A stretch of 64,000 nucleotides of DNA, taken from contig NW_019217786.1 of assembly GCF_002571385.2 (NCBI RefSeq), positions 1,051,676 through 1,115,675 of the forward strand, written 5' to 3'. This DNA comes from Stylophora pistillata (taxonomy: Eukaryota). Positions 1 to 64,000 of the stretch are shown here, in pieces. Position numbers and translations under genes: made by a program. The notes under the pieces are model-generated. The model was given only the letters and a program-made list of their open reading frames with translations. It ran no database searches and was not told the origin of the DNA. Position 1 is the first letter of the stretch, and each line of letters starts with the position of its first letter.

Positions 1-68
<68 letters not shown>
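1..68. repeat. (ATT)n microsatellite
   Basis: Perfect ATT run from the first base of the window. Confidence 0.98.
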
Positions 69-69
<1 letters not shown>

Positions 70-437
70 TTGAAACGTACCGGGGTGAACTTGCGCTACT
101 TAACAACTTTGAATTATCGACGAGTCATCATTGAAAGAGAATCTTTCTGCAATATCTCGCAGATAGTTTTCACTGTTTTCACTCTTTAATGCCGAATGAA
201 AATTGTTGCTTTAGGGTTTGGATAGCTGTCGCACGAATGTTTAGGTAAATTTTTCATTTGACGGCAAGTCACGCGATGGACGAAGCGAGTGACGTGACGA
301 ACTTCGCTCAAACGAGATCGTTAAATCTGCAAAGTTTAGAAAAATTTCGCAGATTTACTAAATTTGACATGATTAGGGAGACAAAATGAGCAATTTTATC
401 CGGTGATGTTAAACACTGCTGATCATTTCGTTTCCAG

Positions 438-3400
438 TCTTTCCGTGAAGCGTTACCTTTGGCTCAACGCCTGGAAAGTGAGATGAGCAGTTTGGAAAAG
501 TGGCTGGAGGACAGGACTACTGAAGTAAAGAAGAGAGAAGAGGACGGATTCCCAGAAGACGTGGATGGCGAGATTAAATGGAACAAGGTTAGCTTTTGAG
601 ACATCATGACCACGATGTCCAACAGAACTTGTTTGTCGCAAAAGACCAACTTCAGGCATCTTCTCCATCTTCAGCCATCTTGTCCTTCTTGGTTCAATGC
701 TGTTTTTGTGTTTTTCTATCTTAAAGAAATAAGATTTTGTAGTAATTCGCAATCTGTTATGGTTTATTATTATCTCTTTTGTGTTTTTCTATCTTACTAA
801 ACTAATATTTTGAGCTTGTGTACAATCCGTGTCAATCTTGTCCATTCTTAGCATTACACTGCTCCTTCCTGGTTCAGTATTGCTTTTTGGTTTTTTTTTT
901 CTACGTTACTAAATTATATGTTTTCGTCAATTCCAATACGGTTTAGTTGAACTCATCCTAAGCCATTCTTGCTTCTTATTTGCCTACTATTGCCTTCTTT
1001 GTGTTTCTATAGCTTGCGATCAGACGTTCCTCTTTTTCGAGGGAGCAAAATCTTGTGAAGCGCAAAAGCCAGGGGTTGGGATAGTGAGGGTGCTCTTTTT
1101 TCCCTTGCCACGTCCCCCCCCCTCCCATCCCATCCCCTGCCCCCACAAACTTTTGCGCCACTACAGTATCGTGCTTCCCCTGTAAAAGGAACGCCTGGTA
1201 GCAGGTTAGTATATCTTCAACTTGTCAACCCGATATTGTGCGATCTCAATCAATCTGGAGTTAGTTTTCTTCACCGCAGCAGGAGTGATTGCTGGGCTCT
1301 TTATGTGCATTCAAGGGACTCCTGTGGAGTTCTAGCAATATAGTTTGAAACTCAAAAGAATATCATTCTTACGTTTGTGATTATTAGCCAATATAGATAT
1401 TTCCGGCCTCGGTGTCTTCTTAACGATCGCTATATTCAAGAGTGTAATATTAACTCAATTATTAGCATCTGCGCCGCTCAAATCTAATATGGCCGGCAAT
1501 GTTGTCGTAGTTTTAATCCAGGCTTGTTCATGTATTTGTCTGCCACGAAGCGACCAGATTAGCAAAAACTCTTAGAACAATGTTAACCAGGAAAAGAAAG
1601 TTTTCTAAAGACGTAAAAATGCGCGAAGGTTTCGTTTTGACGTTTGAATCTACCAGTCGTCAAGCGAAGTATTACAAGGTGGTGTTCTGATCAGTTGATA
1701 CTTATGAGTTATCATTCTAATTGTGTTCTTTTTCTTGTGACTGCGGCCTGTGTCAGTTGTTCTAAGCTAAGGTATAAATCCGTAATTCTTATGTCAATAC
1801 CTTGGCTTCTTCCAATTTTTTCTGACGGCAAAGTACTTTGTTCGAATCGTTCATCCGCATTTTTGAACAATTTTGTAATGTGGTTGTATTTTCTCCGCTT
1901 AGGGTCTCGTGCAAGACGTTACTGGCAAAATGTCAGACGTGCAAAACCTCACACAAGTTGGTCGTGAATTGGTCGACTTGTCTGAAACTGGCCAACTTGA
2001 GAACTTAGAAGCCCGACTAACACGCATCAACAACGCGTGGGAGGAGTTGAGTTCATCGGCAGAACAGCGAATGTTGACTTTGCCTAAGTACAAGGCAAAA
2101 CTTGCAGATTTTGAGAAATCCGTGGATCAAATGAACCAATGGTTGGAAGATATGGAAAAGGAAACTAACAAAGTGGAGCCGAAATTAGACGAAACGGACG
2201 TCGCTAAGAACAAAATTGACGTAAGTGCTTTGAAATTTTATGTTTACACTTAAAAGTCGAAGAGTGATAGCATCTGATTAAGAATGCATTATTTTATAGT
2301 CTCTAGTACACCGCACGCGGGGCTTGGATAGCAAAAACTCCTATACTAGTAAGGGCAAAAATTCTTGCTTTCAGTCAAGATTTCAAAAAAGGAATTTTAA
2401 ATGAAATGGAATGGTACACTTTCTTTAGGCAAAGCTAATTTTTCTTCTTTCTCGAGAATCAAAGCAATTGTCCAGCCCTCGTATTTACCTGGTGTGTGAT
2501 GATCATTGCGATATTGAACTCAACCCCTGTCTTCTTTTGTCTAATTTTAGAACAAATAAATTTCTAATATTCTATATTAAATCAGTGGCTCGTTTTCGCT
2601 TAAAGGAGAGTAGAAGTAACCTTAGCAGAAGTAATCTTACATCCTGTTACAAGTGCACTGCAAATAGATGATAGATGGTCCCTAGCAAGACATAAGCTGC
2701 TTTGTTCGTCTGTTCATGAGTATTGAAATCACATTGCAACTTAGCAAATGGCCAGTCAATAGGTTAAACTTTAAAACTAATCTACTCGGAAAAACACAAT
2801 TGAAAATATCTGCGGAAGCCCACGGTTGTTCTAAATATTCGAATTATGTCTCTACTACTATTCATTTTACCACAAACACTTGTAAGATAAAAATATTCCC
2901 ACATTTATAGCATCGGAAATGTAGCGTCTTTTGTTAGGTGTCAATATAGAATCATAGCATTCCAAACTCAGACGTGTGTATGATGTGATTTTCATTGTAT
3001 CTCTACCTTCGTCTTATCACGCAATGATGAAGGACCCTCCTGAATTAATTGAATAAGGGTTGGCTCAATATAATTGAAATGTGGTCTACTGTGATGTGTT
3101 TTGTCATTGGATGGGCCTACGATATCGTAACGCCTGTATACATCTCACCGCAAAAGCACATCGGATATTGAATCAATAATAATCCTAGTATAGGTTTAGG
3201 AGGTTTTCTCCTAGTATACCGTCAAACATGTTGGAAGATAAGCAAATCTTTCTAATTTTTTACTCCTACAAGATTAAGAGAAGTAGGTAAAGTCCCTTTC
3301 TTTTTTTGTGCTGAAATCGGTACCAGAATAAACATCTTACCAGAATAAACATCATCTCAAAACCTTTCATGTTTTGTCAAAAAACTCCTATCTGAGTTTT

Positions 3401-6400
3401 CACCCTTTCTCTCTCAATAATGGTAAACATTTGAAGAATCCCGTTAATTTTGATACATCGTCACCTACCTGGAGATTGTTAACCGGGGAAGTTGTGATCT
3501 GAGGAGTATTTTTCTTATGCAACATCAAATTTGCACGGCAAACCAGTGTTTCATATCGAACGCGTTAATTGGAGCTCTTTGATTTAACCCTTCAACCTCG
3601 GAGAGTCACTGGCCTCCTATTTCTCTTTATAGTATCATCTCAGGGAATCAAGTGCAAAGCTCATGAGAATAAAGGAAATGATCACCAATTTAAGAAGCTC
3701 CTAATTCTCAAACAAATTTTACTAATCAGTATCAGAGGAAATGTTAAAAGAACAGTGTGGAGAACATGAATACTTGTGTTAGGGTTCAAAGAGTAAAGTT
3801 AATCCTCGGAAAAGTTCCTCGAATTATGTTTGCTCTTTCTCTTCCTCCCAATCGCACCTCTTATAAGCGATACTTTGGAAAGTTTTGTTAAGTGGTCGCT
3901 CTGTTTTTTCATCCTGTGACAGGAAATACAAGAAAGCATCAAGAACCGCGAGCCTCAGCTGAACCTAATCAGGAAACAGAGCGGTGAATTCGTTCATCGC
4001 GGCCGTCCCATCATGGAGCCTTACAAGCGTCTACTGGACAGAAGGTGGGATGACCTGTCGGCCAGGATAAGCCAGCTGGAGCACGACTTGGATGAGGCCA
4101 AAAGGACGGCTGCAGAAGCCAGAGCTAAAGGAGGTCGAGTTGAAACAGAGATTATCGTCACGGTGAGGAAATTGTCCCTTTTTGTGTTACTATTCTTCAA
4201 GGAGCTACGTGAAATGCGAACCTTAGAGCTAAAGCTTCAGTTCTAAGCCTCCTGTAATCGCTGTTAGTAAAATCTTTTGCATCAATAACCATCATCTTTG
4301 GTTTTTTGAGTTAGTTCTCCCACTTTTGTCCTTTTTGCTCTATCAAACTGGTACCTTACGGTCCTCTCAGTTGAAGTTACCGAAATGAATTTTTAACCCT
4401 GGTTGCCCATCTGAATTTTGTTTTTCACAGAAAATAATTCAAAGTATCTCGACAAGACTCCTCAAAAACTACTGGTTAAAAAATGAGTTTGTGAATTGCT
4501 TTTACAAAGTTCACAATTTAAACGAAATGTATGAAAGAAAAAGTATCGATGTAACCCTTCGATCATGTCTTGTTTTGTTCAGGAACGTAAGACAGTGTGT
4601 TCTCCTTCCGGAGGATTTATTAATGAATATCTATCAAGAGAAGAAAGAAGTGAAACTGACACGGGACTGCCCATCACCACCATCACCACTCACAGGAGCT
4701 ACAAAACAAACTCGGCTCCAGGTGAGACTTTGTAGCTTTTGAAAAGATTAAACGAGATCTCGGAGAAAACTCGTTGCGTTTTACGTGTTTTAACGTAAGA
4801 TCAAATCGTGGAAGAAGTTATTCATTCCTACACGCGTGGGATAAAGAGGAAGGCTGAGTTACCACGAGGAGTCCAACCTCAGACCGTCATTGAGCCGCAG
4901 AGAACTCTCAATGAAGTCGACCATTACACTGGACTCACATGCGACAAGCGCCGTGCTTGCTAATGTGATCAACAAGATCGAAAGCGTGATGTGTCTATAA
5001 AAGGAAAAACAGATAAAGTAGTACAGCATTGAGTCACGAACTGTGAAGGTTTGGGGTTCAAATGCTGTTGGGTGACCAAGGTTTTCTTTGATGTTTCATC
5101 AAGCATCGTCAGATCCTTGGTGAAGGATAGGTGGTAATCTAGAGTGGGTGTAATTTACAACCAGTAAAGCAGTATCCAGTTAGTAATAGCAAGCTTTTTA
5201 CTACCAGCTACATTTTGTCTTCTTTCAGGGCATTTTGTGGATGATGACTTCCAGAGGCGTTTAGATCAGATTCTTTTGGATATCAAAGGTTTGGAAGGTC
5301 TTATTCTTGACATTCAATCCCCCAAGAAATCATCCGAGAAAGAAGTCAACGAGAAAATCAAGGTAAGACTAGAAATCATTCCTCTACAAGAATATTTGCC
5401 TACAAAAGCCCACGTTTGATCTTAAATCGTACATGAATCGAGAGTTTTGAGGCAATTTTTTATTCAGGCTCTTATTGAAGTTTTGGTTAAAGAAGTTGAA
5501 ACCTTAAAAAGCCCTCGGCGAACCTCTGTTAAACCTTTGAAAACTCCCGGAGACCTATATGTGTGTCGGTGCTTGATAAACGCCTTGCGAATCTATTTTT
5601 CAGGTTGCCGAAATTCAAGTTGACAATCTTCAGCCGCGCGTGGAGCACCTGTTGAAGGAGAGCAAAACCTATGCTAACAGAGAGGGGGCACGGGGAGATC
5701 ACATCCACCAGTCGTTGCTTGATTTGTCCAGTCGATGGGTGAAGGCGTGCGATGAAGTAGAGAAGCAGAAGAAAGCTGTGCGTATTGTGCCAAACTGGTA
5801 TCAGTTCAGAAGCAACTTGGATGACATTGATGCGTGGCTCAGAAGGATGGAGCAAGAGAAAGAATTAACTGTGAAGGTAAGGACTGGGTCGATTGGTCTT
5901 CCGAAGCCGTGCTCCGGTGTTTTGAAAGGCCACGAAGAATAACCGGGGGTTACTGGGAGAGAACAGTCTTGTGAAGGCGCCAATCTTTGTTTGTTTTTTT
6001 CGTTTAATCGTTTTGCGACAGAGGAGATTGGATAGACAGAGACCATAAAATTCTAGTTTGGTACTGAAGGTTTATTGACATTTGCTGATGGAAATAAAGC
6101 AATGAAAAGAAAAGAATGGAATGCATTGAAAATTGTTGACTGAATAGCCCATTTCCGAATTACCCTTGGCCTCATTTTCAAAACGAGTCCTGGTGCTCAC
6201 CTTTCATATGATAATAAGTTTTCATTCACATGCAAATTAAACTCATTTTCATAAGAATGGTTGAGCACCAGGCCTCGTTTTGAAAATGAGGCCAAGGGTA
6301 ACTCGGAACTGGGCTATTAAGGCGAGGTTTTTCAAGATAAACAAATTATGACTTGCTCCAGTAATAAATGGATTGTTTTCGTTCCTATTTCTTTAAAAGC

Positions 6401-8841
6401 CGGAAGAAATCGAGGAGCAACAAGCCAAATACGAGATGGTGTTTAAGAATATTGAGGAACTGGACAGACAGGGAGTCCAGATACTGACTCCCCGCGAGAT
6501 TGAGCGATTGAGGAAGAGATTTAGGGACATTCATACCAAGTTTACGCAGTACCACAGGCCAGCTGGGGACGGTGAGTCCAACATCTTACTAACCCTTTAT
6601 CTGCCGAGATCTGCTTAGCAATTCTCCCTGCTAACTGCCTTCAGGGTCATTTTTTCTGAACCCTTTAATCGCAAACGAGTTTTGCGAATTTTCCGGCATT
6701 AATTCGTGCCTACATTTTGCCTTTTTTTAATTTATTTTTTATTTTTATTTTCAGCCACTTCTTACCGCATCACAATTCACACTGGTGACGTAAGGGATGC
6801 TGGTACGCAGTCTAACGTGTCTGTGATGTTGTTCGGTGATAAAGGAAAGTCGCCGAAACTTCGCTTGGACAAATCTGAGACATACAATACTAAGTTCTGT
6901 CGCGATCAGCTTGATATATTCACCGTTTATAACATTCCACACCTCGGCGATTTGCACAAGGTCCAAGTTTGGCACGATAGAACTGGACCCAAGCCAGAAT
7001 GGTTTGTGAAGGGATTTTACGTCGAGGACAGATCAACCAGAAAGGTTTACTTTTTCAATTGCAACTCATGGATTGGTCGAGATGCTGACATGCAAGACAT
7101 CAAGTGTGAAGGTTACACTCTACCAGAAGGTAAAATTAAAGCTATACAATAATGCTCTCATTGAATCGTCGTTGCTTTGGAAACAAAGCTTAGTGTCTTA
7201 AAAATCAATGGCAACAGTTTCTTATTCGAGTGGCCTATGGTTTTGTTCCGTAGCTTAAATATCAAATTGCCTCATCAACTCTTCAAAACTTTTTGATAGT
7301 AAACGAGTTCTTCTACCAAATCTTCGTCAGTGAAGAAAATCTTACTAAGGGCATCCTATAAACAAATAACGTGTCGTTGAACCAATGTTCATAACATTTT
7401 ACAACTTGAACAGTGCAATGGTTGAATTCAAACATTTTACAACTTGAACAGTGCAATGGTTGAATTCAAACACAAAACTGCAACTCGAGGATTATAATTC
7501 GTTATAGATCTACGAACATTTACCATGCCAAGGATTTAAGAGTTGAAATAAAAAGCTAGAAACTTACGTGAGAGTTTCAACGCCAGAAAAGGTTTGCGTT
7601 GGTTTATTAATTGTGCATTCATTAAATTTGCTTTATCAATTGACCGTCAAGATGGTGTGAAGAGAAGTTCAACCAGATGTTTTCATTTGGATTAATTTTG
7701 AACAATGTTTGCTTTGTTATGTTAAACTCGTTGTATTTTCTACTACATTGCCGCGTTGTCGGCGAGCGTACTTTCATTTTCTCGCATTGGTACTGTTCAA
7801 TATTTTTCGAAATTATAACCTTAGAAAGTGTCGAGAGAGCAGTTTTGCTTTCAACTTTCAACTGTTTGGAAAAGGGAAGTATATGTACTTGCCAACCACA
7901 ACTGTTTATGAAAATCGTTTGATTGTGAAAGTTGCTGGCTTTACGGAGTCTGCCATTGGTCGCAGCTGGGCGACCAGATCTTCGAAATTCGTAATGAATA
8001 ATTTTCATTTGGATTGTTGAACTTTAAAACACACTGCTCTGCAGGGCGGTTTTGTTCGATTAATTACGAAAGTCTCGTAATGACTGCTTTGGTTTTTCCA
8101 ACCTGTTTTGATTGATGGTAAGTGGCCGGGTTAAATAGTTAGTCGCGCCGAAGGAATGATATGATTTTAAGAAGATTAATGTTCTATTTTTCTGTGTCCG
8201 TAGCCGAAAGTATTTTCATAGATTAGGCAGCACAAAAAAAAAGAGTGAAATTTATTTCATCAAACGAAACTCAAAAGTGGCAAATTTTGGGAGTCGAACT
8301 ATTAATTGATTTGTTCAGATCATTACACCATGACAAAAATACTGGTACAACAGTTTTTTTTTTCGTCCTTCTATGTATTTTGATAGCTGTTGACACATTC
8401 TTGTTCAACAGAAGGCGAAGATATTATGACTAAGGCGTCACTAGCGCGAGTCCGCTGGCAAGTAACCCTTGTGCAGCATGAGCCTGCTTTGACTCCCGGG
8501 TGGAAGTTGGTGGAAGACATCAGGAAACTGTCAGATGAAGTCCATGAAGTGGAGCTGCTGCTGGAATCTCCTGAGCTACAGAAAGCAGACTTTGAAGACT
8601 TCTCCAAACAGGAGGACAAATTGAAGGTAAGGTGACCAAGAGAGGAGTTGCGTGATGAAGGTTAGGTGACCCAGCTAGGTGTTGCGTTACATGTCACACA
8701 ACACATTTGGTATCATTGTCAGTATCTGAACAACTACGCATCTACCCCTCCCCTGACCCAGAGTTAACCCTAACTTGTTATCAGTTGACAGATGTCGGGT
8801 CAGGGGAGGGGAGGGGGATAGACAGTTGCTCAGCGCGCGTC

Positions 8842-8873
<32 letters not shown>

Positions 8874-8893
8874 TCCGCGCCTCGTTGGCTATA

Positions 8894-8958
<65 letters not shown>

Positions 8959-9051
8959 ACAAATCTTACCAAATCTTAAATTCTTTAGCTCCCTTTTAAT
9001 TTTAAGCTGACGCGTACGCTTACCATATTTGTAGATTATGGTATATTGGCC

Positions 9052-9114
<63 letters not shown>

Positions 9115-9266
9115 GAATAATGCCTTTTATCCCATATTTCTCTGATGAGAGGACTGAGTTAAAGATTGAAATGTGAAGTTCATGAAAATTGTGCAGTCAA
9201 AACTTTTGTTCTATACAGGAGTTGTAACTTAAGAAAAAGGAAAGTTCTTCTGCATTCGCTTTCTGC

Positions 9267-9306
<40 letters not shown>

Positions 9307-12300
9307 GTTGTTTTCTTTTCACAGCTAATAAGCGAGAAACTGGAGAATTTTGAGCCACGTGCAACTGAAGTTCTCTCTCGAAGTGAAACCGTTCAGTCCG
9401 CCTGCAGTGAAAAGGAATACGATGCTGTGAAGAGAGCCGCCAGCAAGTTCAGACTACAATGGAATAACCTTCATCAGGTACGGGATACGCGTTGCCAACT
9501 CAAATTCAATATTCTACTGTTTATGAAATGGTACTGCGAGGGTAGATAACATGAAAATATGGAGCCAATTGGACTGCAGCCTGTGCACTAGTCGTCTTGG
9601 TTTTTTTAGCCAAGCGAGAGAAGATGCTTGAACAAACAGGAGTCGGGTAAAGATGTGGGGGTTATGGGGTCTAGAAAGAAAGTGCAGGAGGAAAGGAAGA
9701 GAAAGATAATCGGCTGATACGCAGGCTAAATTGGCTTGTCAAATTACTAATCAATTAAGGTATTGCTTTCATAACCAAATTAATTTACTGATTTTCTTTT
9801 CGCTCAGGATTATAAGGCGCGGTCGCTTCGCTGGGAGAAAGCAGTTGCAGTGTGGAGACAGTTCCACTGCGATCTTAAAGACGTGACATCTTGGATGACA
9901 CACGCGGAGAAGGTTCTTAGTGAGACATCCGGGGAAGTTGAATTTAACGCCGCTAAAAAAGAACAGAAGGTGATGTGCCGCTTTAAAAGGAAAAAAAAAA
10001 TCGAATGTTTGTATGATATTGAGCATAACAAGGCGAAGTCATTTTGTTGTCATTTTTACGTTTTCCATCCACATTTATTCAATCTTTTTCGGTTCGGCGG
10101 TACCTACGTAATTGCTTTGGTTTGTAGTTGAGACTGTGTTTCAAGCGCTACAGAAGTGTGTTTGACATGCGGTTGAATGTGTTGGAGGTGCATTCGAGAA
10201 CCATTTCACCGCGTCCAAAGGCATGTCAGCATTTCACTGCTCAAAGTTATATGAACTTTGCTCGGCTCAGTTGTTTGCGTTGAAAAAATTCATGTAATTG
10301 CAGTCGTAACTGTTGCAATATCTTTTTGTCTTTAGGGTTTGGAAGATGGTATCGCCCGACATCAGAGCACAGTCAATGCCATGAATACCGCTGGTCAGGA
10401 GATTATCAGTAAATCGACAACTGTGGAGGCTGATATGCTCCGGGACAAACTCACCACACAAAACAGGCGCTGGGAATCCATCTGCAATCAAGTAGCTAAC
10501 AGAAGAGACAGGTTATTAAGCGTTTAAAAAAATTCTTCCGTGTGTTACTCACGAGGATTTGAAGTTTAATCTGAAACGAATATCTAATAATAGATATGAC
10601 CTGAACCGCATGCGATTGAGTGTCCAGCAGCAGTATTCGATGGCGAGCTTCCACGATAAAAAGTCCTGTTATGTACATGAATTTGTTTCATATCCCTTTG
10701 GAAATTGGATCTCCATCTCCATCATCATGCTATCAACTTCTTCGTGTTTTTAGATTTATCCTTGTTAGGGCTGTCGGGCTTTTTAATTAATTGAATTTTT
10801 TTCTTCACTTACCATAGATTTAAAGAGGAAGCCATGCAGATTGAAGAGTTTTTGGAGGAAAGTAGAGAAATGCTGCAGTGGATGGACGAAGCAGATGCTG
10901 AATTGCAAACTAGGGATCCGTCACCAGCTGATGAGGATGGACTGGTGGAATTGATTGAAAAAATCAAAGTGAGTTAGTTTTCATTCTGTGGAAGAAAGCC
11001 GTGCTTTTGGCTGATCACAGTACTTTAGAATGAGACGAGACTGTGGTGATATGAACCCCTTTCCTTTTCCTTTTCAATTTAATTCGTTTAGCAAGGTGTT
11101 TTTATTTTCAGCCGTTTTTGTTCTCGTAACACAACACAGGAGGGAGAGTGTGTGCGTGAAAAAGAATCCATTCTTTGAGAGACTGAAGACTAAATCCTCC
11201 TCAACTGGTGTATTTTTAAACAGTGATGTGTTGGTTTTTTACAGGGAGTTCATAAAGAACAAAACGACAGAGAAGATACAAAGAACAGCATTCAACAGAC
11301 GGCAAATAGACTTCTGGTTAAGCCAGCTATCTCTAAACCCAACTCGGAGACCATCAGAGCGAGGCTGGACATCCTTCTTACTCGTTGGGACATTCTACGC
11401 GCAGATATCGCCACGCGCACGCGCGGAGTGGAGTCCAAGCTGAGACGCGTGTCAGAGTTCCTTGGTGATCTAGAAGAGCTTAGTTCATGGGCCTCTACGA
11501 CAATAAAACTGTGGGAGAAGGGAGAAAGTGTGGAAGTCGTTGATATCAATCCTAAGGTTTGTTGCGACTTCATCTGAAGAGAGGAAAAGGACGGTTTTAG
11601 ACTCTGACACCAAAATATCTCGATTTAGGAAGAGTTCTTTTGCTGTTTTGGGTCGATGTGTCTGATTATCAAGTAATTTGATAATTGATAAAACAATAAT
11701 CATTATTTTACGGTCAAGGCATGTCCCACCCTATAAAACACAACAAATCATTGTCACTAATACAATTAATTCTCACCGGAGAGACTTTAAGTTTTTGAAA
11801 AATTATGTTGGAGTGAAGAAGAAAACTTTGATGTCAGCGCAAGACTCAAGTAGAGAGGTACTCTAGTTTTTCGCTAATGCAAAAAATTAAGTGGTTCAGG
11901 ATTCAACATAGAAACGCGAGGACGTTTATTTTCCGTACCGGGACGCTGTTCTTTATTTTTTAGCTTTATGTGTTTATTTTTTTTCGCAGACTATTCAAGA
12001 GTCAATGAAGTCTCGTCAACCGAAGCTTGACGCAGTAAACGAAAACATGGCGCGCTACAGACGTGAAAGTAAACTTGATGGAAACCAGGTCCCAAAGTCT
12101 CTGGAGGTTAAAGTCAAAGAACTTAATTATAACTGGAGTCGAATTGCTTCACTCACCGCTAACATGTTCGCTCGCCTTCGCTCGCCCCCTAGAGTTCTCG
12201 AGGAAACAGTTGTCAAGGCGGATCAACCGTCAGTTCACACTGGCATCCCGCTGATTACAGAGGGTAAGCTGAAATTGTTTTTAGGAATTCCTTCCTTCTG

Positions 12301-15300
12301 ATATCCTCGACTTATGTTGCTATGGCAGCGAAGAATCGTAAAGGAAGTTTCGAACGTTTATGCTAACATTCGGAACCAAATTATTTTGGTCCATCCATCG
12401 CATTCTTGTTCAGTATCATTTTTTAAAGGGGTTCTCAACGTTGCAGTTGCTCAGATGAAAACTATTTACTTTGTCTTTTATTTTCATTTGAAGAGCGAGC
12501 ATCTCCATGGCCGAAGTTCGATAAAGCAGTGTTGGAACTTCATGACTGGCTCGATACATTATCAGAGATGATGAAAACAGAGAAGATAGTCCTGGGAGAT
12601 TCTGAAGACATGGAAGGACTTTTGGAGAAACAAAAGGTATTTTAAGACTCACTGGCTTTTCTTCTTTTTCCTTCTCCTTCGTTCAAGAGCCCAAGCAGGT
12701 CTCGCTTGTTATGAGGTTATAAAGGGGAGGAATTGGACAAGGAAAAAAAAATTGAAAAAGATCATCGCTGACATGAGTGAAGCCTAGTGAATTTTTTGTT
12801 CAATTTCTTCTGCATTGAAGTTTGTATTAGGAAGTGAAACCAACTCAAGAGCTCGTTGTCACTGTAAGCCTTTTTCAGGAAATAAGTTTAATGCGCGTAA
12901 ATTTTTATTGTTTTAGTCCATAGACGAACAGCTTAAGACCAAACAGCATTTGTTGGACGAAATTGCTGAAATGGGTCAAAGTCTTGCTGATGATGCGCAG
13001 ACTGAGGAAGACAAGTTTTTGATCGACAGCAAAGTGAGTCGCGTGAGAACATGACACGGATTGCCCAAATATCTCGAGCCATTGAACTTTCCTTAGTTAG
13101 AAAGTTCTGAATTAGTTGAGCTTAATTCAGCCTCACAAATCTCATGTGCCTTTACTTCAAATATTCAAGAGATGAACCAGTCTAACTGTGTGACCTTATT
13201 TGGACGTTTGTATAGGTCAGCAAATTGAAGGGTCATTGGGAGACTATCGCGGACAATTCGAGCGTCTGGCGAGGTCAAATCGATTACTTGATCGAGGAAT
13301 GGAAGAGATTCGTGGAACTTCGGGAAGAGCTACTAGAGTGGATCAGGAAAGCCGAAGCTTATCTAGAAAAAGACGAGAACGTGTACGGCTACACGGTCAG
13401 CGAACTGGAAGAACAAATCGACAAACATAAGGTCAGTGAGGTATAATTGAACAGTAAAAGACATTTGTTGATTATAGGTCACAAATGTAAAGGATGATTT
13501 CCCTGTAAGAATTAAGGAAAGCCACAGACCTTCTAGTTGTGATGTAGGATACTCAATTAACTCGTTCAAATTGCCAGACAGGCCGCACAATAGGATCTTC
13601 TTATTTAATTGAAATATCCAAGAAATCTGAATTGAAGGGGAATTGAAAGAATGAAAATGATTGAAAATGAAATGATTGAATGTAACTCAATCATTTCCTT
13701 TCGAGGAACACTTGGCAGTACACGACTGGATAATTCCTTAACGCATGTACCCTTCTTGCCTCACCTCATAATAACTTCCTCTGAATTTACACAGGAGTTT
13801 GAAGATGATGTCGAAAACTGGCGCGGCAGTATCACTGCTGTGAATCAGTGCGGTGAACACTTGGTACAAGAATTCCCTCATTACGAATCGGGAGAACTGA
13901 AAAATTCCATGTCTGAGGTTAATGAGAGATGGAGTAAGATTACCAATAGGTAGGAACAGTGAAGATTGTAATTTACTTTTGTCTAAAGAGAACTGTGTAT
14001 TTCGCGACAGCTTTTGATCATACATCTGTGGAATAATCACAAAATATTAATTAACGATGAAGCCTATAAGTGTAACTAACGCCTATTATTTAACTTGCGA
14101 CGAACCTCATTTTATACTTTAAGTCAATTCAAAAAAGTTGTGTTCAGTTTCGGGCTGTTATTTGACTTTCCAGACTATCTGTATGTGTTTTACAAAGAGT
14201 CAAGATTTGTGCCCGCTTGCGTGTTACTCAAGTTTAGTCGTAACATAACGCTGGTATAACTCCTTTTCTTGTTGCTGTGCCTTTCCTTTCTATCATCGCT
14301 GGAAATGTTTACAACAATATGATTGAACACAAAACAATACAAATACCATAATGACTTTTTTTTTTTCTTTTTTTTTTTTTACGATGTCGTCCTTCGCTCA
14401 AATTTTCTTCAGTTTATTTCTTGTAACGTTACGTTGTGATCTTTGGGCTAGGAGTCGCGTGTTTTTTTGGTTATGAGATGGTTTTCCAAACAATAGAAAA
14501 CAGATCTGAAAAAAAAAAAGAACTTAAAAAAATTTTTATCATTCGACACTTGTACCAATTCAGATTGATGTGATCTATATCGGAGAATTTTTTTGTGGTG
14601 GAAAGATATTGAATTGGGCTATAAATGCATATATTTGTTAACTTTAGATTGAGAAGTCCTGGTTTCACAAGAAATTAACATCAAGGTATTATGCCGGTTT
14701 TGTCAACGTCTAAATTTTTCGGGTTGATCGCAATGCATGTCTTTTTCTCAAAGCTGTAGTTTTAAGAAATCTCTTTGGTACTCGTGCAAATTTCTTTGAA
14801 CAAAGCAAAGACTAATTATTGACTGAACGATTAGACCACCTATTGAGTTCTTCTCTTAGGAAAGTAAATAATAACAGATATGATGCTAATTAGCTGATTT
14901 AAAATTGAAATTCTTAATAAATACCGTACTTCCGAGATCAGATATAATTTTTTTGTGAAGTATTTCATGTGATTTCTAAAAATCTTGTACGGTGTGAAGG
15001 ATCCTGTGCTGATCTTTTAATTTAGGTAGAGTGAAAAGTGGTGCATATCACGCCCATTTTATTTTGAAACGCATATTTAAGAAAGAAGAATCGAACTCCC
15101 TTTTGATATGATGTAACGAAAGTAGTAAAGAATCTAACAGCTGCTATGTCTGACCACTTTAATTTTTAAATTGGCGTGCTTTTGAAATAGTTTGTCTTAG
15201 CGTACTCTTGGGAGCATCTTTACACAATTTGTAGGAGACGTTTTAGCGGAACTGAGAAACAAAATTGCGTTAGGTACATGTAAGAGAATAATTCTGAGAT

Positions 15301-18300
15301 CGTCTATTCATCATGCGTTGTTGGAGTTGCTTGTTTGAGAGGTAATCTTTTATTTTACAGTCGCTAACCCATTGGGTAGATGCTGATAAGTATAAAGGCA
15401 TGGTGCGCGCCTTAAATTTCCCTCTTTGAAAAACTAATTCAGCTGATTTTAAAGTAAGAGTGCGACCAGATCAAACTGCGCTTAACATGGGACAATCTGT
15501 CGGACCCTTTTGTGTTTTGGCCGTTGTTGTCTGCGCGTTTGGCTATTACGTAGCAGATTTTGTCGTTGTCGTATTTATATGGGTGCTTTTTATTACTTCA
15601 GATCTGACTCTCGTAAGAAACATCTGAAGGAAGCCTTTGACCGCATGGTGCGATTCCACGAGGACATGATCAATGCACTAACATGGCTGACGTCAGCTGA
15701 GTCTAAAGTAGCGGAGTTAGATAGCGCAGTGGAAGCAACAAGTACCGAGGAGCAGCAAGACATGGATGCACTCAGGAAGGAATTGAAAGTAGGTCTCCAG
15801 TTTGCTGCATTGCAGCACACTCAATTTCAATTTTGTTGACGTGTGATAAACAGTAAATTAGTCGTGAGAGGGAATGCGCCGTTAGTGTTAGAGAATATTA
15901 CGTGTGTATTATTTGAGAGTACTGTGTCGAAGGCGAACTACTAATGACAATAAAGATAATACACCATGTTAATTTAGGGTGACACGTTGCAATGCCTCTG
16001 ATAAATTTGTAGCGCCTCTATGTGGTGATAATAATCATATCGACGAGTAATTCGACAGTATTCGCTGAGCCTGGGGCGAATAATCATGTTAACGCAAAAA
16101 CTTGGTTCATTCTCAGAGCGACTTCATTTTCTTAAACTGTCTTTAATTATTTTGCATGGGGTGGATATCACAAGATCTGACGTAGTCTTCGACCAATCAG
16201 GACACGTGCATCTCTGTGTTCACCCGAACAATTCCACAAAAGCGATTATTTGTGGAGAGGAGAAAATGAACTATTGCCCCTTCCAGTTAACATTGTAACC
16301 AATCGTTTCTATCAAAAAGTACGCGAAATTCCTAAACGAACTATCCTACAAGGGCACTTTACTAAGGTTATTTTCAGACAGTTTGTAATGTTCGGAGTGT
16401 TTCGATTGTTTTATCATTGTTTTAGTTCCTTGAAGATGACATCAATGGACATCAAGAAATGTTTGCTTCGCTGAACGAAAATGGCCAGCTGATTATGGCC
16501 GAGATGGAGCCTGGGGACGTGCTAACCGCTGTTCAAGCCAAGCTTGATGATATGAATGACAGGTGCCAATCACATCCCTTCTTTTGAGAGATATCGTATT
16601 CGACTTTGTGGTGGTGTTCACGTTTTGCGGAGCGTCTTAATTGATTTTATTTTGTTTTTTCCCCTTCATCATTGAAAGATGGCAGTCACTCAATGTTCGT
16701 ACGCTGGACATCCGAGATCGGCTGGAGGACACTAGTACCGAGTGGCGTCAGTTATTGATGGATCTTCAGGAGATAATCGATTGGATTGCACGTGCTGATC
16801 AGGAGCTGACTCTTCAACAGCCAATAGGAGGAGACGTGGAAAGCGTGCGCAACCAGAACGAGATGCACCAAGTAACGATTTCTGTCTAATAAAAGAATTT
16901 GACCTAAAAATAGATCGTTGAGCCCTCAAAATTAAACCAATTGCTTCCATTTTTGGGTTGTTGAAATATTGCTTATGTGTAACAAGGTTTTCAAAACGTG
17001 TAGTTTTGGTTTGGAGCGCTTATGTCCAGCAGTCTCTCTCTTTCGGACAAGATTGAAATTTCAAGGAACAGTCCTCGTAAATTCTTTGTAACTGATTCAA
17101 TTTTTTCTGCTGCATCTCAAATTTGGAAAAAATATTGCTTGCGTTAGATAAGATGAATTGCTTAATGAGTGGCTAGTAAGGAGTGTTAATTAGCTGAAAG
17201 AATTATGATTGTAAAACTTTGTGGTCTCCTCCACTTGTAGGCTTTCAAGGGCAAACTAAATGTGAGGCGTCTGGTTGTCGATCGCGCTCTGGACGACAGC
17301 CGAAGGGTTTTAGAAGAATATAAAACTGACCGAGCCGCTGACGAACCAAAAGATTCACCACGGGTGCGCATTGCACAGAATCTTAAACGTCAGATCGACA
17401 CGGTCAGTGAACGCTGGTCAATGTTGTGCCGGCGATCAGAGGATTGGCAGCAGTGGATCGATGAAGTCCTAAGGGTAAGTAGTCTTTAAGGTAACAGGAA
17501 AGAGATGTGTTCCTTTAAGTCCAAGCGTTGGTCAATTGTGCCATCGTTCTAGATTTGATACTTCTTGCGAAATTTGGCTCGGAAATATACGCCATTTCGT
17601 AGTGTGGGGCAATCTTTATCGGTGCAAATGCGTCTAAAATATCGCGAGAGATGAGTGAATAAAAAAAAAAAAAGGAGAAAAAAAATGCACTTTTTTTTAG
17701 GCACCGGTTGTTCAATGGGTGGATAAATAACGCTATCGACTGGATAAATATCGGGTGGGTAGCTCTGTTCGTTTTGTTGCCACTTCAGTCTCCGCTGGAT
17801 AGCGGTTAATCAGTTGGATAGCGTTATCCGCCCTTTGAACGACGGGGGCCCCTGGTCGACCGTCAGTGGCCTAGTACTGTAGAGGGTAGGGTGGTGAACG
17901 AGAAGATTGCATGGTGCTCGAATGCAAGAGGGTTTCCAAGATAAACCACGGCAGCGAGGAAAGCGTGGCTGTTAGGGAGGAAAGGAATTATAAAATTTGG
18001 TTGGCGAAGGTTTCTCTCGTCCGGCTCTCGCGTGTCTTACGAAACAATACCTACTCGATTTTAAATTGGACTCTTAAACGTACCTTCCTTCAGCTAGGGT
18101 ATCGTATGTCGTATACATCTATTTTAAACTTATTATACAATTATATTGAAATATGAAAGCTATCAAGATGCACTTCAAATAGAGAACGGTCCTGGTATTT
18201 TTGTCTTGTTTGCACTATTTATCTTTCTTCATCGGATACACCTTTGATTCAATGGAAGAGTTTAGAGCACATAGGTCACGTGGAAACCACTCATATCCGG

Positions 18301-21300
18301 CCCATCGCATCAGCAAGCAATACAGGTTCATATTTCACAATTAGTCTTGCACTCAGTGTTGACTTAAATTAAATACGTATCAAATCGTAAAATATCCAGG
18401 ATCTTTGTAACTTTGTGGCAAAATGGTAAGTGCTAAACACTTTATGAAGGTTATTGGACGCAGTTGTTTAGCAGACAGTTTAGCAGTTGGTAACTTAAGT
18501 TGAAATTTCATTCTGATAATTAGTGGTACTGTAATGAATTTATGGTTGTTTTTCATGGAGGTTACTGGTGCGAAGCTGTCGTTCATTGCTATAATCTGTC
18601 ATTGGAGCAATTCGTATTTGTTCTGAGCTAAGCGGCTGATCAATTTTTTCCCTTCGCCTCGGTGAGTGATGCGTCGTTTTGTGGTCGTCAAAAAATCACA
18701 TAGAAATTTATCTCTACGCATAACAGGAAACGTGAATGGATCTTGACCTCCGCGCACAGTTTAGCCCTCTTTTCGAGGTTAAATGTTGCAGTCATTTAGC
18801 GTAAATTGTCCCGTAAATTGGTTCATTTTTTACCCTTAAGTTTTCACGCACTTAAGTTTACGACCAGTTCCCGGGACGAACATTTTATCCGTGTAGTTTG
18901 TATTGAGAAGACAATAACATTTCAGGAATTTCCCACACTTAACGAATTTCGACCCGTATTAATGGCAATCCGATCACAATCTCATGGAAGCTGGGCTGGT
19001 CAGTGAAGAAGGAAACGCTTAGTCACCTTCTTTCGTCAACAACAAGCCAAAAAAAAGAAACTAAGAATGATTCGCCGGTTTAGTGACGTTTTCGATATTA
19101 TTAGCTGAAAGCAAGAATTGTTGGGAACCTTTCCTATGCGGTTTTGAACAATGATCCAGTATTTAACACTCACTTTCACACGGCTCAACTGTAATTGGAC
19201 ACTAAACTCCATTAATATGTTGTATAAGATGTGTACTGGAGAAAAATTTAACACTTGTTTTGGTATTTAATTCTTATGCTTTTGCTCTTATACAAAATAG
19301 TAAGAAGTCGTGGATTTGTTTCTACCGCTGAAACAGCCGTGCGTTTGTCCGCCATCGTTTCGTTAATTGATTTATCTCCATTATGCACATGTTGAGTTAA
19401 CCTATTAATTTCAAATTTGATTCTTTTTTTTTGCAAATACCACGTAAAGTTGTATGCCAAGTTCATTTTTTTCAGAGTCAATATAGGTTAAATATTTACA
19501 CACGGAACTCGAAGACCTTGGTCACGCAATTTTATTTAGATTCGTCGCGTAGAATTTTGCATCGAAAATGAATTTTTGAAGTACTACCTCTACTAACAGA
19601 AGAATTGATAACCTGTACTGATTTTAAATGGAAAAAGGATCATTAGTTGAGTTTCAGAGAAGTGAAACCCATCTCATGAACATCATAGGATTTCCTTTTG
19701 TAACGGAAAATAATGTTGAGTCAATTTGTTCAAGTGTTATTGATGCTTGATCGCAACAACACGGAAACAATATGCGAGAACCGAATTGATATGATATCTC
19801 TTGAAGATCTTGTTTTTTTAATTAAAAAGAGCATCTCTTTTTTAAAATGCTCAAAGTGGGTAACCCGCCAACTCCTAAGATCTGATTTTTTATTCTCCCC
19901 TCTAGCTGCTAGACATTTCCTTGTAAAAAAAAAAAAAAAGAAAAAATATATGAACTTCATATATTCTTTGTATCTGATTTATCATCACGGGTTTATTACG
20001 AATCAACTTAACGGCCTGCTCCCAGTTGGCTTGTTAGCTCAATTGTTAGAGCGCTGCACTAGTATCGCAGAGGTCAGTGGTTCGAATCCCGTACAGGCCT
20101 GATTTTTTTCAGGTCTGATTTTCGCTATTGCATAAATAGCGCTCTCTACTGCGAGGATCGTGCATCATACGTATTTCCTTGTAAGTTAATTATAAGAAGT
20201 TGGTGTGAGATCAAGACATCAACTTCTGCCTGATAAGTTTGGGTATTCGTATTACTTGGTTGCTGGATAATGTGTGGAAGTTTTAGGGAGTGGTTACATG
20301 ATAATCACTTGACTAAAAAGCAATTTGATCATTGGTAACTAATCAACATTTGAATCATTTCCTGGCGGTTCCCGTTACTTTTGGGAAAGTTCCCAGTTGA
20401 ATTTAGTTGTTTCTACAATACGCGTGATTTGTATTCCCTGTCTGCTGTCGGGAAGAGTAAAACTCTTCCATTATTTGTCTTAATTTGGATATATCAACAA
20501 AGTTGAAATGGTAAATTGGCCACCGTAATGATTACAAAAGCTGACGTTTCGAGCGTTAGCCCTTCGTCGGAGCGAATAGAGGAATTGTGGGTTGTGTGTG
20601 CTTTTAAAGGCAGAAAATGGAGCTACGTTATTGGTGGGTGCATGGCAACGAGAAAAACAAGAGTAAATTAGTGGAATGAAAAGCGTTCATTGATCCCTGT
20701 GGGATTGAGACTGCCGGTTTGAAAGATGAGCTTTTGTTCAAGATTTTTACGGCTTTCCGTGCCACCTAAGTGCAAGGAAAGACCGCAGATTGCCATATGT
20801 TGCTTAGAATGATTAGGTAAATTAAAATGTCTAGCGACTGGTTTAGATGTGTCCTTGTCATTCCTTTCCACGTCTCGAAGGTGTTCTCGGAATCGGTCAC
20901 CTAGTCTTCTGCCCGTTTCGCCGATGTATATCTTTTTGCAATAAGTGCAAGTTATGCAATAGATTACATTAGCAGAGGTGCACGTGAAGTATTTGTCTTC
21001 TCTTTTTTTTTTTTTGCATAATCTAAAAGTAGCAACTAAAACCCGCTCTGAACCTAAGATAGCCTAACTCTTGTTTACACAAGAAATTCCGCTTTGATGT
21101 ACACGCTTGCGCTTTAAAAATGAAAATCGTATTATCCGCCTACTTATCAAGTTATCATCCTGTGGATTTTTTGGGTCTATATTCAAAGGAGATTTATTGC
21201 AAGGTTTTTATTCAACTTTTTTAGATAAGCAACTACTTTTGTTTGCTCAAATTACGGGTTAAAGTACTTGTGAAACTGAAGTACATGTGCTGATAAAACT

Positions 21301-24300
21301 GGAACATAAATTATCTGTTGAGAAAACATTTCCTGTCTGCAGAAATGATTTGGATTGTTGAAATATTTATTTAGTTATGAGCTTTACTTCATGACATGCT
21401 GCAGACGTTCCTGCCATTTTTATGCGATCGAGAAAGGGGGGAGAGAGAGCGGGAGAGAGATGCCAAATGCAACATATTTCATTTAACTTATGGATGTTTT
21501 GGTTTGTAATAGTTTTTATGCACATCCTGTAAGACCTCTCAGTGTTTGTTTTTTAAAGAAATTCAAGAGAAAGGAGTTCTACTTTAAAACTTAAATATTT
21601 AACCCGGGCTTATTATGCAAGTAGAACATCACTGAAGCGTCTTATCTATTATACGATACTACCAAACTGATTATGTTCGTTGAAACTTCCGACAGGGGAT
21701 GTCTTTTCTATTGACGTTAGGTATTTAGCACTTATCGTAATGAGCGAACTTTCGTGTTTGGTGTTTCCTTGACAAGACTTGTTAACTTGAGTTTTAATCG
21801 AAAATCGGAATTAACATTATCTTACTCGAGTTTTACAGGTGTAGGAAAAAAACTCTTCATCGAGCGCTCCGGAAAATACAAAAACACCTTTTGATGTAAA
21901 TGTCTGAGTAGTTCTTGATGTAAGCCTGTCCTCACTCTATCCTCTGTCTTCTATGCCTAAGCTTAGTATTATTGTGGAATAATCCAATCCAAGGTTTTTT
22001 TTTTTTTTTAAGAACGGCATCTATAACTCAGTTGTTTTAGCTGAGTTGGATGAGAATTAGTATAAATCTACTAGCGTTCTATCACAGTCTGATTGGCTAT
22101 GCTACTCGCTATCTATTCCGCGATAACTAGTGAGTAGAGTTAAAGAAGTGAACTGCACGTGGCTTATCATTATTCAATAAAACATGACCCTGTTTTGTTA
22201 AGTTTTGATCGACTCGTCACTGATAGAATTCTCGAACTCGTAGCCTGAATGCTTAGTAGACCACTTTAAAAACAAACGAAACCATGTCCTAATTAACATG
22301 GTGACGTAACATCAGCAAGCCAATTGTCATGAATGAGGCATTAAACGTGCAGAGTTTGAGAGAATCAATCCTACCGCCTAAAGCTGCGTGTAGAACACTG
22401 ATATTGTATTTTGCGGATCTGACAATAAGAAATTATTCCTACCTGTACCCATTCGGCATGACCCAGCCCTATTATAGGTTGTGATGTGGAATTGGATAAG
22501 AGTAATGCTCACTTTTCCAGCGAATTCCTTTTGTTTATTTATTTTAATATTTTTCTAAACAGAAGTTGCAGCTTTTCCAGGGCCAGATGGAAGAGATTGA
22601 TGTTCGGTTGGTTGAGGCCGAGCAAGCTAAATCGAACTGGACACCAGTTCAAGATCTCGTCATTGACTCGCTCTCCGAACAGATGGATGAACTCAAGGTA
22701 GTGATAATCAAGGAGTACATTTAAAAAGATGATGATCTCTTGACTATCCGTATTGTGTTCCAAATGTCATTTTTCAATGTTATTTTAGACGCCGTACAAG
22801 CACAACTGTTTTCCAAAAGCCTTGTATAAAAACTTACCTTTCCTAAAGGCTTTCTCAATATTAATCGTCTATTGAGTTAAAAAAATAATTTGTCCTGATC
22901 AGCACTTCTTGATCGGTACCTTTAGCTTCTTTTTGAGTGAGATACTTAACCTTTAAAATTGAACTGCTACTCTTGATGGCATCTGGAGTTCAAATCATGA
23001 AGTGAGACTCTTGGCAATGCCTGGCCTCAACGTCAAGCTCGAATATAGGTGTTCTGCTAATTCTTAAGCGTTGAAATATTGATTATTTCAATTACAAAGT
23101 CACCACTCTCCGAGCAATTTATGAATTGCTTTCTGGCGACCATATAAAACAGAAGTACCTTCTTCTCATCCGGGTTTTCTTATACTCATCCGAGTTATTT
23201 TATCTCCTGTAGAGTCTCCAAGAACAAATCGCATCTCTTCAGAACATGTTTGAGACTCTCAGCAGCACAGAGAGCGAAATGAGGAGAGAGGGTGTGTCAC
23301 TGTCACCAAATCTTCAAAACCGGATTGACCAGCTGTACCGAAGATGGAAACAATTACAGATCCAACTGCTACAAAGACAACACGCCCTGCAAGAAGCCTA
23401 CTCCAGCTTTGATACTTCATCTGTGCAAGGATTACAAGGTCTGTGGATTTCCTCAATATTGCAGGCGTTTTGTTAGTGTACACCAGATAGGTTCATAAAA
23501 TAACGTCAGTTTGCCAAGGCGCTTGGTGTATTTTGCTTATTTCTTTTCCCCGACCTTCCTTTACTTTAATAATGCAAAATGGCAGCCATGACACAGCTCG
23601 CGTAAGAATGCTGAGCGTTGTTTAGCTGGAATATGTCTTTTATGTACTAGTAATTTCAGCCAGTTTGTTGACCTGAATAACTTACTTTCCTTTTCGTCAT
23701 TAGCGAGTGTCGAACCACCCTGGGAACGAGCGGTAGCGCTGAACAAGGTTCCCTACTACATTAAGTAAGTTTGCAGGTTTTGCCTTTCTTGTTTACAGCA
23801 TCGATTTCTCCCTGGCTTTGTTTCTGTTAACACGTTTCACTGCTGAAAATTGTTCGGCTACTATGATATTTGCCGCTTGCTTGTTGTTTCAGTCTGCACT
23901 ATTAGCTTGTACTAGTAGACGTTCTGTTACTGACAATTACTTTTTCACTGTGTTCATAATTAATATTTCCTCGTTATAACTTGTGTCACAGCCACAAGAC
24001 AGAAACAACACAGTGGGATCATCCAAAGATGACCGAGCTTTACCATCAAATCGGTGAGTACTCCATTATCTAGGAGCAATAAGAACGACAAACCTTGTAA
24101 CTTTTGATACGGATTCCACACGGCCAACGACTGAGCCTCCGAATTTCCCACTTTTTGGAGAAGAGGTTAGATGTTGATAGAAATTTGCTTTTAGAATGAC
24201 TGTGCTTAATTTTCTTGTTTCCCTCTCTTTGCAGCGGAATTGAACGACATCAAGTACAGCGCTTACAGAACAGCCATGAAACTCAGATGTATTCAGAAGG

Positions 24301-27300
24301 CTACTAGTCGTAAGTTGATCTTCACTTGTTTTCTGTCTTGAGTTTTGAATGTTTTTCAAGTTCCTATTTTATAATTTTCCCATTTATCTCGTTTAAGGGG
24401 GCTATTTTCCCCGCATAATAGTTGTAGACAGAACAGAACTTTTCCTTTATCGATCCGTAAATAACATTAAAGGAAAATACTCTGAATTCTTTTCGAAACT
24501 AGGTAAGCTTATTGTTTTTGCTATACACGTGAAGATAAATGGCAAGGGCTTAAAATATTGTTTTCAAGTTTGATTTAACAACCATTGATATATGAAATAT
24601 ATTGCATTTCAAAATGTGGATAAACATTGGTTGTGCTCTGATAAACAGACCTGAGGTATTTATTAATTCGACAATTTGTTCTCTAAACAGTGGACCTGGT
24701 GACCCTCAACAATGTGATATCAGCCTTTGAGCAGCACCATCTGAAACAATCTACCAACGATTCTTTAATCGGTGTCCCGGATATGGTCAAGGTATTGACG
24801 ACTATATATGAGAACATTGAGGTGCCAGCGGATTTATCGATGACCAGCAATGAGTTCTGTGTTGACCTGACGCTTAACTGGCTTCTTAACGTCTATGACA
24901 GGTAACTATTTCAATTACAGTTTGTTGGCATGGTTACATTGCTTAACTTAGCGACTGAAATGGCTTTAGGCCGAGTATCATCGTTTTAGTTCGAGTAATG
25001 TTAGCCGACTTCTAATGCCAAGACAGTTTTACATGCTCCTCGAGACATAATTACCTCTCTGGAGCACCAGTTAGGGTTCTCCTCTTTCCCCCCCCCCCCA
25101 TCGCCGACGAGTCGAGGGGGTAGGGAGGAGAGAGGAGGGGAGGCAGCAAGTATTGAAGCCAATTTTTCCAGAGTTATATAGGGTTTAAAGTATATTCGTC
25201 TGTGAAATTTTAATTGCATTTTAAGTGTGTTTCCTTCTCAGAACATCGTTCTGCACAAGGGCATTTAAAGTTAAGTCTGTTTCCTTCTTTCAGCGGGCGA
25301 GTCGGAAAAATTCGTGTTCTATCATTCAAAATTGGTCTGGTGACAATGGCTAGAGCTCATTTAGAAGACAAATACAAATGTAAGAATTTGAAGGTTTGAT
25401 TTTGTGTTATGCTTAAATATTTTCTTGCGTGGTCCAGGTTAAAAAAAAAGTTCGATGTCTCTTTCAGATTTATACCGGCTTGTTACGGACGAAAAAGGCT
25501 TAATGGACCACAAGCAACTTGGATTGCTCTTACATGACTCGTTACAGGTGAATTGAAGCTCTGTTTTCGTTACTGAATGTTGTACAGCCTGACATCGAGA
25601 CAAAAACAGGGCTGTTACTCGTTAAATACGGGCATTTAATTGGGAACAAGACATTCTCCTGGTCTAATTTTTTTTATCAGAACCTTATATCAAGATATGG
25701 TGTCTTAACCTGATAGATCTACTTAATGTCAAGATTTTATTCCCATTTGCTTTGCAGATTCCCCGTCAACTGGGTGAGATCGCCGCTTTTGGTGGCAGTA
25801 ACATTGAACCGAGTGTGAGAAGCTGTTTCTCGAAGGTAGGCCACTTCAGAGGTTCCAAACTCAAAGTTTTTTAAATTAATCATTTGGAATCATAAAATTG
25901 TCGCAAAATCTTAACATCAGGTCATAAACACTGCGAGATTAAGACTCTGCGTAGCTTGTAACGCTGAACCTGACGGTGTGAAAATGGTGATATCATTATC
26001 GTGACGAATTCCCCTCTAAATACATTGGTGTGGCAGAACGTTCCTTTAGGATTGGAACAGGAAACACGCCCCATCCTATCGGCCGAGCAGATGCACCACT
26101 AAAACAATTCGCCTCTTGTTGTTTTATTTTACTCTGAGCTCTCATCTCCTTCCTTGTGATATTTCGATCCCTCTCTTCTGATTAGCATCGGGGAACATTT
26201 TAGCCATTTTGTTTTACCAGACCCAGTCGAAATACGCTGATTGAAATGATCTCTTCCTCCTGAGTGCCATTCCATAACTACTCCAGTGAACGCTCTAAAT
26301 CTGATATGTCGGTCGAGCTAAGTTTAATTCGGCAAGCACCACATCTTTGGTCTCTTGCTTCTATGAATTAGTTAATTTGGTTAGGCAGGGGACGTTAAAG
26401 AACCCACTCACGAGATTACTGTGATGTGGTCTGACCTGCTTACTGGGAATTTGGGGAAGGGGGCATCTTCAAATAAGTTTCCTTCGATTGTTTGTAAACT
26501 GCTGATGCAGTCCGGCCAAAGTCCCCCGAAAAGTGTCGTGATGCGCATTTGATCATATCCACATGTTAGTTTGCGCAATATAAATATTAAATTATTATTA
26601 TTACTATTATTATTATTAATAATATTATTATTATTATTGGTCATAAGTTCAAACAGAATATCAGTCAATAGTCTAGAACTGATTTGATCTTTGCTGTCTG
26701 TTGTCTGCAGGCAGGAGAAAAAAAGACCATCGACTGTGCAGAGTTTATGACGTGGTTATCAGAGGAACCTCAGTCTATTGTTTGGCTCCCAACACTTCAC
26801 AGACTGGCCGCGTCAGAGGCTGGTAAGCACTTCACTTCAAATTTGCTTTTGTGATCTAGTATTTCTTTATTACATTCATACCTTTGGTAATTTTGCTGAA
26901 AGAAGTTAAGCGATTACTGTTTTAAAGACGCAAAAGCTTCTGGTTTTCTCTGTCATTCACGTTCTTTTTTTTCTTTTTTCCCCTCTTATAGTGAAACACA
27001 AAGCAAAGTGCAGCATTTGTAAAGAGTACCCTATTGTTGGGTTTAGGTGGGTGAATTTTCTTCAAGGTCACCCTTCTGTTTCTTTATTTGGACTCAGTGC
27101 TTTCTTTAGTGCATTACAAAGATATCCTCTTAAAATGTTTTGTATTTGTTGCAGGTTCCGTTGTCTAAAGTGCTTCAACTACGATTTATGTCAGGTATTA
27201 ACCATTGAATGTGGAGAGTATTGCTTTTCTAGCTGTTGGCAGCAAATGAACCTCTCTAGTTTCCTAACCATCATATTTGTCATTCCTCATCAGAGCTGCT

Positions 27301-29015
27301 TCTGGTCGGGCCGAGTCTCCCATGATCATCGTCTCACTCACCCAATGCATCAGTACTGTCTGTCGGTAAGTAGGTGTTCGTAGTTTGATTGACATTTTAC
27401 TATATTAAGAGCTAAAAGTTAAGTGTTGCAACTGATCTTAGGTAAAAGCAATTACCCTAGATCTAATTATACTATTGTTATTGTTTTTTTTTTATCAAGA
27501 CCACCTCTGGTGAGGATGTACTAGATTTCTTGGCCATGGTTAGAAACAAATTCAAGAAAAGGCGATACAAGAACAAACCGCCACGAAAACTTGGTTATTT
27601 ACCGATTCAGACGGTAATGGAAGGAGGAAATCTCGAGACGTAAGTTTACAAAATTTTGTTTTGATAAACCCCGCAGTAAATAGAAAAATTAGATATTTTT
27701 GTTGGCCAGTCAAAATTATCCCTTGTATTCCAAGAGGAATGGAGAAGAGACTTTATGTTCGTCTTCTGTATTTTCCTCATTGTTGCATACCTTTAGTTTG
27801 TTTCTTCTTCTCCCTCTCTTTTAATAATCACTTTCCTTTCTTTTATTTCTCTTTTGCAGACCACCCATGCCGACTCCTCAACAAAATGTTAATCATGAAG
27901 TACACAACAGACTAGGCATGTTTGCACACAGGTGCGTGAATTATCCACATCCACTTTCTTCACGAAGTGAAGTCACAAAGGGATTGTATACAGGGAGACC
28001 ATCCCCCACTTCCTTTCCTCGTTCCGCATTCGGAAAGCAGGAGCTTTATCAGACTTTTTTAAGCAGACCAAAACAAGGATACTAGGCAGTATAAATCCTT
28101 TACCCCCTGACGTCAGTATGCATATTCTCCATACTGTTCAGTCTGCATATTCTCCATACTGTTCTCTATACATTTTCTAAGGTGCTGACTGGGAGAATTT
28201 ATTCAACGTTTATGAGATTCCTTAGTTGGTGTTCGTTTCTTCAATTCTCGTGACCTTAATGTGTTACTCAGGGGGGGTGATATAGTAAGGGGAAATGAGA
28301 TTTTAGTCACTTGTAGGGGTTAAAGAGTTGTACCTTAACTTTCTCCTTTACTTGCAGGTTGGCCGAAGCAGAATCAGAAGGAGGAAAATATAATCCACAC
28401 GATTTGTAAGTCTTGTAATGTAGAAGCACGACTTTTGCACGAGTTCTGTCTTTTTGCGTTAATACTCCCAAGAGATTTGGTTTTAATAAATCTGCTGATC
28501 TGCTTGGATTTGCCGTCCGGTGGTAGGAAATTCATGAGGAGTAAACTTGTATTGTTATTTTTCAGGGACGAAGAGCATCAGCTTATAGCACAGTACTGCC
28601 AAAGGTACAAGCTAATCCCGTTTTACCACAATCTGCCTTTTACACCACACCTTAAAGAAAACGGCATTACGCTGGAACGCTCCGATCATAAGCTGTTTGA
28701 ACTACACTGAATTTTGAAATCTTAACAGAAGAGTTTTCTCTTGGCAGCAAATTAAGATAAGATGGCTCCTTCGTTTCAGTTATTTTTTAAAAGTATTATT
28801 TAACAATTATTCCACGAGCGTTTGTTGGACATGAGATGACAGATAGCCAACGAGACGCGTAGCGCCAAGTTGGCTATAATCATCTCATATCCAACAAGCG
28901 CTCGTGGAATAATTGTTTTATTAAAAACATTAAATTCAATATTAAATATTACTAAATTTTTAGCTCCCTTTTAATTTTAAGATGACGCGAACGCTTACCA
29001 TATTTGTAGATTATA

Positions 29016-29046
<31 letters not shown>

Positions 29047-31461
29047 GAAAGTCTTGAATTTCATTATCCAATGATCCAGTTTTTAATGAAAATTATTACA
29101 CCAAGTTATTCCCATTGTAGCCCGTTTAAGTTGTTTTTTCTTCATTATATTAACGGTATTTTTTTTTCATCATTAACAGCCTCAAGAGTGACACAGCAGA
29201 GGCGGTAAGAAGTACATTGATATTTGACCTAATTTTAATTTTTTTAAGCTCTTGAAATTTGTTGCGATAACTTTTATTTATGTATTATAACAATTGCTCT
29301 TGTTTTTGTAGCCTAAAAGCCCAACTCAGATTGTAATGGCTTTGGATGCGGTTGAAAAAGAAGATCTTGAAACTGAGCTTCTTAAACTGGAAGAAGAAAA
29401 CAGGTTTGTGAACAATTTGTGATAATTTTTGAAAACGAGCTCGTTCTTTTTTTTTCCAAAATTCTTTATCGCCAAAAATGATTAACGAGTTTATTGCTTT
29501 CAATTTTTTTTTGTTTCCTTTGTTTTTCAAGGGACCTCCAAGAAGAATATGAACGGCTCAAGTCCATCAGAGATCAGTCTAGCCTCCCATCTGATAGCGA
29601 GCCCTCTCCGGGTGGACCTCAGAACAGAGATTCTGAGTTGCTTGCAGAAGCTAAACTTCTGCGTCAGCACAAAGGTCGCCTGGAGGCGAGAATGCAAGTG
29701 TTGGAGGACCACAACAGACAGCTAGAGGCGCAGTTGCAGCGACTTAGACAACTTCTTGATCAGGTGCAGGAAAATGATTGTTACTGGACCCAAACCAGCA
29801 ATTTCCCAACATTTCTCCTCAATATCTCATACTTATGTTAATTAATTTCTCTTTTAGCCCGGCCAAGACAAACAGAGCGGGGCCCAGTCCTCCGAACGAA
29901 CCACTCCGTCTTCCTCCGTCAGCTCGCTAGGAGACGGTCCGTATTCCCCGGTCAAGTCAGGTCGATCGGGAAAATCCCGCGGGAATGATAGCGATTCCGA
30001 ATCGGAACCCGGTGGGACGAACTCAGGACCTCTGAAAAATGGTTTTGCTAGTAAGGGAAGTGAGGATCCAGCTCTAAAGGAAGTCATGAGTCAAATAAGT
30101 TCTTCTTTTCCTCGTGATCAGAAAAGTGAGTGAGGATCCAGGCACGGTAAAGCACCATTTGGTTTGTTGTTTGTTGTTTATTTCAGTGACTAATGCTGTT
30201 AACTCTTGTGTAGTGTCTGCTGAAGCCTAACCAGTGGAATCTAACCCTGCATGACTGTTGACTCTTCTGGTAAGAGATCTTAAGCTACCGAATTTAACAA
30301 CGAAACTCGGCGCAATAAACACAAAATCAAAATAAATCAAAATGCCCCTGAAACAGCCCGCAGCGAAAAAGGGCATTGTGGTCCTCGCTTAGATGTTCAT
30401 GCAGTAACATGACTTCTCTGGTTAAATGCGAGCTTAGATTTCTTCGATTTACTACTCTTTTTTTAGACACAAGGCTAAAAAGTTTGTGTTTTTGCCCGAA
30501 AAGGTCGTGGTTTGGGACGCAACGAAAAATTCCTCAAAGTCACAAGGAGGAACGTTGCGTGACGAGCCGTTTCGGCAGGCCTGTCACCAAATTATTTCAC
30601 TTCTGTATTCACCCGCACTAGCTATGAAACGTCATGCACACTTGCACTGAAGCTGACTTGATACTAATATTTATCGTTCTAACTCGTAACACTGAAAGAT
30701 AAATTTGGAAGTAATAGTATCACAGAGTGCTATTTGTACAATTGCATCAATTATTTTCAGTTATGATGTACTATTTGTTCCACAATTTGTAAAAGAGGAA
30801 GTCTGCTAATCTACTACCAGGTTTAGAACGCAGACCTATTCGTTGAAGAAGGGAACTACTTTACAGAAATACATCAATTTATGTGCTTGGACAAGTAAAT
30901 TAAATTGATCATGCACTTGGCACGTCACGTCTATCAGAGCAATTTTCACTGCTGCCGGTGTCGAACGTTATCCCAGATTGATTTGGTTCTGTTTTATTTC
31001 GCTCCTTTTTGGACCAAAAAACGCATCTCACTTTCTCGACCAATTAGTTTCAAAACTAAAACCAAGCGCGACTTGGTTGCTCCTGTTTTGCCGCGCTTTA
31101 AGCAGTTTGTTTGTTTTTACTTCGAGTTCTCATTAGTTTCTGGTGAACTTTTGTTGCTATGATTTGTTTGATGGGATTGCTTTGGGTTTTTTTTTTTTTT
31201 TTTACGACATTCAATCGGAAAGTGCTGTTGAAATGAGGCAACGTTTCATTGAACGACGAAGTTTAGAAACCTAGTCTTTTTCGTTTCGTTGAAATGCTTT
31301 AAGTCCAGCCATTTGTAGCCTTAATGAGAAGTGATCATTCATCCATTTTTTTTTTTTTTTTAGGTGCAGATCCCGTTGGACATTTGTTTGCTACTGCAAA
31401 AGATGTTAATAAAGCTGTGGAATCTTTAGTTCAAGTTATGACGGATGATGAAGCTGAGTAG
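438..31461 (+). CDS. DMD: Dystrophin/utrophin orthologue, 3' portion (5' end outside window), 45 exons
   Basis: Exons join in frame through GT-AG introns: 438-587, 1903-2220, 3923-4162, 4583-4721, 5229-5362, 5604-5876, 6400-6571, 6755-7129, 8412-8626, 9325-9477, 9808-9969, 10336-10511, 10818-10968, 11245-11556, 11990-12263, 12494-12636, 12917-13033, 13216-13431, 13795-13949, 15602-15788, 16426-16562, 16679-16871, 17241-17474, 22563-22697, 23213-23438, 23704-23764, 23992-24053, 24235-24309, 24691-24901, 25294-25379, 25468-25547, 25758-25835, 26711-26822, 26992-27046, 27155-27194, 27294-27365, 27500-27639, 27860-27931, 28358-28405, 28566-28604, 29180-29204, 29312-29403, 29532-29763, 29858-30125, 31364-31461 (TAG). 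Diagnostic motifs: spectrin repeats; WW ([30 protein letters not shown]); [13 protein letters not shown]; [24 protein letters not shown]; ZZ finger; [38 protein letters not shown]. Confidence 0.97.
1010..1208. mobile_element. Small MITE-like element
   Basis: Imperfect terminal inverted repeats (TAGCTTGCGATCAGACGTTCCT ... AGGAACGCCTGGTAGCAGGTTA) with TA ends. Confidence 0.55.
3584..3801. mobile_element. ~200-bp TTAACCCT-ended dispersed repeat (piggyBac-like MITE); relatives at ~19860-20310, ~28094-28330 and 54499-54693
   Basis: TTAACCCT start, degenerate AGGGTT..TTAA end, and similar interiors among the copies. Confidence 0.55.
6143..6318. mobile_element. Palindromic MITE
   Basis: Long inverted arms: AATAGCCCATTTCCGAATTACCCTTGGCCTCATTTTCAAAACGAG ... 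CTCGTTTTGAAAATGAGGCCAAGGGTAACTCGGAACTGGGCTATT. Confidence 0.85.
6755..7129 (+). CDS. Dystrophin exon encoding a complete PLAT/LH2 domain (LOXHD1/polycystin-type)
   Basis: Translates as [30 protein letters not shown]...[12 protein letters not shown]...[22 protein letters not shown]...[10 protein letters not shown]. 375 nt, pyrimidine-rich CAG acceptor, AG|GTAAAA donor, phase 1-1. Confidence 0.9.
7393..7468. repeat. Perfect 38-bp tandem duplication
   Basis: AACATTTTACAACTTGAACAGTGCAATGGTTGAATTCA occurs twice in tandem. Confidence 0.95.
8832..9122. mobile_element. Hairpin-containing dispersed repeat, copy 1
   Basis: Contains the stem-loop GGATATGAGATGAT..TAGCCAACGAGGCGC..GCGCCTCGTTGGCTATAATCATCTCATATCC and is highly similar to 28795-29090. 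Confidence 0.85.
17700..17850. mobile_element. Degenerate MITE with GGATAGCG/CGCTATCC subrepeats
   Basis: Inverted ends CCGGTTGTTCAA ... TTGAACGACGG and internal GATAGCG repeats. Confidence 0.5.
19927..20172 (+). mobile_element. tRNA-like-containing retro-element monomer with 12-bp TSD
   Basis: TSD ATTTCCTTGTAA at 19915-19926 and 20173-20184. Internal cloverleaf with A/B boxes; nearly identical to the units at 46132-46757. Confidence 0.88.
20482..20989 (-). mobile_element. 5'-truncated Penelope-like element: GIY-YIG endonuclease C-terminus plus 3' repeat
   Basis: Frame 20988-20668 reads [40 protein letters not shown]...PVARHFN...[15 protein letters not shown]. 10-bp TSD TATTTGTCTT at 20472-20481 and 20990-20999. 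Confidence 0.92.
20540..20573 (-). ncRNA. Minimal hammerhead ribozyme motif (CCGACGA core variant)
   Basis: Minus strand reads GCT-CCGACGA-AGGGC-TAAC-GCTC-GAAA-CG-TC-AGC, the minimal type I fold known from Penelope-like repeats. Confidence 0.7.
26590..26638. repeat. Imperfect (ATT)n microsatellite
   Basis: Interrupted ATT run. Confidence 0.9.
28795..29090. mobile_element. Hairpin-containing dispersed repeat, copy 2
   Basis: Same family and orientation as 8832-9122, with longer inverted arms (AACAATTATTCCACGAGCG...CGCTCGTGGAATAATTGTT). Confidence 0.85.
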
Positions 31462-32737
31462 CAATGGTAGATATTTGGGCAAATAACTGACATTATTCAG
31501 TACTGACATTATTCAGTACAGACATTAAGGGACATTTTATAAACATTTTGTCTAAGAGATTGTATGCGCGTATTTTTACTGGTTTTCCCAAAGATGTGCT
31601 GTTATGGGATTATAAATACCTGCTCACTCACCATGAATTCAATCTCGAATGTGGTAACCTAGAAAAGCCGAATGTCTCCGAAGTTGATCGTTCGGGTCTA
31701 GTCGATCTTCGGCGACGGAGTTATGTCTCGGAGAGAAGCAGTACCTCGGGATAGAATGCGTTTGAGACAGGGATGTTGTTGAAGTAGTTCTTTTATAAGC
31801 GGTGAAGCGTTGCTCGTTATTCAAGTGTAGTTTTAAAGACCTATTTCAAAAGTCTTACCGAAACTACCGTGCTTTTACAAATGCATTTTTATCGGAAATT
31901 TGATGATTCATTCTTAATGAATTAAATAATCCTCCCTCGAAATTTCTTCAATGTTGAAATTTGTTGTGGAAAAGTTATGAACAGCTCCACGATTAACTAT
32001 TAATAGATAATAATAAAGCGGTAATTTAGATATTTTAATTGCTTGTTAATTTTAAAGAAACAGTTCCAAGTGAAATTCACAAAGGTAGTTCAATTTGACG
32101 TGTAGTTCGGAACGAAATTTAAGAAATCGAACCAAAAAGTCGTAAGTTGCTGGGGACTGGCGCGAGGTATGATAGCCTCCCCTGACATGATGTAACAACT
32201 TGGGTATCTGAAGTATCTAAGTTTCGTCTTGTTAAATTTTTCAACGTGGTTCTCTTTTATTCCATATTCTTCTTTACCTCACTCATTTTGGGGTAACTCT
32301 TGGCGTTTGGTGTCAGGAATCATTGTTTGGAAATTTTCACTATTTTCTGAGTAGTTGTTGTCTTCGTTAGTAAAATGTTACAAAATATTTCAGTCTAGGC
32401 CCTTTTAGCACTGTCTTAAACTTCAGTCGGCATAATTTCAAGGCCTCTACAAAATCTTAGCGTATATATCTGTAGAAAGTCTAAGTTATACCTTTGTGGC
32501 CTGTCACAATACCTTGTCTTCGCGAGTAAAGCGAAGACAGTGTAATCTATTGAATCAAACTTCGTTTGTTTCAACGAGAAGGTGAAAGCTCTGCAGTAGC
32601 TGTTAATACCATTACAATCAAGGTGATTTCAAATGATTCCAAAAAGTCTAGTTGGTCTTACTGGCGTAATGGAAAAATATTTTCGTATTGAATGTTATTT
32701 TCGTATTAGTTGAATGGTATGTAAATTTTTATAGCTT

Positions 32738-32751
32738 AATAAAGTAATAAA
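32738..32751 (+). terminator. Candidate dystrophin polyadenylation signals
   Basis: Two adjacent AATAAA hexamers followed by a GT/T-rich tract, about 1.3 kb after the stop. Confidence 0.6.
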
Positions 32752-33269
32752 CTTGTTGCCAGTTCAGTTTTTTATTGTCTTCAGTCGAAGTAAATGGTGG
32801 TGTATTATTAATCTCCTTGATCAGATCCCTTGATAAGATCACTCGTCATCCTTTCTTTAAATAATGAGACGCCATCGTAAATGTAATGAACCTTTCCACT
32901 TCCAAGAGTGATCACGTAGTAAATTCTCCGTTAAAGTCGATACATTTTCAAGCAGAAAGGTGTTGAGAAGAAGGAAAACAGTTACAGTAAATGTTTTTTT
33001 TAAAACCAAATTCTCATCGCTAAAATTAAGGTAGTATAGTGAAACCATTAAGGAGAAATGATACCGAGATCTTAGAGGCGAAAGGGTGGATAAGCAGTTA
33101 AAGTTTCCTTATGGGTATTTGTAAAAGAAAAATATATTTTCTGTGACACCTTTCCTTTAAAAAACGGGTTATGCCAGTTTCTGAACAAGCAAGCTTGTGA
33201 GGTGAGGGGCAATTGATTGATGGTGAACATTACTTGACGCGGCAATAATAGAGGCTGCATCTGGCTGCT

Positions 33270-33345
33270 TAGTCTCCTTCGCGGCCGTTGTTTGGGCTCG
33301 TCACGCAACGCTCCCTCCACCAAACAACGGCTGCGTAGGAGACTA
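33270..33345. mobile_element. 76-bp mini-MITE
   Basis: TAGTCTCCTTCGCGGCCGTTGTTTGG ... CCAAACAACGGCTGCGTAGGAGACTA inverted ends with TA termini. Confidence 0.75.
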
Positions 33346-33744
33346 GTGGCTGCTGGTATAGAGCACAATTTTTAATAGCATTGAAAAGAGCTATGAGTTG
33401 TATAATTAGACAGGTGCCGTTGCAGAACATTTGTCTCACAAGAAAAACAGAAAACCTGCCAAGTCCCACATATTTACGAGAGAAAGATAATTTAAGAATA
33501 TACTGACTTATTGACATTTTCACAATAATTAAATGGACAATTGAATGATTAAATCTTTTCCTTGAATAACTCAAGTATCGTATTTCGCAGCTTTGCTCGC
33601 TTCGCAAATTCAGCGGCTTTTTTCGACATAAGTCTCTTCCGAGAAAAAAATTCCCTCCATCAGTTGAGTTATTTCTGCAAGGAAAAGTTTAGATTTAAAT
33701 GATGCGTCAATGAATGCCACTAGGAAGTTACTTTGAGATGTTAA

Positions 33745-33878
33745 TCGTCTTTTGTAGTGTCACAGTAAGAGCTGAAAAAGTTACATCTTCGAATCTTCAT
33801 AATTTGCTGATTTAAACGGTTAAATGCGCTCTGTTCGAAAAAAAAAAATTCGTCGAGTTTCACGATGCACCGATCATA
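33745..33878. repeat. Dispersed repeat shared with ~57225-57360
   Basis: Both carry ATCGTCTTTTGTAGTGTC...TTGCTGATTTAAACGGT...CACGAT in the same order. Confidence 0.7.
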
Positions 33879-35427
33879 CAATAATATAGACATTCACTCA
33901 CATCGACCACAGCTGTGGCTTTGCCTCCTACAGGAGGCAGTCGCAACAAAAAGGTCTACATTTCCCACGAGAAGCGTTTCTTTGGCTGAAATATCGATCA
34001 AGTGGGCTTCTCCAATTAAATGACCTGACAAAGACCTTGAACTACAACAGAAAAAACGGATTTAACTCTTCTTAGATGCAAATATGCTCGAATGTTTGCC
34101 CACAGACAGTCGCTGTTGTCCTCGAGTCGCTTGTTCCTCGGAAAACGACGAATTTTTGATGAATTCTTTTGGTTTTCTTTCCTCTAAGTTTTGCGAATAT
34201 CTTATGTTTTAGGTGAAATCTGCCGTAATCATAGGTATATGCTGAAACATGTCCAGTGTAATTAAAGAGCAATCTTCTTCAATTTGGAGATGGATCGAAG
34301 GTTCCGGACGAACGGAAGAAGATTAAAAAAAATTTAATCTGGTTATCAGACAAACATTAGATTGCATAAAAATAACACAGTCCGAGGACAACTTTTTTAG
34401 CGCTTTGAAGTTGTTTCTCTTATGTCATCAACTGGTTTAAGTGGAAAACCACATGAACTGCTAAGCAAAACATCTGACTCACAGATTCGAATGTATAAAA
34501 AAGGTATTCCTGTGGTTCTTATATAAAGAAAAAAGAAAAAGAAAAAATGAAATAAAAAGATGATAGCACCACTCGCTGTTTTTTTTCCTTTCCTTTGCTT
34601 TCTGGGATTTTTTCTGCACATGCTCTCTGGAAGAGATCAAATGGCAACCCTCAATCGCGGATAGAGCGTCTGCGGAAAAACTATGTTATAGAGTACAGGA
34701 GTTAAAATAGTCATTCTATTGAGCTAACTATCCAAGTAACTTCACAAAGAGAGATTAACGACCCATTTAGACACAAAGCTGATTGCGTTTCAAAGCTATT
34801 TTGTTAAACACGGTTAAAAAAAAAATCTTCAAAAGAGGTTGCTGAGACTGATGTTTTTCAACTTCACATTAAGCACAAAGAGAGTAAAGGTCCGTGATTA
34901 CTTGAACTCTATGTTGTGTTGGTGTGGTTGCGGCATAGGAAACGACAGAGAACAGTTTCGAAAATAGATTAGACCGCATTTTCAGATAATTGAATAGGAA
35001 AATTCTACTAGAAAGATGAAAAGGGTAAGAGGAGTTGGGGAGGGAGGGGAGATACAATGTTACCCCCCCTGCTATTTTGTCTGGGTAATGATATTTTGAT
35101 GGTATATTTACAGTATTCCCATTCATTATGATTCTAATGTAGTAAAAGCCGGCATATTTCAGATTGTGTTATAACAGTGTCAATGGTACAGACACTTAAG
35201 TAAATAAACATGCCAGTTGTTTTATTTACCGGTGACCCATGGTAAAAGTAACCTATTTTGCTTCCTAGCTGTAGCGGAGGTAAATACACGTTGATAATAA
35301 TTAGAACGAATTCTTTAGAAGTCCAGAAGGCCGACCAAGACTGATTACCAACGACATAGCTGATTGTGTTAAGTGGGTCAAGTTAGTTACTTCTTGAGGG
35401 GGACGTTTATCACGCTTTTTATACAAG

Positions 35428-38400
35428 ATGACGATTTCGACGCGGACATTTGTAAGGTTTCTAGCCCTGACTGCCGCAACCTTTGCTGTCAAAGGTAAAT
35501 GAATTTGAAAGAAGGAAATCTCTTTGTAATCTTACTTTAGTTTTAATTTTTGGTTGATGTCGATAATACTTCGATTAAGTATTTGCCCGGGTTCTGTTCC
35601 GGCCTCTCGTGTTTTGTTGCATTCTGGCTAGTTTTTGCAGCTGTGTTGTCGAAATTTCAGACGTTTAGATATAAGTTTGTGAGAAAGATCTGTTTATGAA
35701 CATACTCATGTCAGAATAACAAGACATTCATCAAACTTGAAATATTTTCTGCTTTTGCTCATCATTCGAAAGGTGGCCAATAGGCTTGCGTGGTTACGAT
35801 TCCTGTTTTTGGTATCCATTGCAACAGAAATCAGAAAACCGACGCATTTGTATCAGAACGCATCGGCTATGCAAGACGCATTTGCGACACCATTCGGTAA
35901 CTGATTTCCGAATGAAAAGAGAACGTAGATTTTTTTCCGATCATTTGAATATACTTCCCTCTTCCAGCTTCCCATTCAGTCGCCAGATGTGATTTATATT
36001 TCATTTTCCACCGAAGGTCATGAAACGCCATTTATCCGAAGGAGATTTTAGCCTATCCGTCACTGTTGGGTTATATTTCATTTGAAATTTGCATTTCTTG
36101 TTGAGTCAATTGCAATCAATATAATGTCAAACGAGGAACCAAACTTTGACAAGCTATCTCATTTCTGAAAAATAATGTAGTTGCCCATTCAGTACGGTTT
36201 AGAATATTACTTCCATTTTGTCCACATTTTCTTTTTTATTTCATATCCGGATAATTGTGAAGTGAAATTACTAAGAGATACTTGACAAATTCAATGACTA
36301 AGTTAAGTTTCATCAGTAATCAAGAGATTTAAGAAATTTTGAATAATCTTCTCGTTTTCTGAGATGATTTGTCGGTAGTTATGTATTTTTGAAGAAAACT
36401 TGATTGATCATAAATTAGGAATGGTAAACACACATTCATAGAATGTTTCCCTTCTGGGACTGCATTGCGAGGATTTCAAATCCAACTCGACTGAGGAAAA
36501 ACAAATCGTGATTTGAAAAGCTGTAAACTAACTACAGACGTTTCTAATTCCCACATTTATTAGTAAACATGCAATCCACGATTTAGCTTGCTGGTACAGG
36601 CCTATAGGTGTGTATTGAATCACTAATGTCTTAGAAATGAAGCTTATCGTTCTAAAAATCTTTTAACAACATTGAATTCAAAGCCAGCCTCTAAAAGGGC
36701 CTTGTCTATGTAAAGCTTTACATGAATCGTTGTCAGCTGACCCTGTGATTTGTTCAAGAAATACATGCTGACTGCTAAAGTCGACGAGGAATGAAAGAAA
36801 ACTTTGTTCGTGCGATAGATAAAACAATAAAATTCTTGCTTGCGAGCTAATTGTCTGTAAATATGATGAAATCTATTGTGATATATTTGTAGTAGGAAGC
36901 CTTTTTGTGTCTTTGTATTTACCTACAACATAGATAAGCCAATAGATGTTTTGCTTTACTTGTATTACACGGCTGTAGATGTCTCACGCACCACAAACAT
37001 TTTCTTAGACAGGCTGATCATTTTTCGAATTCTTCCTTCGAAATCTGACCGACGAGAGTAAAGGTGATCGTGAGAAGGTTCATGGATGTTAGTATGTACC
37101 CTATGCCAATTGCAAATCCAGTCCTAGGTCTGCCTGGTCAAACCATTTCTGTTTCGAAACAAAGCGGGTGCAGGCGACATACAGCATTTCCGAATAGAAA
37201 TGACAGGACAAAATGTAGAGGCGGATCTAAAGAATACTGGGCAACGCGGAGTCGTTATATAAGTGTAATAAGTTCAGTCTTTCTCGTCTGGAAGGTCTGT
37301 TGTTGAAGGCCAAAAAACTCTTAGATTAGTTCTTATCAAATCATTTTCATAAAGTAAAGAAGTGCTTTACTTTTATTTCTCACAAACGTTGAACAAAGGA
37401 ACGAAACTTTTCACGAAGTAGGTTTGAGCTCCACACCGTTCGTTTGCATCTCCATCTGATCTGCCACTGAGTTCTGCCACTTACAATGGCTGTTAACTAA
37501 GCTGCGCTTCACAAGAGTGACTCATACTAAAAGTCATGTCTTTACAGCAATTTTCGCATTTCTTCCAGGAATAAATGGGAGCTGGAACATTTCTTTGATG
37601 GAAAACGGGGAGGCAAAGCTGAGACAGAAATTATTCAAGACTGGTTACAATCCTGAACTACGTCCCGTTCTGAACAAAAGCAATAAAGTCACTGTCAAGC
37701 TCGGTGTCTCTTTACATCAAATCATTGATGTGGTAAATGATCTTTTTTGTCTATGTTCTTATGTTCTTATGAGGACACCACGTGGTTTTTGCAATTATGC
37801 CAGGTTTTATTTTCCATTGATTGAACAGCTTTTCACCACCTCTGAAAGGTAGTGATTTTGCAGAAGCCTCATCGAGAGAAGTAACAAATAAACTCGAAGA
37901 GGAAAACCTGAAAAATGATTTGGTTTTATCAACTGAGTTAATGATATGAATTTTCTGCCGTAAATAGTTTCTAAAGCTGGTATTTCGTTTCATTAGCCCT
38001 TAGTCAAAGCAAATGACAAGGGGCTATTGTTTGAAACGTCAGCTTTAAAAGGTCTTAATGGTGGTCAGTTTACATTATCAACTCATTTGATAAAACCAAA
38101 TTATCTTGTAGTACGGTAATTTGGTTATATCATGATGAACTAAGCTGAAATTGTATTAGGCCCCCGTAAAGAGTTAAAAAGCAAACGTATCGAGTGTTAG
38201 CCCTTCGTCAGAGCGTCTTCGTCCGCTCTGACGAAGAGCTAACACTCGAAACGTCAGCTTTTTAACTTTTTACGGGGGCCAATTGCAATTGACAATCTTA
38301 ACTTAGTTGATATAATCAAATTACCTTGTCACTCCCACCGACATAACACCACAGTTTCTAAAGAAACTTACCCCCCCCCCTTATCTTGTAGTACCCCCAC

Positions 38401-41400
38401 CGGCGCAGCAACACAGTTTCTAAAGAAACTGACCTCCTTTATTCAAATGAAATTTGACTTTTTTTTTTTTTAACTTTGCAGGATGAAAAGAATCAACTAA
38501 TGCAAGTCAGTCTCTGGATACGTCAGGTGTGATACATGACATGCATCTCTCAGTGCTATTTTGTTTCGTCATTCTCTTTCATTTTCTTTTTTTCTGCTTA
38601 ATGCGTTGTATTATGTACATAAATTACATCATTTGATCAATCATTTATTTTGAAGGCCTGGTTTAATCCATTCTTGACGTGGAATTCTTCATATTTTGAG
38701 GGTATCAACCAAATCAATATCATCGCAAACAAAGTTTGGATACCAGACATCTATCTTTATAACAAGTACGTAATTATGTATATTGTTTATTTGTTTTCAT
38801 ATAAATTTTTGTTTTTTTTCTCGGATGGTGTATGCTGTTGTTAACGTAAAAACAAGCGAAATCATGGAGGCGCGAAAATCACGCGTGGGCAAGTCATGAT
38901 TGGTTTTAAGGGGGGGGGGGTAAGTTTCTTTAGAAACTGTGGTGCTGCGTCGGTGGGGGTAACAAGGTAATTTGGTTATATTAACTAAGTTGAAATTGTA
39001 AATTGGCCACCCGGCGTAAAGAGTTAAAAAGCTGACGTTTCGAGATTTAACCCTTCACTAACGAGGGGCTAACGCTCGAAACGTCAGCTTTTTAACTCTT
39101 TACAGTGGCCAATTTACAATTTCAACTTAGTTGATATAACCAAATTACATGATTGCTTTTAGTTTTGCACCTGATTGGCTGAGATGTTGGCGCGCGAGTC
39201 GTCAAGACCAATCAGATTTCAATCGCTCCGGGTGTGAATAAAGGGATAATCATGAAGATCAGTCTATAAACAAGTCTCTCACTTTAAAACCTTGCAACAA
39301 CAGCATGTGTCGACGACCAATCATTTCAAGGTATTTCTACTTTTCAGTGCCGATGCAGATAGAGATGGAGCACTTGACCGATTCAAAACTAAGATAGTAC
39401 TCAGCTCTGACGGACGAAACATGTGGCTCGGCCCAGTTCTTTACACCTTTTCTTGCAAAATAAACGTGAACTTTTTCCCTTTTGACGAACAGGTCAGTGT
39501 TAAAGCAGTCTGTGATTAAAACTCAACCGTGTGCGTTATTATATTTTTGGCTTACCATTCACGAAATAGAGGTCAAATTATGAGGTTTTCTCCTGGTCAT
39601 TTCAAATAAAATAAAAATGGTCAACAGAATTTTGTGCTGAAAAGGCCTTAACCAGAGTAAAATATAGGATAACGGATGGTAATGAGTTAGTGCTCAGTTT
39701 CGGGAGGGCTGTCAAAATTTTCTGTTTGATTCTCTTCTCCTCGGCCTCCGCTGAAAAAAGGCACGGCTAACTGTAGACTTAGCCGTGATTATCCTTCATC
39801 TCTTTTATCCTGTACATATTAACGATCATCACCTGCTTTATCTCCGTAACACGTTTTGATATCTTTTTAGTTCTGCTCGATGAAGTTTGGTTCATGGACC
39901 TACGATGGTTACCGTCTTGACATTGAAATGGAATCAGAGGAAGGCGATACAAAGAAGTTTGTAACAAACGGTGAATGGGATTTGATTGGCCTTCCAGCGG
40001 AAAGAAATGAAATTGTTTATGTCTGCTGTCCTGAGCCGTACCCAGACGTGACGTATACGGTCCATATAAGGAGGCGGACCACTTATTATTTTGTGAACCT
40101 CATACTTCCGTGTGTGCTGATAACATGTAAGTTTCTTTACAAAAAACGATATATATGTCTGCTGCATGTTGAGTGCTGGTAAAGATCTCCAGTGTCGGTC
40201 ACAAACGTGTATTTGTCGTCTAAAACGTTCGTTGAAAAGAAAGAACAGAGAAATGAAGCGCTCATCAAAGGATGCACGAACACCCAATAAAACGGCAAAT
40301 CTGAAAAAAAAAAATATATAATTAGGACAAACGACAAATCGAGGGGCAACGAATGACAGAAACTGAGGCTGAAAATAACCCAATATCCATGAAAAAGTCC
40401 AAAGAAGGCCGCATCTTGGTTGGTATTAAAGCAAAAGCGGGAAGAAATGAGCTATGAAGACCGCTGCCGCTTACTGAATTGGAAAACTTTGGAGAAACGT
40501 AGAGAGTTTTATCTCTGATCCAGTGCTATAAGATAGTTCTGGGAATAGATAGTCTTCCTTTTTCTGACTTTTTCGAACTTAACTAAATGTAATCGAACTA
40601 GAGTCAAACACGATTATAAGCTCTACGTAAAAGTAGCCATTCTAAATTGCTACAAATTTTCTTTCTTTGTACGGATCGTTAATATGTGGAATAATTTACC
40701 TAAAGATATTGTACACGCAGGTTCATTGACTTTATTTCATAACAGACTAAGGATTTACATGAATATTGATTCAGAAGATAATAAATAGTTTTTAATTATC
40801 TGTATATAATGTTTTGGTTGACCTTTTCATGTCTTTATTTCGGGGAATCTTTTACATAGGGTTGACCTCTAGATATCCCCATTTGAGAGATACTTTTTGT
40901 AATTTTGATTTTCTTCTCTTGAATAAAGTATTGTATTTGAAAACACAGTAGCAAAAACCAGAGCAACAGTAGCAACAACAAAAATTACAACAACAAAAAA
41001 AAACTTCACAGGAATCGTATAACTGACAAAAACTGGATAAGAAAGAGATTAAATAACAGACGCCTACGTACCAACCAAAAGCGAAAACAAGATTAAAAAA
41101 AACAACAGTGACGAAAAAAAAAAAAAACAGCTTGACAAACAACAACAGCAACAAATGAAAACCAGTAAATGAAAACAACAGGGTACACTTTCGGACTTTT
41201 GAGCCAGGCTAAGAAGGGCGGGGTATGAAACTATGCGATAGATCCCTTACATATCTCACATTGAAGTGTATTGTAATGAATGCTGCTTTTTTCCTCCCCA
41301 ACCTGTAGCCCTGACACTACTGTCGTTTTTCCTCCCCCCTGACTCCGGTGAACGCATTACATTTGTGATTACCAACCTACTGGCCATGACTGTGTTCATG

Positions 41401-42757
41401 TTGATTGTGGCGGAGATCATGCCAGCTACTTCTGAAGTTATTCCATTGATAAGCATTTATTACACTGGAATCATGTTTGAGGTAAGCAGATGATGGCAGG
41501 TAATAGCCTTAATGGTTCCTTCTGGGTGAAGAACACACAGGACACGTCACGATAGTGTATTGTACTGTGTTAGTTGTCTTCCTCGCCTTTTTGTGTTTTT
41601 TTTCTCTATCGTTTTACATCAACCACGTCTTCTACGCTAAGTGATATCTGAGAGCCGGCAACTCTCCTACAGGAACTGATGACTTTAAATATCAGTGACA
41701 ATTTGATAGTTTCCTTGGGCATCGTTTCCCATATAATAATTTTCTTAAATGTCATATACCTGCATGCTCGACTGAGCATATAGGGTCTAGCCGTCATTTA
41801 TCGCCAGAAGAAGTCGGAGGGTTTTTTTTGGGGGGGGAGGCGGGGTCATATGTTTTTTGGGGGGAAAGGAGGGGCGTCAGTCGTCGCTAAGAAAGTATTA
41901 AGGAGGACTATGAAAAATTGACTGCCAATGATGGGGGATCATTAGAATAATACAGAGCCTGTGGGCGGGGGGAAATCAGGGAGATTTGACAGTGACACAA
42001 AAATAATTCCTCCGACCCCTCCCCCCTCCTTCCAGCGCCAGTCCCTAACTAAAACGTTTTTTTGCAGGTCGCTCTCTCTTTAGTTGCAACATGCTTGGTG
42101 CTGAAGTGCTACTACAAAAACCCCTCAGTGGCGGAGATGCCCACATGGGTCAGAACAATCGTGCTCAACTGGATGGCCAAAATTTTTCACGTCAAGATTC
42201 CTGCAGGATTGATAAACGTAATCGAAAAACACGTGCAAGAACAAGAGGAAGCTCGGGAGGAGATTGATATGGAGAGGCGGAGTTCTACCATGCCACCAAC
42301 AGTCATGCAACGTGAAAGATGTTTCACATCGATAGGAGAATTCTACTCAAAATCCAGAGGAAGTCTGCAAACTGCTGGCCGAAACCGCTGTAGGACATTC
42401 TCCTCAGAAAGAGATTCAAGCGTAGAAGGAGAAACCACACAGACTACTCGTGTTCCCAAGCCTTTATACCTTCCTTTCATCACCAGTCTTCGCTCCATTA
42501 ACGAAGATCGACCATCTGCCCCAAATATCCAATTGTCTTTGGAAGCTACTATGAGAGAATTGCTATTGAAGCAAGACAACATATTGAAGAACGTTCGAAG
42601 GTTGGTGCATGTGGTGAGAGAAAAAGAGGAAAGTGAAATTAAGAGAGAGGAATGGAAACTGGTCGCCTCTGTCATCGATGCCTGTTTCTTTTGGGTTTTC
42701 ATGGCCGTATTGGTAGTTTCTAGTCTCGTTATTTTTCTGCAGGCTCCAAAGTATTGA
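35428..42757 (+). CDS. Nicotinic acetylcholine receptor alpha-type subunit A (alpha7/9/10-like)
   Basis: Exons: 35428-35494 (signal peptide [22 protein letters not shown]), 37569-37732, 38482-38526, 38656-38765, 39348-39492, 39871-40126, 41309-41481, 42068-42757. Cys-loop [20 protein letters not shown], loop [10 protein letters not shown]2 [20 protein letters not shown], and M4 after WKLVASVID. Confidence 0.95.
38115..38380 (+). mobile_element. Palindromic Penelope-derived non-autonomous element with 14-bp TSD
   Basis: TSD TTATCTTGTAGTAC at 38101-38114 and 38381-38394. Back-to-back inverted hammerhead motifs. Confidence 0.88.
38225..38258 (+). ncRNA. Minimal hammerhead ribozyme with intact core
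   Basis: GCT-CTGACGA-AGAGCTAACACTC-GAAA-CG-TC-AGC. Confidence 0.78.
38909..39147 (-). mobile_element. Second palindromic Penelope-derived mini-element, opposite orientation
   Basis: Reverse-complement relative of 38115-38380. TSD CATGATTGGTTTTA (38895-38908) / CATGATTGCTTTTA (39148-39161). Its hammerhead cores are truncated or mutated (CTAACGA). Confidence 0.85.
40378..40940 (+). mobile_element. Degraded LINE 3' end (CR1/L2-like)
   Basis: Frameshifted EKVQRR...[19 protein letters not shown]...[14 protein letters not shown], then AATAAA and a short tail. Confidence 0.75.
41783..42045. mobile_element. MITE with GGG...CCC ends (PIF/Harbinger-like)
   Basis: Termini TAGGGTCTAG ... CCAGTCCCTAA with G-rich and C-rich subterminal arms. 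Confidence 0.5.
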
Positions 42758-43670
42758 TGATAATCAACTTATAAACCCAGATATTGAGTAGGGTTGACGT
42801 AAGTGTTAAAAAAGTATATTACTGTGACTTTGTGCGGAGTGTGATGAAAGAAACGAAGTTTTCCGAGAAAACGATGTTTGATATTTCAGTGCAATCTATT
42901 GTCAGTGTATTTTTTTGTCGTAATTGTTCAGAATCAACTGTTGCAACTTGTTGATTATTGGGGACTCTGGCTAGTGCCATGAGTGCTTTACTAATGATTG
43001 TAAAAATTATATCTTCCAAAGGAAACCTATGTATTCATAATTAAGATTTTTGTGCGATAGTTTAACTCCCATTAAGCAACGAAATTAATTACAAACAATG
43101 AAGAACGTTTGTGGACCAACGCCATCCCTTTAATCGTACCGCGGAAAAGTCTAATATATTAAACTACATCCAAATATAACTAACCTTCCTTCAACATCTT
43201 CCACTTAAAAAAACTCCACAATGTCAAACACTACTTTTCCCCACTTCAGTTCCCTTTCTTTGAACCCTATCGCTTAATTTAAAGGTAATGCTTGCTCCTC
43301 TCCCTCTCTCTCTCTAGAGTAATTTTTCTCTTTCTCTCCAAGTTGACCGCAAAGTTTTCTTTTATCTTTCTTAAGAGGCACTTTTTTCTCGCCGATGTCA
43401 AGTGGATGCATGCAGCCGTCTAGATAAAGGATCTGAATAATAATAAACCTGACCAAACTTAGAGTACGTGCTCTCATTATTATTTTTTTCTTCTTTTTCG
43501 ATGGTCTGGTTAAGATAAACTGTATGACCCCACTCTAGTCACATGGGCACCGTTGACAGTGCAGCGGGGAGATATGAACAAATATGCGCCTTGAACCGAA
43601 TTCTTGTGCTTCGGTTCGGCTTGCTGAAAAGATGAACGGTCACTACACAGAGGTGCACTAGCTAAACAAA

Positions 43671-46600
43671 ATGACGATAGGACATGCGATCTTCTCTGGG
43701 CTCCTTTTGAATTTACTGTATTTGATCATCGTGATATCCTCAAGCGTAGGTGAGTAGAAAAATTCAATATTTGAATGAGGAAACCAGTTGCTAGATTATG
43801 TATTTTTGATTCGATTGTATGGAAGAACATCTGAAGCCGCGTACTGCCCTCGAGACGTGATGTCTTCAGTCTGCAAGTAGTTCGAGTCACGTACTTCCCT
43901 ACTGTTACAGTAATATTTCAAACATTTTCACTCACTTTTCTTGAAGTGCACAAAATATGAATTAGATATAAATCAATATAATCAATTTGGAACATCGAGC
44001 GTTTGTCTCGTTAGACTTTATAATCAGAGAACGCATTTTCCTTCTGACAACTCTACCAGTCAATCTAAATCCGCGAGCTGTTTCACTGAACTTTGAATTG
44101 AACCATCTATTTAATGTCATAATCGCTATATTTGTTACACACCAAGACAAAAAACTTTTCTATTCTTGTTAAGGAGATATTTGAATCGAATCTGCTTTTC
44201 TTGATCGGAAAAAATGTTCCTTCAACACTCGTGCACTACGAAATATTTGGTATCTTAGCAGTGTTTGCTACACGATGAAACTCTGCCAAGCGCGGTGTTA
44301 AAGTGCCGTAAGATCAACTGGCAAAACCAGAATTTGCAACTATAAGATAATCCTTTTGGAATGGAAAGACCCATATTTGTGGTTACGGAACCGTGAAATT
44401 TGAAAGATAATCCTGTTAGCTTCAGAAGCCTTTAACTTAAGCACATAAACTGAAATCATGATTTGCGCGATATAAAACATGCACTAACCCAACTTGGACG
44501 ATATCAACATTTTCGAGCATTTCTAACTCTTAACTAAGATACACTGAGCCTTTTAGAGTCTACGTGCAGTTTAACTTTGATGTCCATCATTACTGCATTT
44601 CATTAATTTGAAATCTGTCAGATTGTTTCAGATCGTTAAGTTTTAGTTTATTGGCTTCGCCAACCGGCAGGGACACCGCAACAGCTTGCGCCAATTATTG
44701 CGGGCCCAGTAAACCCACCCGTCCCACCCCAGGGGAGGACATCCATCACACAGTAATCTCGTGCGTGAGAAATTAACGTCTCCTATCCCCAACCCTACAG
44801 AAGACGGGACCTCCATTTATTCGTCCGTATCCGAGAAGACTAGAATATCTAACCATTTCTTGATATTATAGAAAGGTAGCAAATTCTTCTCAATTATTTT
44901 AAGACCTTGAGTGTTGGTGCGGCCGGAGCTCGAACCCTCGACCTCCCATACAACAGTCCAGCGCACTATCCATTGGGTTAACAGGGTGGCGGTAATCATT
45001 TAATTAATCCTCATCATATTCTCCCTTGCATTGCGCTCAGATTAGCATCAAATTTGTATTTGACGGTAAAAGCCTGTCTCTTTCGGCATATGGTGATATG
45101 AGCCTGGTTCTCAAATTCGGGAGAAAAAATTTCTAATCTTTATCGTGTAAATAGTCTGTGTATACATGATAATGGATCCGTATGAAGTCCACTTGACACA
45201 ATTTATAACGAGTTTTTGTCTTTTTTTTTCTTTTGGCACGATAGAGAAATAATCGGATTTTTCCCTTTAATTAGGAGGGTTAGGTTTGGAGGATTTCAAG
45301 GCCAAAGCGGCATACCCCCTCCCCCCCTCTCCTTGGAACTGGACATCTACTAAATCAGTAACACGATTCTGTTTTAGAATGATGCTTCCCTTCTGGAAAT
45401 CAAACTCTCTCAAAAGGGCAAGAGGTGACTGGCGAAATCGTGGCAACAAAGTGTCAATCAGAAATCCTTGAAATATAATGTTCTTTTCTGGGTGTTTCTT
45501 GTCATGCAAGAAAGCTGCTTCTTGCAATAGTTATTAACGTTCCTTGTGAAATTTTTTGTTTGTCTATTTCATTGCGAATAGTTTTCCTATAAATCGACGA
45601 TGGGGGTTCACCGACTGTAGTGTTGACTCACTCAGACAATCACACCCTTGAATTTATTTCGGTTTGGCAGTCTAGCCTGAAACAATTCGTGATCGTACAG
45701 ATATGAGATTTAATCAGCACGCCATTCATGAACTTGATTCCCCTAACATGCAGAGAGTTACTGCTTAATGAATTTTTATCCTAGATGAAAAGGACTGAAA
45801 GATATGAACTGATGTCTCGCTTGATTTACAAAATTTGATGTGATTAAGAGACCCTTGTGAGATAAGACAGCGTGACCTACATCCGTCTGAAAAAAAAGAA
45901 ATATTGTAACAGATGTTTCCTTCATTCTCGTATCTTTTCTTCTCAGTTTTAGCTATCGTTTTCTGTTGTAACAGATTAGCGTGCCCTTTTGTAAAATATT
46001 TTTGGGTCATAAGGACAAGGAAACTAGCTCCAGACCGTAACACGCTTTTACGAAGCACTAGGGTCTCTTAACTTTTCTTTCTTTATAGTCTTCTTTATTA
46101 ATCTCTCGGCTGTCTAATAAGATGCTACTTAGATACAATGAAATATATGAAGTTCATATATTTTGAACTGCGGTATTAGATACATATGATGCACGATCCT
46201 CGCAGTAGATAGCGCTATTTAAGCAATAGCGAAAATCAGACCTGAAAAAAATCAGGCCTGTACGGGATTCGAACCACTGACCTCTGCGATACTAGTGCAG
46301 CGCTCTACCAATTGAGCTAACGAATCATTATTACGAATCAACTTAACGGCCTGCTCCCAGTTGGCTTGTTAGCTCAATTGGTAGAGCGCTGCACTAGTAT
46401 CGCAGAGGTCAGTGGTTCGAATCCCGTACAGGCCTGATTTTTTTCAGGTCTGATTTTCGCTATTGCTTAAATAGCGCTATCTACTGCGAGGATCGTGCAT
46501 CATATGTATCTAATACCGCAGTACAAAATATATGAACTTCATATATTTCATTGTATCTCATTTATCACTTTCACGGGTTTATTACGAATCAACTTAACGG

Positions 46601-49600
46601 CCTGCTCCCAGTTGGCTTGTTAGCTCAATTGGTAGAGCGCTGCACTAGTATCGCAGAGGTCAGTGGTTCGAATCCCGTACAGGCCTGATTTTTTTCAGGT
46701 CTGATTTTCGCTATTGCTTAAATAGCGCTATCTACTGCGAGGATCGTGCATCATATGTAAGATGCTACTTACATCAACTTTACTTTACTCTCTTCCTTTG
46801 ACCGCTCTGGTTCGGACTTACTGATCGACTACTCTGTTTCTTCTCAACTTTTAACTCCCTGATAACTACTAACTCTAAAGAACACGCTTTTATTTTCATT
46901 TGCTGTCGGTACTGAGGCTTAAGTAGTCATGTTAGCCAACTGACTTTGGAAGATAAATCATTTGTTGTTGGAAGAGTCGCATCCTTTTGCTGATGTTTAA
47001 AGTATTTTATGGCCTGGAACCACAGTCAATACTCGGGATCTCTTCGCAATGAAAGTTAGTACTAGATCAACTCGTGTACCAAACCATATGGCCATCAAAC
47101 GGGTTAATTCAGAAGCTGGTAGACATTCCCACAAGTACCAGTCATATCTGGAACTTTTTACAAAACAGTAAAGTTAAGCTTTCCGCGGCCAGTTTTAATC
47201 CTTTTAAGGATATTTTGGGAAAAATTTTAGTTCGATATACATAAACTTTCAACAAGGAAGCTATTAGGATAAGGAATAAGAACAGTGATTACTTGTAATA
47301 TTGAATACTTCTTAGGCTAAACTGGGTATTTTATCAGTTAACTTATAAATTTTAAGATAGTTTTCTCTTTTAGATTAATTTCAAATCCTTTTAGCAGTAT
47401 AAGATATATCATTTCATTACTTTAGTGATTTTTAGGTCCACATCAGCCTTCCTGACTGCCAATTTGTAACCTGCATTATCAAATAAAATGATGATGAACA
47501 CTAACCCAAACACCATTACAAGAATCTCACAAATAAAAAACACTGGACTTAATGCTTCTGATCAACTAAATCAACCTTTGACTGCGTGTGGGTCCAAAGT
47601 AAAGTCAGTAGACAAACTAAGCACGTCCACTCATGACGTTAAACAAGACAGTCTCTATTTGGAAACTCATCGCGACGGCTTAATCTATAAAACTTCGGAC
47701 TTTAAATTCATATAGAAACTAACTGCTCTATATAAACAAAAGACTAAATGATACCGAGCTTACTGAATACTTCATAACAACATATTATTCCTATCAACAA
47801 CAAAGTGCTACAGGTATTACAGACTGCTTGAGATTCGCCTTCTCTGCGCAGAATGCCGGTATTACATACTTTTTACGGTACGTTAGTGGCTTATTGTAAC
47901 TTGTTGGGCATGATTTTCTTATTACAGATGTCGATGTTGAGCATAATAATTCAGATAGCGAGGAAGGCAGATTATGGCGGAAACTATTCTTATCCAACTA
48001 CAATCCTGAGCTTCGACCTGTTCTGAACACGAGTGAAAAAGTCACAGTCACACTTGGAGTGTCCTTACATCAAATCATTAACGTGGTACGAGTAAGACCA
48101 ATTTTTCAAATGCCCGTGTTTTCCTGCACTTTAGTTTAGTTGTTTTTACTTTGAGTTCTCATTAGCTCTCGGAGGTATTTTACCCGCCTCTGATTGGCCG
48201 TTGGGATTAAATTATGTTTGGTTTTACGACAATCAGAAAGCTCTCTATTATGAAATGGCTGAATGATAATTTCCGGGCGGTCTGACTGGCTACTCATTCA
48301 CACAGGGAGGTTGGGGGAAGGGTACAGAGATAAAAATGGCAATCGCACTTAATTTTATGTTTTGATGTTTTAAGGACGAGAAAAACCAATTGATGCAAGT
48401 GAGCCTATGGATTCGTCAGGTAATGTTTAAGTCTCCTTGCCCAGATAGTCTTGCAACCATTCAAATTTGAACAACAGTGACGTGTCAGTGCTCAATTTAA
48501 GGGAAGAACTGAAGTTCCCTTTTCAGGTCCAAATTACCCGATTATAGCGGGGCTCCCACGCGCGCTTCGCGCGCGTGGGGCAGAGCCCCATACCCATGGA
48601 ATATGGTCAATCTCCTTTCATTTGGTTGTCACGTGACTGACCGAGCGTACGTACGTACGTACGTGCCTTCAGATTGCACGGGTAGGGTAGGGGAGACTAT
48701 CAAAACGAAGTGAGGGGTGTCTCAGGCGAGTCTTGGCAAATGCACTTCTTTTATGTTATCATTAATATTACGAGCTTGAGCTATATATTAGAATTGTGGG
48801 GTGGCAATAGGATTTGCGACCAGAATCGCGAACAGCTCCGCAACTGATACTGGAAAATACTTATTACACCATTTTTCCTTCAATCATTTGTTTGGTTTCT
48901 GTCATTTCATTTTAGTCATGGTTCAATCCAATCTTAACTTGGAACAAATCAGAATACGGAGGAATGGATCAGATAAATATAAAGGCAAATAAATTGTGGA
49001 TACCGGATATCTATCTATACAACAAGTAAGAATGTAAATTATTTTATCTACGCGTCGAATGTATTGCAGACCTATATTTTTTTACCCTTTACTGTAGTGC
49101 CGATGCAAACCAAGACGGGGCCCTTGACCGATTCAAAACTAAAATAGTACTCAGTTCTAACGGTCGGAATATGTGGCTCGGCCCAGTACTCTGCACTTTC
49201 TCCTGCAAGATAAACGTCAACTTTTTCCCTTTTGACGAGCAGGTTAGTTTTATGGTTTTAATTTAAAGTTCATTAATACACAGAAAGGCGAAAAACTAAA
49301 GTGATAATTAAAACTACAGCTAAAAGTTTTATAAGAAATAAACAAGAAATCGTTTTTACATCTGTTTGAATTCGAAGTGAAACGAGGTTTCTTGACCAAT
49401 CACAAAGTGTTGTGAAGTGAAACCAATGAAATTTTGGATTATTTGAAGGCAATCAGTTTACACCCTAATGACGGTGTCGATCTAGAATTCTGTTTTACTT
49501 CTATCATTCAGTTCTGTTCAATGAAGTTTGGCTCATGGACGTTCGACGGTTACCAGGTTGACGTCGTGAAAGAGGCAGATGAAGGTGACATCAAGAAGTA

Positions 49601-51182
49601 CGTTGTTAACGGAGAATGGGACTTGATTGGTATCCCTGCGCAAAGAAATGAAGTTATCTACGTGTGTTGTCCTCAGCCTTACCCAGATGTGACGTATACA
49701 ATCCATATAAGGAGACGAAGCAAATATTATTACGTGAACATGATCGTACCATGCGCGTTGATAACATGTAAGCCAGCTAATATTACAATCTAATTAGGGA
49801 TCAGTTGGAGACGAGTTGGTCTAATGGCTGAGCGCTGGACTCTGAGTCTAGGGGTCTCGGTTCGAGATCTAGTTAGGTCAATTTGTGGTGCTTTTGGGTA
49901 AAACACTCTCCCCTCACCGTGCATCTCTCCACCCATCAGTATAAATGGGATGCCTTGATTAAATGCTAATTAAGAACCAGAGAACCTGGAGAGAACCCAT
50001 GTAGCACAAACGAGCTCCAAACTCAAACCACCTGTGAAATCAGGTGCTGAGCACGACTTGGTTTATCACAAAAAATCGCAAAACAAGGAAGTAATCAAGA
50101 GACATTTCAGCGTTTGTGTTCTTGTTTTCGTTTGTATGCAGCCCTAACACTGCTGTCGTTTTTCCTCCCCCCTGACTCCGGTGAACGCATTACATTGGTG
50201 ATTACCAACCTACTGGCCATGACTGTGTTCATGTTGATTGTGGCGGAGATCATGCCGGCTACTTCTGAAGTTATTCCATTGATAAGCATTTATTACACTG
50301 GAATCATGTTTGAGGTGAGTAACTGGATCGCAATCATTTTTCATCAGAAAGCGAGACCTTCTCTGCACTCGTTCGAAATTGATTTTTAACTGAGACAAAA
50401 GCAGCTACCTAGAGCTGCTTTAACCCCAATGTCTGGTTGCGGAGATTTATTGGTATACGTTTTGAGTTGGAATTTTACCTTATTACAAAACAGTTCGACA
50501 ATTTTGGTTTAACCAACCGCACATTGCATTATTTCCATAGGTCGGTCTTTCTTTGGTAGCAACATGCTTGTCTCTCAAATGTTATTATAACAATCCGTCA
50601 GTGGCAGAGATTCCCGCATGGGTGAGAATAATTGTCTTGAACTGGCTGGCAAAACTTGTGCGCGTCAAAATTCCTCCAGGACTCGTGAAAGTCATCAAAA
50701 AACATTTCAAGGAAAAAGCTGAGGCACGAGAAGAAATCGAGTTTGAGAGACGTAGTTCAGTTCTCCCTCCTACGGGAAGATGCGGAGGTGGTATATCATG
50801 GCGTACTTCCGCCTTCTCTGAGGGGCGGTCAAGTCACGTATCAGAGGCAGCGTCGACTTTCGGACTCCCACAGCTGTTCAACACATGCGCACACTGTTTG
50901 GATACCATTAACGAAGAGCAGCCGACCACGGATGATAGCCCTCCGCAGAATATTCCACTCTCCTTGGAGGTCTCCATGAAAGAAATGCTTCTTAGGCAGG
51001 ACAATTTGTTGAAGAACGTTCGAAGGCTGGTGAGTGTTGTCAGAGAAAATGAGGCAAACGAAATTAAGAGGGAGGAATGGAAATTAGTCGCCGCTGTTAT
51101 CGATGCTTGTTTCTTTTGGTTGTTTATGGTGACACTGATCATTTCTACTCTGGCGATTTTTCTACAAGCTCCATCTTATTGA
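43671..51182 (+). CDS. Nicotinic acetylcholine receptor alpha-type subunit B (tandem paralogue of A)
   Basis: Exons: 43671-43749 (signal peptide [26 protein letters not shown]), 47928-48085, 48375-48419, 48916-49025, 49098-49242, 49512-49767, 50142-50314, 50541-51182. Loop C YVCCPQPY; same intron phases as A. Confidence 0.95.
44640..44993 (-). mobile_element. tRNA-derived SINE
   Basis: Minus strand starts CCGCCACCCTGTTAACCCAATGGATAG...GGTCGAGGGTTCGAGCTCC (A/B-box-like), followed by a non-tRNA body. The left boundary is approximate. Confidence 0.65.
46132..46757 (+). mobile_element. Composite tRNA-like element: inverted partial unit plus ~1.7 tandem 251-bp units, 14-bp TSD
   Basis: TSD TAAGATGCTACTTA at 46118-46131 and 46758-46771. 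tRNA-Thr(AGT)-like cloverleafs at 46363-46435 and 46614-46686. Segment 46131-46321 is the reverse complement of ~46368-46558. Confidence 0.92.
48542..48665. repeat. GC hairpin plus (CGTA)n element
   Basis: GGGGCTCCCACGCGCGC-TTC-GCGCGCGTGGGGCAGAGCCCC followed by a CGTA microsatellite. The layout recalls Helentron-associated elements (inference). Confidence 0.5.
49806..49950 (+). mobile_element. tRNA-derived SINE with CORE-like domain
   Basis: TGGTCTAATGG A box and GGTTCGAGATC B box, then TTGGGTAAAACACT...CTCTCCACCCATCAGTATAAATGGG. Confidence 0.65.
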
Positions 51183-52513
51183 AATTTCTAACGTACAAGT
51201 AGCTGCTAGATACGGCTTAGCCCATATCATAACACATTTTCCAAAAATTATTCTCTAGCAAACTATTGCAAGACGTAAATGCATTTGATTTAGCGAGTAT
51301 TTTCCCTTAACACTAGGTATTCGAATATTACAGCTCGGAAACTTTTGAGCTTTTCAAAATTCTCCCCGTTCGCTTCTGATTCATTTTTATAAGGGAATTG
51401 AAAGGGTGCACAGACTAAGTGAGAATGCAGCTAGAATTAATTCAACCACTTCATTGAAACAAAGATGGATGTAGCTTCTAGCGATTTACTATAAAGAATA
51501 ACGAAATTCCATGTAAAATTGGTTGAGCTGCAGTCCTAAATTCAGACCGCTAATGATTTATCTTCCATTTCCATGGAATGATTGCAAACATCCTTGCTTT
51601 CTTTTATCTGAATTAATTTTAATTTTTACCAGAAACCATTTGTCGATAAATAACAGAAAGTATAAGTCATAGCAGTGACTTTCGTTAAATAAAACTGCCA
51701 GGCGGACCTTTTTGAACGAATTTCCTAAGTGGGAGTGAGGTAGCTATTGTGTTATAATGGTATGACCCTTGGGTTTTCTTTTTAAAAGGGCAGAGACACC
51801 TATTCTCTCTTTGCAACAGAACCGAATACGACATGGGGCTAGATTATATGTCATAACAAGGAAGAAGCCTATCAAAGAAAGGTCCGGTTCTTTCAGGCGG
51901 CCAGACAATTCTATCTGTATCTCCCGCCCCCTCCCCCCCCCTCCTTCCTTCGGTTCCCTATAACAAAGGGCCATATGGTCCTTCATCAAGGGGCCATATG
52001 GTTCTTCCTTCTCAAAACGGATATGGGTCCCGTCGACATAATGGTTAACACTCGTTAATAAAAAGTCCGATGTCTTTCCGTAAAGTTTACAAAATTTGAA
52101 TTAAAATGTTTTCTATATTATTGAAAATTATTTGTGATTTATGACGTTAATGATTTGCTCATGATTATAACAAGGCTATTTGTCTTCTGTACAATGTAAG
52201 TCCACGGACTACTATCTTACTGATAAACATATGTTCCACTAAAAGCATTTTTTATTCATCTTTCCTGGGTACCCATCCACCAGTTGTCTTTTCTAATGAT
52301 AATTGAATCATTTAAACCTAGACAAGATTCCTATTTTTTCTCTTTGAAACTTAACTATGCTTGAAAAATTTAACTCAACCTCCTGTTGACTCATTTGGTT
52401 GGTTCCCGCCTCTAATTTTAAATAATATCAAGTGTTACAAGACTAAGCAACATGATCTTAGCGGCATCGTCCCACGGTTCTCCTCCCTGAATCGCAAACT
52501 GCATTATTTACGT

Positions 52514-55500
52514 TTACACTGACGTTCCTACGCTAAAAATCATTACTGTGGATCCAATCATGATAATCACAAACAAGTAGAGGAAGAAGGAATCTAGTAT
52601 CTCCGCAACTAGGATCCACTCCTCTTTTTTAGAATCATACTCGTCCTGTTCTTCCACAGCTCGCACCAGTTTCTTCACATAGTGCACGAGGTGCTCCTGC
52701 TGATGGAGCATGGCACTGATAAGCGGGTTAGGATTTGAGTTTGCGGACGCGTTAGCGTTGAGATCATTGTCATTCATGGGAGCATTATCGTATAAAGACT
52801 CCCTCCTAACCGAAGCCCTCGAAGGATATGTACTGATATTCCTGGAGTGAACTCCGTGTCCCAAATGAAGCATGTCCACCGTCATTTCATGACATGTTCC
52901 ACATTTGTGCGCATTGTGATGTTCGAGCAAGTTAATATTTGCCTCTGTGTTCCTCCGGCTCGCGAACCTTTGGTGAATCAAATTAAAATTTGGGTCCAAC
53001 GACTCTGCTATAGACAGGGGTCGGTGAGACTTCTTATCTTCATCAGCTGCTTTTTCTTCCTTTTTGCGCATTTGCCTTCGTTTTCTTTTGACTTCGATTT
53101 TCAGAAGTTTACCCAACCATTGGATGATTACCAAACGAATCCAGAAAGGAACTTCTGAGAACGAAGGGTTGGTGAAGTAGCACTTTAACACTAGGACAGT
53201 GGCCATTAGCGAGAGACCGACCTTTAGGAATAGAAAAAAGAAATATATTTTGATGAAAATATGAATATTTGATTTTCTATAACAATTTATGTCATGCCTT
53301 TATTTCTGACGATCATGTAGATGATACCAAATCTGGTGTCACTCTAGCTGAGATAAGTTTTGTGCGAGAAGTTGGCAAAATTAAGGCGGTAAAAGGCTTA
53401 ATGAACGGGTGACTCGAAAGGCTGGGAGGTGGAGGGCATCCCCAACGATTGCGAAATACAAAAGAAATTTAGGTCACTGGCTTATAGCGAGGGAAGCTCT
53501 AACATAAACATGAGTTAAATTTGCGAGTTTAGGAATTATGCAAATTGCACGAGATGTTCTGCATTATTCTGGCTGCTTCAATAGTTTTCTTATTTGATAA
53601 AATTCCAGTTTTTCCTTCCAATCAACCAAACTCACATTTCAAAATGAATAAGTAGGCTCATCGCTAGCAGTGGTTAAAAGAGCTAAAACGTCCTTATTTG
53701 TGCAGTGCACACTTTCGCCTGATTTCTTAGCGAACCGTTTGGTTAGCGGATAGGTAGTTCTGGACTCAATCTAACTCACTGAAACTGTCCATTGGCTCTC
53801 CATTATGTTTTATTCCTTCTTATTTATGAGCCACTCCGATTTAAAAGAAATTCGGCGCCTTCAAGCCCCGTTACTCCAAGGCCGCTGGCCTACAGAATCG
53901 CGACTGCGGTGTGTATTACTGTGTGACAATACGGTAAAAAATCAGAGAGTAAGAGGAGCGTTTCTTACAACTTACCTCTACAAGTATACTGAGGAAATAA
54001 ACGCTGATAATTGGCACTACCTCAGATGTTTGTGGTAATATATCTGCGACGATCAGCATAAACACCGTCAGAGCCAGCAAGGTAGTAATCACCAAAGTGA
54101 TTCTCTCACCAGCCTCTGAGGGTAGGAAAAAGGACAACAGAGACAGAACTGGTAAAAAAAAGCAAACAACACATCAGTTAGCGCTTCAGATCTGTGGTTA
54201 GTTCATTGGAAGGTCTTAACTGCTTTGATGCCTCCAGCAAGACAGTTTGCTTTGATGTGGCATCCTCTCTCTAAGAGGCAAACTGGTTACCGAAGTGAAA
54301 AAAGAAAAAAAAACGGTTATGTTAACATAATGCTATAGGCAGAGATTGCTAACCACCGCTGATCGAATTAGGGGTAGGATCGTTCTTTATCTTATTTTGT
54401 AAAACTGTTATATGATCTCCGGCTCAAACCTTTCAATTTTTGAAAATCTTTAACTCACGTTCCATGAATGATGAGCATGTAATTATATCAAACAACCATT
54501 AACCCTTTAACTGCCACCAGTGACCAAGACAGAATTTCTCCTCACAATATCGATGCAATTTTAAGCAGACAGGTGTTGAGAATCGAGAAATAAATCAATT
54601 ATGGGAATTTTGGTTGACACAATACCAATATAAGAACTGTATGGCAGAGAGTAAGTAGGATTTACTAATGAGACCTAAGGAGTGAAAAGTTAAGAAACAT
54701 ATATACTCATAAGCCTCTGTTACAGCTAATATGTTTGACTTACGCGTGATGAGAAAACAAGGAACGATCAAATTAACGAAGAAGTACGTGGTTCTTCTCC
54801 GTAGCTTTAAAGTGCAGGTGACGTCAGAGTATGGTTCCGGGCAGCATTCATATTTCATGACATTCCTCTTACAGGGGAATCCTACCAGATCCCATTCTCC
54901 ATTCACTTGTGTCGTTTTGGTATCGGCCAAGGCGATTTCAGCCTTCATATCAACACGCCATGCGTCGTATGTCCACGATCCAAACTTGAGAGAACATGTC
55001 TGCAAAGAAAATAAAAAAAGTATATATAAAAAAAAAAACAATTGTCTCTCCTAGAGGCGACAGCATTCACCTAAAGAACGACAGCTTTAGAAACTATACG
55101 CCACCGCTTGACGAAAAATAGCAGAGTGGCAGTCGATACGCCCCGATCCACAACTGATAGCTGGGCCCTTTTTAGGGAGCATTCATTCAAGTTATTCATG
55201 GGAGGGGGTGGGCTGGCAAGATTTACAGTGAGACTAAAAAAAATATCCTGACCCTGCTCTATAAGAATTAAAAATGTCATGACCCCTCTAGTTGTAATTG
55301 CAAAAATAGCTAGCCCCCCTACCCCCTAGGACTATCAAAGCAGCTAGGTTAAAAGAAGTGAAAAATATCTTTCAAATATTTAATTTTATTGGAAAAACAC
55401 CTTAACAATACAGTTCTAGTGTTTAAAATCTAAAGTTGATAGAAAATGGGTAACATAATATATGAGATATCCTATGTGGATGACATTGTAATTTCGTATT

Positions 55501-58500
55501 GTAGTAGAGATTCCTCAGAGACTAAGGAAAGTAGTCAGGAGGACATCATATCAGTAATGGAATTGACTCGTCGAACTCGGTCAGGACGTAGTACTGGCAT
55601 ATCGTTTTCTAGATACCGAGACCAGTTCGTATATTTCTAATATTCTGTGTTTGCTGCCCCACTACAATCATAGCTTGCCAAGAATACCTATCGTGCCAAA
55701 AACTCATGGCTAGTCTATATAATATAATTGTAAATAACTTAGAACTTAGAACATCTCATCATTGTTATCCCTTTTTATTACTTTTTTATTGTTAATACTA
55801 TGGTAAATATTACACTCATCTCGCCTTTACTGCAATCTTGTAATGTAGTTTTCGAAAGAAACATTATTATAGCCTGAAAAAGAATAGCTTTCCAGTGTAT
55901 GCAAAGTTAGCTATTGTTCCCTATTGGCGGGTAGTAGAAATGTTCTACAAACTTAAACCCACATTTGTAGATGATATGTAACAACAAACGGCTTTTGACT
56001 CCCCTACATTATTCCCAAATAATTTTTCTAATGACCCCCCATTTTAGTTCATGAATTTATCATGACGCCCCCTATTATTCTTGCCAGTCCTTCACCCGCC
56101 ATAAATAATGAAGGTTCCCTTAGCGTCAGAAAGAATTATCTCAAATGGTCTTTGCTCTGGGTAAGAAATTAACAATGCAATGCACACTTATGACTATGCA
56201 GTGACATTGCAGTGATCAAGAGGATAAGCATGTTGAGTTACGATAATTAATTGAAATGCCGCGAGTCAATGTTCACTCACCTGCTCGTCAAAGGGAAAGT
56301 AATGCACGTCAATTTTACATGAGCTCTGGAGTATGGAGGGTGCCAGCCATGTGTTAGTGCCATTGTGATTCACCTTGATCTTAGTTTTCATCCTATCCTG
56401 AGCGCCATCGCTGGAATCGTCCGCACTAATAGATTGAACAATAAATAACATACTTTTAAGGCAATTTATCATTATCAAAGACAACTGAAGCTGATAGATA
56501 AGTTTAGTGACGATTGCTTGGGCTATGTCGGAAGAATCATGATTTAGAACTACAAGTTCCATCAGAGAACTTCTATCCCTGTCATGGCTCACTGTCGTTA
56601 ACTGACAAGTTGGCCTATCCTTCAATCATGATCAAGTCTGAGAGCGGTTTTTGATTGTGTCGTAACACCAAAACCAAAGTCATCGCAACAGCCAATCAGA
56701 AGAAAGGAAAATATCTTAAAGAGCTAATGGGAAATCAAAGTAATACCGAATAAAGTGCCCAAAGCGCGGGAAAACGCAGGCGACCAACTCGTGAATGGAG
56801 CGAGTGGCGCGATTATTCTGGACCAGTCACAGAGCGAAGTAAAGCTCAATACTCATTTAAAAATCGCTCCAAAACTAGTAGAATATTTTCTTGCTCTTAT
56901 TTACTGAAGAAATAGCAGGATTGAAAAGCGCATTTCTAGCTTGTAATCGTCAGCTGAAATAAGAGTGACGATCATGAGTACATTTACTTGTTGTAAAGGT
57001 AAATGTCAGGTGTCCATAATTTGTCCGCATCAATGTTAACTTCTGTTATTCCACCATAATCACTCACATTCCAGCGCAGTAAAGGATTTACCCATACCTA
57101 TAAATGGAAAAGAAAATTCCCCAGTAAGTCGAGAAGAGAATGTCAGTGACTCCTGTGAACTTGATGATATTTCTGTAAGGAAAAGGTTTTGATTCAAATA
57201 ATGCGTCGATGGTTGCCACTGTTTATCGTCTTTTGTAGTGTCTCGGTAAGAATTGAAAAGATCATATATTCAGATCTACAGAACTTGCTGATTTAAACGG
57301 TAAAACGCTCTCTCTTCAAAGGAAAAAAATTTCCTTCACGTTACACGATACGCCGATTAAAAGCTATTAAGATAATATTGCAAAGAAAACATTTGTTTTT
57401 AATAGCGAACGGTCCTGAAATGATTGTAAGATGTTTATCGTCTTCTGCTGTCTTCCGTAATGTCACGGCACGAACTGAAAATATTATGCGCCAGTGCCTA
57501 TAAGCCAGAAATCACAAAAGAAGAGAACTCAACTGTGTATCGAGTGCGAATGTTGAACTTATAAGAAACATCGGGTCAAAATTGGGTCGAGATCGGAATC
57601 CTATTGTTACACACACTCAGTCACTATACGAGACAGTAGCCACAAATACCTATATGCGCAGAGTTTAGTTAGAACACATTTCACATCAATGATACCGTTG
57701 CATCTACCCTGAGGTAACAATAATAACAATGTTTGGGATGTTCAGTTAAAAAATCGAAAATGAATAAAAGCAATCTGACTTTTGGTTAAGAATCCTTAAT
57801 GTTACGTCGCTAAACTGCATGTTTTTGTACCATTTTAAATCGAAGGTCAGAAAACGTCCTACAATATTCTTGGACATGGAAAATCTATACACGCAGATTT
57901 TGTGAGATCATATTTTTCATCAATCATACCGCTACATGTGCCCTGAAGTAGCATATTAACAATGTATGGGCCATTCATTTATGTCGAGCACAAAATTGGG
58001 AGGACTGGGGGTCGTTTACAGCTACATCCGTCGTCTTAACTTAAAGTTACCAGTCCTTTCTCTTTTTTATTCTTTTAGGATTTACCTTTGCTGCAAAACA
58101 CGTTTTTGATATTCAATCATCATTTTTCAGGAATATATTGTTTTCATCCTGTCGTCAATTGTAGGTATCCAGCCTCGTGGAAAATGGGACAAGTCACTCC
58201 ATTATATAAAAAAGATGATGAATTGAGCAAGGCAAACTACAGGCCGGTGACAGTTTTGCCAGCAATCAACAATATTTATGAGAGGATTTTAGTCCTATTG
58301 CTGAATGACTTTTATAGTTTTATTTTGTCTGATCATATAAGTTCGTATAGAGTTTTACGGCTGTGAGACGTCGTTATTAAGGATGACAGAAGAATGGAAG
58401 TCAATGCGCGATGCATGATGGGCAACTCGTAGGGATAGTGTCAATGGACTTGTCAAAGGCCTTTGATGTTATACAACACCCCTGCTATTAGCCAAGCTCA

Positions 58501-60580
58501 AAGCCTACGGACTAGACGAGGACAGCTGTGCCTTGTTAAGAAACTATCTGTCAAATCGACAACAGAGAGTGAAGATTGGTGACACGTTCTCATCATGGAA
58601 CATTATTAAGCGTAGGGTACCTCAGGGTAGTGTCTTAGGCCCGATTCTTTTTAATATATTTGTTAACGATCTCTTCTATCATATAAAGAGAAGCTAGAGT
58701 TGCTCTCGGCTGCGCCTCGAGCAACTCTTTACGCTTCTCTCGTGCTCTCCAAACTCCCCGCGTGCATCCATAACTCGACATACGCACGTTAAGCATGAAA
58801 CATTTCTTAAGTATATTATGTTGATTTCTTTTGTTATTTGTTATTTTTCTCTCGGAATTTTTAGTTTCTATAAGCTACTCTTAAAATGGAGAAAAAATTA
58901 AAGTTTATGTATGTATGTATGTATGTATGTATGTATGTCACATACTATTGCACTTTGAGTTAGTTAAGTGGTTACTGTTTCTGTCCAAATAAAAGGAAAA
59001 GCTGATTGAATGGGGTCTGACTAGCTCCATTCAATTCAGTATTCCAGCGGCTTGGCTTTCATTTAGATTCGACTGATGTTCACTCGATGTATCAACAAGG
59101 GTTTGGTTTCCACATCGTGCCAATGCATAGGTTTGAGTTTGATATGTTTTTGATTTCATTCGGGTTAATCTTGTATTTTAGATGTGATTGAGCCATTCCC
59201 CTCCCTCACCCTCCCTTCCCTCACCCTCCCTTCCCTCACCCTCCCTTCCCTCCCCCAATCAGTAATTGTTGACAGCTATGCGCCGATTTAGAGATCAGAG
59301 ATCGAAATCACCACGGACTGCATAGCGAAAAGAAAATGCAGTTTGCAAAGCATTTATTTAAGTGTGCGTAGTATGACCTGTGCTGAGAATCTTGAGAAAA
59401 CGTTTATTTTTAAAATAAAATTGCGTAATGAAATTACCTGCCTGATGAAAAGACTCAGTTTTAGAATCTGGTGTCTTTCAACCTGCAAAGAAAGTATAAC
59501 AAACAACCCTGAATAACAAAGTGTTTTCTTGCTATTCCGCACCACGAGTGTACTGTCTAGCTTAACTAATTTCGATTATGCAAGGGCCTGCAAACCAGCC
59601 CACTGGTAAACATGTAGGATAGTGGGAATGATAGATCAAGCGAATTTTCAAGCGCTTAGGAAGCACTCACTGAGAAGTAACACCACTTCTCCTGTTTCTG
59701 CTACACTTCTTAGAGTCAATCCCTTACTTAAGCTTGAAGATGATAAGCTAGAGGGTTCCTGGAACCGAGGGATATCACGACAAAGTTACATTATCTTGAT
59801 ACATACCACATCTATGATTTGATTCAAAGTTATTCCAAACTGTACTGTAACGTTGTCCTTGATTGAGAGGACAGGGCGACGAGATTTGCTGTGACTCAAA
59901 AGGAATTCTACCAGTCTTTCGTCGTAATCGCCATCTACAGAGAGAAATAGTTACATTCCTCAGAATTCGAAATTCGTCAGAATTTACATCGCAGATTCAG
60001 AGGGCAAGGATTTATAACTAAGCTAGCTGTACAATGCTCGCTCATTGCAATACCGACTTGTTTCCTTCTTTTTATTTGCGATAATTGTTAGGTACTAGAT
60101 ACCGCCCAATTGCCTTGTAATAAGGAGCATTCTTCAATTACCCGTCTACTCTGTTCTGACCATGTGCGCTCGTTTCTTTTGACCTGAGAGCTTGCCTTTG
60201 TCGCCTTTGCTTAGGATTATACTTAAAAAATGAGTCGGTACGAGCTGCAAACAAGTATTTTTTTATTTTGATGTGAACATAAAAAAAAATCTTGGTTTTT
60301 TTCTTTGAGTCAGTGCCAATAAACTATCAGAAGAAAATAAAAACTAAGGCAATTCTTTGGCACCTTTACCCGGTAATTTGCCTATATTTTGTGGCTTGCA
60401 GGGTGCCCAAATTGTATATTACAAAATTGACGGTGAAGCGTCGCATTTCTGTTGTTACTGATTATCTCTTGAGGTCGTAATAAGTGAAATATATTCTCTA
60501 CCTTGAAAGTTTTCACCAAAGCTCGACTTTACACAATAACACGCCACCAAAACAAAGATGGTGGGTCGCATGAAACACAT
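52514..60580 (-). CDS. Nicotinic acetylcholine receptor alpha-type subunit C
   Basis: Exons 5'->3': 60580-60502 (MCFMRPTIFVLVACYCVKSSFG), 59934-59807, 59482-59438, 57097-56988, 56425-56281, 54999-54744, 54148-53976, 53221-52514. Cys-loop CKIDVHYFPFDEQTC, loop C YECCPEPY, M2 [20 protein letters not shown]. Internal exon sizes 45/110/145/256/173 match A and B. An acceptor at 60618-60619 implies an upstream non-coding exon; AATAAA on - at 52251-52256. Confidence 0.95.
55175..56119. mobile_element. Non-autonomous PIF/Harbinger-like DNA transposon
   Basis: TIRs GGGAGCATTCATT ... AATGAAGGTTCCC flanked by TTA on both sides; subterminal CTGGCAAGA / TCTTGCCAG. Confidence 0.7.
58110..58937 (+). mobile_element. 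Degraded LINE reverse-transcriptase fragment with (ATGT)n tail
   Basis: WKMGQVTPLYKKDD...NYRPVTVLP...MDLSKAFD...LRNYLSNRQQRV...VPQGSVLGPILFNIFVNDL with stops and frameshifts. An unrelated repeat interrupts at ~58691-58810; ATGT run at 58907-58937. Confidence 0.88.
59200..59255. repeat. Polypyrimidine minisatellite (CCCTCACCCTCCCTT)x3
   Basis: Direct tandem copies. Confidence 0.85.
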
Positions 60581-63500
60581 CACTGGTTTGCACTAAGGAC
60601 AACTTGTAGCTTAAGTTCTAGGAAAAGAAAGGACAGCGAACAAACATGAGCTTAGAGGCTTTGGGCTTCTGTCAGACATTTTCATCGCAGTACATTTCGT
60701 TCGATCAAAACAGATTGACAAACTCCCCTTTGGCCGATGACTAATATAATGAGGTGCTGATCGAGCGATAATAAAAGTATCGTCCATGTCAAGTAATTTT
60801 CAAAGAGTACGTGGGATCAGGGGAATAGAGAGGGTTTTTTAAAGAGCTGCTGTGGGAGGAAGTGGAATAATTTTAACTGCTCGAAATTAAATGTCGAGTT
60901 TATCCCTTTACAGAAATTTGTTGGGGCAGTACTACCAGAGTATGAACGAGGTATTAATGGTTGTACACCGACAATGATATGCAGAATCAGCTCAAAGAAA
61001 CAAAGAAGAAAATTTTGAAATTTTTCTTAAGTGCTTATCAGCTGCTTCCTTCCTCTTTCCCTACGCAAACGAGTCTGAATATATTTTGTATTTCGAATTG
61101 TTGATGGTCGTTTAAGTTTGCCTTGAACTTATTTTAATACTGATCCAGTTTTCAGCTAAAGAGAAGCTCAGGGTAGCGGTAATAACAAAAGGCAATAATT
61201 AATTCCAATCAAACCATACCCATCTTATTTCAATCTTAAAACAAAAGAGAAAATATCTTCCTCTCTACACTGTAATTGGTGTAAAAGGGTCGAAAGTAGT
61301 GGGAAAAAGGTGCGTTTTCGTGCTCAACTTCCCGATGAGCAAGGTAGGTACTTCTTCATTTGATCCGAATTTTAGTTAATCCGCGTAAACATGATGACAG
61401 ACCATTAAAAGTTTCCGCTTTCAGTTTCAAGGAAATTGCGAATAGTTCTGTGCAACACAAGTAGTGTGTCGTGATTGCTAATGACTGATATAACACCACC
61501 TTCATGAAGAATTATTCACTGCCGGAGAAACCATAATTTTGCCGTATCTTTAAAAAGGAAATGTTAAAAATCAATAAAGACCCTTGCGGTTTCAGCGCAT
61601 TTTATCTTCAAGATCGGAATTTCAAAATTCTCCAGATACTGTCTGCACAATTTTTCCATTTTAAAGAAATGACTTTATCCCTAAGTTTGGCGATGAAAGA
61701 ATAAACTAACTTACCTATGATATGAGACCCAAAATGGAAAAAGAATGAACTTAGAGAGGCACTATTATATTTAAAAAAAAAAAAAAAAAAAACATTTATA
61801 AAAATGTCCGGACTCATCAAATTATCGCAGTGGGAACACATTTAACATTGCGCTGTTTTGTGAGCAATTCCATTTTCTTTCTTGGCCTGAATTAACCATA
61901 ATAAGTAAAAAGGTCATCAACAGGCAAAACGCTGATGCAATTAAAGGCAAAATTCGCGTCATGTATGTGTTCAATTTTCAACCCTGTAATTGTACTGGAT
62001 TTGTTCACTGATGAGTAGGTACGGTCATTTTAAAATGGACCTTTCCTAAAATAATTATCTTGAGCTGGTTCATTGTGCTCTGTTGTCCTGAGATCAGAGA
62101 ACTGAGAAAAGCCCGAGAAAGATGTCTCGGTCTCTAAAACCTTCTGAAGTCAATGACAATAATATTCCCTACTATTTGAAGGAGTCAAATAATTCATAAT
62201 GTAAACACTACATTCCAAGTTATCTCCAGTTTGATTCATGACTGAAATAGACTTTTTCGCGCATAGCTACTTCTTAGCGCTTCACACTGCCATGTTTTCC
62301 TGGGTATCAAATCTGCGCTGTAAATTTTCCAAAACTGCACGTAAAATTAATTTCGATCGACCGACGCACAATCAGTAAATACACTTATTAAAAACAGGTA
62401 CCTACCGAACCAGGTTTACCTCGGTTTCTTGGCGTCTAAATCACAGTTCGCTTTGATAGCGTTGTGGATAGCTTGACCTTATCAATTTTCAATTGCTCGA
62501 CGCAGTTACCTTTCAACAATTTAGCTGCTGAAACACATCAAAATCCAGGTCTTATTAACAAAATCCACTAGAAGTATAATAAGGTTAAGGTGGATTACAC
62601 TTCAAAGAAATTCCTGACCTACTGTGCGAAAATTTATCTGATTAGCACTTGTCACAGGAAATGTCGTGTTCATCTTGTCGCAGGACACGTGGACTTTATG
62701 TTCCTCGTGTTTCTTTTCACATAAATTTCCAGACTCATTCAGATAGACCAAGTCTTAGATTCTTCTCTGCTAAGTTTGTTAGTACTTTTCTCTTGTTGTA
62801 AGTTGTACGTTTTCTTCTGACTGGGATAGCAGATAAACCCATAACAATTCTCGCGTGATTGATGAAGTTGGTGCAAACTATATATGCAAACGCTACACAT
62901 TCGTTAAAAAAAAAAAAGAAAAAAACGCCGAATAGTTTAACACATTCTGTTTTCGCTCAATAAGTAAAAGTTTTGAGCTTGGTTTTCGTTTCTAGTTAAA
63001 GCAAGTATGTCTTTATGTGCTAAACGCTTTACTGCAGTATTTGTTTAGTATTGTCACAAGCTTGATCAGGTATCATGGCAGTTTCGGATATATTTTCTTA
63101 CAGGTGAAACAAAAGATCAATTAGACTGCAGTTCAATAGAAATTTCCCTAATAACACGGCTCAGTAGTTGGAATTCAGCGAATAGTTTCAAATCTTGTCA
63201 GTGGCAATGAAATAAATTGGTGTTGTAATGTTTACACGCATATCACAGCGAATGATTGACAAAAAAAGAAGTGTTAAATTTTTTGGAGGCACAAGTTCTC
63301 CTCTTGCCATCAAAGCATTTAGAGAAGACCGCTCGTTTGAAAACACACAGATGTAATAAATCATAGAAATTTAAAACTAGAAATAACTAGACCGTCAGTT
63401 TTCTATGTTATCACATCTAAATAAGATTAAAAGTAAAAATGTTTTTCTACACCATTCTTTGAAAATTTTGAATGTCATAAGACTAAAGTTCCGCTGGACC

Positions 63501-64000
63501 GTATTAATCAGCAATTGACGGAATTTAACTAAATTACTTTCTTATCGGGGAACAATACAACGTGGGCTAACACATGTATAAACAAATAAAGTGAATATAC
63601 GGCGCCATGAAGGCTGAGTGTTCCACTCAGCTGTCCCACCTTTACACTCGGTTTTAAAAAGCGATAAAGGAGCAAAGCCCAATGAAGATTTTTTTACAAA
63701 AGAGAAAGATATGACGAGATTCAACCGTCACCTATTCGCAACACTTTCAGCGAAATTCAACTGGGGAACACACACAGAAGATGGAGCTTGCTCGTGGTGT
63801 GTATATATATGTGGATTTCATTTTGTGTCACCTATGGATTAAGATAACACTGAACTTAGACCTTTCAGAAGAGAGAGTTTCTATCACTCAGATATCTACT
63901 TTTTAAAGTAACCAAACCGAGTTCTTGGGGTTAATAATTCCTTCAGAAATTAGTTTAAAATCCAGTCGCCTAAAGTCGTCAGGAATTCCAAGCTGTTTTG

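Follow-up and report, generated by a model that had tools for sequence, protein, structure and literature searches.

A PLAT/LH2 domain exon in the spectrin-repeat rod of a coral dystrophin

The layout of dystrophin is usually shown as fixed since the cnidarian-bilaterian ancestor. Vertebrate dystrophin (DMD; 9c3c chain D) and utrophin combine CH-CH, a spectrin rod, EF-hand_2, EF-hand_3, ZZ and a coiled coil, and the contact of the vertebrate rod with the membrane is attributed to the spectrin repeats R1-3 and R10-12 and not to a dedicated domain; repeats 1-3 bind phospholipids, and repeats 10-12 are targeted to the sarcolemma (PMC10293626). The adjacent segment R16-17, next to the R15/R16 junction, is a partner-docking site (PMC10293626), and human dystrophin carries a 20-residue non-helical insertion at R15-16 (PMC3162007). 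A 2023 domain-by-domain review of dystrophin evolution describes the protein as conserved "from corals to humans", and a PLAT domain appears nowhere in it; according to the same review, why the rod must contact phospholipids is not known to anyone. Here we describe a dystrophin of the coral Stylophora pistillata in which one PLAT domain lies between the equivalents of R15 and R16. We found no description of PLAT in a dystrophin in the searchable literature, as the initial annotation had supposed for this architecture.

The known ligands of PLAT domains, in lipoxygenases, polycystin-1 and related proteins, are lipids, Ca2+ or protein partners. In lipoxygenases the domain serves Ca2+-dependent membrane targeting, which makes it a functional model for the coral PLAT, and LOXHD1-like proteins are cytoplasmic and built of PLAT repeats. 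When compared with these families, the coral domain resembled each in a different respect. The polycystin-1 or PKD1-like PLAT gave the best sequence match among solved structures (E 3.5e-15); however, the identity is ~30-37%, and the polycystin domain is without a conserved extra stretch (KSETY...) of the dystrophin PLAT and is part of a membrane protein, where it lies in a cytoplasmic loop; the coral domain, by contrast, sits inside a soluble cytoskeletal rod. LOXHD1-like multi-PLAT proteins led the global search with 26-37% identity per repeat among the matches listed, but they are tandem arrays of 10-24 PLAT repeats without spectrin, EF or ZZ domains. The N-terminal, C2-like PLAT of lipoxygenases, including the coral 8R-lipoxygenase, provided the best structural matches (TM ~0.7, for a predicted model of the coral domain), although its sequence identity is 18-25% and it precedes a catalytic domain. 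The title of the structure entry 2fnq reads 'calcium activation via a C2-like domain'.

The window, that is, the whole stretch of DNA analysed, comprises 64,000 nucleotides of contig NW_019217786.1, and all of the features described below lie on its plus strand. The PLAT/LH2 exon occupies 6755..7129 and is thus 375 nt long, open in a single frame and flanked by AG/GT borders; the genomic sequence reads ...ttttcag/CC ACT TCT TAC... at the acceptor (6755) and ...CCA GAA G/gtaaaa at the donor (7129/7130). The introns on either side (6572..6754 and 7130..8411, both GT..AG) are both of phase 1, with the preceding exon ending at 6571 (...PAGD + G) and the following one starting at 8412. A long polypyrimidine tract in the upstream intron precedes the PLAT exon, and this intron was not similar to its counterparts in other corals. 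The translation of the exon matched Pfam PF01477 with E 7.3e-23 and 81.9 bits, against a gathering cut-off of 23, over profile positions 1-108 of 117. An AlphaFold2 model of moderate confidence (pLDDT 75.4, pTM 0.69) is a beta-sandwich of nine strand elements, and its top Foldseek matches are the PLAT domains of lipoxygenase, Rab6IP1 and pancreatic lipase, with E down to 5.5e-8 and TM 0.65-0.74; a search of the ESM Atlas with the domain returned generic PLAT clusters alone. By profile and predicted fold, the exon encodes a complete PLAT/LH2 domain with a putative beta-sandwich, and the initial annotation of one stop-free exon as exactly one PLAT domain between two phase-1 introns was upheld by the sequence and the Pfam match.

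We searched the surrounding exons one by one, each separately, for dystrophin features. On the 5' side of the PLAT exon lies a Ser/Thr/Pro-rich, non-helical, hinge-like exon (4582..4718), which is joined to its neighbours in RNA (4161->4582 and 4718->5226) and had no Pfam match; its frame follows from the next exon's phase and from tblastn alignments to contigs L001, L004 and L009. It is followed by two spectrin-repeat exons that are likewise supported by RNA joints, namely a phase 1-1 exon (5226..5360) with an orthologous exon in other corals, and an exon (5602..5873) with weak matches to Pfam Spectrin and Spectrin_SYNE1 on 5580-5939 and with no dystrophin match in the PDB. The exon 6397..6571, present among the RNA contig pieces, ends the R15-equivalent repeat in phase 1. 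On the 3' side of the PLAT exon, the phase 1-1 exon 8412..8624, seen in the RNA contigs, holds the remainder of the R15/R16 linker and the start of the R16 equivalent; the R16-equivalent spectrin-repeat exon 9323..9473 is supported by RNA contig pieces and orthologues, and the exon 9804..9970, connected by the RNA joint 9473->9804, spans the R16/R17-equivalent boundary. Pfam Spectrin thus matched several exons of the rod.

Further downstream on the same strand are the dystrophin-type EF-hand_2 exon (24687..24902; PF09068, E 3.6e-17), the dystrophin-type EF-hand_3 exon (26672..26851; PF09069, E 8.3e-12) and a stretch with ZZ zinc-finger exons (26910..27380; PF00569, E 3.1e-7), all tied to the PLAT exon by strand and position, the RNA having been mapped across 4000-9990. 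A WW-like motif was noted by eye near 23.7 kb, where the exon fragment is without a Pfam match. The C-terminal coiled-coil exon (29482..29838) was recognized from its translation, with weak generic coiled-coil Pfam matches alone; a rod exon gave a secondary match to residues 3558-3596 of 9c3c_D, where the chain carries the same motif as this coiled-coil exon. By reading 60 kb upstream, we also found CH1 and CH2 exon fragments 21-17 kb before the window (G000:C3, ~1,030,600 and 1,033,650), linked to the PLAT exon by strand and position. They matched CH1 and CH2 of alpha-actinin, utrophin and dystrophin (E 3e-4 each) and Pfam CH (E 0.002), while a whole-genome scan for CH domains missed these dystrophin CH exons. 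Judged from its predicted domains (spectrin repeats, EF-hand_2, EF-hand_3, ZZ and coiled coil, with CH1/CH2 fragments upstream), the gene qualifies as a true dystrophin, its overall layout being that of the vertebrate proteins.

The position of the PLAT domain in the rod was defined by three exons that align in the expected order to the vertebrate chain 9c3c_D and correspond to R15, R16 and R17. Exon 6397-6571 had its best PDB match, a weak one (E 2.9), at residues 1918-1968, exon 8412-8624 matched 1997-2038 (E 9.6e-4) and exon 9804-9970 matched 2092-2132 (E 6.2e-5). The dystrophin similarity of the flanking exons was thereby reproduced on a solved chain, and the earlier placement of the insert in the R15-R16 linker is supported. 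Between the flanking matches the vertebrate chain has ~28 residues, which leaves no room for a PLAT domain, in agreement with the claim that vertebrate dystrophin is without one here. In both proteins, a non-helical segment interrupts the rod between R15 and R16; the coral junction, however, comprises ~31 linker residues plus the 125-residue PLAT domain.

The same exon order was present in nine other contigs (L001, L004, L002, L005, L006, L008, L009, L020 and L023), in which the identity of the PLAT domain ranges from 91% down to 54%; a more distant clade that carries PLAT at the same place shows 54-56%. In the more distant contigs the PLAT identity is at least as high as that of the flanking exons, and in the closest ones the two are about equal. 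The similarity to orthologues stops exactly at the borders of the PLAT exon, and the exon has a dN/dS of 0.03-0.06 with dS >1, which points to strong purifying selection. About 60 PLAT positions, some of them on surface loops, are invariant among sequences down to 56% identity. K39-Y43 and R49-D53 are invariant in the dystrophin PLAT, and residues 39-53 form its most conserved dystrophin-specific stretch, which overlaps the modelled residues 41-48 with pLDDT <50.

A metagenome scan with the PLAT domain yielded further corals at 90-91% identity and one unrelated PLAT, and nothing else. Contig L021, from a marine-biofilm metagenome (SAMN08714533), carries the same protein as L020. No full-length gene model combining spectrin, PLAT and ZZ was found among the best 150 representative proteins, which were mostly multi-PLAT; the homologous-protein search with the PLAT query covers proteins of 68-217 aa only and is uninformative on annotated full-length models. 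Several apparently independent small PLAT proteins (P0050, P0053, P0054 and similar) proved to be genomic gene calls running into introns. P0164 (39% identity), considered as a distant dystrophin PLAT, was rejected, as its locus L022, one of the LOXHD1-like multi-PLAT kind, consists of several PLAT exons without dystrophin exons.

As to the origin of the domain, the dystrophin PLAT is single-copy in the genome; the next best genomic PLAT is just 34-37% identical, and therefore no donor is identifiable. Indeed, no closely related donor exon was found, the best match anywhere having at most 41% identity among the matches listed, so that by sequence comparison the shuffling event appears too old for naming a donor. 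The nearest genomic paralogues are PLAT domains that start long open frames in which Pfam matched nothing else, and could be PKD1-like. With regard to exon shuffling, the exon extends just a few residues beyond one PLAT domain and lies between two phase-1 introns. The symmetric 1-1 phase had been read as a mark of module shuffling; while both introns are indeed of phase 1, this symmetry is less distinctive, being shared by the neighbouring exons 5226-5360 and 8412-8624. Most likely, one phase 1-1 exon would have entered a phase-1 intron where the rod tolerates non-helical sequence. It seems doubtful that PLAT is an ancient cnidarian or early metazoan feature of dystrophin, with the 20-residue human insertion marking the same site; under such a reading, the insertion at R15/R16 may be either the scar of PLAT loss or a pre-existing permissive loop.

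We then considered the RNA evidence, which comprises four data sets from four studies, two of transcript contigs (X1 and X2) and two of raw reads (X24 and X21), with joints listed only at at least 3 reads and at least 10% share. In X1 record 1 (6871 nt), 6397-6571 corresponds to record positions 6137-6311 and 6757-7127 to 5764-6134, the two letters between these pieces correspond to 6755-6756, and 8410-8624 adjoins the PLAT piece without a gap (record 5549-5763). In X2 record 2 (9537 nt), 6757-7127 and 8410-8624 also adjoin, with 6397-6571 not among the rows listed. These contigs of 6.9 and 9.5 kb cross eight consecutive exons, and the intron 6572..6754 is missing from the RNA contigs. Among the raw reads, the joint 7129->8412 (listed as 7127->8410, the cut being shifted by +2; GT..AG) was covered by 45 reads from 23 starts in X24 and by 4 reads in X21, which makes it the joint with the most support in the 6-kb stretch. 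The joint 6571->6755 is not listed because 6721-6756 was masked in the mapping, its last two letters (6755-6756) as part of a T-rich repeat; we infer it from the contiguous record coordinates of X1. First mates map to the minus strand, which is what a stranded library of plus-strand RNA should give. The depth per exonic base in X24 was ~35-46 on the PLAT exon and 24-57 on other exons, and in X21 the PLAT exon was covered above its neighbours. Thus, the PLAT exon was included in 4/4 RNA runs, as predicted for an exon spliced into the dystrophin transcript, and a dystrophin with PLAT between its R15 and R16 equivalents is constitutively expressed in these four data sets, a conclusion of which we are nearly certain.

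These data also bear on two other views of the exon. With its 375 nt and phase 1-1, it would leave the reading frame intact if skipped, and the initial annotation therefore envisaged a switchable membrane link, with the exon included or skipped as a cassette. This appears improbable, even for a sample of just four libraries: the skipping joint 6571->8412, which would directly reveal such an event, was absent from the listed joints in 4/4 runs, the read depth lies within the range of constitutive exons, both assembled contigs include the exon, the polypyrimidine tract and the GTAAAA donor look strong, and constitutive neighbours are also 1-1. A count of inclusion against skipping, as had been suggested, thus speaks for inclusion, and the switch found no support; a minor or tissue-specific skipped isoform may nevertheless exist below the threshold, the four libraries being without tissue or stage labels. 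A separate nested gene or an unexpressed relic is suggested by nothing more than the stand-alone ORF that gene callers report on genomic DNA. These ORFs merely run into the intron, the similarity ends at the splice sites, and the transcript contigs pass through PLAT into dystrophin exons on both sides, which refutes a nested gene and leaves this view with practically no probability.

For the function of the domain, we favour lateral membrane attachment. The PLAT beta-sandwich would project sideways from the rod and anchor its middle on the cytoplasmic side of the plasma membrane, by binding anionic lipids, possibly with Ca2+, or a membrane protein; dystrophin would thereby gain a third point of attachment, located between its actin-binding domain at the N-terminus and its dystroglycan-binding region at the C-terminus. 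In vertebrate dystrophin, the repeats that bind phospholipids and the sarcolemma (R1-3 and R10-12) would be a parallel. By analogy with known PLAT domains, we regard this function as having about even odds, and assign a probability of roughly 0.6 to the architecture and the attachment when blended into one reading. The domain might instead be a protein-docking module that recruits a membrane or cortical partner, such as a channel, an enzyme or a small GTPase effector, and does not bind lipids. The net charge of the domain, from a residue count on the translation, is near neutral, and it is therefore not an obvious anionic-lipid binder; the chain of Rab6-interacting protein 1, from the solved RAB6-R6IP1 complex, is among both the sequence and the fold matches; the conserved stretch (K39-Y43, R49-D53) is partly an insertion relative to the polycystin-1 PLAT, as would fit a lineage-specific interface; and the adjacent R16-17 recruit alpha-syntrophin and nNOS in vertebrates. 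However, no partner is known or predicted, and we consider docking a tentative, rather unlikely alternative. Slightly less probable still than the cassette is a passive spacer or hinge, kept only to fold without disrupting the rod. In humans, a long non-helical linker occurs in the mid-rod at this junction alone (PMC3162007), and vertebrates manage without PLAT, but the low dN/dS and the invariant positions, including those on surface loops, amount to a constraint equal to that on the flanking repeats and beyond the need of a spacer.

Against the fixed layout of this protein, a conserved, constitutive, stand-alone PLAT in the anthozoan dystrophin rod stands out as an unexpected exception. The R15/R16 junction is thereby highlighted as a site that tolerates inserted sequence, and it adjoins the R16-17 segment of micro-dystrophin designs. 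Should the PLAT domain indeed be ancient, mid-rod membrane attachment, possibly Ca2+-regulated, would be ancestral, with vertebrates now using lipid-binding spectrin repeats, and in corals the question of why the rod must contact the membrane could be addressed with a clean, separable domain. If lateral attachment is its function and the PLAT domain binds membrane, it would provide independent evolutionary support that the lateral membrane attachment of the rod matters, and, as one exon that can be removed in frame, it would serve as a modular handle for testing this idea.

We examined the 375-nt exon at window positions 6755-7129 (+), which the initial annotation had described as a stop-free exon that encodes one PLAT domain between phase-1 introns. 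Indeed, only one of its three forward frames is open, and the acceptor at 6755 (ttttcag/CC ACT TCT TAC) and the donor at 7129/7130 (CCA GAA G/gtaaaa) leave one split-codon base at each end, so that both introns are phase 1. PF01477 (PLAT/LH2) matched the exon translation over profile positions 1-108 of 117 with an E value of 7.3e-23 and 81.9 bits, where the curated Pfam cut-off is 23 bits; the observation is thus real and far above chance expectation. An AlphaFold2 model of the exon product, made with five orthologues as input, folded into a beta-sandwich (mean pLDDT 75), whose closest folds in the PDB were the PLAT domains at the N-terminus of lipoxygenases, with Rab6IP1 and pancreatic lipases next (TM 0.65-0.74, E down to 5.5e-8). 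The nearest solved structure by sequence was the polycystin-1 PLAT domain (E 3.5e-15), and both sequence and predicted fold identify the inserted domain as PLAT.

The gene that carries this exon is dystrophin by every feature tested. Its plus-strand exons extend to ~30.1 kb of the window, with Pfam matches to Spectrin, dystrophin-type EF-hand_2 (E 3.6e-17), EF-hand_3 (E 8.3e-12) and ZZ (E 3.1e-7), all on the plus strand, as is a C-terminal coiled coil; a WW-like motif was seen by eye and has no Pfam match. More spectrin exons were found in the 60 kb upstream on the same contig, and exon fragments lying ~21 and ~17 kb ahead of the window match CH1 and CH2 of alpha-actinin, utrophin and dystrophin.

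We then analyzed whether the exon enters the dystrophin mRNA. Eight RNA runs contain ~28-34% of the sampled words from 6300-8700, roughly the exonic share of that interval. Four RNA runs from four different studies, two of them assembled (X1 and X2) and two raw reads (X21 and X24), were compared with window 4000-9990. Exons 4582-4718, 5226-5360, 5602-5873, 6757-7127 and 8410-8624 (+) were recovered in both assembled contigs (X1 record 1, 6871 nt; X2 record 2, 9537 nt), while 6397-6571 (+) is listed for X1, which also contains 9323-9473 and 9804-9970 (+), and 4000-4161 is found in X2; the pieces adjoin without gaps in the record coordinates. Between the last record position of the upstream exon in X1 (6137) and the first of the PLAT piece (6134) lie two letters, 6755-6756, which fall within the masked T-rich repeat 6721-6756. 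The joint 6571 to 6755 is absent from the joint table because of this masking, as is the joint 8624 to 9323 because repeat 9260-9317 was masked. The joint 7129 to 8412 (GT..AG) was the best supported of all joints within 4000-9990: X24 has 45 reads with 23 different starting positions, and X21 has 4. The X24 depth per exonic base was ~35-46 on the PLAT exon versus 24-57 on other exons, and in X21 the PLAT exon was deeper than its neighbours. First mates lay on the minus strand throughout, as a stranded library of the usual kind should give for a transcript from the plus strand. The contigs, joints and depth therefore establish that the PLAT exon is spliced into a transcript of dystrophin exons, as initially proposed, and in the sampled RNA it is constitutive or nearly so. 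A separate nested gene was rejected, since the RNA contigs run through the PLAT exon into the adjoining exons.

Three rod exons match 9c3c_D, the full-length vertebrate dystrophin chain in the PDB, in collinear order: 6397-6570 with residues 1918-1968 (E 2.9, weak, yet the best PDB match), 8414-8623 with residues 1997-2038 (E 9.6e-4) and 9805-9969 with residues 2092-2132 (E 6.2e-5). Vertebrate dystrophin has ~28 residues between the two PLAT-flanking matches, whereas the coral protein has 4 + 27 linker residues plus the 125-residue PLAT domain at the same interval; the two differ here by a clean single exon. Residues near 1970-2000 are assigned to the R15/R16 boundary, in part from the UniProt repeat table. 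In a modelling study of the human rod, R15-16 is reported as the junction that carries 20 extra residues, which make up a long linker that is not helical (PMC3162007), and this linker and the ordered matches both agree with the initial placement of the domain between R15 and R16.

Several other elements were observed in and near the gene. Exon 4582-4718 (+) encodes a non-helical stretch rich in Ser, Thr and Pro, located ~230 residues ahead of the PLAT domain. The stretch is only 54-62% conserved across corals, Pfam gives no match to it, and it may be a hinge where vertebrates have none. Two short high-copy repeats in dystrophin introns (6000-6400 and 8830-9120) reach RNA word depths of thousands to tens of thousands, versus ~200-300 on exons, with reads on both strands, many variant letters and loose ends; they look like transcribed dispersed repeats (SINE- or MITE-like) outside the dystrophin mRNA. 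Within another intron, an open frame at 20671-21063 (-) contains a GIY-YIG nuclease domain (Pfam E 4.9e-5); a near-copy of this frame lies upstream of the gene (positions 3073-3429 (+) of contig region L030), and both look like fragments of a Penelope-like retroelement. Downstream of dystrophin are at least two Cys-loop ligand-gated ion-channel genes, at ~37400-41000 (+) and ~49000-56700 (-) (Pfam Neur_chan_LBD E 2e-15 and 5e-14; Neur_chan_memb E 4e-16).

The PLAT exon was found in many further contigs by searches with the exon itself, with alignments of its orthologues and by a metagenome scan. Every protein match was a gene prediction from genomic DNA that continues into intron sequence, and the similarity ends exactly at both splice sites. 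Exon-by-exon tblastn on the fetched contexts placed PLAT between the upstream and the downstream spectrin exon, all three on one strand, in contigs L004 (88% PLAT identity), L001 (80%) and L006, L008 and L009 (90-91%). Contig L002 (64%) begins at the PLAT exon, followed by the downstream exons in the same order, and a second, more distant group (L005, L020 and L023; 54-56%) keeps this order wherever the contig extends. In the more distant contigs PLAT identity equals or exceeds flanking-exon identity, and in the closest the two are nearly the same. In comparisons with five corals, dN/dS of the PLAT exon was 0.03-0.06 at dS values above 1; the downstream exon gave the same result, and the adjoining intron had no detectable similarity. 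About 60 positions are invariant across five aligned PLAT sequences. Among them is the stretch 39-53, part of which is inserted when compared with polycystin-1 and which overlaps with residues 41-48, modelled at a pLDDT under 50. The domain is thus strongly constrained. In L002, 2672-2818 and 2822-2995, the orthologues of window 9323-9473 and 9804-9970, are contiguous, the intron between them being absent. In a ~1 Mb ENA contig of another coral, only the last third of the exon was called as an ORF (P0160, 79 aa, 90% identity), and in that species a stop codon, frameshift, additional intron or misassembly could be the cause.

As for the origin of the exon, the genome contains at least 98 PLAT matches, among which the dystrophin PLAT is single-copy, with the next best only 34-37% identical. 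In the nearest paralogues, PLAT opens a frame of 370-600 residues that has no further match in Pfam; they may be polycystin-1-like. Among the matches listed in a global search, the top ones were multi-PLAT (LOXHD1-like) proteins at 26-37% identity and none exceeded 41%; with these genomic and global identities, no donor gene could be named. The module shuffling initially proposed is only partly upheld: the coincidence of domain and exon and the equal intron phases agree with exon insertion, but the phase symmetry is weak evidence because phase 1-1 is shared by the neighbouring exons 5226-5360 and 8412-8624. This coral genome shows a large PLAT expansion across many contigs (for example C453, C401, C99, C98, C314, C459, C691, C48 and C92), in which dozens of matches open intron-free frames of 370-600 residues that lack any other Pfam domain, and several exon clusters look like multi-PLAT genes.

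We infer the role of the dystrophin PLAT domain as follows. Lodged in the rod where human dystrophin has a non-helical junction, it would project from the rod and bind the inner face of the plasma membrane, either through lipid, in which Ca2+ may take part as it does in lipoxygenase PLAT domains, or through a membrane protein, thereby providing an extra mid-rod attachment. We give lateral membrane attachment of some kind a probability of about 0.5. The proposed tie has a vertebrate parallel in repeats 1-3, which bind phospholipids, and repeats 10-12, which target the sarcolemma, while alpha-syntrophin and nNOS dock on R16-17, which directly follow this junction (PMC10293626). A domain that docks proteins and does not bind lipid is a less probable, though still appreciable, alternative: the conserved lineage-specific loop could equally serve as a protein interface, and the net charge of the domain, approximately neutral by residue count, speaks against a simple lipid story. 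The initial annotation had further envisaged an in-frame skipping switch; however, the junction count listed no 6571 to 8412 joint in the four RNA runs and the exon depth is like that of other exons, so that regulated skipping is quite improbable. That the domain is a passive spacer in the rod likewise seems very doubtful, and attachment to the membrane is the reading we prefer.

Full-text literature searches for dystrophin with "PLAT domain", "LH2 domain", or PLAT combined with either spectrin or Nematostella returned nothing relevant. A 2023 review, which aligns human dystrophin by domain with one species per phylum and describes conservation "from corals to humans", does not have PLAT in its text; the initial view that the architecture is undescribed thus holds for the searchable full-text literature and this review. 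What is new is the combination of dystrophin and a PLAT domain, each part being known, and annotated coral proteins in databases may well show the domain already. Lineage-specific domain insertions are not rare. A PLAT domain in the rod would nevertheless come as a surprise to dystrophin specialists, and it would offer a modular way to probe why the rod is in contact with the membrane.
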